DNA from: Macrostomum lignano | Taxonomy: Eukaryota | Length of the DNA stretch: 64,000 nucleotides | Direction of reading: 5' to 3' | Assembly (NCBI GenBank): GCA_002269645.1 | Contig: NIVC01000025.1 | Location: 544,417 to 608,416 of the forward strand | Shown: one piece after another, positions 1 through 64,000 of the stretch | Layout of the letters: each line of letters starts with the position of its first letter | Position numbering within the stretch: position 1 is the first letter of the stretch | The notes under the pieces: generated by a model | Told to the model about the DNA's origin: nothing | What the model saw: the letters and a program-made list of their open reading frames with translations, nothing else | Database searches by the model: none | Made by a program: the position numbers and the translations under genes

Positions 1-1014
1 CTTAGGCATGTACGCTTGTACGGGTACATTTAACGACAGTCTATTATCGATTTACTCTTAGACTGCATCTTTATCTGCACCTCCCAAGCACTCTGAGTCA
101 GTCCCATTCTCGCTTAATGATGTCCTTCTGCCCCACGCATTCACATGCGCCTGATCTTGTAAATAAGTTGACTAACTTGCCACCCCAATCTTTATTCACC
201 CCGGACAATTCAAGACCCAGGATATTTCAAAGCCTGATTATGTTGTGCCTTGGATTATCTGGGGTAGGTTATCGCAAAGCAACAATAATTTTGCTGTGCG
301 ATGTCCCCCGGACAAATCAAGACCCCAGTGAACAGAAAGCCTTTCCTTTTCTACCCCAATCCTACCCATGTGTAGGTGTCCCTTGAATTTTTTTCTCAAT
401 GTATTTTCCTAGTGAGAACTGAATCTCTTTTTCTCTAGGAGACAGAAAGCAGAGCTCTCAGCTATCTGCCGGTTTGCAATTTTACCGAGTACTGCAAATA
501 CCACTAGCCTACTGCAAGTAGTTTATCGCTTTAAATAACGATACTACAAGAATCTGTTATCTTTTATTGTGCCGCGCATATGGGGTTCCAATGTTCGATT
601 TCGCGATGTTTACCATTGATTTTGCACCAATTAATTCAAGCACAGAATCTGAACCCATTAAGATAAAGAAATCTTAAAGAAAATACTGCAAAGAAGAATC
701 TCTAAAGAATCAATAAAGCACAAAGCAGGCAATCAATGGGTAAGATAAGCATTTGATCTGCATTCAATGAAAAAAACGATCGTTATTTATGTGCTGAATA
801 AAAATATTTAAATTTTTTATATTATTGTAAGCAACGATGCTTCTGTTCTACTACTTACGTCGTCCTTGTGTAAGTAATATTTGCAGGGGGTCTGTGGCCA
901 CCCACGAACCAACGCTGAAGCAATTCCACTGACTTCTGAGCTCATACAAGCACTCAATACTGTACGAAGGCACATAATAATAATAATTTTATTGACTACA
1001 CCTGCCCTAAATGG

Positions 1015-1175
1015 CCGCAACTATTGCAAGCACCCACCCTCAATTGACCCAGCTGGGTGAACTCAAGCAATACAGGGTTAAAAGTCTGCTTAAGGACACG
1101 AATTGTTCCAGTGTGATCGGGAATCGAACCCCCGACCTTCAGTAGGCTACAACGCAGGCACAAACTTGGCTTAAA
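1015..1175 (-). mobile_element. tRNA-derived SINE, family B (CORE-SINE-like body)
   Basis: Reverse complement contains a B box (GGGGGTTCGATTCCC) followed by gaacaattcgtgtccttaagcag...aaccctgtattgct...cccagctggg, similar to the copy at about 11990-12170. Confidence 0.55.
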
Positions 1176-1227
1176 CAAACTCAGAATTCAAACCCTGAGA
1201 TCTCAACTTCCCCCAACCACCGTTCAG

Positions 1228-1647
1228 AATGCCGGACAGATGGTCCTGCGCAAATCGGCGGTTGCCGCGGCCACAACGGCAGCCCCGGCCTCCGAGACAG
1301 TCGCTGCGCCGCCTCTGACGTCCAAGTTTGAGAAAGGCAGCAAAACTGGCGGCACCAGTGGCGGCAGCGGTGGCGGCAATGCTGAGGCGACTTTGGCGGA
1401 GGCTGACGCTGAGCCAGACCGATCGCAGGATGACCTCGGCTGGATCTTCCGTCACAAGGACGCCATTGCGCACTGGCTCGGCCTGCATTGCGTCTGTCAC
1501 AAGTTGCCGCAACCGTCAGGCATGACTGACGCTGAGTTTGTCGACTTTCTGGCTAAGAGAATCTTCCCGATGGCGTTCCTGCTGTTCAACGCCGTCTATT
1601 GGGTCTATTACAAGGCCAGGCAGGCGGAGATGTACAACTCCGCCTGA
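1228..1647 (+). CDS. Terminal coding exon (M3-M4 loop end and M4 helix) of a Cys-loop ligand-gated ion channel subunit, probably anion-channel type; upstream exons outside the window
   Basis: Acceptor ttcag at 1223-1227 is in frame with ORF 1240..1647. The C-terminus DFLAKRIFPMAFLLFNAVYWVYY matches the D..(S/A)R..FP..F..FN..YW..Y M4 signature. Confidence 0.75.
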   Translation, partial: NAGQMVLRKSAVAAATTAAPASETVAAPPLTSKFEKGSKTGGTSGGSGGGNAEATLAEADAEPDRSQDDLGWIFRHKDAIAHWLGLHCVCHKLPQPSGMTDAEFVDFLAKRIFPMAFLLFNAVYWVYYKARQAEMYNSA

Positions 1648-1659
1648 GACTTACGAGCC

Positions 1660-2818
1660 TAATAGAATTCCTATGAAGAATTCAGTACTTAGCTAGGGAA
1701 TTCTCTATAGGAACTTAGTAGGGAATTCCCTATATGAACTAAGTACTTAGCTAGGGAATTCTCTATAGGAACTAAGTACTTAGCTAGGGAATTCTCTATA
1801 GGAACTAAGTACTTAGCTAGGGAATTCTCTATAGGAACTAAGTACTTAGCTAGGGAATTCCCTGTAGAAACTGAGTAGTTAGCTAGGGAATTCAATATAG
1901 AAACTAAGTGGTTAGCTAGGGAATTCCCTATAGGAACTCAGTAGTTAGCTAGGGAATTCTCTATAGGAACTCAGTAGTTAGCTAGGGAATTCTCTATAGG
2001 AACTCAGTAGTTAGCTAGGGAATTCTCTATAGGAACTCAGTAGTTAGCTAGGGAATTCCCTGTAGAAACTGAGTAGTTAGCTAGGGAATTCAATATAGAA
2101 ACTAAGTGGTTAGCTAGGGAATTCCCTATAGGAACTCAGTAGTTAGCTAGGGAATTACCTATAGGAACTCAGTAGTTAGCTAGGGAATTCCCTATAGGAA
2201 CTCAGTAGTTAGCTAGGGAATTACCTATATGAACTCAGTAGTTAGCTAGGGAATTCTCTATAGGAACTCAGTAGTTAGCTAGGGAATTCTCTATAGGAAC
2301 TCAGTAGTTAGCTAGGGAATTCTCTATAGGAACTCAGTAGTTAGCTAGGGAATTCTCTATAGGAACTCAGTAGTTAGCTAGGGAATTCTCTATAGGAACT
2401 CAGTAGTTAGCTAGGGAATTCTCTATAGGAACTCAGTAGTTAGCTAGGGAATTCTCTATAGGAACTCAGTAGTTAGCTAGGGAATTCTCTATAGGAACTC
2501 AGTAGTTAGCTAGGGAATTCTCTATAGGAACTCAGTAGTTAGCTAGGGAATTCTCTATAGGAACTCAGTAGTTAGCTAGGGAATTCTCTATAGGAACTCA
2601 GTAGTTAGCTAGGGAATTCTCTATAGGAACTCAGTAGTTAGCTAGGGAATTCTCTATAGGAACTCAGTAGTTAGCTAGGGAATTCTCTATAGGAACTCAG
2701 TAGTTAGCTAGGGAATTCTCTATAGGAACTCAGTAGTTAGCTAGGGAATTCTCTATAGGAACTCAGTAGTTAGCTAGGGAATTCTCTATAGGAACTCAGT
2801 AGTTAGCTAGGGAATTCC
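1660..2818. repeat. 33-bp tandem repeat (agtagttagctagggaattctctataggaactc)
   Basis: About 35 near-identical units starting just after the ion-channel stop codon. Confidence 0.95.
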
Positions 2819-3611
2819 TCGTGGCAATTTGCTGAACAAATGAAAAATCCTTATTATTGCAAAGTGTAGCTAAGTGGGAAGTCTTTTGAGTAAATCTTTT
2901 ACCCAGCAGGGGAATTCCCCTAATTAGAACTTATTTAACTGTGCAAGGAATTGAGAATTCCCCAAACCTGACTAAACCAGTCGCGCAGCAGGCTATTTAA
3001 CTGCAAATATTAACTGTCAAAATCTGTTTATTTTAAATCACGAAATGATTAAATTTACACGAATCAAGTGAGAAAAGATATACATATATTTTTAAATAAA
3101 AACTTGCTATTTACTACTAACTAATGCCTCAATAGTAGAATCAATATATATTTTTTAAAAATATTATTGCTATATTTTTAATTCAAGAATACGTAATGCG
3201 GCTAATGCACTTTTTTCGCTACTCATAGTAAGGTAGAAGTAAAAAACAGCAAAATCGCACCGTGACCGGCAAAATAATCACGATGCAGGCAAAACTTAAG
3301 GCAGATATTGATATTGCATCCAGCACATGATAATCTTAAGCACCTTGACAATCATTGTTAAACAGCTCTTACACTCTTAAATTTTCGAAAATCTACTTTA
3401 TGTGCGTTGTCTCCATTAAATAAACAACACGAATAAACAAATAAAAGCACGTAGCATGAAAAATAACTACTAAATTGACTGGTTTGATGCTTTTCATTAA
3501 ACAAATTGGATTAAATTAAACTAAAAATTATAATCCACTTTTTATAATTATAGCCGGTAGGTGTCGGTTGAAAATTTTGACAATCGAACAAACTAACTGA
3601 AAAACATGTAA

Positions 3612-3656
<45 letters not shown>

Positions 3657-3659
3657 GGC

Positions 3660-3708
<49 letters not shown>

Positions 3709-3711
3709 GGC

Positions 3712-3772
<61 letters not shown>

Positions 3773-3775
3773 GGC

Positions 3776-3844
<69 letters not shown>

Positions 3845-3847
3845 GGC

Positions 3848-3908
<61 letters not shown>

Positions 3909-3931
3909 GGTAGACAGACAGACAGACAGGC

Positions 3932-4008
<77 letters not shown>

Positions 4009-4010
4009 GG
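3612..4010. repeat. (CAGA)n microsatellite
   Basis: Direct reading; explains spurious ORFs 3511..4047 and 3528..4127. Confidence 0.97.
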
Positions 4011-4053
4011 CACAGAAGACAGCAGACAGCATGCCATCGGCAAGCATCGGCAG

Positions 4054-7000
4054 TCAGCTGGAAAAGACGTCATCAAGGTCCTCCTCCACTGCGACCTTTT
4101 CTTCTGCTGCCTCCTCTGCTGGCGCATTCTGCGATTCGGCAGCCGGACGCGCCTTCAACACCTCCAGGCGAAGATCGGCGGCCACGCGATCCCGCATCGC
4201 CGTCACCAAGCTGGCCCGCGCCGACTGGTCGGCGGCCGACTGGTCGGCGGCCGACGACCGGCGCTTCGGCCTGCGCTCCCGCTGCCAGTGCGGCAGCTCC
4301 TCGGACTGCGGCCGGAAGTACCGCTTGGCAATCCAGTCGAACAGATAGTGCAGGGCGAACACCAACGGGCTGGCGACATTGTACGGCACCGGTAGCGGCA
4401 TCAGCTGGTGATGATGCACCATGATGAAGCGCAGCATCCGTCTAGTCCTGGCATACAGCCAGCTATTGTCTTTGTCCTCTTGAATGTGCTGGAAAGTCAC
4501 AGACATCATAGCGATGAGGAGGTTGACGCAAACAACGAACCCGAGTACCATCCAGCTGGCGTACAGAATCAGACCTGAAATCGATGAGGAGATGGGTTCT
4601 GTCGTCTGAAGTGACATTGTCATTCTGCCGACTCCCCTAAGCACTGCAGGCACACAAGCGCGCGGATACGTACGCAGTCATACGCACAGGCACACACTCA
4701 CACAGGAGTGTACAGCGGCCCTAACTTTATTAACCGTTAGGCATGTACAAATCACTGTGCCCTGAACTGAGAGTTTGGCCTGTTAGGTTATTACGTAAAA
4801 TACTTTATCATCTGCAGTAAAGTTTCTGACAGTTTCTCGTAAATTGTAGTGCCCACCTCACTGTACGAGTAAACTGTGTCCCCGGCTAGTCTCGAGATGA
4901 TGGAGTCTGGGAAATTTGTTTGTGAGGCGGCCGTTTGAGGAAACATTTGGCTCCTGAGTATTAAAGTCTAAAGCAAATCTGTAGTTTTAAAGGTGCCAAA
5001 AGGTACCAAGAGGTGTCTCTATAAGGGTGTCTTCAGGTATTTTTGTGTCTACAAGAATCTATGGGTGAATATGTCTTTGGGTACCTATAGGTGTCTACAT
5101 CAGTAGCTACGAATGCCTTTTCGAGTGGTGTGTAACTTTTTCACAGAGTTGGCAAGTTATTTGTGACGTCCTTCTGGAAAGCACTCCTTTGGCTGTTGCT
5201 GGGATTACTTTTTCGTTTGGAGGTTGTGGGCGCCTTGTAAGCGGTGATGTTCATTTGCTCCAAATGTTTTTGTAATTCTCATCTTATCTGATTTAGTAAC
5301 TGTTATTATATTCTCCTTATACCAAATATTCATACAAGGAGCTGGCTGTCCTCCCGATCTGGTAATCTGGCAAATCTGGTGCCTACCGATCAGTAGGGCG
5401 AACTTCACAGCCATGAGCGGGTCAAAGTACTGCGTCCAGGTATCTCCGGCGTCCTTCAACTCGTTGTCGTCCGAATTAGTCATGCCGAACATCGCCCAGA
5501 AAAACTGGATCGCCACAGTAGAAAATGTTTTGCCAAAACCGCTGGTACCGCAGACGAAATTCCTATAGGAGTTCGTCATGGCAGTTGTGTAGGCGATGAA
5601 CACAATGAACAGGACGGAGACAAATTTCAGCACGTCTTTCATCATGCTCTGCACAGTGAGTGCCAGCACGCCCATTGTCTTCTGCCAGACAAAGACGTTT
5701 CCGAGAGAGATGTACAGGAACAGATTGCCTGTAAGCGGTGAGTGCCAGGATATGATAGAACCAATGCTAAAGGATTTTTACAATTATTGAGGTGGTTTAC
5801 CTACCAAAACCGGTGACAGAGTTCATATAGAACACAGGTTCCATGAGCAGTTGCAGCGTTGTTAGCTCGTGAGGCTGTAAAACTGTGAGGATGTCGCACA
5901 GTGAAATGGCGGACCGATTAGCCGAGCACAATGACTGCCGAAAACTGGGCATCTCCGACGTGTAGCGCTTGGCAGTCTCAAACCAGATGATGAGGAACAG
6001 CAGCGATGAGAAGTGCAGCGCGAGGCTCACGCTGAGCAGATAGTCAAACATGCTCACGTAGAACTGCCGGCCAGACATCAGACTGAGATTGTAGGCCTCA
6101 TCAATGATTCTGGCGATGATGAAGGCCAGACCAAAAGTCTGCAACTGCATATACGTGTCGCTGGAATTGAAGCAGATGATTGAGCGGACGTCGCTCGAAG
6201 ATGAAGTGTTGGCTCCGACGAACACGGCAATTAGATAAGTTACTATGGAGATCACCTCCATCAAAGCGAGAATCCGGGCCGACCGAAGGAACTTGATGAG
6301 CCGCGGATGCGGGAAGATGATGGAGATTGGCGTGAGAACTGCGAAGGCGAACGCGCAGACGAACAGCATCTTGACGAAGCCGATGACTGACCACATGTCG
6401 CCAAGGAACTCGGAGCCAGCTGAGAACTGGGCATCGACCACAGTCTGCGTCGCCCTGTGCACCACGGCTTTGTTCAGACGGAACTGCGCGAACATCAGCG
6501 TGCGGCCTGGGATGTGTGTGATTGTGCCACAGTCAGTAGACAGTAGCTCATGTGTGCCAAATACCAAGCAATTCATACCAGTACAAGTGATTTGAAAAAG
6601 TTAATAATCTGAAAGACATAATTTAACTTAACCGAGATGCTTGCTGTATCGGTTGGTGCAGTCGATGAGGTCTTCCTCAACATCGTCCAGCAGCAGTTGT
6701 CGGGCCTCGCTGTCGCTAGTCGTCTGCTCGAGCATCAGAGTCAGACAGGCGCTGATGTTTCGCTTGCTCTGCTTGTAGGCTTTCAGCAGGTTCTGCCGGA
6801 TGAGTGTCAGGCGCACGTGCACCAGCCGGGCGGCCATGCGGAGGCAGTAGGCCACCGGATCCTCGTCTAGGGCGAACACGTACAGGGGTGCCACGGCGCA
6901 CGGGTACACCTCTAGCACGTATACCTTGGTGCGGAAACACAGGCTGTGTTGCACTTCTGACTGAAGCACTCCTAGGAGATATTCTGCTTCATCTAAATTA

Positions 7001-7794
7001 TTATATGCTAAGTATGCACAGCATCTTTGGCTTGAAATTGGAATCTCGGCTTGGCTCTGCTCGTGCAGTTAACGTCTTTGAAGGCCAACCCCCAAGGCAC
7101 AGTGAAGTGTACATGCCTAACGATAAATAAAGTCAGGGCCGCTGTACACTCATGTGTGAGTGTGTGCCTGTGCGTATGACTGCGTACGTATCTGCGCGCT
7201 TGTATGCTTGCTCAGGGGAGTCGGCGGAATGGGCAGCAATGCCTCTCGCCGGTTGTGTGACAATGTCGCTTAAAGTGCACCAGGGTGCATATAGCCCCCT
7301 GTCTCTAATAAAGAAGGGCCGATGTACATCCCGTACGTACGTATCCGTGTGTGTGCACGCGCTCAGGGGGCTGCGGAGTCGACTGTCGCTCACGCATAAA
7401 TGTGCCGTAGTGCCCGAATATCCCCTGCGAATATCCCCTACGTGTGACAATGACTTAACCAACAAAGACCAACCTGATGAGACCGAGGGTCGGCCGAAAT
7501 GTTAGCGCAGATGCTGCACTCGCAACTGTCCGGGTTCCAATGGTAGAACGGCAGCCGGACGTGCAGCTCTCGCACCAGGTAGCTCACAATGGCCGGGCGC
7601 TTCTCGTTGATGGCCAGAATGAGGCAGGCCTGCCAGTTGACGGTCTCCTTGGCCACCTTGGCGACCATGATCTTGAGGTTGGCCAGCTTGTTCAACCGGA
7701 TACAGTGGCGCAGATTGGCGTCCAACAGCAGGCGGACTTTCTCTTCAATCTCCGAGTCGGCATTGGTCAGCATCTGCAGAGTGCCTGGGTCCAT
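4054..7794 (-). CDS. TRPC-like cation channel, copy 1 (5 exons, about 725 aa)
   Basis: Exons 7794-7474, 6924-6633, 6506-5805, 5728-5387, 4574-4054 (2178 nt, all GT-AG, phases consistent). Features: ankyrin-like LILAINEKRPAIVSYLV, TRP_2-like H...C.C..C, EDPVAYCLRM, pore FFWAMFG, S6 VNLLIAMM, TRP box-like SWLYART. Confidence 0.85.
4650..4770 (-). mobile_element. Fragment of SINE family A
   Basis: Reverse complement matches the SINE body at 7100-7200 (gtacatgcctaac...agggccgctgtacactc...gtgtgtgcctgtgcgtatgactgcgtacgtat). Confidence 0.6.
7020..7330 (+). mobile_element. 5'-truncated copy of tRNA-derived SINE family A
   Basis: Shares aattggaatctcggcttggctctgctcgtgca...tcgccggttgtgtgacaatgtcgcttaaagtgc with 42481-42784. 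Confidence 0.75.
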
Positions 7795-8814
7795 GGCTCA
7801 GCGCTGGTCTGTGTCCGGAGAACTTAGAAAAAAAATCTGCTAATGTGGCTCCAGTTTCAGTGCACACTTACTTAAATTCTGGATCAGTGGCCAGCGATCG
7901 ATAAAGAATTTCTTTGCTCTGCCTACAGTATGTTGCATTGCGCTGCATGGCCAAGTCTTGCTCTGAGTACAGTGACTTGTCCAACTGTACGGGAGTCGGT
8001 TAGGTGCAACAATAGAAACGAAACGATCTGCGTCCCCTCAAGCCAGAGTCTTCAACTCTTCCTGTTAGCCCGCAGTAGCGCCTTTCGCCTTCTTGGTCCG
8101 GTTTTTTATAAAATTCTCCCCCCCCCCTACTTTTCAGTCTATGCAAGCCCTGAGCAGGGGGGGGGGGGCTGTGCAAGTCAGTCAGACAGCAAGTCAAAGA
8201 ATAAAGCATAGCCACCGTATATGGCAGAGAATTTCTCACGTAAATCGATTCAGATCTGCAAAGACTGCAACAGCCAGCAATTAAGTCGAAGTTAATCTGT
8301 GCGAATAATTCTACTAAAATTAAATCTGTACTGAATCATGTTTATTTATGATACAGATACGCCACACTCAATAATGTACCGAAATGAAGAGTTAGAATTT
8401 CTAGCGAACTTGTGAAAGGCTGCAAATAAAGTAATACCGCAATTTACAACAATTACAATTACAATTTCTGTCGAGAGCCATGTCTAAAGGAGACATCTTC
8501 ATGATTAAACTAAACACAAAGAACTAAGGATCGAGAAGGACAGGTGGAAATATACGTAGAATAGTGTAACAACTCTGGATAATTGTGGGCAATTCTTTTT
8601 GAAGACCTAATTTTGATTGAAATTTATTATCAATATGGAAGTTCGTAAATTCTTTAGTATTGTTAGCACTATATAGACTATTTCTCATCATCTGAGCCAG
8701 CTTGAATATGCATCAGTGGCGGTACGCAGAGGGGACATCGGGACGTCGAGGCCACTCGACAAATGACGGGAGATTAACTTTTATCACCTCTTAAAAGCGG
8801 CATTGACCGACTTA

Positions 8815-9005
8815 AGAGACAGGGGTAGGGGCACCTAACAAGAGACAGAGGGCACCCACCAAGAGACAGAGGGCGCCCACCAAGAGACAGAGGGCACCTA
8901 ACAAGAGACAGAGGGCACCCACCAAGAGACAGAGGGCACCCACCAAGAGACAGGGGCGCCCACCAAGAGACAGAGGGCACCCACCAAGAGACAGAGGGCG
9001 CCCAC
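8815..9005. repeat. About 21-bp minisatellite (caagagacagagggcacccac)
   Basis: About 9 units downstream of the TRPC copy 2 stop; related to the 20-bp unit at 9733-11128. Confidence 0.9.
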
Positions 9006-9091
9006 AAAGACACCAAATATACATGTAGATTCGATAATACTAAAGTCCTCTGAAGGTCCTTGATCAGCAATGCATGCGACAATTCAATCGG

Positions 9092-12000
9092 TTATGAAAC
9101 GATAAACACGCTGTCAAAATAGTCTTCGTTCACTGCGGCACCTGCTGAGTCGCGCTTGTGACCCTCCTGCCCCACCGAGTTCGAAGTTGTGGAGACATGC
9201 CGCTCCAGTCGGAGGTCCGCAGCTACTCTGTCGCGCAGGAGATCCACTAATCGGCGTCGTTCAACACTCTTGGTGAGGTCGGAATGACGTTTCGGCAGCT
9301 GATTCTCTATTGGGCGTCGCAGTAAAACTGTGTTGAGCAGGTGGTGCAGGGCGAACACCAACGGACTGGCGACATTGTACGGCACCGGTAGCGGCATCAG
9401 CTGGTGATGATGCACCATGATGAAGCGCAGCATCCGTCTAGTCCTGGCATACAGCCAGCTGTTGTCTTTGTCGTCCTGGATCTTCTGGAATGTCACCGCC
9501 AGCATGGCAATCAGGAGGTTGACGCAAACAACGAATCCAAGCACCATCCAGCTGGCGTACAGAATCAGACCTGAATTTTTCAAAATTTTATAATTTAATT
9601 TATGGACTACTGTTAGTAGGACTGCCAGCTACAATCAAATGCAGTAGCATTCATGCGTACGTTTTTGAAACTTTTTTTCCAAAGTTATGAAACTTAGCCT
9701 CCTGTCAAGGGGAAGGGTGACAAGCGGCACACACAGGAGCGCCCGCTAGGAGACAGGGGCGCCCGCTAAGAGACAGGAGCGCCCGCTAGGAGACAGGGGC
9801 GCCCGCTAAGAGACAGGGGCGCCCGCTAAGAGACAGGAGCGCCTGCTAAGAGACAGGAGCGCCCGCTAAGAGACAGGGGCGCCCGCTAAGAGACAGGGGC
9901 GCCCGCTAAGAGACAGGGGCGCCCGCTAAGAGACAGGAGCGCCCGCTAAGAGACAGGAGCGCCCGCTAAGAGACAGGAGCGCCCGCTAGGAGACAGGGGC
10001 GCCCGCTAAGAGACAGGGGCGCCCGCTAAGAGACAGGGGCGCCCGCTAAGAGACAGGAGCGCCCGCTAAGAGACAGGAGCGCCCGCTAAGAGACAGGGGC
10101 GCCCGCTAAGAGACAGGGGCGCTCGCTAAGAGACAGGAGCGCCCGCTAGGAGACAGGGGCGCCCGCTAAGAGACAGGAGCGCCCGCTAAGAGACAGGGGC
10201 GCCCGCTAAGAGACAGGGGCGCCCGCTAAGAGACAGGGGCGCTCGCTAAGAGACAGGGGCACTCGCTAAGAGACAGGGGCGCCCGCTAAGAGACAGGGGC
10301 GCCCGCTAAGAGACAGGAGCGCCCGCTAAGAGACAGGAGCGCCCGCTAAGAGACAGGAGCGCCCGCTAAGAGACAGGGGCGCTCGCTAAGAGACAGGGGC
10401 GCCCGCTAAGAGACAGGGGCGCTCGCTAAGAGACAGGGGCGCCCGCTAGGAGACAGGAGCGCCCGCTAAGAGACAGGGGCGCCCGCTAAGAGACAGGGGC
10501 GCCCGCTAGGAGACAGGGGCGCCCGCTCAGAGACAGGAGCGCCCGCTAAGAGACAGGGGCGCCCGCTAAGAGACAGGGGCGCCCGCTAAGAGACAGGGGC
10601 GCCCGCCAAGAGACAGGGGCGCCCGCTAAGAGACAGGGGCGCCCGCTAAGAGACAGGAGCGCCTGCTAAGAGACAGGAGTGCCCGCTAAGAGACAGGGGC
10701 GCCCGCTAAGAGACAGGGGCGCTCGCTAAGAGACAGGGGCGCCCGCTAAGAGACAGGGGCGCCCGCTAAGAGACAGGGGCGCCCGCTAAGAGACAGGGGC
10801 GCCCGCTAAGAAACAGGAGCGCCCGCTAAGAGACAGGGGCGCCCGCTAAGAGACAGGGGCACCCGCTAAGAGACAGGGGCGCCCGCTAAGAGACAGGGGC
10901 GCCCGCTAAGAGACAGGAGCGCCCGCTAAGAGACAGGGGCGCTCGCTAAGAGACAGGGGCGCCCGCTAAGAGACAGGGGCGCTCGCTAAGAGACAGGGGC
11001 GCCCGCTAGGAGACAGGAGCGCCCGCTAAGAGACAGGGGCGCCCGCTAAGAGACAGGGGCGCCCGCTAAGAGACAGGGGCGCCCGCTAAGAGACAGGGGC
11101 GCCCGCTAAGAGACAGAGGCGCCCACCAAGACTTCTGGAAAGAGGGGCATCAAGCCTGCTGCCAAGGGATCGTCACATGCTTTGCCAGCCAATTGGGAGG
11201 GGGGAGGGGGGAGGGCGTGGCCTCCTTTCCCCAACACCCCTGATTATGCCCTTTTCTGCCGCTGTCTTCTGGCAGATGTCCAAAAACTAAAAACTTACGA
11301 GCTATAAACAAAAAACTGAAACTTGTCAAAAAGTCAAGAAATAGGCAACTGCCGCGGAAAATCCTCAAATGCCAAGAACTGAAAATAAGAATCAGTCACA
11401 AAACTGAAATTTCAAGTGCATGGCCCAGAAACCCTGGCAGGAAAAAGGCTTTTAAAATCGACACTAACTCCGTCAAACAGAGGCCCGGAACTCACCCAAG
11501 ATGCCGGTGAATTGCACCGACATCAACGGGGCAAAGTAGCTGTCCCAGGTGACCCCAGCGCCTGTAACTTTGTAGTCTGCAGCCTGGGTCATGCCGAACA
11601 TGGCCCAGAAGAACTCTATGGCCACAGAGGAGAATGTGATGCCGAATGCGCTCGAGCCGCAGGTGTAGTTCCGGTACAGGTTGGTCATGGCTGTGGTGAA
11701 TGCGATGAACACGATGAAGAGCACGCAGACGAATTTCGCCACATCTTTCATCATGCTCTGGACAGTAATAGCCAGTACGCCCATTGTCTTCTGCCAGACA
11801 AAGATGTTTCCCAGAGATATGAACAGAAATAGGTTGCCTGTAAATGCGAGCATGTCTCACTGTACTGTTGACGAATCCAGGATGTAAGTGTACATGTAAA
11901 ACTTTATCCTTTTGTGGTTATTTTTATTTAAAAAATGTCACCATCTATTATTTCATTTTTAATCTGGGACTTGTAATCTGGACTTTTTCGTGTTGTTCAG

Positions 12001-15000
12001 CCCTTGTAGCCTTGGAGCTAGAACGTCTGACTCACGAATGAAATGTCGGGGGTTCGATCCCTGACCCACTCGGAACAATTTGTGTTCTTGAGCAGAACAC
12101 TTAACTCTGCATTGCTTTAGTTCTCCCGGCTGTAAAATGGGTGCCAGCATTAGCTGGGATCATTGAGGATGTGTGTGGCGAAACCCCCTCCCCCCAGTCT
12201 GAACAGCCGTGGACTGAACAGCCGTACGCAGCCTTCAGATGATCAGCGCAATAGCTGCGGCTGAGCTGTCGGTTGAACATCTGGCCATTAGGGCAGGTGT
12301 AATGTAACAACAGCCTTCCTTCCTGGTGTCTTTAATCATGGATTCTTTCGGGCTTGCGTCTGCATCAAATTCAGTTGTCATTTTCGGCGAATTTTCGGCG
12401 AAGTACTCGTAGTACTTAAAAAAAGGTCTTCAAGAGGTCCTTAACAAGACTTTTAACCGGCGAAAATCATCGATATCTTTTCGGTGTGTATCGGTGCTAT
12501 CAGTGCTAGAGTATGGTGCCCTCTATTCTGGTGCAGGAATGTCAAGCCGACCCAGGGGTTCACGTCCCGCATGTGTTCAAGGCAGCTCTAGGGCTGCTGG
12601 ACTGACTGGGCTTCGGCGGTGGCAACCATCCGTGGCCTTGGCTTCTGTCTTGGCCGATTTGGGTACAGGCTCCACCCGAAAGTGAACATGTGCGCATCAG
12701 GTACCTCTTGCTACGGCTCTGAGGAACAGGTATCACCCTCTGACCTTAACAGGGTATGCGGCCAGTCCGCAGGCTCCGGAGACAGCCTTTTGTTCTCCCT
12801 CAAGGGCCCAGTGTAGCACCGCGCTGATGGTCCTTTGGTTCGGCCTCTGGTTTCTCCAAGCCGGGGCTCTTAGCCGGGGAGTTTCTCGGTTGCTAGCGGT
12901 CGGGTTTGGGGTTACGGCCCAGCAGCTTCTCACCTCCAGTCCCCACTCGCCTGCTGCCCGTGGTCGCCAGGGCTTAGCGAAATGGGCGGAAACGCCTCCT
13001 CGCTGCATCCGGATGCACGGAGCCCCCTGCAGCTTGGTAAGTCAAGTAAGTAAAAAATTGGTGCTATCAACACATATTTACCAACGGCAGTGACCGAATT
13101 CACGTAGAACACCGGCTCCATGAGGATGTTCACCGAGGCCAAGTCGGTGCTGTCCAGCACTCCCAGCAGGTCGCACAGAGGCACACTGGACCGGTTGCCT
13201 GAGCACAGGTGCTGCCGAAATATTGGCACCGTGGCTCCGAAACGGTTCACCTCGTCAGACCAGATGATGAGGAACAGCAGCGATGAGAAGTGCAGCGCGA
13301 GGCTCACGCTGAGCAGATAGTCAAACATGCTCACGTAGAACTGCCGGCCAGACATCAGACTGAGGTTGTATGCCTCATCAATGATTCTGGCGATGATGAA
13401 TGTCAGGCCGAACATCTGCAGCTGCACGTACGCGTCACTGATATCCGTGCAAACAATGGACTGCACATCGTTGCTGGAAGTGTTAGCCCCCACCAGGACT
13501 AAAGCCATGTAGGTTGCTATGGAAACCACCTCCATCAAAGCGAGAATCCGGGCCGACCGAAGGAACTTGATGAGCCGCGGATGCGGGAAGATGATGGAGA
13601 TTGGCGTGAGAACTGCGAAGGCGAACGCGCAGACGAACAGCATCTTGACGAAGCCGATAACTGACCACATGTCGCCAAGGAACTCGGAGCCCAGAGAGAA
13701 CTGAGCCTCGATCACTGTCTGCGTCGCTCGGTGCACCACGGCTTTGTTCAGGCGGAACTGCGCGAACATCAACGCGCGTCCTAGCGTTGGAAAGATGAAC
13801 ACGTGTATTTGAATCTATTGGCACGAGTTTAAATGATAAAAGTGTGTCTATTTACTCACCAAGATGCTGGCTATACCGATCCACGCATTCCATTAAGTCT
13901 TCCTCGACGTCGTCAAGCAGCAGTTGTTGCGCTTCTCGATCGCTGCCGGTCTGATGCAGTACGAGGCTCAGACAGGCGCCAATGTTCCTCTTGCTCTGTT
14001 TGTAGGCCTTGACCATGTTCTGGCTGGCCAGAGACAACCGGACGCTGGCCAGCCGGGCGGCCATGCGCAGGCAGTAGGCCATGGGATCCTCGTCGAGTGA
14101 ATATACGTAGAGAGGCGCCACAGCGCAAGGAAAAACCTCGAGAACGTACACCTGAGAGTGGAAACGGTGGAAAGCATCGAGTCGTGAGCGAAGTCAATTA
14201 ATGTCCTTCTTGAGAGCAGAGGAATTATTAGCAGTTTCAAAGCTGCCTTACTTTAGACAAGGGTTTGGGAAAAAGTTTTCTTCAAAGGACCAGGTAGAGA
14301 ATCTATCGCATGACTGCGTGCCAGAGGAGGAGAGAGAGGAGAGATAATAGTGAAGACATCGAGAGATAGACGAAAGGAAAGGCGAGAATAAAGGGGACGA
14401 AATAGGTGAGAGGAATAGAGAACAGAGGAGAGGAGAGAAGAGCAGAGGAGAGGAGAGGAGAGGAGAGGAGAGGAGAGGAGAGGAGAGGAGAGGAGAGGAG
14501 AGGAGAGGAGAGGAGAGGAGAGGAGAGGAGAGGAGAGGAGAGGAGAGGAGAGGAGAGGAGAGGAGAGGAGAGGAGAGGAGAGGAGAGGAGAGGAGAGGAG
14601 AGGAGAGGAGAGGAGAGGAGAGGAGAGGAGAGGAGAGGAGAGAGAGAGGAGAGGAGAGGAGAGGAGAGGAGAGGAGAGGAGAGGAGAGGAGAGGAGAGGA
14701 GAGGAGAGGAGAGGAGAGGAGAGGAGAGGAGAGGAGAGGAGAGGAGAGGAGAGGAGAGGAGAGGAGAGGAGAGGAGAGGAGAGGAGAGGAGAGGAGAGGA
14801 GAGGAGAGGAGAGGAGAGGAGAGAGCTGAGAAGATGCAAACATTGAGCGGTTCGGATTGCTATTATGAAGTTTCAACCGACCCGAGGGCCGGATAGAGAG
14901 GCTCTATGCTTTTTCGTTTTTCACTGACTAGCTCTATCGACCAACGTGCACTGCTATTGTCCCCTCCAAAATTGCTTAACATTTTACACCATTTCTTAGT

Positions 15001-16408
15001 GCAAAGAACATACACTTAGCAGTAGAAAATTGCCAGCAAAAAGTGCGTGAGGTACGATTTGATCTCAAGTGAGCTGGACTCTTTAGGTCTATCAAAAAAT
15101 TGGAACAGAAATCCAAAGTGCAAGTCCGATAAGTTCTAATCAGTAAAATCCTTTACAATCATTTAAAATCAATGGATCTCATCTAAATAAAAACAAGAAA
15201 ACAAGTTTTATGAATAACCGCTGAAAATTTTCGAGGTCGAGAAAAATTATGGCACGGCTGTTATGAATTGAAACGCTGGCGCAACACCTTCATTGAAGCC
15301 TTCGGCGACGCTCACACAGGGTGTACACAAGGACTACTCAAGTAGAAGGACCGGAAACTACGTTTCTTAAAAAATGTTTATGAGCCTTCTTTTCGCCGAA
15401 AAATACACTACTTAGATAGGAAGGTTCATTTTTTCAGCACAACAATCGTTATTGCTTTCGATAGGAGGCGGACCCAAATGTTCATCTTTTGGTATGTTGT
15501 GCCTTTCTTATGGCTCTATTGATACTTATAAAGCTTTTCGTTCAGAAAATTAGGATTCCATGGTAATTTCTTATTCTACGTACAATTGTACATGTCATGT
15601 GCCTAAAAACCATTAAAATGGCACAGCTCGACTCATTGGTTCTATGAATCTGTTTTATCATCTCTGTTACACATTTTACATAGTCAGCTAAGGATGATAA
15701 AACAGATTCATAGAACCAATGAGTCGAGCTGTGCCATTTTAATGGTTTTTAGGCACATGACATGTACAATTGTACGTAGAATAAGAAATTACCATGGAAT
15801 CCTAATTTTCTGAACGAAAAACTTTATGAGTATCAATAGAGCTATAAGAAAGGCACAACATATCAAAAGATGAACACTGGATCTGCCTCCTATCGAAATC
15901 AATAACAATTGTTGTGCTGAAAAATGAGAAATTCCTATCTCCGTAGTGTATTTTTCGGTGAAAATCAGCCTCATAAGCATTTTCTAATTTTACCGCTAAG
16001 CTTCTCAATATTCACTAGAGGACTCCTGCCTACTAGACCTTTATTTTAACTCCGAAGTACTTGAAGCTCTTTGCAACCAGTCAGCGTCACCTGATAGCAA
16101 CGAATATCCTTAGAGATGCTTTTGCAGACGCTGCAGCCGCAGTTCTCCGCGTCCCAATGGTAGAACGGCAGCCGGATCTGCTGCTCCCGGACCAGATAGC
16201 TCACAATGGCTGGCCGCTTCTCATTGATGGCCAGAATGAGGCAAGCCTGCCAGTTCACGGTCTCCTTTGTCACCTTAGCAACTAACAGCTTCAGTTTGGC
16301 CAGCTTATTCAATCGAATGCAGTGTCTGAGGTTGGCACTGAGAATCTCGCGGACTCCAGCTCTGATCTCGCTGTCCATCGATTGGTTCAGCAGAGACAGC
16401 GGATCCAT
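9092..16408 (-). CDS. TRPC-like cation channel, copy 2 (5 exons, about 709 aa)
   Basis: Exons 16408-16091, 14151-13860, 13780-13082, 11837-11496, 9570-9092 (2130 nt). Intron positions and phases are the same as in copy 1, with the same motifs. Confidence 0.85.
9733..11128. repeat. 20-bp minisatellite (agacaggggcgcccgctaag) in the last intron of TRPC copy 2
   Basis: About 70 tandem units. Confidence 0.97.
11990..12170 (+). mobile_element. tRNA-derived SINE, family B (CORE-SINE-like)
   Basis: B box gggttcgatccc, then tgtgttcttgagcagaacacttaactctg...ctgtaaaatggg, which resembles the CORE/MIR central motif. Confidence 0.55.
12503..13059 (+). mobile_element. Non-coding retroposed insertion with a 10-bp target-site duplication and a (TAAG)-like tail
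   Basis: GGTGCTATCA at 12493-12502 and 13060-13069 flanks a GC-rich block ending gtaagtcaagtaagtaaaaaatt. Confidence 0.6.
14425..14825. repeat. (AGAGG)n pentanucleotide microsatellite
   Basis: Direct reading. Confidence 0.97.
15368..15987. repeat. Long inverted repeat (arms about 295 bp, about 30-nt spacer); foldback-like
   Basis: About 15535-15662 is the exact reverse complement of about 15693-15820; the outer arms match with scattered mismatches. Confidence 0.9.
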
Positions 16409-16873
16409 GCTTGAGCAGTTCTCAACTTGGGGAGAAATCTTTCAATTTGGACAGTCCGGAAAACGACCGCATGGCTTTTAAGTTGACTTTTGAGACTGGT
16501 CCAGACTGGACCGGCTATTTTTAACTGCAGGATTTCGGTTCATTATTGTCTCGAATCGTATCCCCAGCTCTGGATTTGACTGGAGTAGGAAGGGGGGGGG
16601 GGGTAAGGGCTGATCGCCCCACCCGCATCGATTGGTTATTATTGGGCGTCATGAGACTCGGCTCTGATCGCGGATAAGAGAGAAAGAAAGAGAGAATTTA
16701 TGCCGGAAAACACAGCGAAGGAGAGAGAGAGAGAGATCGAGAGAGGTCAACGCTCAATAGTTGCTTCCAAAAGCAACGATTTCTTTCCCCGACCGGATTC
16801 AATATTGTTTGCCAATTGAAGGTCGACTGCAGGCGGAGTGGGGTGATCTTCCTTTTTATCATGGCATTTTTAG

Positions 16874-17328
16874 TAGGGATTGCAATCCCAGGATTGGGCC
16901 CAAATAGCAGGATCGGGAGTGCCGAATCCCGGGACAAATTTTTGTTATTATTTTTACAAGAGTTTTAATAATATGAACATAATTGGACTCACAACAAGTT
17001 TATTATACTGCGCTAATTTCCTTAATTGCCTCACGTCGCATGGCGCCTTTTTAAACCCCGCATCACGGATTTAAATTTGAAATTTGTTTCAATGTAAATT
17101 TTGATATTTGATTTGCCTCTTTACTACTAATTAGTACTTTTATACTACTTACTTAAATACATAATCATCTACAAATAAATAATTAACTCTGTAACAAATC
17201 AAAAATGGAAGCAAAAAATGTTTAGCGCACGCATATTTTGCTAAAAAATTTCAACCCAGAAGTTTAAAAATCTGTATTTTTCTGATCCCGGGATTGAATC
17301 CCGGGATTTGGGGATTTTGCAATCCCTA
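16874..17328. mobile_element. hAT-type MITE (455 bp)
   Basis: TIRs TAGGGATTGCAA...TTGCAATCCCTA with subterminal ATCCCGGGAT motifs; 8-bp TSD ATTTTTAG / ATTTTCAG (7 of 8 match). Confidence 0.75.
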
Positions 17329-18029
17329 ATTTTCAGAGAGCGTACATGTAATTATTAAGAACTGTCATTTTCATTGAAACCTTGCTAATGCGGCAAGTGG
17401 CTCGGTCTATGCTTCTGGCATAGTTATATTTTTGCATTATAGTGTGGGATTCCCTGTACTGAGTGGTTGAGCGGTACAAACACCAGAAAAAGCAGACAAA
17501 CTTCACATGCTGACAGTTTCTGTCCTGATTGAGTTGCAGAGTTGAGACTTATACGTATTTAGACAGAGAATGATCGAGTCAATGAAGAACTAGCTATGTC
17601 AAGTTTGAAGTCAATCGCTTGACCGTGGAGCAAACTTATGGCAGCCGAAAGGTTGTCAATTTCCAAACCCCTTTTACACATCTGGCCTGATAAAGGAATG
17701 GGGAGAGGCGGAGGTCGGGGTGGCTGTCTCGCTGACAAAACACAGACTAAATTTAAAAGTGCACAGTGCCTTTCAGGATTAACTTTGAGATTCGAAATTT
17801 TTCACGATCGTGTGAAAATAGTTGAAGATTTTTTGTGTAAAATTTGAAGAGGACTAGTGAATGAAGACGCTGTCGTCTTCAAAGGTGGGACGATGGCTTA
17901 TATTGTGTTTTTATCTTTTATGGCCCAATTTAAAAACAAACTACGAAGCTATATTCAGCTAATATATCCCCCTTCCTCACTTACGTGTTTGCTGTTGGAT
18001 AGAAAAGGCCACATGTAGGGAAGCTATAG

Positions 18030-19793
18030 CTGCTTTCACACCCCTAGCTTTAGTTAGGCTAGTGGGGGTCTCGCCGCCCCCCACATCCCTTAGCTTTAGT
18101 AAGGCTAGTAGGGGTCTCGCCGCCCCCACACCCCAGCTGGCATTAGTAAGGCTATAGTGGGGGGCTCGCCGCCCCCCACATCCCTTAGCTTTAGTAAGGC
18201 TAGTGGGGAGCTCGCCGCCCCCCACACCCCTGGCATTAGTAAGGCTATAGTGGGGGGCTCGCCGCCCCCCACATCCCTTAGCTTTAGTAAGGCTAGTGGG
18301 GAGCTCGCCGCCCCCCACACCCCTGGCATTAGTAAGGCTATAGTGGGGGGCTCGCCGCCCCCCACATCCCTTAGCTTTAGTAAGGCTAGTGGGGGTCTCG
18401 CCGCCCCCACACCCCTGGCATTAGTAGGGCTATAGTCGGGGGCTCGCCGCCCCCCACAACCCTTAGCTTTAGTAAGGCTAGTGGGGAGCTCGCCGCCCCC
18501 CACACCCCTGGCATTAGTAAGGCTAGTGGAGGTCTCGCTGCCCCCACACCCCTACATGGCTTAGTTAGGCTAGTGGGGGTCTCGCCACCCCCACACCCCT
18601 GGTTTTTTTTCCCTGGTTTCCAAATGCAGTAGGTCCAAATGCTTAGAAAATTCAGGAAAACAAATTTCCAAATGTTTGACACGTCGTGTTAAAGTCTCAA
18701 CACCGTAGCATAAAACACTTTTTTAACTTTGGGGGCTACTTTTAAAACTAAAAAAACGAAAACTAAAAAAACTTTTTGAAAAAACTATTTTAAAAAAACG
18801 ACGTTTTTAGGCACTTTTCGGCACCTGGACAACTTATTAAATGGCGCAATCAGCCAGATCTTGACGTTTCCGATTTGAGGACATCCAGTTGAGTGATTTG
18901 GTGCAGGAAAAATTAAAAATAAAGTTTCCCATCTCGACGAGATAGGCCTCTAAAAAGTGCACTAAAATTTGTACTTTTAAAGTGCAGATAGGCAGCCATG
19001 TGAAAAGTACATTTTAGCCCAAAAAACTATAGCGCATCAAACAGCCCCATGTGTTTTTGAGGCTAGGAGGCAAAGTTGAAAAAAATGCCAAATTTTCGAC
19101 CTCAAAAAACACGTTTTTTGTACTTTTAGCCTAGACGTTAAAGTACAATAAAAAATCCATTTCGGATCATTGTAGCGTTCGAATGCCCGCGTTTACTGAG
19201 CCGGCTGACTAAGCGCTGCCATATTTTCCTGCCTCTGTAATTGAGTTCAAAGTTTTTGAAAAAGTTGAAAAAACGCAGTTTTTGGTTGCCATGGCAACCA
19301 AAACGCGTCGCCATGGCAACCAAACACTGCGCATCCGATAGCCCTAGGTTTTTGACGCATTTAGGCAAAAACCGTTTGTAAATTGGTCGTATCGTTTAAA
19401 AATGGCAGCGTTTAAAAGTTAAAAAACGTCATTTTAGTGTATGACATGGCGCACATCTTATCAGGGACGATTTCGCAAAAGTTTTCGATTCGCTCGCTTC
19501 GCTCGCATTTTTTCTATGCCACTTACTGGCTCATCGTCCCACAACTAGTAAAAGTGGAACAACGCTATTGGATTGTTAAGTGAAAAATGCACTTTTTAAA
19601 GAAATTTTTGCACTTTTCGGTATAGGAAGGCTTGAATTTAGGAATTTTTTAAGGTAGCCTGAAACTTTTCGTAGTGAGTTTAGGGTGCATGGGTGCAAAA
19701 TTGGGTGTCATTTGGTTGAGCGGTTTGGGAGTCCATAGCGAAGTAATTTGTGCACAGACAGATAGAGACAGTTTTCATTTTTATAGGTATGGA
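18030..19793 (+). mobile_element. Probable non-autonomous Helitron/Helentron-like element with internal GC-rich tandem repeats (18040-18600)
   Basis: Contains ctagtggggg...cgccccc repeats, a cgctcgcttcgctcgc motif, and a 3' end ttggttgagcggtttgggag...acagacaga...ttttataggtatggat of the kind seen in such elements. Boundaries are approximate. Confidence 0.4.
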
Positions 19794-20541
19794 TAAAACA
19801 AAACACAAAATAATTTATAGATATTGAAAGGATTTAGAATTTAAAAGTTTACTTTATCTGGAAAATGATTTTCTGTACATTTGACTGATTTGACTGATTT
19901 TACTGCATTTTCGAATATAATTGAAGTCTTAGAGACCACACGATAGTTGTACTAAGGCGAGATTTCGAACCTAGAATTTTCTATGAAAGCGTTGTATTTT
20001 ATCACTATGGATAAGTTAATTTGCGAATTTTAAAATGGTATAGTTTAGGTATCTTTTCATCTGAAATTTGTACTGTTAAGATTTGAAATTTCAACGAATT
20101 TTGCTAGGTTTCAATACTTTAGCTAGTCAATTTTTGTCGACATTTTATAATATAATTTTATAAACTATATTACTAGCTAAACAAAAAAGTTGGATTATTC
20201 GATGTACTGCAGTCATTGAAACTTACTCTCATTCATTTTTACTCATTAAATTTATCATCTTATACTGCATCTGTAACTTAAAGTAGCTACATATTTAGGT
20301 ACTAGTTGATATTATTGTGGCTATTTTGACAAGCAAAAATTAGTAAAAATGATGAATTCATTCATTATTCTGAATCTTATTGGCTTTGTATTTCATTTAT
20401 AGCTAAAAATAATTTAGAAATTTGAGAATAAAACTTACAACAGCTATGTACATTGCCAAGAAAATTTTTGACTCTATGGAATTTTTTTGCATACATTTCG
20501 ACGCTATCTACTGCATGCCTTGGTCGAAAAATTCTCCAACA

Positions 20542-23500
20542 ATGTTTCGAATTTTACTAGCTGTTGGAGTACTAGGCTCAGCATTTCTGGCTTATCGAAT
20601 GCAGGAGCCACTGCCAGACTATGTACAGGACAAAGGCATTGTGACTTATGTTCAGTCTGTGTTTAAAATCCTGGAAACTTTGGTGCGTTTTCAACTTGTT
20701 CCATGAAAGCAACACCGTTTTTGTGTAATGTTTCTAATTATGTTAATAAATTAATAAAACTATTAAGGGTCGAATCGTTGAAGCGCTGGGCCTGACAACC
20801 ATGGAAACGTTCCGTCAGAGAGCTTTCAGCGCCATTGTGCCGGCTATTAAAAACTCGAGCAGGCTGCACTCTGTTGAAAAACAGTTTGCCGGCTCCCGCA
20901 CCATTGTGGCTTGGCGACCAGAATCCGCTGATGGTCGAGCAGTTCCTGGTTTGTTCTGTTCTTAAATAGTTGCTATAAGCGATTCCACCGCTATGCAGAA
21001 AACATCGTCAAATCCCAGTTAATCCAGTCAGTCAGTGAATTCCTTGTCACAGGCAGTCAAATCCAGACAGTTAGATCCCAGTCAGTGAAATCCCAGTCAG
21101 TGAAATCCCAGTCAGTGAAATCCCAGTCAGTGAAATCCCAGTCAGAGAAATCCCAGTCAGTCAGTAAAATCCCTGTCAGTCAGGGAAATCCCAGTCAGTA
21201 AAATCCCAGTCAGTCAGGGAAATCCCAGTCAGTGAAATCCCAGTCAGTGAAATCCCAGTCAGTGAAATCCCAGTCAGTGAAATCCCAGTCAGTGAAATCC
21301 CAGTGAGTGAAATCCCAGTCAGTCAGTGAAATCCCAGTGAGTGAAATCCCAGTCAGGGAAATCCCAGTCAGGGAAATCCCAGTCAGTGAAATCCCAGTCA
21401 GTGAAATCCCAGTCAGTGAAATCCCAGTCAGTGAAATCCCAGTCAGTCAGGGAAATCCCAGTCAGTGAAATCCCAGTCAGTGAAATCCCAGTCAGTCAGT
21501 AAAATCCCAGTCAGTCAGGGAAATCCCAGTCAGTGAAATCCCAGTCAGTGAAATCCCAGTCAGTGAAATCCCAGTCAGTGAAATCCCAGTCAGTCAGGGA
21601 AATCCCAGTCAGGGAAATCCCAGTCAGTGAAATCCCAGTCAGTCAGTGAAATCCCAGTCAGTGAAATCCCAGTCAGTGAAATCCCAGTCAGTCAGGGAAA
21701 TCCCAGTCAGTGAAATCCCAGTCAGTGAAATCCCAGTCAGTCAGTAAAATCCCAGTCAGTCAGGGAAATCCCAGTCAGTGAAATCCCAGTCAGTGAAATC
21801 CCAGTCAGTCAATGAAATCCCAGTCAGTCAATGAAATCCCAGTCAGTCAATGAAATCCCAGTCAGTCAGTGAAATCCCAGTCAGTCAATGAAATCCCAGT
21901 CAGTCAGTGAAATCCTAGTCAGTCAATGAAATCCCAGTCAGTCAATGAAATCCCAGTGAGTCAATGAAATCCCAGTCAGGAAATCCCAGTCAGTAAAATA
22001 AAGATATTTTCTGGTAGTTTTCGGTGAGAAAATAGCGGCTCAATTGATTGAACCTGGCTTCAGGCTCGAAACCTGGCATCATCTACATTCATGGCGGCGG
22101 CTGGGCAATCGGAGCTCCCGAGTTCAACGTGAACCTCATCTCAGAAATGGTTGAGCGAGCCAGGGTCACTGTGTTTGCCATCAGGTGGGTGAGACACGCA
22201 GGAAATGGAGACAAAGCAGACGGAACGAGCGTAAAAGGACAGCGAGACAAACAGACACTAATTAGGAACACTAAGGGTCTAGGATATTGAGACACAAGTA
22301 CACCAAGAGACACTACAGGACAGGCGCTAGGAGACAGGCACTCAGAGATTGGCACTCAGAGACAGGCACTCAGAGACACGGGCACTTAGAGACACACGCA
22401 CTCAGAGACAGGCACTCAGAGACAGGCACTCAGAGACACGGGCACTCAGAGACAGGCACTCAGAGACACACGCACTCAGAGACAGGCGCTAGGAGACAGG
22501 CACTCAGAGACAGGCACTCAGAGACAGGCACTCAGAGACAGGCACTCAGAGACAGGCACTCAGAGACAGGCACTCAGAGACAGGCACTCAGAGACAGACC
22601 CACACGCCCAAACTGCAGCTACCGCTTGTCCATCGAGCAGCGGTTTCCCGCGGCCTTCGAGGACAGCCTGGCCGCCACCCGGGCGATATTCGACTCGGCG
22701 GCCGACTTCAACGTCGATCCGCAGCGCATCGGCCTGTGCGGCGACAGCGCCGGCGGACAGCTGGCGGCCTCGGTGGCCCAGGCGTTGCGCCGGTCAGCTC
22801 CGGAGCTCGGCGACGATTGGCGGCGCCCGAAGCTGCAGCTGCTGATCTACCCGGTGATGCAGGCGGCCAGTCTGCGCACCGAGTCCTACCTCACCCAGCA
22901 GGCGGAGCCGTTCCTCAAGCCCTGGCAGATGGCGGATTTTATCAGCATTTACCTGACTGGGTCCAGGGCCGCCTCTGATTGGCTGTTGAAGCATGGTCAC
23001 GTGACTGCTGAACTGAGGGCCGCCTATCAGCGAGCCACTGGGCTGGAGCTGCAGCCATCGATGCTGAATGAGGCCGACTCGCAGGAGTTCGCAGCTGACG
23101 CGGATCTGGCCGCTAGGGTGAGTCATTATTCCAGATCCTGAGTTGCTGGGCCAGCCTCCCAGATCCTCAGTTGCTGGGCCAGCCTCCCAGATCCTCAGTT
23201 GCTGGGCCACCAGCCTCCCAGGTCCTCAGTTGCTGGGATACCGCCACCAAAGACTGGGCCGCCACTCACAAATTAGAATCCCCAAGCACACATGAAAATC
23301 CCCAGAACACACTAGAATCCCCAGAACACATTAGAATCCCCCGAACACATTAGAATCCCCAGAACACATTAAAATCCCCAGAACATATTAGAATCCCCAG
23401 AACACATTAGAATCCCCAGAACACATTAGAATCCCCCAGAACACATTAGAATCCCCAGAACACATTAAAATCCCCAGAACATATTAGAATCCCCAGAACA

Positions 23501-24253
23501 TATTAGAATCCCCAGAACACATTAGAATCCCCAGAACACATTAGAATCCCCAGAACACATTAGAATCCCCAGAACACATTAAAATCCCCAGAACATATTA
23601 GAATCCCCAGAACACATTAGAATCCCCAGAACACATTAGAATCCCCCAGAACACATTAGAATCCCCAGAACACATTAAAATCCCCAGAACATATTAGAAT
23701 CCCCAGAACACATTAGAATCCCCAGAACACATTAGAATCCCCAGAACACATTAGAATCCCCCAGAACACATTAGAATCCCAAGAACACATTAGAATCCCA
23801 AGAACACATTAGAATCCCCAGAACATATTAGAATTCCCAGAACACATTAGAATCCCCCAGAACATATTAGAATTCCCAGAACACATTAGAGTCCTCAGAA
23901 CACATTAGAATCCCCAGAACACATTAGAATCCCAAGAACACATTAGAATCCCCAGAACACATTAGTCAACTGAACCTTTCACGCCGCAGGTCGCCACCTC
24001 CGCCACTGACTACCGAGTCTCCCCGTTGCTGGGCGCAGACCTGGAGAAGCTGGACCTTCCACCAGCCTTCATCCTGGCCTGCGAGTTCGACCCGCTGCTT
24101 GACGATGCTCTGCTGTACGCAGATCGATTAGAACGGTCGGAAGTTCGAGTCCAGCTGACCAGATTCTCAACATTCCACGCGGCGGTTGGATTCCCAAACG
24201 ATGGCAGGGAGATTCGAGATCGTCTGGTTGAAATTCTGGAAAATCAGCTATGA
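20542..24253 (+). CDS. Arylacetamide deacetylase/NCEH1-like alpha/beta hydrolase (HSL family), 5 exons
   Basis: Exons 20542-20682, 20768-20948, 22064-22184, 22619-23117, 23990-24253. Hydrophobic N-terminus, HGGG oxyanion motif, GDSAGG nucleophile, CEFDPL (Asp) and FHAA (His). Confidence 0.88.
21075..21995. repeat. 13/17-bp minisatellite (gaaatcccagtcagt) in esterase intron 2
   Basis: Direct reading. Confidence 0.95.
22300..22597. repeat. 14-bp minisatellite (cactcagagacagg) in esterase intron 3
   Basis: Direct reading. Confidence 0.92.
23295..23965. repeat. About 17-20-bp minisatellite (cacattagaatccccagaa) in esterase intron 4
   Basis: Direct reading. Confidence 0.92.
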
Positions 24254-24585
24254 TATGCTCAGGGGACAAACTTGGGCTCAGAATGATAAATCAATTTTAT
24301 GTAGTTCCAATGCTGTCCAAAATTCACTAAACTCTTCCTTTGATTGCTTTAAAATGATTTCTAGTATTAACTTTTTAATTTTTAATTTTTACAAGCTTTC
24401 TACACAAAGAATTTTAAACACAAATTGCCAATTTTAGTAAAAATATATTTTAATCATTTGGAATGACGTGAACAACTTTTTTACTCTTTATAACTACAAG
24501 TTTATGGAGCAGTTTCAAAAAGCCAAATAATTATTATTAACTTTATCAAACGATTTTTTCTTTGGAATTTAAGATAGGTGATCAC

Positions 24586-26200
24586 TGCTCACTCATAAAG
24601 ACACTATGGGTGCTCACTCATCAAGACACTATGGGTGCTCACTCATAAAGACACTATGGGTGTTCACTCATCAAGACACTATGGGTGCTCACTCATCAAG
24701 ACACTGTGGGTGCTCACTTATCAAAGCACTATGGGTGCTCACTCATCAAGACACTGTGGGTGCTCACTTATCAAAGCACTATGGGTGCTCACTCATCAAG
24801 ACACTATGGGTGCTCACTCATCAAGACACTGTGGGTGCTCACTTATCAAAGCACTATGGGTGCTCACTCATCAAGATACTATGGGTGCTCACTCATCAAG
24901 ATACTATGGGTGCTCACTCATCAAGACACTATGGATGCTCACTCATCAAGACACTATGGGTGCTCACTCATCAAGACACTGAGTGCTCACTCATCAAGAC
25001 ACTGTGGGTGCTCACTTATCAAAGCACTATGGGTGCTCACTCATCAAGATACTATGGGTGCTCACTCATCAAGATACTATGGGTGCTCACTCATCAAGAC
25101 ACTATGGATGCTCACTCATCAAGACACTATGGGTGCTCACTCATCAAGACACTATGGGTGCTCACTCATCAAGACACTATGGGTGCTCACTCATCAAGAC
25201 ACTATGGATGCTCACTCATCAAGACACTATGGGTGCTCACTCATCAAGACACTACATGTATGGGTGCTCACTCATCAAGACACTATGGGTGCTCACTCAT
25301 CAAGACACTACGGGTGCTCACTCATCAAGACACTATGGGTGCTCACTCATCAAGACACTATGGGTGCTCACTCATCAAGACACTGTGGGTGCTCACTTAT
25401 CAAAGCACTATGGGTGCTCACTCATCAAGATACTATGGGTGCTCACTCATCAAGATACTATGGGTGCTCACTCATCAAGATACTATGGGTGCTCACTCAT
25501 CAAGATACTATGGGTGCTCACTCATCAAGACACTATGGATGCTCACTCATCAAGACACTATGGGTGCTCACTCATCAAGACACTATGGGTGCTCACTCAT
25601 CAAGACACTATGGGTGCTCACTCATCAAGACACTATGGATGCTCACTCATCAAGACACTATGGGTGCTCACTCATCAAGACACTACATGTATGGGTGCTC
25701 ACTCATCAAGACACTGAGTGCTCACTCATCAAGACACCATGGGTGCTCACTCATCAAGATACTATGGGTGCTCACTCATCAAGATACTATGGGTGCTCAC
25801 TCATCAAGACACTATGGGTGCTCACTCATCAAGACACTATGGGTGCTCACTCATCAAGATACTATGGGTGCTCACTCATCAAGACACTACGGGTGCTCAC
25901 TCATCAAGACACTATGGGTGCTCACTCATCAAGACACCATGGGTGCTCACTCATCAAGACACTACGGGTGCTCACTCATCAAGACACTACGGGTGCTCAC
26001 TCATCAAGACACTATGGGTGCTCACTCATCAAGACACTACGGGTGCTCACTCATCAAGACACTACGGGTGCTCACTCATCAAGACACTATGGGTGCTCAC
26101 TCATCAAGACACTACGGGTGCTCACTCATCAAGACACTACGGGTGCTCACTCATCAAGACACTACGGGTGCTCACTCATCAAGACACTACGGGTGCTCAC
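24586..26200. repeat. 25-bp intergenic minisatellite (atgggtgctcactcatcaagacact)
   Basis: About 64 units; yields stop-free ORFs in all three + frames with a 25-aa period. Confidence 0.97.
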
Positions 26201-26508
26201 TTTAAGACACAAGGCATAAGAGTAGCTCGTATTTACCTGATAATCTTTCAAAAAGATTTTCTAATGACAAAGTGCTGGCTCCTATCGCTCTGTTTTCAAA
26301 TTATCTGAGAACTCGGCTGCCAACTGTACGCACTACGGCTAAAGTTTGATAAGAGAGCCAGCCAGTAAGACTCTTATTAGGAATGTCAATGCAGTGACAC
26401 TTTGTGCTCAATCTTATTCTCAGGAGCGTCGCTTAAGCTTGGAAGCAACAATCGCCTCTGCGAAGATTGAGTCTGCATAGCAGTTGGGCAGACTCAACTC
26501 AGAAATTC

Positions 26509-46747
<20,239 letters not shown>

Positions 46748-47244
46748 AACTGTAACAGCCATGCTGGCTGACTGAGTACTGATTGGCGAACTAATTAACA
46801 TAATTTATGCAAATTATAAAATGAATAAAATTGAAACCAAAATGTCATCTCTTCTACTTAAAGTGTGAATTTTTGATTAATAAAGAAGTGTATTAGAAAT
46901 AATATACTAAATATAATATATTTCAGACAATCATTATGAAATTATTTCAGAAATATTTAATAATTTCGATAGAAAAACACAATCATATTAGCGAAAACTG
47001 GTTATTATAGACGAGCCTATTGTACCGATTGAACAGACTGGGTAGTAGAAGGACAGAACAGTTATGCTATCAAAAACATCGAAGAGCCATTGCTTTTTAG
47101 AAACACAATGCATAATATAATTACCTCAGCTAAGCAAAGTTTTATTAATTAAAAAGTAAACAAATTAAAACAAATAATTTCAGAATAATTATAATAGAAC
47201 CGAAAACCGCTTACTAAGAGAGACCGGACGTTACAAGTTTGTAC

Positions 47245-47675
47245 CGGACACTAAGATCGGACACTAGAGGATACCGGACACTAAAGGATACCGGACACTA
47301 GAGGATACCGGACACTAAAGGATACCGGACACTAAAGGATACCGGACACTAAAAGATACCGGACACTAGAGGATACCGGTCACTAGAGGATACCGGACAC
47401 TAGAGAATACCGGACACTAGAGGATACCGGACACTAGAGAATACCGGACACTAGAGGATACCGGACAATAGAGGATACCGGACACTAGAGAATACCGGAC
47501 ACTAGAGAATACCGGACACTAGAGAATACCGGACACTAAATGATACCGGACACTAGAGAATACCGGACACTAGAGGATACCGGACACTAAAGGAAACCGG
47601 ACACTAAAGGAAACCGGAAACTAGAGGATAACGGACACTAGAGGATACCGGACACTAGAGGATACCGGACACTAG
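47245..47675. repeat. 17-bp minisatellite (ataccggacactagagg) between the convergent GH31 and BLMH 3' ends
   Basis: Direct reading. Confidence 0.93.
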
Positions 47676-47789
47676 AAGAGAAGACCCTAGAAAATGGGAC
47701 AACAAAAATCAAATTTAGAAAACAAGTTAGTAAAAAAGTGTTTAAACCCCAGTCGGCTGCCCTTAGCAACAGACCGCTGAGTTGGAGTT

Positions 47790-50408
47790 TCACTGGGCCA
47801 GAGCACCCATGGGGTCCCAGGCGGGCAGCACGATGGGATCCTGTTCCAGCACGGCTCGCATCTTGTCGGTAAGGCGGGCCTTGTCGATGGCCACCTCGTA
47901 GACGTATTCGTCGAACCAGGCGTCCGTGACCGTCAGATAGCCTTTCAGTCCGTAATCCTGGCTCCAGGAGTTCTCAACTCGCCATTTGCCCGGGCTGCCG
48001 GCGGCGGGGTCAGGCGGGGTCACACCTGCGGAGAACAGGTATTGAGAGAACAGGTTCTCAATCAATATTTCATATGAGAAAACAGGTTCTCAATCAATAT
48101 CTCACATGAGAGAACAGGTTCTCAATCAATCTCACATGAGAGAACAGGTTCTCAATCAATATCTCACATGAGAGAACAGGTTCTCAATCAATCTCACATG
48201 AGAGAACAGGTTCTCAATCAATATCTCACATAAGAGAGCAGGTCCTCAATCAATATCTCACATAAGAGAACAGGTTCCCCTGCATCAAATATCTCAAATG
48301 AGAGAACAGGTTCTCAATCAAATCTCACATGAGAGAACAGGTTCCCCATCAACCTAATTCCCCCCAGGCCTTACCAGTCAGCAGCATAGCGTGAGTCATA
48401 AGCGAGTCCCCATAGAGCAGGCGCTCCTTCTTATCCATAGTGTTGAGCTGCAGCCCGCACAGCAGGTCAAGCCTGTGCAGATTGGGGTCAGCCAGACCGG
48501 CCGTCCTGCTGTGACCTTTGCTCACGTGCGACCCGAACCATACAGGCAGTCGATCGCGTAAAGCATCGGTTGCTAGGCGACGCAGTTCCTCTGATGGCAG
48601 ATTAACGTAGAGCACCCGTCTGGCGCCCTGCATATTGTTGAGCATGTCCACCGTCATTAGGCGATAGTAGGGATTGCGCGGATCGTTGACCAGGCATACC
48701 TGTTGCGGTTGAGTTTAGTTGAGGGGTGAGTAATCATATTGTCTCTGTAATAGCAGGTCAGATATGCTGAATTTAAACTGTGATGTAGCACAAATGTGTA
48801 AATAAGGACCATAGAATATTACTGGTAGGTAAGCCTTAGATCACCGATTCTAGATCAGACTCTAGATCATAGACTCTAGATCACGGACTCTAGATAATGG
48901 ACTCTAGATCATAGACTCTAGATCATGGACTCTAGATCATAGACTCTAGATCAGACTCTAGATCATGGACTCGAGATCATAGACTCTAGATCATAGACTC
49001 TAGATCATAGACTCTAGATCATGGACTCTAGATCATGGACTCTAGATCATAGACTCTAGATCATGGACTCTAGATCATGGACTCTAGATCATAGACTCTA
49101 GATCATAGACTCTAGATCATAGACTCTAGATCATAGACTCTAGATCATGGACTCTAGATCATGGACTCTAGATCAGACACTATAGATCACGGACTCTAGA
49201 TCATAGACTCTAGATCACGGACTCTAGATCATGGACTCTAGATTATGAGCTCTAAATCTTGAGCTCTAGATCGTGGACTCTCTAGATCATGGACTCTAGA
49301 TCATTGACAATAGATCACGAGCTCTAGATCACAGACTCTAAATCACGGCCTCTAGATCTTGAGCTCTAGATCTTGAGCTCTAGATCGTGGACTCTCTAGA
49401 TCATGGACTCTAGATCATTGACAATAGATCACGAGCTCTAGATCACAGACTCTAAATCACGGCCTCTAGATCTTGAGCTCTAGATCACGGACTCTAGATC
49501 TCAGACTCTAAATCACGGACTCTAGATCATGGACTCAAGATAATGAGCTCTAGATCATGGACTCAAGATAATGAGCTCTAGATCATGGACTCAAGATAAT
49601 GAGCTCTAGATCATGGACTCAAGATAATGAGCTCTAGATCATGGACTCAAGATAATGAGCTCTAGATCATGGACTCAAGATAATGAGCTCTAGATCATGG
49701 ACTCAAGATAATGAGCTCTAGATCACGGACTCAAGATAATGAGCTATAGATCACGGACTCAAGATAATGAGCTTTAGATCACAGACTCTAGATCATGAGC
49801 TCTAGATCATGGACTCAAGATAATGAGCTCTAGATCACGGACTCAAGATAATGAGCTATAGATCACGGACTCAAGATCACGAGCTCTAGATCACAGACTC
49901 TAGATCACGAGCTCTAGATCACAGACTCTAGAGCATGAACAATAGAAATCTGACATTAGAAAAGACTGCAGAACAGTCACCGAGGAATGAATGGATTTCA
50001 GACAACAGGTCTCACCTGAGCGCCAAGGTCAACCAGCGGTTTTACGTGCTCCTGATAGAACTGCAGTGGAGTCACGGGCCCGATGCGGCGATACTTGTTG
50101 CCACCGGCTGCGGCGTCGGCCTCGGCGGTGGCGCCTCCGGCAGAAGCCGCCGTGGCCGCGTACTCGAAGGTGAACTTGGCCGGCGGGCGGCCGATGGCGG
50201 CGCAGCAGAAGCGGAACAGCTCGGGCAGCAGGTCGGAGTCGATGTAAGCGCGAATCTGGTCGGCTGTCTGGCCGGCAGCGTGCAGATCCCGGATGCGCTT
50301 GGCGCTCTGCCGGTGCCAGGTGTTCAACCAGAAATTGAACTGCAGCGTCTCCTGCGAGACCAGCGGCTCAGTCCAGCACTGCTTGGGCACGACGCCGTGC
50401 TTCTCAAC
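47790..50408 (-). CDS. BLMH: Bleomycin hydrolase (peptidase C1B), last three exons; the 5' half with the catalytic Cys is not in the window
   Basis: Exons 50408-50016, 48699-48375, 48025-47790. Motifs VEKHGVVPK, LVNDPRNPY, PVWFG, SLMTHAM (His), WRVENSW (Asn), C-terminal LPAWDPMGALA. Confidence 0.92.
48050..48345. repeat. About 30-bp minisatellite (gagaacaggttctcaatcaatatctcacat), BLMH intron
   Basis: Direct reading. Confidence 0.9.
48840..49935. repeat. 14-bp minisatellite (actctagatcatgg) with 28-bp higher-order units, BLMH intron
   Basis: Direct reading. Confidence 0.93.
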
Positions 50409-50469
50409 CTGGGATTTATGATTGGATAATTATCCCATTATTACCTACCACGTACCACAAATATTTAAA

Positions 50470-51375
50470 AACCCTATCGAAATCTCACAAATACCCCTCA
50501 ATGATATTAAAATCCCAAAAATATCCCGAAATCCCATTGAAATCCAACAAACATCCCAAAACCGATGGAAATCACACAAAAATCCTAAAATACCATTGAA
50601 ATCCCACAAATATCCCATAATCCCAGTGAAATCAGACAAATATCCCAAAATCCTATTGAAATCCCACAAATACCCCAAGATCCCATTGAAATCCCACAAA
50701 TATTCCAAAGTGCCGCTGAAATCCCTAAAATATCCCATAACCCCATTGAAATCCCACAAATATCCCAAACTGCCATTGAAATCCCACAAATATCCCAAAA
50801 TCCCATTGAAATCTCACAAACATCCCGAAATCCGATTGAAATCCCACAAATATTCCAAAAACCCATTGAAATCCCCAAAACATCTCCAAATCCCATTGAA
50901 ATCCCACAAATTACCCCAAGATGCCATTGAAATCCTAAAATATCCGAAAATCCTATTGAATCCTACAAATATCCTAAAATGCCATTGAAATCTCACAAAT
51001 ATCACCAAACCCTATTGAAATCCAACAAATATCCCTAAATGCTATTAAAATCCCAAAAATACCCCAAAATGTCATTGAAATCCCACAAACATCCCAAAAT
51101 GCCATTGAAATCCTACAAACATCCAAAAATCCCATTGAAATCCCACAAATATCCCAAAATACCATTGAAATTCCAGAAACATCCCAAAATCCCATTGAAA
51201 TCCCACAAATATCCCAAAATGCCATAGAAATCCCACAAATATCCCAAAATCCCATTGAAATCCCACAAATATCCCAAAATGCCATAGAAATCCCACAAAT
51301 ATCCCAAAATGCCATTGAAATCCCACAAATATCCCAAAATGCCATAGAAATCCCACAAATATCCCAAAATCCCAC
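50470..51375. repeat. 30-bp minisatellite (cccattgaaatcccacaaatatcccaaaat), truncated at the Polinton left end
   Basis: Direct reading; the array stops mid-unit at tcccac|AGTAGT. Confidence 0.93.
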
Positions 51376-52666
51376 AGTAGTATAGGAAAAGTAGGTTTGA
51401 GCGCAACCCATTTTGAAAAATCACAAAAAACAGATAAAAATCGACTAAAAACAGGTGAAAATTGTCTGAAAACAGTGATTTTAGTGATTTTTCAAAAGTT
51501 TCGAAAAATTGCTTTTTGCGCGATTTCGTGAGTAAAACCACAAGAAATTTTTGATTCGTGGGTTAAAATAACCTATTTTCAGGTTTCATCATTTCAAAAC
51601 TAGCATCAAATTTAATAATAGTCTTTTCTCCCATTGCATAACGCCCTTCAATAAGCCAATCTTACTAGCTTTGCTTTTAACGATCAGTCAGCTACCATCT
51701 ATGCATAAAAATTGTCCACTCGAGGCATACAATGCTTTTACAAAAGTCAATAATTTGCTCCTGCACATTCGCTTTGTCCCGAGGCTTTGAAATGGCTTTA
51801 ATGCTGTTCTAGATTTGTACTTAAAGATAATAGAAGACATTCAAGAACATGGAGCGCTAATTTAAATTTTTCGTGGCATGCATACTCGACTACTAGAGCA
51901 CTAACCGCAGCACTCAACATTTCTATTGGCTGCCAAAATTTCTGCCAAAACCAAAATTTTTGCCAAAATTTCTGCCAAAAAGTGTTTGGTTTTGGCATCC
52001 AATAGGAGTGGCTCGTGCAAATCTTTTGTGTTCACCCTCTATCTAGCTGTAAAAAAAGACATGAAGTGGGCCACGCAAGTTACAAACGAACAATGCTCTC
52101 GCGACCCTACCTACGGACGATTTCACTAACCCTTTTCTAAATTATGTATCTTAAAAATGGAACAAATAGCAGGAGAAATTCTCCTCAAAGCAATTTTTAT
52201 ATTGTGACTCAGCTTTAACGTCGTGCGAAACCCACACTGAGTGAAGCGTATGGTCAAATAGGCTCTCGCAGGAACTCACCAAACTAACTATACATAACCG
52301 CAGCACTGAACATTTCTATTGGCTGCCAAAATTTCTGCCAAATCTTGCGACCAAAATTTCTGCCAAAAAAGTTTTGGTTTTGGCAACCAATAGGAGCGTC
52401 TCATGCTAGTCTATTGTGTTCACCCCCTTTCTAAAAAGACACGAAGCGCACCACGTTACAGAATCATGCAAGATAAGAGACTATACAATAGGCGAACCAC
52501 TAGAGTATAATGGAGAAGGTCTTTTTTGATACTATAAGCACCATATCCAACTTAGTAAAAGACAAATCTACCTTTCATAGAACAGGCAGGTGTAGCAGCA
52601 GGCTCTATTGCTACAGCAGTTAACGCAGCCTAAGTCTGTAGATTACTTAAATTTATTTTTATAAAA

Positions 52667-54025
52667 ATGGCCTTCAGTAAACCATTATTTCTAGGTTCTG
52701 CATTGGATATTCAGTCAGCTATAACAAAACTACCACCCATCTTCGCCACTGGAAAATATCCTGGCGAATTTCATATTCCAGGGTATTCTTTCACTGGCCC
52801 AGGTACAAATTTAGACAAGAGACTCAATCCAATTACAGACTGGCCTCGGTATGATAGTCTACCAATTAATCCAATTGATTGGACTGCTTACTATCATGAC
52901 AAAAGCTATAGAGATGCTGAAAAGACGTCTTCAACTCCAGAGGAAGCCCTAGCAAAGAAGCATATTGCTGATGAAAAAATGATAGCTGATTTAGATGCTA
53001 TTCCAACCAGCGACTTGTCGGTAAAGGAGAGACTCATTAGAAATCTAGTAAAGCGTATTATCAATGCTAAAGTTCGGTTTGGATTAGGAATTCATACTCA
53101 CAACCCCAACAATTGTATAGACTGTCTAACAATTTATGGTAAGGGTCTTAGCTATGAAGATGCAGTAAAATTGCATAGGGAATACAGAAAGCCAAGAGTA
53201 TTTAGAAAAATGATTCACTATGCAAAAGACACAATTTGGCATGCAGATATCATTATCCTACCGCCCGAAAGAGGTTACAAATATGCTCTCACTATCATAG
53301 ATGGTTTTACACGTTACGCCTGGGCAGTTCCTTTGAAAACAAAGACGGGAGCGGAAGTTGCAGAAGCTTTCCAAAAAGTATTTAAGGAATCAGGAAGACG
53401 ATCAGAGAGACTTTGTGTAGATGAAGGCAAGGAGTTTTATAATCAGCATATGTACAAGCTATACTCGTTTTCAAAAGACAACATTAGAAAGAAGGATGAA
53501 AGGGGTGAATATATTAACAAGATGTTTTCAATTTATGGCGAGTCCAAGAATGCAATGATTGAGAGGTTCAATCGTACTCTCACAAATAAACTCTGGTTTG
53601 AATTTGATCTACAGGGTAATCAGAAGTGGCTCCACACATTGCCAGCTATTGTTGAAAAATACAACAACACAATCCATTCTGAGATTCTGATAACTCCTTC
53701 AGAAGCATCTAAACATCCTGAGCGAGTACCAAAGCCAACTTTCGAGTATTCAAATGAGAAACCAAACTTCAAAGTAGGTGACAAAGTTCATATCTATAGA
53801 TATAAGGAGCACTTTGAAAAGGGTCGAAGAGGATATTGGAAAATTTCAGAAGTGTTTAGGATAAAGAAAATAGTTTACTCCAATCCCATAACCTACATTA
53901 TTGAGGATGAGAATGGAGAAGAAATCATTGGATCATTTTACAAATCCCAGCTTCTACCAGCAAATTTTTCAACTAAAAATGAGCGCCTATCGAACAAACT
54001 GCAAACGGGCGAAAGGTCAGATTGA
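52667..54025 (+). CDS. Fusion ORF: parvovirus VP1u-like phospholipase A2 (PLA2X) plus retroviral-type DDE integrase, 452 aa
   Basis: PGYSFTGPG (Ca loop) and D..AYYHDKSY (catalytic HD); integrase WHAD, LCVDEGKEF, MIERFNRTL; C-terminal FKVGDKV...PITY...GEEIIGSFY. Confidence 0.88.
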   Translation: MAFSKPLFLGSALDIQSAITKLPPIFATGKYPGEFHIPGYSFTGPGTNLDKRLNPITDWPRYDSLPINPIDWTAYYHDKSYRDAEKTSSTPEEALAKKHIADEKMIADLDAIPTSDLSVKERLIRNLVKRIINAKVRFGLGIHTHNPNNCIDCLTIYGKGLSYEDAVKLHREYRKPRVFRKMIHYAKDTIWHADIIILPPERGYKYALTIIDGFTRYAWAVPLKTKTGAEVAEAFQKVFKESGRRSERLCVDEGKEFYNQHMYKLYSFSKDNIRKKDERGEYINKMFSIYGESKNAMIERFNRTLTNKLWFEFDLQGNQKWLHTLPAIVEKYNNTIHSEILITPSEASKHPERVPKPTFEYSNEKPNFKVGDKVHIYRYKEHFEKGRRGYWKISEVFRIKKIVYSNPITYIIEDENGEEIIGSFYKSQLLPANFSTKNERLSNKLQTGERSD

Positions 54026-54400
54026 AACGTCTGATTCACAACTACTAGCTGATAAAGAGGGTGAAGGAATTGGTGATATGATCAGTGGTGTCACAAACTT
54101 TTTATCAAATCATGGAAGTAAAATTGTGAGTGGAGCTGATGCAATAGGTAAAACAGCTACCACAGCGAAGAACATATTCGATGCGAAGAAATCATACAGT
54201 GACATGTCTAAAGCAGGTGAGGAACTGGAATATATTAAAAAGAAACGTAGAGAAAAGAAGCAAAGAAAAGAATGGAAGAAGAGCAACAGATAGCTTCTCA
54301 ATCAAATAAGGCTATTCAAGATATTGTTAAAAAGGCTCTAGGAACAGCAGAACAGTCTCAAGTGTCTTTGAGACAAGGCAATGGTTTGAAGAAATTCTGA
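53979..54400 (+). CDS. Putative virion core/membrane-active protein; one frameshift at about 54270
   Basis: ATG 53979. EGEG followed by amphipathic IGDMISGVTNFLSNHG and a Lys-rich stretch. The second frame MEEEQQIASQ...QGNGLKKF* joins by a single-base correction. Confidence 0.55.
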
Positions 54401-54408
54401 CCTTAAAA

Positions 54409-54861
54409 ATGAGCGAGAAAAACACTGAAGCAAGACTCAATCGATATGTTCGAGAGGGAAAACCAAGATATGTTACTGTAAATAAGCAAAAGCAATATCT
54501 TTCTAAAGAGAAGATTCGAGAATTGCAAGAGAAACAGAAAGAACATGAAGGTGGAATAATTCCTCTATTAGGCTTACTACCAGCAATATTGGGTGGTATC
54601 GGAGCAGCCTCCGGAGTTGGTACAATGATTGCAAAAAGTGTTAATACAGCCAACAATGCTAAGCATAATAAGACAATAGAAAGCATTGAACGACAAAAAC
54701 TAGAAGAGTTGAAAAAGGCTCAAGGGAGTGGAGTGTTAGTTGATGCGGCTAAAAGAGTCGAACAAGTACCCAGCGAAGCAGTCAAGTGGCTGCTAAAGAC
54801 TTTTAAAGTTGAAAAGGAGAAACAGGGTAATGGGATAATTCTTAGACCTCACGAAGCTTAG
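54409..54861 (+). CDS. Putative virion core protein with an adenovirus pX-like hydrophobic motif, 150 aa
   Basis: HEGG-IIPLLGLLPAILGGIGAASGVG resembles the adenovirus pX segment MRGG-ILPLLIPLIAAAIGA; further QGSG and QGNG motifs. Confidence 0.6.
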   Translation: MSEKNTEARLNRYVREGKPRYVTVNKQKQYLSKEKIRELQEKQKEHEGGIIPLLGLLPAILGGIGAASGVGTMIAKSVNTANNAKHNKTIESIERQKLEELKKAQGSGVLVDAAKRVEQVPSEAVKWLLKTFKVEKEKQGNGIILRPHEA

Positions 54862-54881
54862 TTGAAATTTCTCGTATAAAA

Positions 54882-56247
54882 ATGGAGAACAAAAAGGATA
54901 TACTGAACCTATATGAGGACAAAACTTTTAGCTTTTTCAAAAAGAAAGAAGACTATATTAAGATTTCTCCAACACCAGGTAGCACTAATAATCTCAATGT
55001 TGCAGGAGGTCAAATAGTTCATGAAGTCAATTCAACAGAGTCATACATTCTCATGTCAGAGGCATTCGGTTGTATAAAATACTCAATAACACAAAGAGAT
55101 AAACACCGACTTGAATACGAACATTACTCTAGAACATAATTGGCCTATGAGACTTTTCTCTCAACTCATAGTTGACATTGGAGGAACAAAGAAAGTCTAT
55201 AATGATCCTGGAGAGTATGACACAATCTTAAAGTCCGTAATGTACTCAAAATTGATGAATGAAGTTGGAGAAGCATACGGATGGATTCCAGACACTGGAG
55301 ATGCTGGGACTGTTTCTGATATAGCTCTAGCAAACAACGCAGATGCTGAAGCTGTGAGAACTGCAGCAATCGCTATGAAAAATAGACTCAATAAGAAGGA
55401 TTCGAATACTGGATACATTAGGAGGCTTGAAAATTATAACAATGTCACTAATGCTCCAAACAGAGGTGGAACAATCAAACTATCATTAACACCCCTCATT
55501 GGGTTCCTTGATTGGCAGAAGATTAGCAAAGGAATTAAATATAAATTCACATGGACAAGAAAGACTAACGATGCTGAAATTTTCTTTGGAGCTGCCGGGA
55601 CGGAAGCTAAGTTAACTATTAATAGCTTTGAGATTTGGATCCCTGCTATTAGTTTGTCACCCAGTGCTGAAGCAGCTTTTCTAAAATCACTCAACAAGGA
55701 CATTACAGTATCATTTCCAGAGAGGGTAACGGTTCCGCCACAACTCATTCAAGGAAGTCCATATACATGGAACATAGCCAACATCTCCAATATGCCACTT
55801 GCAATCTTTGTAGCTTTCAAATATGACGTAAACAACCCATCATATATAGTTAATGATCACAAGTATGTGTCTTACAAAACTGGAGCAAATGCAGTGAAAA
55901 TAACCCAGCTTCAAGTCAGATTAAATCAGGTGATGTATCCGAATGATTATGTTGAAATTGATCCAGTAGCTCAAGACATTCACAGAGCATATGAAATGTA
56001 CGAGGACATCTGCAGCCGTTTCGGTGTAACTCCACCATTTAATAAACAAGACTTTCTAACAATCTATCCAATATTCTGCTTTGATCTAACAGCTCAGGAT
56101 GAGTTTCTTGTCAAGAGTGGAGTGAATATTCAATTATTTATCAAGAAGTCAACTAATGTTGAGCTGACTGCTTTTGCACTAATTCTTGAACAAACAAAGA
56201 ATGTAATAAAAGTTACCAGTGAATATCAAATGACCCGCGTCGAATAA
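54882..56247 (+). CDS. Major capsid protein (double jelly-roll, Polinton PY/hexon-like), about 454 aa after correcting a +1 frameshift at about 55102
   Basis: ORFs 54882..55139 and 55111..56247 join on removing one A (gataaacacc). Motifs ITLEHNW...LFSQ, LIGFL, FEIWIP, LAIFVAF, LQVRLNQVMYP, YPIFCFDLT; size and position fit. Fold assigned by motif recall, not computed. Confidence 0.75.
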
Positions 56248-56268
56248 GGTCATTTTTTCTTTTTTTAA

Positions 56269-57040
56269 ATGCCCAAAGTAAAATTTCGGCATGATCCTAT
56301 TTTCCCTAATCCTCTTTTATGTTGTATTATCGGCGCTACAAATACGGGTAAAACATATTTACTATTCCATATTCTTACAAGTCCTGAAAAACTAGTTGAC
56401 TTTAATGAGTTAGTTTTATATGTTCCCAGAGCATCTCAAATGGATCCAGAGTATCAGTTTCTAAAATGGCTTTGAAAATGGTCTCCCACCTTCTCTTATC
56501 AACTCACTCTATCATGTCTACCAGGTGAGTGAGGATGCATCTCCTGAAGATATTAGACATATTTGTCGAGAGGCAGCCAACCCTGGTCGAGTGCAAAGCA
56601 CATCAGAAAATTCAGAAGTAATAGAGAAAATTCCTGTCACTCTTTCCCATACTCCAAATGAAGAAATTTTTCATAATGGACTAAAGACATGTGTGATATT
56701 GGACGATGTTTTGGGAGAGGCTAATCAAACATTTCAGGAAAGTCTGTTTCAGAGAGGCAGGCATGGAAACTGTTGTGGTTTTTATCTAGCTCAAAATTTT
56801 ACCAAACTAGATCGCAATACTGTCAGGGAGAATACGACATGTTACATAATCTTTAAACAAAAAGATACAAACTTAAATCACATTGCTAGAAATATAGAAA
56901 CGAATTATGAACCCGCTATATTCAAGGCTAAATGTAGAGAGGCTTGGAAAAAGAAGTATGGCTATATCTATATAAATACAAGAGCTGATGAGGATGAGCA
57001 AGATTTGTATAAGGATGTTCTAACTAAAATCCCATTGTAA
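56269..57040 (+). CDS. FtsK/A32-like genome-packaging ATPase, about 256 aa after correcting a +1 frameshift at about 56465
   Basis: Walker A GATNTGKT, Walker B CVILDD, FQRGRH, LAQNF...RENT; frames join as cta aat ggc ttt gaa. Confidence 0.85.
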
Positions 57041-57042
57041 AA

Positions 57043-57772
57043 ATGACTAATGAATATATAAGAGAACTCATTAATTTAGCAAAGCAGCGAGAAATGTACA
57101 AATCCAGAAATGATGCTCAACGCTATTTGAAAATTGGAGAAGAGAGTTTATATGCAAGAGTGGCTCCATTAGCTCAAAAACCTGTCACAGAAAAGCTCGA
57201 TGAATTTATTGATGTCAATGCCAACCTTGTTGATAAACTTCAGAATCAAAAAGTTCCAGTTCCGCAATCAAGTACACCAAAAGGCCGATTTGAACCCCTA
57301 GAAGTATTTGACAAAATAATTGAAGAAATTGGAAAGATTCAATAACTCAAAGACCAGCGCCTAGTATACGGATTCAAAAAACTGATGCTGGATATATATT
57401 TGGATCATCTGTAATAGATGTTGAATTCCATGAACAAGGTCGAGACATCATTGTCAACGAATTTCGAATGCCATTTTCTGAAGATCTTGAAGAGTTGTTC
57501 AAAATGCCTAAAGTAACTGAAAATGGTGAAGAGCTGAAGCAATTCAAGATGCAAACATTGCAGGATTATGTTAACATCATTGAACATTGTAAAAATCCAG
57601 CGGCCAAATCAAGTGGGAATTATAAGCAAGCAGTAAGGATATTGAAAGATAATCCACCAGGATATCGAGTAAAACCGGGATCTGGACTCAGTGAAAGAGT
57701 GTTAACTTTATTAGCCGCCAAGCAGAAGGACATAATAATGTTGATAAAGAGCTAGCAGAATTACTTGCTTAA
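57043..57772 (+). CDS. Conserved Polinton hypothetical protein with two -1 frameshifts (about 57327 and 57726)
   Basis: 57043..57345 joins 57468..57755 through an open intervening frame (NWKDSITQRPAPSIRIQK...). Corrected C-terminus reads GSGLSERVLTLLAAKQ-GHNNVDKELAELLA*. Confidence 0.55.
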
Positions 57773-57774
57773 AA

Positions 57775-58562
57775 ATGGAAAAAGAAATAGAAAAAGTCAA
57801 CATCCTCTTGAGTAAAAAGTTTCAACGCACATTTGACTTCTTTTCAATTAAAAACCCATTTCGACAAACTCTAGGCACTCCTATAAATTTGTATGAAGAT
57901 CGAGAATACGAAGCTGGTATAAAAAAGTTTGCAGTCTTTGATGCTATTAACAATATTGAAGGAGGCAATAATGAGTTGCGATACTCGAGGGATAGTGGTA
58001 GAACATGGAAAAAATAAAGATTCAAGCGGGTCTTGGGAAGTTAAAAGTCTGTCAAGCGAGATTCAAAGATTGCTAACAGCTGCAAATGATTGGAAAGAGG
58101 GGGCTATTGTTTTCAGTGCAAGCCTAGACACGCGTAGAGTTGAGTTACGGTTAGCCACAGATTATCAAGTTGATTTCAGGGATGCACATTCCAATAACTT
58201 TAGAAGACTGTTGGGATTCAATTCGGAAGTGTATTTGAAACCATTTGAGAGAGCTCCAAATCCAGCTCGGATAGACGGAGCTAGAAGTGCGATCATGGTT
58301 CGTTGTCTAAATACAAAGGGGGTTTATCACTGATCCAGCTAATGGAAATCATTTAATTGATAAGCAAATACTTCTTTCAATTCCATCGTTCTCTGTCCCA
58401 ATGGGAAGTAAAATTATTCAAGAGCCCGCAAATCCTGTGTACCTACCACTAACTACAAACATGTTGAGCACATTCGACTTTGTCATCGAAGATGAGTCTG
58501 GTGTTCTATACGACTTTGATGGCGAGGAAATATTTATAAATCTTCACATACGACAAATATGA
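57775..58562 (+). CDS. Minor capsid (penton-like, Polinton PX) protein, about 262 aa, three frameshifts (about 58012, 58030, 58320)
   Basis: Reconstruction: PINL...YEAGIKKF...INNIEGGNNELRY...WKKIKIQAGSWEVKSL...LLGF...IMVRC...GSKIIQEPANPVYLPL...DESGVLYDFDGEEIFINLHIRQI*. Confidence 0.7.
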
Positions 58563-58571
58563 GTGTTAAAA

Positions 58572-59003
58572 ATGAGCGAAGCTGAGACATGGAATGCATT
58601 TAAACAAAAGTTTGGGACTGACACTACGACTAATATTGATCTGATAAATTGGGCAAAATATCTCAAGTTAAAACCATTTCGCTATGCCATGAGAGATGAA
58701 ATTGTTGATTTACCACAGTATGGTTACTTTATGACAAATATTCACACTTCGAAAGAACGGGGTATACATCATTCAGCTATATTTTCAGCTCCTGATAAGG
58801 TTTATTTTTTTGATTCCTATGCACTACCGCCCACACTGGAAATTATGGAAAAGTTTAATCACACAAAGAATAGAATATGTGGAGACATGGAAGAACAAAT
58901 TCAAACTTTTGATAAGAAATATTGTGGTCAAATGTCGCTGTACTTTTTACACCGAATCGATAAAGGAGATAGCTATAACGAAATTTTGCAGCAATTAAAA
59001 TGA
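58572..59003 (+). CDS. Adenain/Ulp1-like maturation cysteine protease
   Basis: N.....RGIHHSA (His), YFFDSYALPP (Asp), IQTFDKKYCGQMSLYFL (Gln, Cys). Confidence 0.85.
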   Translation: MSEAETWNAFKQKFGTDTTTNIDLINWAKYLKLKPFRYAMRDEIVDLPQYGYFMTNIHTSKERGIHHSAIFSAPDKVYFFDSYALPPTLEIMEKFNHTKNRICGDMEEQIQTFDKKYCGQMSLYFLHRIDKGDSYNEILQQLK

Positions 59004-60408
59004 GTTACAAGAATACTGCCAATCAATTTGGTTACTCGTCAAATTCAAATGATATAGCACCTGGAATAACAATAGCGTTAGCTGATGATCGATACATCAA
59101 TGAAAATGAAGGATATAAGAGAGAGGAAATAGATAATTTATTGTTAGCAAAGAGAAATGTTTCAGACTCTTATTCAAAGGAAGATAGTGACGCAATGAAT
59201 ATCACCATGCTACAATTAATTGACGATGCTCATGGGCGCGTAAACAATGTCTACACAAAAACCGAAACTGACACTAAGATGTATTCTAAAACTGAGATTG
59301 ACACTAAGATGTATTCTAAAACTGAGATTGACACTAAGATGTATTCTAAAACTGAGATTGACACTTTGTTAGCAGAATGGCAAGGTACTGCGGGAGGTAC
59401 AGAGAGTTCGAAATTAGTCAATATTCTTTCATTACTGACTTCAAACGCTTCCCATTCTGACATGAAAGTGACCGCTTCTCATAACTCTTCAGCAGCATAT
59501 CATGTTGCAGATTCAAACCCAGCTTCAGATTGGAGCAGTGCAGATGACTCAGACAAGTGGATACGATTTCAATTTTTGAAAAGAGCTAGGAAAGTTGTAG
59601 AGATAAAGTTGGAAGGAGAGGTGTGGCCTGGTTGGTCTGTTAGTGTGAGCCTAAATGGAACAAACTGGACACCTGTTGAACAAAGTGCACCCATTGAACT
59701 ACGAAGGGCAATGCACATCTTAGGAAAAAAATACCCAATCCCTCATATTATTTCCATTATTCTCTTAATTTTTCTGGTTCCGTAAAGCTTACAAAAGTTG
59801 AATTACTTGAGAGACAAACAGTGGTTAATGATTTAGTGTGGCCTATAGATAGACTTCAAGCTGTACCAAAGCTATACGTAGACAATGCACTTGAATCAGT
59901 GGAGCTGCGACTAAGGCGGGGACTAGGTTTCAAATCTTATACAGGATATATTCCCTCACTAGCAACACGTCAAAACTATAGAGAAAGGGGTTTCAATGTA
60001 GCGTCATCAGGAGCATTTGAAACGTCAGATAATTGGGGTTATATAGTATCTAATTCAGAATGGGCATCGAGGAATGAACCCAATTCTTACATTGAAGTAC
60101 AACTTCCCGAGTCTATTCAAATTTGGAAATTCGGATTGAAAGGAACCAAAGCAGTAGGTAGTGAAATTATAAAAAATCAACCAAAAAGTTTTATTCTGAA
60201 AGGGAGCAATAACAAGAGAGACTTTAGGAATATTTTTTCTACCGAAAACGCTGGTTTAGTTCCTGGAGTCATGAAATATTTTGAAGTAGCTTCCACCGAA
60301 AAATTCTCTGTTTATAGAGTGCATATTAATTCAGCCACTGAAGGATCAACCGTTCTTATTGTTTCAGGCTTTCAACTTTATCCGATTTTAGACATAATCG
60401 CCACATAA
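59000..60408 (+). CDS. Putative fibre/receptor-binding protein: Y.K.E.D stalk repeats plus two F5/8 type C (discoidin)-like domains, about 469 aa with one -1 frameshift at about 59698
   Basis: YSKTEIDTKM repeats (30-bp unit, about 59255-59365). The alternative frame from about 59702 (KGNAHLRKKIPNPSYYFHYSLNFSGSVKLTKVELLERQTV) runs without a stop into ORF 59821..60408. Confidence 0.6.
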
Positions 60409-60410
60409 AA

Positions 60411-61151
60411 ATGAATGAAAAAAATGAACACATCTATCCTGTGGTTGAGCTGCATGAAGCAGATTTGAGGGAGCGGGACTATTTCAATCAGAGAAAGGGT
60501 GAAATCAAAGGCAGTATTGAATGCATTACTAAAGATCTTACAATTTATAGCAAAAAGGTAAAAAAGTACAAACGGCAAAGTAGCAGGATAAATTGGATCA
60601 ACATTGTGACAGGAAATGTAAGTCTCTTGGCTGCTACAGGAATTGGCATAGCAACATCGATACTGACATTGAATCCCTTAGTTATTGGAGTAGTAATCGG
60701 GGCAATGAGTGGTTTTGAAGCTGTAAAATCCACGTCGTTGTTTGCAACTGTGAAAATTCATTGCCAAAAGCAGAAGGCAAAATACATTGTTCTCAGAGAT
60801 CTGGCAAATCAATATAGAGAGAGATTGTATATTTACTCCCAAAAAGCAGTTGATGATTATAGATTAACTCTTGAAGAGGTTCAAGCAGCTGCTGCAATTT
60901 ATTCAGAATACAGAGAAAAAAGAGATCAATTGTTAGACGCCTGTGTTGCGCCTGAAGAAGTTAACCATTCGGAAGTCGTTGATAAAATCCTCAAAGAGAG
61001 TAGACTTGGTCATTCAGCGAAGGAAAAAATTAAAAAGGAATTACTAGAAAAAGATCTGAGAGAAAAATTGGGTCTAGCTGATAAGCCAAAAGAGTACTCG
61101 GCAACACTCAATCTTCAATCAAATGCTCCAAGTGCACCTCCCTACAATTAA
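60411..61151 (+). CDS. Coiled-coil membrane protein with a hydrophobic hairpin and C-terminal PSAPPY, 246 aa
   Basis: Intact ORF; hydrophobic segments IVTGNVSLLAATGIGIATSIL and LVIGVVIGAMSGF; ends SNAPSAPPYN. Confidence 0.75.
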   Translation: MNEKNEHIYPVVELHEADLRERDYFNQRKGEIKGSIECITKDLTIYSKKVKKYKRQSSRINWINIVTGNVSLLAATGIGIATSILTLNPLVIGVVIGAMSGFEAVKSTSLFATVKIHCQKQKAKYIVLRDLANQYRERLYIYSQKAVDDYRLTLEEVQAAAAIYSEYREKRDQLLDACVAPEEVNHSEVVDKILKESRLGHSAKEKIKKELLEKDLREKLGLADKPKEYSATLNLQSNAPSAPPYN

Positions 61152-61176
61152 TATTGTATAATTTTTTTTCTAGAAA

Positions 61177-61482
61177 ATGGCTGCAATAAAAGTTCTCCTA
61201 AATGCATACCAAGATGAAATAAAGCGCATTGATAGAGAAATACAAATAAATAACTTTAGGGAGGTGCGTACACATTGTGGAATAATAGAACCGGATTATG
61301 GATATATTGATAAATTAAGTGATCGCAAATGTTTTCTTGAAACTGCTATTGTTTTTGCAGAAGCATTTATTGAAGATGAAATCGACAAGTTAGTTAAAAA
61401 AATAAAAGAGATCAGGAAGTATGTTGAGTTTAATGATCAGCGCAAGAAACTTCTTAAGCAATTGAATTGTTTGGTTTTTTAA
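61177..61482 (+). CDS. Hypothetical protein, 101 aa
   Basis: Intact ORF with an A-rich start, tail-to-tail with pPolB; no recognisable motif. Confidence 0.5.
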   Translation: MAAIKVLLNAYQDEIKRIDREIQINNFREVRTHCGIIEPDYGYIDKLSDRKCFLETAIVFAEAFIEDEIDKLVKKIKEIRKYVEFNDQRKKLLKQLNCLVF

Positions 61483-61484
61483 AC

Positions 61485-64000
61485 TTATTTGAATCCATGA
61501 GGATGTGTTATAATTCCATTGGATTCAATGTATCTTTTGTCATCGAAAGGACTAATAGCCTTCTTATTTTGTTCTATTAAAGTCATGTTATGCTTGTCTG
61601 ATCTAAGGCTATACACTTTCCTATAGACTGGTTCGTTATAATCAAGTAGTATATTTCTATAGTCATCATATTGTACATGATGCTTCACTGTTGACTTTGA
61701 GATTCCCTTTAATTTTTTCTCTTCCTTCCCTTCCTTTTGAGTGCTGACATAAACTGTTTTAAATGAATATGCTTTCGATCTTAGAGCGGTTACTTCTGTC
61801 ATTATGCAATCATATTTTGCCAATTCATCCTTGAATGTTCCCAGCTTTCCACAATTATTCATATCATGTAAATCAATCGGAAAATTTTTAGTATACAGCG
61901 ACAAATCGAAATGCTCCTTCATCTGAGCAATGTCTTTATAAATATTTTCTGTCTTTATATGAAGAATGAATGAGTCGGTGTCAGAGGTAACAATCTCAAC
62001 ATTATCCCCCCATTTGGACTTGAAAACTTTGTAAAATGTTTCATACATATGCAATTTCGAGAGATCCAGAATTGCTTGTCCAGCGTATGTTGGCTTTGTT
62101 CCAAGAGGGATATTCTTAGGTCGCTGGTGAATGCAAATTAGATTTTCATTGAAGATTTTGAAGTCTATGAAATCTGGCTTGGATATTATCTTAGATATCT
62201 CATCCTCACTTGTCAGCAACTCAAATCGCTTTCTCTTTTTAACATCCTCCATTGTCTTGCCAAAGATGCTTACATTAAGCATTTTGAACTGATTGTCTTC
62301 GAACTCAATTTTTGCTTCTTTTGCCTTCTTTCTTTCTATCGTATTAAACTCGATATACTCCTTTAACCATGGCTTTTCATTGAATGAAATCGTCCTATGT
62401 ACTTTTGTCACTTTCAAGCCCATCTCTTCATAGAATCGCAATAGCTTATGATGTACGATATATTTTGTTTTATTTTTTAAATTAAGGATCAATTTAGGAA
62501 CTTTTCCAATCTTTTTCATTTCGACTTCTAGACATCCTTTCTGATATTCACTCAATTCACTTTCTGACACAGTTGTACTTTCAGGTGCTAATGGGAAGGC
62601 ATACGTTTTCTTTTTTGATTCTTTTGTATATTCAAGATCACATTCAACAAGACAGCCCCGTCCTTCAGGAGGATTTTTATAATAGTTGGAATCAGCTTCC
62701 CATTTAAAGTCAGAAAAAGGAAGGGGTTCCAACATACTATAACCATAGAGATTTGTACAATCAACGTAAAGTAAGTAGGAAGTTGGTTTTTCTAAATCAT
62801 AGCCTGGAAGATAAGGATTATTTGCCTTTACATATCGTGACCCTAGAACTCCGCTAAATCCACCTCTTATTCCACTATCAATCATATGAATCATATCGAT
62901 ATCCGCCAGCAAGTCTAACTCAACTTTACTTTTCTTCAACCCAGCATTCCAACTCAATCCTGGTGCTGAGAAGCATCTGGCTGGATCAATCTCAAAGTGT
63001 TTCAGGAAGAATGTTCTATAGCGTTCGAATACATCTGCTAATAATAGAACGTCAACCTTAAGATACAGCATCATATAATCCTCCAAATTCTTACAATTAA
63101 AAGTTTTCCACATTTGTTTTGCAAAATCATATTCATCTGAAGAAATGTCTTCACCTTTCAACCTCGAGTAAAACTCTTTCAATGGTGGTAACTCAGTTTC
63201 TGCTAATCTTCCAAAGCTTCTGATATACTCATATGGGAATACACCCTTGCGCTTAACATATTGAAAATCGCTGTCGTTTTTAAAGTATTTCTTTGTTATG
63301 ATGAAGTCTTCATCCTTCAGGGACTTTGCGCAGATATCCAGCGAGGAAGCCAAGAACCTGTATGAATCTAGGAACCTCAGTACTACTTTGTTACATCCAA
63401 ACTCGAGAGAAATGTACTCTTCAGAAGTTTTAGATAGTGGAGGAAATAATTTATCCTCCATGGTCTCTTTGCTCTTTAAGTGTGTCACTAAGAAGTGAAA
63501 GTCATAGTGGGATCCATTCTGGAAGTAGATTGGGATTACTCGCTTCTTACTCTCGAGAGCATTGCAGGATTTACAGGCAGCCCCTCTATATTTGCCACTA
63601 TAGTGACAATGTTCTCTTACCTTACCTAGCTTAAGTGTAAAGTCATTTTTACAATTCGCACATTTTTCAGCCCTGTAAAACTCTTTCCATTGTTGCTTTG
63701 TGATCTTATATTTACTTATATTATTGCTCTTGTTCAGACATTTTTTGCACCAAGATTCTATAGTAACTTTACTGTCAATTTCCTTCACATGCACCTTCAT
63801 ATCTGGAACCATATCAAACTCCTTCTCGCATATGTAGCATTGTTTAGCCTTACAGAAAGAAGCCTCCTCTTGCGCTGTCAAATTATGATTAATATGCTTA
63901 GGCTCCTTCAGACCATTCTTAATTTGTTGATAAATTTCAACCATTCTATCAACATATTTTTCCTTGGCATCTGTGCCACAATATCCTTCATACTTCGATT
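61485..64000 (-). CDS. polB: Protein-primed family B DNA polymerase with an endonuclease VII-like Zn-finger region; N-terminus beyond the window
   Basis: The frame is open to the window edge (SKYEGYCGTDAKEKYVDR precedes Met 63944). Motifs CYIC, CANC...EHCHYSGKYRGAACKSCN, NGSHYDFHF, FLDSYRFL, KGVFPYEY, DVLLLADVFE, YVDCTNLYG, KMLNVSIFGK, SDTDS. Confidence 0.95.
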   Translation of the reverse strand, partial: SKYEGYCGTDAKEKYVDRMVEIYQQIKNGLKEPKHINHNLTAQEEASFCKAKQCYICEKEFDMVPDMKVHVKEIDSKVTIESWCKKCLNKSNNISKYKITKQQWKEFYRAEKCANCKNDFTLKLGKVREHCHYSGKYRGAACKSCNALESKKRVIPIYFQNGSHYDFHFLVTHLKSKETMEDKLFPPLSKTSEEYISLEFGCNKVVLRFLDSYRFLASSLDICAKSLKDEDFIITKKYFKNDSDFQYVKRKGVFPYEYIRSFGRLAETELPPLKEFYSRLKGEDISSDEYDFAKQMWKTFNCKNLEDYMMLYLKVDVLLLADVFERYRTFFLKHFEIDPARCFSAPGLSWNAGLKKSKVELDLLADIDMIHMIDSGIRGGFSGVLGSRYVKANNPYLPGYDLEKPTSYLLYVDCTNLYGYSMLEPLPFSDFKWEADSNYYKNPPEGRGCLVECDLEYTKESKKKTYAFPLAPESTTVSESELSEYQKGCLEVEMKKIGKVPKLILNLKNKTKYIVHHKLLRFYEEMGLKVTKVHRTISFNEKPWLKEYIEFNTIERKKAKEAKIEFEDNQFKMLNVSIFGKTMEDVKKRKRFELLTSEDEISKIISKPDFIDFKIFNENLICIHQRPKNIPLGTKPTYAGQAILDLSKLHMYETFYKVFKSKWGDNVEIVTSDTDSFILHIKTENIYKDIAQMKEHFDLSLYTKNFPIDLHDMNNCGKLGTFKDELAKYDCIMTEVTALRSKAYSFKTVYVSTQKEGKEEKKLKGISKSTVKHHVQYDDYRNILLDYNEPVYRKVYSLRSDKHNMTLIEQNKKAISPFDDKRYIESNGIITHPHGFK

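Follow-up and report, generated by a model that had tools for sequence, protein, structure and literature searches.

A flatworm Polinton carries the empty target of a group I intron whose nuclease probably cuts GGNCC, a site missing from the elements' genes except at a Gly-Pro codon pair

The DNA analysed (the window) comprises 64,000 nucleotides of the genome of the flatworm Macrostomum lignano, and ends in the left 12.6 kb (51376-64000, 12 genes) of a Polinton of ~17.4 kb; its contig, C25, ends at the window end, within the polymerase gene pPolB. The element is inserted in intron 1 of a host gene that, judged by its motifs, probably encodes bleomycin hydrolase; exon 2 lies at 49998..50429 on the minus strand and exon 1 past the element, on contig C176, and two further copies of the gene, on C3592 and C3593, are empty of the Polinton. 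A 6-bp target-site duplication, TCCCAC (51370..51375, plus strand), within the minisatellite intron, is repeated directly after the right tip of the element on C176. Eight more paired 6-bp duplications were found for the same subfamily (A, nine in total) and one, inside a single contig, for a second subfamily (B). The first bases of the element, AGTAGT, at 51376, form the tip of a left terminal inverted repeat of 902 bp (51376..52277, plus strand), which contains one GGNCC, at 52068. The Polinton is thus integrated and young, with multiple recent copies; deleted derivatives without capsid genes occur at several loci. The stretch was found in 20 runs from 7 studies, all of one organism. A sequence-only reading had described 12 packed genes in an AT-rich block, which is borne out (GC 0.365 in the element versus 0.483 for 1-51375), and contamination, which it had considered, is ruled out, given the target duplication of 6 bp and the unoccupied host copies.

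The twelve close-set genes occupy 52667-64000, with pPolB on the minus strand and the others on the plus strand. Pfam matches above cut-off in the window are rve, Phospholip_A2_4, DJR-like_dom and Endonuclease_7; Pox_A32 and F5_F8_type_C exceed theirs in unbroken sister copies. The leftmost gene (52667..54025) encodes a 452-aa protein, unbroken in six copies, in which a PLA2-like domain (PF08398) is fused to an integrase (PF00665, 39.5 bits versus a cut-off of 32.6); it has a calcium loop GPG, a His-Asp dyad, a G-x-G linker and the DDE triad. The PLA2-like domain proposed earlier is therefore present, not as a separate gene but as part of the integrase. Among the matches listed, 78/120 homologues have the fusion, and 62/68 fused homologues the G-x-G linker; Pfam gave no chromodomain match at the integrase C terminus, and PF00385 is present in some homologues of the fusion. 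The sequence GGCCC at 52796..52800 forms the Gly44-Pro45 codons and spans the position, 52798/52799, at which sister copies carry an intron.

Next come a 164-aa small protein with G-x-G motifs (53907..54400, broken near 54253), likely to be a core or membrane-active protein and with no family match in profile searches, and a 150-aa candidate core protein (54409..54861), presumably pX-like given a motif and its position, for which the same searches gave no significant family match. They are followed by genes for the double jelly-roll major capsid protein (MCP; 54882..56247, 454 aa in sister copies, PF21738 and fold, broken near 55101), an A32-like packaging ATPase (56269..57040, 257 aa, PF04665 at 25.6 bits versus a cut-off of 22.8, broken near 56465), a conserved protein of 237/243 aa (57043..57755, broken near 57339; no family match in profile searches), a probable penton (57775..58562, 263 aa, assigned by an insertion-domain fold, broken near 58008, 58030 and 58317) and a probable adenain-type cysteine protease (58572..59003, 143 aa). 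The latter has putative His, Asp and Gln/Cys catalytic motifs, and profile and PDB searches gave no match, so that the earlier adenain assignment is supported by motifs and not by a profile. A fibre-like protein (59000..60408, 469 aa, broken near 59705), as the sequence-only reading had called it, has short repeats and two F5/8 type C domains. The 246-aa membrane protein (60411..61151) has a hydrophobic stretch at ~residues 63-105, a C-terminal PSAPPY (P[ST]AP occurs in 8/33 homologues) and a weak SLATT match, under cut-off; it was not matched to gasdermin. With a 101-aa gene (61177..61482) the right arm of subfamily A begins. Of pPolB, the window holds the C-terminal 837 aa (61485..64000, minus strand), including an endonuclease VII insert, before the contig end cuts it; the protein has 1275 aa in sister copies, with what are presumably Exo I-III, Pol A-C and Cys/His motifs (no profile match), as in a protein-primed PolB with an OTU-like N-terminal domain, and Pfam gave no PF03175 match. 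Beta adintoviruses, as a class, have a PolB unlike PF03175, together with gasderminX and cupiennin-like genes.

Six genes are broken in the window copy, at eight places. For every one of the six, a whole version exists among 16 other natural copies, and the breaks are absent from short-read contigs (in 4/4 runs at four of the eight places and in 1-3 of 4 elsewhere); they are therefore most likely assembly errors. Modelling of a natural unbroken MCP (pLDDT 79; best fold match the mavirus MCP, E 1e-12) indicates that the major capsid protein is a double jelly roll, as had been predicted for a corrected MCP. The corresponding prediction for the minor capsid protein fared less well: the penton model reached pLDDT 53 with its jelly roll poorly modelled, and it is the insertion domain that matches pentons, aligning with capsid chains of EhV-201 (Z 8.3), PBCV-1 (Z 7.5) and mavirus (Z 5.9), at ~3 A rmsd over 90-97 residues. 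Minor-capsid matches in BFVD are weak (E 0.02-0.04) and there was no PDB sequence match, so the penton identity is partly supported by the models. Seven genes of the cassette have pN/pS 0.17, and MCP differences are 14 synonymous versus 3 non-synonymous; by these measures the virion genes are under purifying selection. Together, the profiles, the MCP fold and this ratio support the earlier identification of a Polinton/adintovirus with a full virion gene set.

Subfamilies A and B share an 8.4-kb cassette, from integrase to membrane protein and stopping just upstream of the 101-aa gene, at 95-99.9% DNA identity. Compared with A (17.4 kb), B (18.7 kb) has other ends and another polymerase, plus a primase-helicase, so that one cassette is joined to either of two replication arms. 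Contig depth over the cassette is 2-3 times that over the pPolB stretch, a difference used only as the lead to B. The junctions of both arms, like that of the intron, are seen in short-read contigs, the 3' end of the intron being joined to exon 2 in those of 3/4 runs. In each of the contigs C2071 and C3459 the two ends derive from different insertions; chimeras may therefore exist within the shared cassette, and the A/B interleaving in an MCP-ATPase tree is unreliable. Relatives at 63-79% identity are present in public assemblies; IMG/VR returned 0 loci with the window protein as query and, in another scan, 4 distant loci.

The window copy is intron-free, with an empty target at 52798/52799 and no RF00028 match in 50000-64000. 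By contrast, 28 sister copies have, in the PLA2 calcium loop, a group I intron that separates the Gly codon from the Pro codon; it matches RF00028 of Rfam at 91 bits (cut-off 50, E 1.5e-23), and a genome scan gave 28 matches above cut-off, every one at this insert. All 28 full-length inserts are at the identical codon boundary. In the 17 clean-ended copies the last base of the exon is U and that of the intron G; the intron is in phase 0, and both exons are open in 15 of the 17. When folded, P1 contains a U.G pair, and P7 is paired in all or all but one of nine copies (8-9 of 9); nine aligned introns gave no covariation signal. From these features the intron is predicted to self-splice. It is 864-891 nt long, including an internal nuclease ORF, and its closest core matches are IMG/VR contigs (70-81% over 89-155 nt), several in giant-virus-type capsid genes. 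B-ended copies occur with and without the intron; it is absent from 14/14 A-ended copies, and A-type ends occur in 0/30 intron loci. Thirteen scanned of 80 metagenome loci, few of which have PLA2, had no group I intron.

The intron ORF (~165 aa outside the ribozyme core, unbroken in 15/30 loci) matches RE_Eco47II (PF09553) at 30.1 and 27.3 bits in the two variants scanned (cut-off 25.9), the match spanning most of its length. Between diverged variants its pN/pS is 0.17-0.39, by which it is under purifying selection. PMC10305163 links Eco47II to GGNCC, and the ORF product is likely, by family membership, to cut that sequence. Nuclease relatives were found neither in JGI metagenomes, phages, plasmids, PDB, PHROGs or NCBIfam nor in 125 viral intron loci. 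No methyltransferase partner was seen among the proteins scanned, two left-arm ORFs (138 and 143 aa) being outside that scan.

GGNCC is depleted from the elements. The Gly-Pro codon pair always reads GGNCC, and 52796-52800 is the sole GGNCC in element coding DNA: in 19.6 kb of coding DNA, with amino acids fixed, there are 0 unforced GGNCC versus 8.8 expected (P 1.5e-4). The 18.7-kb B element has none (20.7 or 11.5 expected) and the 17.4-kb A element three (16.9 or 6.6 expected), including that retained in the terminal repeat; in both, GGNCC is the rarest of 16 spaced palindromes. Thirteen other Polinton-like loci have 183 versus 228 expected (amino acids fixed), and 51 kb of host DNA has 108. 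As to depletion elsewhere, 1/13 control loci had none of these sites and 3/80 unrelated viral loci were far under expectation. Clade-wide avoidance of Gly-Pro, also considered, is not used as evidence, since GP is just as scarce in integrase homologues of every rank (GP 3/17.9, 3/16.9 and 4/23.7). The target retains GGNCC in 22/25 intron-free copies, though the genome holds 15 unbroken nuclease ORFs; in five diverged intron-free matches the site is lost via Pro-to-Gln in three and kept in two. No repair scars were found at the target site.

The depletion, the intron at a fixed position and its Eco47II-family ORF are observed; that the window Polinton carries the empty target of an intron whose nuclease cuts GGNCC, a site purged from the elements' genes except at Gly-Pro, is probable. 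The element would replicate by protein priming and be packaged, and the viral protease may cut the G-x-G linker, so that PLA2, for entry, and integrase ride in the particle. Self-splicing would bring back the GPG of the calcium loop. In a cell where genomes with the intron replicate alongside genomes without it, the nuclease would cut the latter at Gly-Pro, its own genome being spared as the intron splits the GGNCC site, with homing or elimination of the rival as the outcome. The short-site nuclease would thus target the sole site that the virus cannot recode, and the intron would be the shield, standing in for a methyltransferase as protection. Host DNA abounds in GGNCC, so the nuclease would have to stay silent as long as the element is integrated. 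In a fuller reading, a five-base restriction enzyme is the homing nuclease of a self-splicing intron, every GGNCC has been purged from the viral genome but the one forced by an essential Gly-Pro, immunity comes from the intron splitting that site and not from a methylase, and the system works in a bilaterian nucleus and drives competition among cassette-sharing polintoviruses; this is given a probability of roughly 0.45. Counting against the GGNCC account as a whole, the Pfam score is just 4 bits above cut-off, feature neighbours of the ORF include enzymes of other specificity (HinfI, ApaLI, EcoO109I), the A terminal repeat retains a GGNCC, the depletion has parallels in unrelated loci, and the aligned introns gave no covariation; the points below on host toxicity and unseen homing weigh against it as well.

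It may be that the ORF encodes a conventional long-site homing endonuclease, with GGNCC depletion due to mutation bias or another virus's nuclease. Homing endonucleases are described as requiring long targets (PMC3943268), and PD-(D/E)xK types are known in phage and bacterial introns (PMC3984707). With 108 GGNCC in 51 kb of host DNA an active five-base cutter should be toxic, and the 22/25 intron-free copies that keep the site, together with the 0/30 intron loci with A-type ends, mean that homing into subfamily A is unseen; a long site would account for host tolerance and, because the bases flanking the target are different in A copies, for the lack of homing into them. GGNCC depletion also occurs in some unrelated viruses. 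Such an enzyme is nonetheless unlikely, given that the restriction-family match covers most of the ~165-aa ORF and that one word is depleted, is the site of the family and marks the point of insertion. Less likely again is a GGNCC cutter with a mainly viral role, either the breakdown of host DNA or an attack on a large DNA virus in co-infection, with the intron kept as a shield and homing a side effect. The restriction enzymes of chloroviruses are believed to break down host chromatin (PMC7019647), A arms without the intron are likewise GGNCC-poor, and TBP-like and dNK genes next to one of the B copies are a hint that the host harbours a large virus; against this, whole intron-free subfamilies have recently spread without the enzyme, and the chlorovirus enzymes have adjacent methyltransferases, of which none was seen here.

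That the elements are intracellular transposons only, their capsid genes passengers that form no particles, would fit the lack of a close IMG/VR relative and the capsid-less derivatives, but is hard to square with the selection on the seven cassette genes and the MCP, the apparently intact modelled MCP fold and the relatives in public assemblies; it is improbable. An assembly artefact or contaminant, whether of the block or of the A/B mosaic, is extremely improbable: C2071 and C3459 do raise the prospect of cassette chimeras, yet the paired duplications, the empty sites, the junctions in short-read contigs and the recurrence across studies all oppose it.

The gene set is by itself ordinary. 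The earlier suggestion of an undescribed lineage for this host group is weakened, since Orthopolintovirales insertions in Rhabditophora are already reported (in a 2026 preprint) and the fusion is common among the homologues listed. By contrast, the 28 intron copies, in a protein gene of bilaterian nuclear DNA, lie outside the reviewed range of group I introns: reviews place these in bacteria, phages, viruses, organelles and nuclear rDNA of fungi, plants and algae, and, for animals, only in mitochondria of early-branching groups. None of the titles or abstract openings listed in literature searches reports a PLA2-integrase fusion, or a group I intron in a nuclear gene or a Polinton of an animal. 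If the restriction-intron reading is correct, genome-wide avoidance of its site would lend specificity to a short-site enzyme, a homing route of a new kind, and the intron would be a new protection against one's own restriction enzyme; GGNCC avoidance would imply repeated co-replication of these genomes, and so give indirect evidence on a viral phase of animal Polintons. M. lignano is kept in the laboratory, which puts splicing, cutting and particle formation within direct experimental reach.

Among known systems, Polintons/Mavericks, i.e. adintoviruses (Starrett et al. 2021, PMC8502044; Buck et al. 2024, PMC11071296), share with this element terminal repeats, pPolB, rve integrase, packaging ATPase and major capsid and probably protease and penton, as well as PLA2-like and small membrane-active genes and, between Alpha and Beta, module reassortment. 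They differ in that PLA2X is a gene of its own, typical of Alpha virion modules (PMC8502044), whereas PLA2 here is fused to the integrase and paired with a pPolB that misses PF03175. For the C-terminal integrase chromodomain, a Polinton/adintovirus feature (Buck 2024, PMC11071296), Pfam gave no match here. The portions of those two papers available mention no group I intron. Exchange of polinton replication modules (Jeong et al. 2023, PMC10748475; Barth, Ha and Aylward 2026, 10.64898/2026.10.13.758929) likewise involves near-identical morphogenetic genes with different replicases, an added AEP-SF3 replicase and nuclease inserts in pPolB; here, by contrast, both forms are multicopy in one animal genome, the ends switch together with the polymerase, and the integrase stays with the virion cassette, whereas DDE integrases are tied to pPolB in the Barth study.

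The group I introns of protist Polinton-like viruses (PMC12220804) and of chloroviruses (cited in PMC7019647) are likewise RF00028 introns in protein genes of eukaryotic dsDNA viruses, but the host here is a bilaterian animal, and the cryptophyte examples are 309-376 nt with no nuclease ORF annotated (PMC12220804), compared with 864-891 nt and such an ORF here. The nuclease resembles Eco47II-family type II restriction endonucleases (PF09553) in its above-cut-off Pfam match, though no methyltransferase partner was seen among the proteins scanned. Like PD-(D/E)xK homing endonucleases such as I-Ssp6803I it is intron-encoded, but where those rely on a long site, the combination here is of a short predicted site and its genome-wide avoidance.

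The element begins with AGTAGT at window position 51376 and extends to the end of its contig (C25; C plus a number denotes contigs of the Macrostomum lignano assembly), the part inside the window having 12 genes and a GC content of 0.365 vs 0.483 for the remainder. The sequence-only reading of a Polinton/adintovirus gene block is borne out by these features together with Pfam matches, in the window to integrase, PLA2, the double jelly-roll domain and an endonuclease VII insert inside pPolB, and in unbroken sister copies to the A32 ATPase and two F5/8 domains. The jelly-roll assignment of the MCP also stands, in that the model of a natural sister-copy protein (pLDDT 79) matches the mavirus, Sputnik and iridovirus capsids in fold. 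A 99%-identical MCP is assigned by its source to Macrostomum lignano, in keeping with that flatworm as host. The penton assignment holds in part: residues 56-160 resemble penton-type domains, but the whole model is poor (pLDDT 53). Taken alone, the window element is a further member of the known Polinton/adintovirus family. Between window positions 52667 and 61177, AAA precedes 10 of 11 plus-strand starts (TAAAA, 8 of 11) and several starts touch or overlap the preceding stop codon, a context that suggests coupled translation or a common promoter motif. The membrane protein terminates in PSAPPY (window 61127-61148), which resembles viral late domains; of 33 homologues, 8 have P[ST]AP, and PPPY or PPTY is found in terminal repeat-rich ORFs of both subfamilies, i.e. 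A (the window type) and B (a sister type). The host genes at window 4054-16441 and 26900-46310, with introns filled with minisatellites, are presumably, from their motifs, two tandem ion-channel-like (TRP-like) genes and one alpha-glucosidase-like gene.

TCCCAC ends the left flank and recurs directly beyond the right end, on C176, where exon 1 of a host gene comes next; C3592 and C3593 carry this gene without the element. Among the best 40 matches scored with a polymerase probe, 14 are at 99-100% and one is at 95%. With nine 6-bp duplications paired up and one end left unpaired, about ten separate insertions are evident, and since several pairs are split between different contigs, some contigs must be chimeric. 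A complete A element on one contig (17,395 bp) has perfect 902-bp repeats and 14 genes; the architecture and copy structure of the elements are established. The window copy has six broken genes. A comparison of 12 copies shows 140 short indels, of which 85 are private to a single copy and 85 lie in homopolymers, and the window's frame breaks are absent from short-read contigs, so the breaks are most likely assembly errors.

A membrane-gene probe found copies departing from A at window 61144, these being subfamily B, with ends of roughly 585 bp and a pPolB that is 48% identical to that of A in its catalytic half and 24% in its N-terminal half. B encodes an 832-aa primase-D5 helicase (33 full-length matches among the best 40 scored), and C2232 holds a whole B element of 18,718 bp with its own target duplication. 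Over the shared 8.4-kb integrase-to-membrane-protein cassette, starting at the PLA2 site, A and B differ by 0.1-4.9% substitutions; its genes are under purifying selection (pN/pS 0.17, A vs B).

In B copies the PLA2 gene is split by an 864-891-nt insert between the Gly and Pro codons of GPG in the calcium loop, the site that is GGCCC at window 52796-52800. The insert scores 91 bits on RF00028, and at least 28 genome matches exceed the cut-off (of 29,353 first-look candidates, the best 28 went on to scoring), all of them this insert; no Rfam match lies within window 50000-64000. The site is identical in 28 of 28 full-length inserts (17 by exact ends, 11 by BLAST). The exon ends in U and the intron in G, P1 has a U.G pair, and P7 is GACUU/AAGUC vs GACUA/UAGUC in the Rfam consensus, a compensatory pair. 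The insert is a group I intron at a fixed position and is predicted to splice. Of 30 intron loci, 28 have B-type ends, two are unclassified and none is A-type; the 25 intron-free matches comprise 14 A-ended, four B-ended and two unclassified copies and five diverged fragments. In contigs of two runs window 52791 is joined to 60388, a deletion with its left end 5 bases from the target.

The intron ORF (228 aa, with a 211-aa variant) matches the restriction family RE_Eco47II, its atlas neighbours with an assigned family are all restriction enzymes, and 15 of 30 loci carry it unbroken, with conserved protein sequence. Eco47II is linked to GGNCC (PMC10305163). As Gly-Pro is always encoded by GGN-CCN, silent loss of GGNCC is impossible in the calcium loop. 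The B element has no GGNCC and the A element three, i.e. the target and one per end repeat; with protein sequence fixed, unforced GGNCC number 0 vs 8.8 expected over 17 genes (19.6 kb). Controls gave 108 vs 112 expected under a Markov model in the host window, 183 vs 228 in 13 other Polinton-like loci, 15 in an RT and RNase H retroelement within an A-copy pPolB (L010:1350-4148, C3459) and eight in the degraded B copy on C620.

Six of 17 copies have an uninterrupted 452-aa PLA2-integrase frame, and the calcium loop, the His-Asp dyad and the DDE triad are all intact. Both Pfam domains occur together in 78 of the best 120 of 409 homologues, and a hydrophobic-G-x-G linker in 62 of 68 homologues bearing the PLA2 motif. 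It may be that the viral protease cleaves the fusion at this linker, with both halves being packaged. PLA2X is typical of Alpha virion modules (Starrett et al., PMC8502044); one supplement of that work has no flatworm entry that we could find, and no mention of the fusion was found in the available parts of Yutin 2013 (PMC3671162) or Buck 2024 (PMC11071296).

The reading we prefer, at a probability of about 0.6, is that these are endogenous polintoviruses with ongoing amplification, in which a single virion-integrase cassette is combined with two replication arms. In B the ribozyme intron would shield the sole unavoidable GGNCC, and the B nuclease would likely cut intron-free genomes during co-replication, leading either to intron homing or to loss of the rival; the enzyme would have to stay silent while the element is integrated. 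We infer particles, as well as fusion cleavage, splicing, nuclease cutting and homing. Against this proposal, host DNA is full of GGNCC, homing into A copies was not seen, the A end repeat retains GGNCC, and GGNCC depletion also occurs in a few unrelated viruses.

Deleted derivatives of both types are present. A 7.9-kb A copy (C1095:9713-17573) that has both ends and a duplication of its own (TAACCC) retains PLA2-integrase and has lost the capsid genes and most of pPolB. In short B derivatives (from C540:312131, C2848:130536, C1090:53928 and C67:348665 on, and C273:212006-213781) the terminal repeat adjoins the membrane-protein gene, polymerase and primase-helicase being retained and integrase and capsid genes gone; these would need a helper. 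Adjoining two of them are TBP-like and deoxynucleoside kinase ORFs (L060:7196-8387, C1090), which may be a piece of some large DNA virus, and a third Polinton family (L064:5446-8826, C67) with a 1127-aa pPolB matching PF03175 and HNH, whose polymerase gene has no significant GGNCC shortage. Elements at C3314:12807-26445, C1157:303462-317100 and C1638:176141-188744 have ends 94-97% like those of A, and their inverted repeats reach 3 kb; the flanks are inverted, not direct, and a weak tnp2/DUF1258 transposase-like ORF lies within.

It is the intron-bearing sister family, not the window gene set alone, that carries what is new. Flatworm polintons have been noted (10.1101/2025.04.19.649669), group I introns in Polinton-like viruses are described for three protist groups only in the part seen of PMC12220804, and homing nucleases are discussed for entomopoxvirus-linked elements, without such an intron in the sections available (PMC11296320). 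Hausner 2014 (PMC3984707) records group I introns from bacteria, phages, viruses and organelles, from the nuclear rDNA of fungi, plants and algae, and from the mitochondria of animals that branched off early; the titles and abstracts surveyed report none in an animal nuclear gene or animal Polinton. Module exchange in polintons is already known, from Jeong 2023 (PMC10748475) and Barth 2026 (10.64898/2026.10.13.758929). In the portion of the latter available to us, however, DDE integrases go with pPolB, whereas in the M. lignano elements the integrase goes with the capsid genes.

Follow-up and report, generated by a model that had tools for sequence, protein, structure and literature searches.

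The first gene of an endogenous Polinton/Maverick element (adintovirus) in the Macrostomum lignano genome joins a phospholipase A2 (PLA2) to an rve integrase in a single reading frame. The fusion is real, conserved among relatives and already annotated; it represents a known but under-analysed architecture. We consider it probable that the fusion is a cleavable virion polyprotein, which would be packaged through its PLA2 part and cut by the element's own protease, with the PLA2 then aiding entry. All positions below refer to the window, the 64,000-nucleotide stretch of DNA analysed here.

The fusion ORF occupies positions 52667..54025 of the forward strand and encodes 452 aa (52 kDa) without interruption. 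A preliminary description, made from the letters of this DNA, had quoted PLA2, G-x-G and integrase motifs within one uninterrupted frame, and all of them were located: GPG at residues 44-46 (nt 52796), H77-D78-x-x-Y81 (nt 52895), K135-V-R-F-G139-L-G141 (nt 53069-53089), G158-K-G160 (nt 53138), and D194, D252 and E299. Pfam assigned the N-terminal half to PF08398 (residues 34-110, E 1.3e-8, 35.4 bits against a cut-off of 23.9) and the C-terminal half to PF00665 (rve; residues 186-262, E 7.1e-10, above the curated cut-off). The predicted structure of the full-length chain (pLDDT 84, pTM 0.60) consists of two well-formed domains connected by a low-confidence link at residues 141-155. Since no Met occurs between residues 105 and 182, the integrase would be made here only within the fusion or via splicing. 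An internal start of the integrase was thereby ruled out for the window copy; a linker Met is present in 14 of 78 aligned relatives.

A search with the full-length fusion protein found 409 proteins, and 79 of the best 120, which were inspected, matched both halves at 32-79% identity. To remove the bias of this ranking, a second search was ranked on the integrase alone. Among the best 120 of its 311 matches, 66 carried a PLA2 with the HD motif, 12 a partial PLA2, and 42 no PLA2, the last group including a protease fusion and integrases that truly stand alone, besides truncated forms. We aligned the window protein with the 77 of the first 120 matches that resembled full fusions (78 rows in all). 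The catalytic residues D71, H77, Y81, D102, D194, D252 and E299 are kept in every row, and D78 in 77. By these sequence comparisons the fusion, whose conservation the preliminary description had proposed to check with both halves, is a family trait and no quirk of the window copy. It is accordingly far-fetched to explain the join by misassembly, or by two neighbouring genes being read through neutrally in a decayed copy. The copy does have several further genes that are split, and single read-throughs do occur (integrase plus next gene in P0051); the abundance of fused homologues down to 32% identity nevertheless refutes such an origin for the family, two independently annotated genomes carry the fusion, and the window copy offers no internal Met at which a separate integrase could start.

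An integrase tree was built from 80 of 161 near-full domains, after 12 unclear rows had been dropped and the rest thinned at 72% identity. The 42 fused rows fall into different supported groups within an open fork, with 9 changes. A grouping that gives the PLA2 fusions a single origin, together with five nested and probably truncated rows, was not rejected (AU p 0.28; group chosen post hoc). A GTDB scan yielded 51 integrase loci with PLA2 in none, and the integrases of the 15 displayed loci, which have another type of N-terminus (a ~50-aa N-terminal domain), served as outgroup. The GTDB loci L001-L050 lie on short contigs of bacterial and archaeal MAGs, many of them in one Ignavibacteria bin; they encode integrases of Polinton or retroelement type and are most likely eukaryotic or viral contamination. 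Three-part proteins were also seen, with DUF5679 ahead of the PLA2-integrase, GG or G-x-G between the two, and in some cases a chromodomain (P0069, P0073, P0076, P0082, P0090, P0094, P0105 and P0115). A cluster look-up for 10 homologues returned uninformative names.

The PLA2 domain (52763..53083, forward strand; residues 33-139) comprises the G44-P-G46 calcium loop, D71, H77-D78, Y81 and D102, and ends with a helix at residues 119-139. The proposal that it is a VP1u-type PLA2 is borne out: H77, D78, Y81, D102 and the calcium loop are features of that type, PF08398 scored above its cut-off, the PLA2 profile aligned with AAV VP1 (E 4e-4), covering GPG, H-D-x-x-Y and A-D, and the matches to predicted viral structures included PLA2 domains of parvovirus, densovirus and entomopoxvirus origin. 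The model of the PLA2 alone reached pLDDT 87. Its best match among solved structures in both searches was rice PLA2 (Z 7.6 and 8.3, 91-93 aligned residues, rmsd ~4, with 4.2 at Z 8.3), a middling match for a helical domain and not far above background. In the calcium loop, 45 of the 78 fusions retain the second Gly, so that some fusions may be poor lipases; GPFT and GPNT variants account for 21, while the window copy has the full GPG.

The integrase half (53162..53968, forward strand) belongs to the rve integrases with a short N-terminus (the 'ELH' type); it has D194, D252 and E299 and a beta-rich C-terminal domain. It had been described as an intact D-D-E integrase, in agreement with PF00665, with the triad in 78 of 78 rows and with the fold matches of the fusion model, which include foamy virus, MELD virus and mavirus integrases, the latter two at the top. 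Stand-alone members of this integrase type begin a few residues before the ELH motif, and the fused integrase likewise does without the N-terminal domain that the other Polinton integrase type carries. Pfam found no chromodomain (PF00385) in the window fusion protein; some fused relatives have one (e.g., P0082 and P0091). The adintovirus integrase of Buck et al. (2024) also carries a C-terminal chromodomain, unlike the window integrase.

The junction between the two halves holds the evidence for processing. The candidate protease site, K135-x-x-F-G139-L-G141 (53069..53089, forward strand), has a predicted cut at L140|G141. K135 and G139 are kept in 78 of 78 aligned proteins and G141 in 70; in terms of site classes, 70 rows are GX|G, three GG|X and five neither. 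At 0.74 this motif is the best-conserved stretch measured, and at 0.17 the linker after it is the worst. The linker (53090..53161, forward strand, with a CxxC insert at 53114-53125 and a second G-x-G at 53138-53146) varies from 5 to 75 aa across relatives. Its pLDDT falls below 50 at residues 141-149 and 151-155, which places the candidate site at a helix end ahead of a disordered linker. Predicted structure and alignment together thus put a motif of the GG|X or GX|G kind into a linker that is exposed. The mavirus protease cuts both of these motifs, and the suggestion that the glycine motif fits the sites of clan-CE viral proteases gains real support from this agreement, as does, at the level of sequence, the cleavage reading itself. 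Two observations tell against cleavage: at the main site P4 is K in 62 of 78 rows and R in seven, which departs from the hydrophobic P4 of the adenovirus consensus, and the mavirus protease left two GXG sites uncut.

The preliminary description had pointed to two G-x-G motifs. Whereas the first is family-wide, the second, G158-K-G160, occurs at that column in only 3 of 78 rows and is tied to the CxxC insert, being kept in 6 of 6 fetched proteins that have it. This second site (I-Y-G-K|G) fits the adenovirus consensus, including the hydrophobic P4. In the window (53114-53146), a CxxC peptide of ~17 residues lies between the two G-x-G motifs, an arrangement confined to the nearest relatives; cuts at both sites would set this segment free as a small peptide. 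A zinc-binding HHCC linker domain was considered and ruled out, as CxxC is found in only the six fetched proteins and is missing from a relative with 76-79% identity.

The motif also proved not to be peculiar to the fusion, since K-x-x-x-G-x-G is general to Polinton PLA2s. A search with the PLA2 alone gave 393 matches, 150 of which were listed; of these, 89 show a motif that can be pinpointed, and the other 61 end earlier or escape the pattern. GX|G was found in 63 of the 89, GG|X in six and neither in 13, and seven stop right after G-X, although the register of one of the seven is unclear and some may be contig fragments. Among the matches listed, unfused relatives that continue beyond the motif keep the second G in 44 of 56 cases. 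Ends at G-X form the largest single end-point bin (binomial p 0.009 for 6 of 38), and such PLA2s are the product expected of a GX|G cut. GG is almost confined to rows without the second G (Fisher p 0.007 and 8e-5, significance that related rows inflate). A motif that also ends unfused PLA2s fits a general PLA2 release site, but it equally fits a structural end, because G139 caps the last helix. GG or G-x-G, in either form, is likewise found upstream of the PLA2 in 59 of 78 fusions and is absent there from the window copy. Seven parvoviral PLA2s readable in a published supplement, compared by eye without alignment, show the conserved K followed by no x-x-x-G-x-G. That they keep the Lys without G-x-G favours, in this by-eye comparison, reading the motif as a protease signal.

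G-x-G was said to recur in the neighbouring core ORFs, and counting supports this. Across 19 ORF pieces of the element there are nine G-x-G-hydrophobic motifs against 2.3 expected, with nine or more in 1 of 2000 shuffles. The small ORFs nearby account for five of the nine, against 0.5 expected and with 0 of 2000 shuffles reaching that number (a grouping made post hoc), and two of the sites in core ORFs are at the same place in relatives. In the small core-like protein directly downstream of the fusion (53979..54293, forward strand), G-E-G-I opens a stretch that is amphipathic by its hydrophobic moment, and P0051 carries this motif at the same place (E 7e-7). Pfam gave no match for this ORF and the ESM Atlas only unnamed clusters; we presume a pVI-like role. 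One more G-x-G-hydrophobic motif lies in the 54251-54400 piece. The pX-like core protein (54409..54861, forward strand) contains GG-IIPL and two G-x-G-hydrophobic motifs; its match (E 1e-7) is to that part of the pX-PLA2 fusion P0216 which bears PF05829. The 3' end of the fusion ORF (53969-54025) adds 18 residues beyond the usual end, at which 55 of the 78 aligned proteins stop, and overlaps the downstream ORF by 47 nt; P0051 reads through fully from the integrase into a homologue of that ORF.

The element itself is a block of raised AT content; it directly borders on a host minisatellite, starts near 51376 and extends beyond the window end; only its left end (51376) lies within the window and the right end is outside. 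The probable left end (51376..52666, forward strand) is non-coding and begins AGTAGT, a 5'-AG terminus being a hallmark of Polintons, which are further recognised by terminal inverted repeats and a 6-bp target duplication. It contains an internal duplication ~390 nt apart and local inverted repeats. At 51900-52455 a ~150-nt block occurs twice, ~390 nt apart, each time with facing ATTGG/CCAAT around an inverted repeat; these blocks are possibly tandem promoters or origin elements. The host DNA at 1-51375 is dense in long minisatellites and includes GH31 glycosidase exons (~39660-40990) and a peptidase C1-like gene (~48350-48660); exons such as these amid repeats suggest by themselves a eukaryotic, probably animal, host.

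Downstream of the core ORFs, all on the forward strand, lie a double jelly-roll MCP split over frames (54882..56247; PF21738, E 1.7e-13), an A32-like packaging ATPase in two frames (56269..57040; PF04665, E 2.6e-4, below the cut-off, with Walker motifs by eye), one or more unassigned ORFs in two frames with one G-S-G-L motif (57043..57755), and a probable penton in three frames (57775..58562), which we assume from its resemblance and position to be penton-like and which has no significant Pfam match. The adenain-like cysteine protease (58572..59003, forward strand) is an intact ORF in which H66/H67, D81, Q111 and C118 were recognised by eye. The ESM Atlas placed it at 0.97 and 0.95 to two Peptidase_C5 clusters, in which 13% and 62% of members carry the family; no Peptidase_C5 match was found in Pfam and no match among solved structures. 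One or more fibre-like proteins with F5/8 type C domains follow in two frames (59000..60408, forward strand; PF00754, E 2.4e-6 and 0.0033). The ORF at 60411-61151 is hydrophobic in its middle and matches SLATT_1 weakly (E 0.027), and SLATT domains appear in a figure key for Polinton-like genomes in the accessible part of one preprint (bioRxiv 2026.06.19.733378). The putative protein-primed PolB (61485..63998, reverse strand) continues beyond the window end; its PolB motifs were identified by eye, and Pfam reported only Endonuclease_7 and FYVE and no PolB family. Endonuclease VII is also listed for the Sf Maverick PolB in the portion available of PMC5803895. The fusion, the protease and the visible part of PolB are whole, while the MCP, ATPase, 57043-57755 ORF, penton and fibre-like genes are split through either decay or sequencing error. 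Since the capsid, ATPase and penton genes are affected, the window copy may no longer make particles. From the PLA2 and pX-like genes we infer a place among the Alpha adintoviruses, or group 2 Mavericks.

A parallel family came to light among the homologues. Two matches carry an adenain-like protease where the PLA2 would be, and a search with that part returned 17 proteins (P0106, P0117 and P0388-P0402), PF00665 being listed for 16. An adenain-type glycine site, (M/L/I/V)-x-G-G or (M/L/I)-x-G-x-G, stands directly before the integrase in all 17. Their match to Peptidase_C5 is weak and below the cut-off, and the 58572 protease in turn matches the profile of the family weakly (E 0.001); some members have a chromodomain. 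In the tree their integrases, including one truncated row, form a clade of their own (support 100/98). Because this clade is separate, the integrase type has been placed behind a virion protein via a glycine site at least twice.

According to the polyprotein reading, the precursor would be made late as a single chain. Its PLA2 part, as a membrane-active core protein, would bring the integrase into the assembling particle. There the 58572 adenain-like protease, to judge from the motif, would cut G139-L140|G141 and, in the CxxC subclade, also K159|G160, releasing a 16-kDa PLA2 and a 35-37-kDa integrase. By the example of parvovirus VP1u, the free PLA2 might help the particle breach the endosome, and the released integrase, its N-terminus now resembling that of stand-alone relatives, would insert the incoming genome.

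The same junction could instead belong to a fusion that is packaged and stays in one piece, a tethered two-domain protein in which K-x-x-x-G-x-G does no more than close the Polinton PLA2 fold structurally, as a helix cap and turn. We regard this as unlikely. G139 does end the last helix in both models, the motif is family-wide, including unfused PLA2s and the published PLA2X, and the shortest linkers measure just 5 aa. Yet the six or seven relatives that end at G-X indicate that the domain does not need the second G, the second G swaps with GG and not with other turn residues, and the motif is met again in unrelated core proteins as well as where protease and integrase join. A further alternative makes the PLA2 a repurposed, non-catalytic N-terminal domain of the integrase, serving as an oligomerisation, targeting or packaging tag in place of the usual one. 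The fused integrases do lack the ~50-aa N-terminal domain seen in the 15 displayed GTDB loci, and the calcium-loop variants in 21 of 78 rows suit a domain without catalysis; the invariance of H77, Y81 and D102, with D78 nearly so and the GPG loop complete in the window copy, speaks for an enzyme. Many integrases of the same type moreover stand alone with no N-terminal domain, and a 15-fold variation in linker length argues against a fixed interface, so that we rate the tag as improbable, more so than the uncut protein.

The preliminary description had left room for the fusion being novel. It is not, having been labelled in a published supplement: the accessible entries of Buck et al. 2024 (PMC11071296) include 'Adinto15303_PLA2-Integrase' (BK066759) and 'Adinto6405_PLA2-integrase' (BK066529), thus at least two PLA2-integrase labels among at least 59 PLA2 places, next to PLA2X-Adenain, Adenain-PLA2 and Adintoc3-PLA2X fusions. 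Among the supplement entries examined, the label 'Adenain-Int' had no match, and the main text, as far as available, does not discuss the fusion. No main-text account of a PLA2-integrase fusion, its cleavage or a protease-integrase fusion appears in the accessible parts of the open-access papers; fusion and cleavage go undiscussed in those of PMC8502044, PMC5803895, PMC3671162, PMC11161782, PMC7805220, PMC6048507, PMC4642659 and PMC12220804, and of bioRxiv 2022.07.28.501842, 2026.10.13.758929 and 2026.06.19.733378. Prior annotation caps the surprise of the fusion; what is added here is the protease-site evidence and the parallel protease-integrase family, neither of which was found in the accessible parts of the literature searched.

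At stake is whether and how Polintons make integrase-carrying particles. The broader proposition, for which we see the arguments as evenly balanced, is that Polintons whose integrase lacks the N-terminal domain package it in the manner of Gag-Pol, behind a PLA2 or a maturation protease, via a glycine site cut by the viral protease, and that this evolved at least twice. If so, the fusions would be direct genetic evidence that Polintons deliver integrase inside particles, and the interchangeable GG|X and GX|G sites would lay out the entire course of Polinton core maturation. Were cleavage to hold, a dsDNA virus would be using the polyprotein route known from retroviruses. A cleavable PLA2-integrase precursor would also allow Polinton maturation and protease specificity to be tested at the bench with two proteins and no virus.

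In retroviruses, the rve integrase enters the particle within the Gag-Pol precursor, which is cut by the viral protease. The window element differs in being a dsDNA virus with a cysteine protease and no frameshift, and its carrier is a lipase, not a capsid precursor; the likeness to Gag-Pol is thus a functional analogy only. The VP1u PLA2 of parvoviruses aligns with the window domain at the GPG loop, H-D-x-x-Y and A-D and matches its fold, but it is fused to a capsid protein in viruses with no viral protease, and the G-x-G end is absent from the seven readable examples. In the available portions of the literature, the PLA2X of Alpha (Mayetiola-class) adintoviruses, or group 2 Maverick-Polintons, belongs to the same PLA2 family and has the terminal motif (PMC8502044; 'CAP' in PMC5803895), a membrane role in entry has been proposed for it (PMC8502044), phospholipase is common in group 2 Mavericks (bioRxiv 2026.06.19.733378), and Polinton lipases have been proposed to act in endosomal escape (PMC4642659; PMC8502044). 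PLA2X has a pX-like domain behind its PLA2, whereas in the window the integrase takes that place and the pX-like part forms its own ORF (54409-54861). As far as their entries extend, Adinto15303 and Adinto6405 share the architecture, in which an ELH-type integrase follows the junction K-x-K-(L/F)-G-x-G; the window copy differs from them by a longer linker, the CxxC insert and the second G-x-G. For mavirus, the accessible text reports a protease that cuts GG|X and GX|G and leaves two GXG sites uncut (Born 2018; PMC6048507), and virions in which the rve integrase is found together with a hydrolase that is split near GK|G (PMC6048507). The mavirus proteins, as described there, come from separate genes and the hydrolase is of the alpha/beta type, not a PLA2, in contrast to the window fusion; the likeness is that in mavirus both an rve integrase and a predicted hydrolase are virion-borne.

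What the first reader, a model, noticed from the sequence alone, without database searches (positions are those of the whole stretch)
60411..61151. Element-encoded membrane protein with candidate ESCRT late domains (C-terminal PSAPPY, N-terminal YPxxxL)
Seen: the protein ends QSNAPSAPPYN*, starts MNEKNEHIYPVVEL, and has coiled coils flanking a hydrophobic hairpin. Established: P(T/S)AP binds TSG101, PPxY binds NEDD4-family WW domains and YPx(n)L binds ALIX; overlapping PTAPPEY occurs in Ebola VP40. The motif here is PPY rather than a canonical PPxY. Inference: this may be a budding/egress or envelope-acquisition factor, implying that a nominally naked-capsid Polinton exits via ESCRT or extracellular vesicles. 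The ORF is intact.
Basis: inference. Interest (0 to 1): 0.7.

Follow-up and report, generated by a model that had tools for sequence, protein, structure and literature searches.

The report
Polinton membrane protein with ESCRT motifs
A virus-like element in a eukaryote's genome carries an intact membrane protein whose family keeps short signals of the kind viruses use to borrow the cell's budding machinery, which hints that such elements may leave cells inside vesicles, though no binding or release has been shown.

Summary
Confirmed: an intact 246-aa ORF in a Polinton/adintovirus. The protein is a long helical hairpin with a 42-residue uncharged tip flanked by basic residues, so both tails are predicted cytosolic. 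It belongs to a widespread unnamed family, weakly SLATT-like, whose nearest predicted folds are invertebrate iridovirus proteins.

Motif results across 22 clusters below 40% identity:
- An ALIX-type YPx(1|3)L/I lies in the first 30 residues of 19 of 22 (shuffle maximum 5).
- The query clade uses YPx3L, which argues against a plain YxxΦ sorting signal.
- P(S/T)AP occurs in 6 of 22, at three different positions. None of 11 permuted tetrapeptides occurs.
- The NEDD4 part fails: the query reads APPY, not PPxY.
- The nearest sister lineage lacks both motifs.

Sister copies are under purifying selection (14 of 19 differences synonymous). Best reading (0.55): an ESCRT-recruiting membrane adaptor for non-lytic or vesicle-wrapped exit, working like orbivirus NS3 without detectable kinship. 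Binding, expression and use in egress are untested. Rivals are a SLATT-type pore, or ESCRT sorting of the protein itself. My four literature searches found no link between Polintons or SLATT proteins and ESCRT.

The parts
60411..61151 (+). Intact 246-aa two-helix membrane-hairpin protein, member of a widespread unnamed family found in Polintons
60432..60452 (+). IYPVVEL: ALIX-type YPx3L motif (residues 8-14). Y9, P10 and L14 are invariant in the close clade.
60456..60590 (+). First helical arm (residues 16-60), ending in a basic cluster before the membrane segment
60591..60716 (+). Uncharged 42-residue hairpin tip (61-102) with turn near N88-P89; predicted two-pass or re-entrant membrane segment
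60717..61067 (+). Return helix and C-terminal helices (103-219), including the best-conserved core stretch around E156
61128..61145 (+). PSAP (TSG101-type motif) followed by x-Tyr in a low-confidence coil tail; not a canonical PPxY
52667..54025 (+). Element context: PLA2-like domain and rve integrase in one ORF
   Evidence: PF08398 1.3e-8, PF00665 7.1e-10
54882..56247 (+). Element context: double-jelly-roll major capsid gene, split over two frames in this copy
   Evidence: (PF21738 1.7e-13)
56269..57040 (+). Element context: packaging ATPase-like gene (Walker A seen by eye), split over two frames
   Evidence: assignment by inspection
57775..59003 (+). Element context: penton-like gene in three pieces, then a cysteine-protease-like ORF (58572-59003)
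   Evidence: assignment by inspection and recall, no library hit
59000..60408 (+). Element context: fibre-like gene with 10-aa repeats and an F5/8 type C domain, split over two frames, directly upstream of the finding
61485..63998 (-). Element context: family B DNA polymerase-like ORF with endonuclease VII-like insert; runs off the window
   Evidence: polymerase assignment by inspection

Best explanation
The protein is a Polinton-encoded, SLATT-like membrane hairpin with both tails in the cytosol. It acts as an ESCRT adaptor: the N-terminal YPx(1|3)L recruits ALIX (ancestral, family-wide), and some lineages add a P(S/T)AP for TSG101 wherever a flexible stretch allows. During a productive cycle it marks a membrane (endosome, plasma membrane, or nuclear envelope/ER), bridges capsids or nucleoprotein to it through its helical body, and lets ESCRT-III pinch off a vesicle. 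The element thus leaves non-lytically, as bluetongue NS3 lets a naked virus do. Shown: intact gene, purifying selection, motif conservation and recurrence. Predicted: fold and topology. Inferred: binding to ALIX and TSG101. Inferred more weakly: capsid contact and use in egress.
For: (1) YPx(1|3)[LI] in the first 30 residues of 19 of 22 cluster representatives, ΦYP in 20 of 22; shuffle means 0.2-0.7, maximum 5. The motif persists although the tail around it varies in length. (2) Not a search artefact: 12 of 16 distant hits whose scored stretch began at query residue 12 or later carry ΦYP, and no distant hit was scored past residue 227, so PSAP was never scored. (3) Background: of 47 other ORFs (9,396 aa) from the element and loci L002, L003 and L006, 0 have the N-terminal YPx(1|3)L and 0 have P(S/T)AP. 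(4) Spacing switches between n=1 (17 of 22 representatives) and n=3 (7 of 7 in the query clade, where 6 of 7 fail YxxΦ). ALIX motifs are given as n=1-3 in PMC4880917 (introduction). (5) P(S/T)AP in 6 of 22 clusters, at the N-tail, an inter-helix linker and the C-tail; 0 of 5,000 shuffles reached the observed 5 representatives in each of four schemes; 0 of 11 permuted tetrapeptides after masking. (6) All 22 representatives have a 37-64-residue nearly uncharged stretch preceded by 3-7 K/R, and no hydrophobic leader. (7) 14 of 19 listed differences among sister copies are synonymous (21% expected, P=1.5e-6), and sister contigs stay aligned through the motif to nt 61144 and then diverge. (8) Precedent: NS3 has two TM segments, an N-terminal coiled coil, and PSAP plus PPRY, and drives non-lytic exit of a naked virus (PMC7409164 passages).
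Against: No binding, localisation, expression or particle data. The nearest sister lineage (P0007, support 100/100; also the partial P0009-P0011) lacks the YP motif, and P0007 lacks PSAP, so the core can exist without them. 16 of 22 clusters have no P(S/T)AP. The tree is star-like and does not exclude one origin for same-position PSAPs. Residues 1-20 are modelled with pLDDT 74-92, so the YP segment may pack on the helical body and be conserved for structure. In most clades YPxL is also a YxxΦ adaptor signal (recalled; one search shows only a reference title on AP-2 and ALIX in EIAV). The query's own IYPVVEL departs from its clade's YPTK(E/D)L. Shuffle tests ignore shared ancestry. The capsid, ATPase, penton-like and fibre-like genes of this copy are split. 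Polinton context was seen directly for only two loci, the window and L002. Two contigs (X14 at 61135, X2 at 61077) diverge before the end of the motif, and I could not read them.
Confidence: 0.55

Rival explanations
1. The motifs do bind ESCRT, but the cargo is the protein itself or a host membrane protein. They sort it into multivesicular bodies or exosomes, limit a toxic pore, or sequester ESCRT; virions leave by another route.
For: All motif statistics fit equally well. No capsid-binding evidence exists. The gene behaves as a swappable module, with different neighbours upstream and downstream in sister elements (loose ends at 60388/60408 and 61144).
Against: The gene lies in the same-strand run of virion genes, directly after the fibre-like gene, with the same TA(2-4)ATG start context, which suits a late function. 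Two different ESCRT motifs on one viral protein is the usual budding pattern (PMC8402826 passages).
Confidence: 0.2
2. A SLATT-type pore or viroporin for lysis, endosomal escape or abortive infection. The YP segment is structural or an ordinary YxxΦ trafficking signal, and PSAP is a secondary trafficking tag.
For: Weak SLATT likeness: Pfam SLATT_1 E=0.027 for the query and 0.0031 for P0160, both below cut-off; eight SLATT-labelled giant-virus proteins among the 50 Foldseek rows (E 2.7e-3 to 0.18); Atlas SLATT_4 0.77. Published proposals for PLV SLATT proteins are endosomal escape (PMC12220804) and lytic egress or abortive infection (10.64898/2026.10.13.758929). A motif-less sister lineage exists.
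Against: This does not explain the n=1 to n=3 switch that breaks YxxΦ in 6 of 7 query-clade members, nor PSAP at three positions with no permuted controls. The element already has a PLA2-like domain that could serve entry. The two roles are not exclusive: NS3 is reported to have both.
Confidence: 0.2
3. A structural virion or internal-membrane protein shared with iridoviruses; the motifs are chance or have another partner.
For: The top Foldseek matches are invertebrate iridovirus proteins (E 7.7e-5 to 3.6e-4, TM about 0.5).
Against: Chance is excluded for both motifs at family level. The iridovirus matches are generic helical hairpins at 16-18% identity, and I could not see their sequences.
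Confidence: 0.05

Closest known systems
Orbivirus NS3/NS3A (bluetongue virus; Pfam Orbi_NS3 PF01616)
   Same: About 230-250 aa, helical N-terminal part, two hydrophobic segments, basic motifs before the first segment, PSAP, encoded by a nominally naked-capsid virus (PMC7409164 passages). The Atlas lists Orbi_NS3 among the nearest named clusters at 0.76, a lead only.
   Different: No sequence kinship: no PF01616 hit at E<=1. NS3 has PSAP plus PPRY and a 21-aa glycosylated luminal loop; this family has YPx(1|3)L as the constant motif, optional PSAP, almost never PPxY (2 of 147 proteins), and a tight turn. DNA element, not dsRNA virus.
[quoted passage not shown]
   Same: Helix, two-TM hairpin, helix layout; weak Pfam, Foldseek and Atlas likeness. 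A gene labelled SLATT appears on adintovirus maps in Supplementary Fig S2 of PMC8502044.
   Different: Below every curated cut-off; no SMODS, SLOG or reverse-transcriptase partner in the element; carries eukaryotic ESCRT-type motifs that the SLATT passages I read do not mention. Whether the published SLATT label is this family was not testable.
Uncharacterised invertebrate iridovirus proteins (S6DF61, A0A5B8RH66, A0A068QKD3)
   Same: Best predicted-structure matches, similar length (214-276 aa). A vertebrate iridovirus uses ALIX, TSG101 and NEDD4 to bud (PMC4880917 abstract).
   Different: 16-18% identity; function unknown; their motifs could not be inspected; not shown to be the TFV late-domain proteins.
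Adintovirus membrane-active accessory genes PLA2X, GasderminX, Cupiennin; nematode Maverick fusogen MFUS-1
   Same: Membrane-related genes of animal Polintons; MFUS-1 was taken to imply enveloped Maverick particles (10.1101/2022.07.12.499685 passages).
   Different: Those are proposed entry or lysis factors, with no budding or ESCRT mention in either paper. No fusogen was seen in the part of this element inside the window, so a quasi-envelope fits better than a true envelope.

Membership tests
Viral late-domain (ESCRT-recruiting) protein | YPx(n)L motif conserved beyond background | tested here: met
   19 of 22 clusters; shuffle maximum 5; 0 of 47 background ORFs. Absent in 3 of 22, including the nearest sister lineage.
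Viral late-domain (ESCRT-recruiting) protein | P(S/T)AP motif beyond background | tested here: met
   6 of 22 clusters; 0 of 11 permuted controls; 6 of 7 full-length members of the query clade
Viral late-domain (ESCRT-recruiting) protein | PPxY/LPxY motif for NEDD4 WW domains | tested here: not met
   None in the query; PPPY in only P0169 and P0170 of 147 full-length proteins
Viral late-domain (ESCRT-recruiting) protein | Motifs in cytosolic, accessible tails | tested here: inconclusive
   Charge and hydropathy predict both tails cytosolic; the C-tail is low-confidence coil, but the N-tail has pLDDT 74-92 and may be packed
Viral late-domain (ESCRT-recruiting) protein | Direct binding to ALIX/TSG101 and motif-dependent release | not testable with these tools
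   No host ALIX or TSG101 sequence was available to the complex tool; needs bench work
Orbivirus NS3 | Sequence homology (PF01616) | tested here: not met
   No hit at E<=1 for the query; not among the 25 of 50 families shown for 37 members
Orbivirus NS3 | Two TM segments with a glycosylated luminal loop; PSAP plus PPRY | tested here: not met
   Tight turn at 86-89; no PPxY
SLATT superfamily | Match to a curated SLATT profile | tested here: inconclusive
   SLATT_1 14.9 bits (query) and 18 bits (P0160) against a cut-off of 26.3; 2 of 37 members at E<=0.1
SLATT superfamily | Two-TM hairpin followed by cytoplasmic helices; structural likeness | tested here: inconclusive
   Layout fits; Foldseek rows to SLATT-labelled proteins have TM 0.37-0.40 and E 2.7e-3 to 0.18. 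The defining paper was not held, so the features are partly recalled.
SLATT superfamily | Oligomeric pore | not testable with these tools
   Needs conductance or permeability assays
Polinton/adintovirus gene | Lies in an element with pPolB, rve integrase, DJR capsid, ATPase and protease | tested here: met
   Window and L002 for the distant member P0129 (assignments there by inspection). Terminal inverted repeats not testable because the element runs off the window.

The most novel reading that the evidence does not exclude
Animal Polintons/adintoviruses widely encode a dedicated ESCRT-recruiting egress protein. It is a SLATT-like two-TM hairpin, possibly shared with iridoviruses, that kept an ALIX motif across the family and repeatedly gained TSG101 motifs. 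These 'naked' elements would then leave cells, or cross the nuclear envelope, inside host membrane as quasi-enveloped particles. This would help explain why free virions are rarely seen and how the elements move between cells and into germ lines.
Probability: 0.4. Interest if true: 0.8.

Novelty: new variant of a known kind. Interest (0 to 1): 0.62.

Why it matters
How Polintons/Mavericks leave a cell is open. The papers I read discuss entry factors, a nematode fusogen and putative pores, but not budding. A conserved ALIX/TSG101-type signature on a common accessory gene gives a cheap, direct test on one intact protein. It says where to look for particles (vesicle fractions, not only naked-capsid densities). 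It offers a different function for viral SLATT-like proteins than the pore role now assumed. It would also be a case of convergence between a DNA element and orbivirus NS3.

Tried and rejected
- Own genome: none held.
- Four-copy complex of residues 12-180: no verdict, score 0.00, alignment not used; no evidence either way.
- PDB Foldseek: 0 matches at E<=1e-3. VIA-wide: best Z 10.8 to BAR domains and other coiled coils at 2-14% identity, under the level that means anything for helical bundles, so no BAR claim is made.
- Locus searches: the close alignment gave one hit in viral contigs, L001, which falls in an unrelated-looking element and matches no listed ORF of this family; rejected as chance. 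It gave none in metagenome contigs. P0049 gave none in viral contigs; P0149 none in phages.
- Dropped before counting: P0023 (578 aa, repeat-like) and P0161 (326 aa); 28 of 175 further proteins as partial.
- Expression: no RNA holder listed; the 'RNA?' labels are guesses and all four laid runs are contigs.
- Tree: could not show independent PSAP origins.
- Earlier scan findings: none by sequence, words or place.
- GasderminX and Cupiennin identity: considered, not supported by any hit; their sequences were not visible (slide supplements unreadable, archive cut), so not excluded.
- PMC11296320 and PMC8097293 held none of my search terms.
- The original SLATT paper was not held.

Full report
Observation. 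YPVVEL is residues 9-14, PSAP is 240-243, and there is no PPxY or LPxY. Residues 61-102 are uncharged. AlphaFold2 with a 37-sequence alignment gave mean pLDDT 84: helices 16-85 and 89-149 form a long hairpin with the uncharged stretch at its tip, then helices 154-176, 186-196 and 201-219, and a coil C-tail.

Setting. From about 52 kb the GC falls to about 0.36. The region encodes a PLA2-like plus rve integrase ORF, a double-jelly-roll capsid protein and an F5/8-domain fibre-like ORF, and by inspection ATPase-, penton-, protease- and polymerase-like ORFs. This is a Polinton/adintovirus. The capsid, ATPase, penton-like and fibre-like genes are split over frames in this copy; the finding is not. 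No whole genome is held. The stretch 58500-62500 is held at half its words or more by 20 of 24 listed runs, in 8 studies, all of one coded organism; none is on record as RNA, so expression is untested. Four runs laid on 59800-61700 show sister copies. Of 19 listed differences inside the ORF, 14 are synonymous against 21% expected (P=1.5e-6). The tool withheld 15 further rows, which I could not count. Contigs in three runs stay aligned to nt 61144, within the final Tyr codon, then run on in unlike sequence; others change neighbours just upstream of the start. The gene thus looks like a module whose homology ends at the motif. Two contigs diverge earlier (61135, 61077) and I could not read them.

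Family. Five homologues at 64-69% identity and 33 representatives down to 23% were aligned. The profile reached a large further branch (P0049, E 6.6e-13) with 111 relatives including a Nematostella vectensis protein. One member, P0129, sits in a contig with polymerase-, integrase-, capsid-, ATPase- and penton-like ORFs (L002, by inspection). Polinton context was seen directly for only these two loci; L006 shares several neighbours with L002. The Atlas places the query and P0149 with unnamed clusters from molluscs, cnidarians, Nucleocytoviricota and Preplasmiviricota (0.91-0.95), with the caution that the query's recognition value was low. Of 177 proteins, 2 were dropped as spurious or fused and 28 as partial; 147 full-length ones fell into 22 clusters at 40% identity.

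N-terminal motif. ΦYP lies in the first 30 residues of 20 of 22 representatives, YPx(1|3)[LI] in 19 and YPx[LI] in 17. Shuffles gave means of 0.1-0.7 and at most 5. In the query clade the form is YPx3L in 7 of 7, and 6 of 7 fail YxxΦ. That favours an ALIX-type reading over a plain adaptor sorting signal; the YxxΦ definition is recalled.

PSAP and PPxY. P(S/T)AP occurs in 6 of 22 clusters: next to the YP motif (P0013/P0019, P0034, P0156), in a linker (P0029), and at the C-end (P0027, query clade). No shuffle of 5,000 reached the observed 5 representatives in any of four schemes, three of them local. None of the 11 permuted tetrapeptides occurs once PSAP is masked. Canonical PPxY occurs in 2 of 147 proteins. 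In the query clade the tail is PSAP-x-Y with x = P, A or S; APPY is the change that impaired HTLV-1 PPPY (PMC8402826, passage).

Controls. 12 of 16 distant hits not scored over the motif still carry it. 47 other ORFs (both strands, so including shadow frames) have 0 N-terminal YPx(1|3)L and 0 PSAP. All 22 representatives have a long nearly uncharged stretch behind a basic cluster and no leader peptide. Against: P0007, the query's strongly supported sister, has neither motif, P0009-P0011 lack the YP, and P0025 lacks it too. The tree of 26 rows is star-like and does not exclude single origins of same-position PSAPs. Shuffles ignore shared ancestry. The N-tail is modelled fairly confidently and may be packed.

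Fold. Four viral matches reached E<=1e-3, three named as invertebrate iridovirus proteins (TM about 0.5, 16-18% identity), followed by SLATT-labelled giant-virus proteins at weaker scores. Pfam SLATT_1 is below cut-off. Solved structures gave only generic helical bundles. I call it SLATT-like and do not file it as SLATT.

Mechanism. Most likely (0.55) a membrane adaptor that brings ALIX, and in some lineages TSG101, to a membrane where particles bud into a vesicle. About 0.75 of my weight is on real ESCRT binding; of that, egress is the likelier use, with sorting of the protein itself as the alternative (0.2). A pore with incidental motifs gets 0.2. Pore and adaptor need not exclude each other: NS3 is described with both (PMC7409164, passages). 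No fusogen was seen in the part of the element inside the window, so a quasi-envelope is the better expectation than a true envelope.

What is known. PMC8502044 (passages; text of Supplementary Fig S2; slide files unreadable and the archive cut, which may bear on the gene's published name) lists PLA2X, GasderminX, Cupiennin and a SLATT label, with 0 occurrences of 'late domain', 'egress' or 'envelope'. PMC12220804 and 10.64898/2026.10.13.758929 propose pore roles for PLV SLATT proteins (passages). 10.64898/2026.06.19.733378, PMC11071296 and 10.64898/2026.04.29.721553 added nothing on egress (passages). 10.1101/2022.07.12.499685 proposes enveloped nematode Mavericks from a fusogen, with 0 occurrences of budding or ESCRT (passages). 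PMC4880917 (abstract and introduction) shows ESCRT use by a frog iridovirus.

Searches for a prior link: polinton plus ESCRT gave 2 general reviews with one ESCRT mention each, seen as listings only; SLATT plus ESCRT gave 0; the 25 and 15 rows listed combined no Polinton term with a late-domain term. Subscription journals are largely outside the library and bioRxiv supplements were closed.

Verdict. A real, selected gene with two of three proposed motifs supported at family level. It works most plausibly like orbivirus NS3, is not a member of that family, and is a new variant of a known kind. Interest 0.62.

Noticed in passing
window 52660-61180, gene starts: 9 of 11 gene starts of the element are preceded by TA(2-4) directly before ATG, against 16 of 230 plus-strand ATGs. 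T-runs lie between genes at 56260 and 61162. This recalls the poxvirus late TAAATG start (recalled) or may be a plain A-rich Kozak context.
   Followed up: partly
window 52667-54025: A PLA2-like domain and the rve integrase lie in one open frame. PMC8502044 describes PLA2X as a gene class of its own, so this may be a fusion or a feature of this copy.
   Followed up: no
window 54882-60408: Capsid, ATPase, penton-like and fibre-like genes are each split over frames, while the finding, the integrase and the polymerase part in the window are open. Decay or assembly error was not distinguished.
   Followed up: no
window 54409-54861: 150-aa ORF with a Gly/Ala-rich amphipathic stretch, resembling from recall the small membrane-active core proteins of adintoviruses; no library hit.
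   Followed up: no
window 51900-52460: A direct repeat about 390 nt apart at the left edge of the element (D2, D4, D12), possibly subterminal.
   Followed up: no
window 61177-61482: The 101-aa ORF after the finding is replaced by other sequence in sister elements (loose ends at 61144; one contig skips 61202-61412).
   Followed up: partly
window 61485-63998: The polymerase-like ORF carries an endonuclease VII-like insert (PF02945, 3.5e-8).
   Followed up: no
L002 8998-9984: The gene just upstream of family member P0129 has an LYPM in its first 30 residues and a long hydrophobic C-end; it is the only background ORF with an N-terminal ΦYP.
   Followed up: no
proteins P0169, P0170: Two of 17 members of the P0028 cluster have a canonical PPPY at the C-end, a possible third late-domain type in the family.
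   Followed up: partly
window 39576-42119: Host-side sequence: a glycosidase-like exon region (recalled resemblance) interrupted by long trinucleotide and 30-nt tandem repeats.
   Followed up: no
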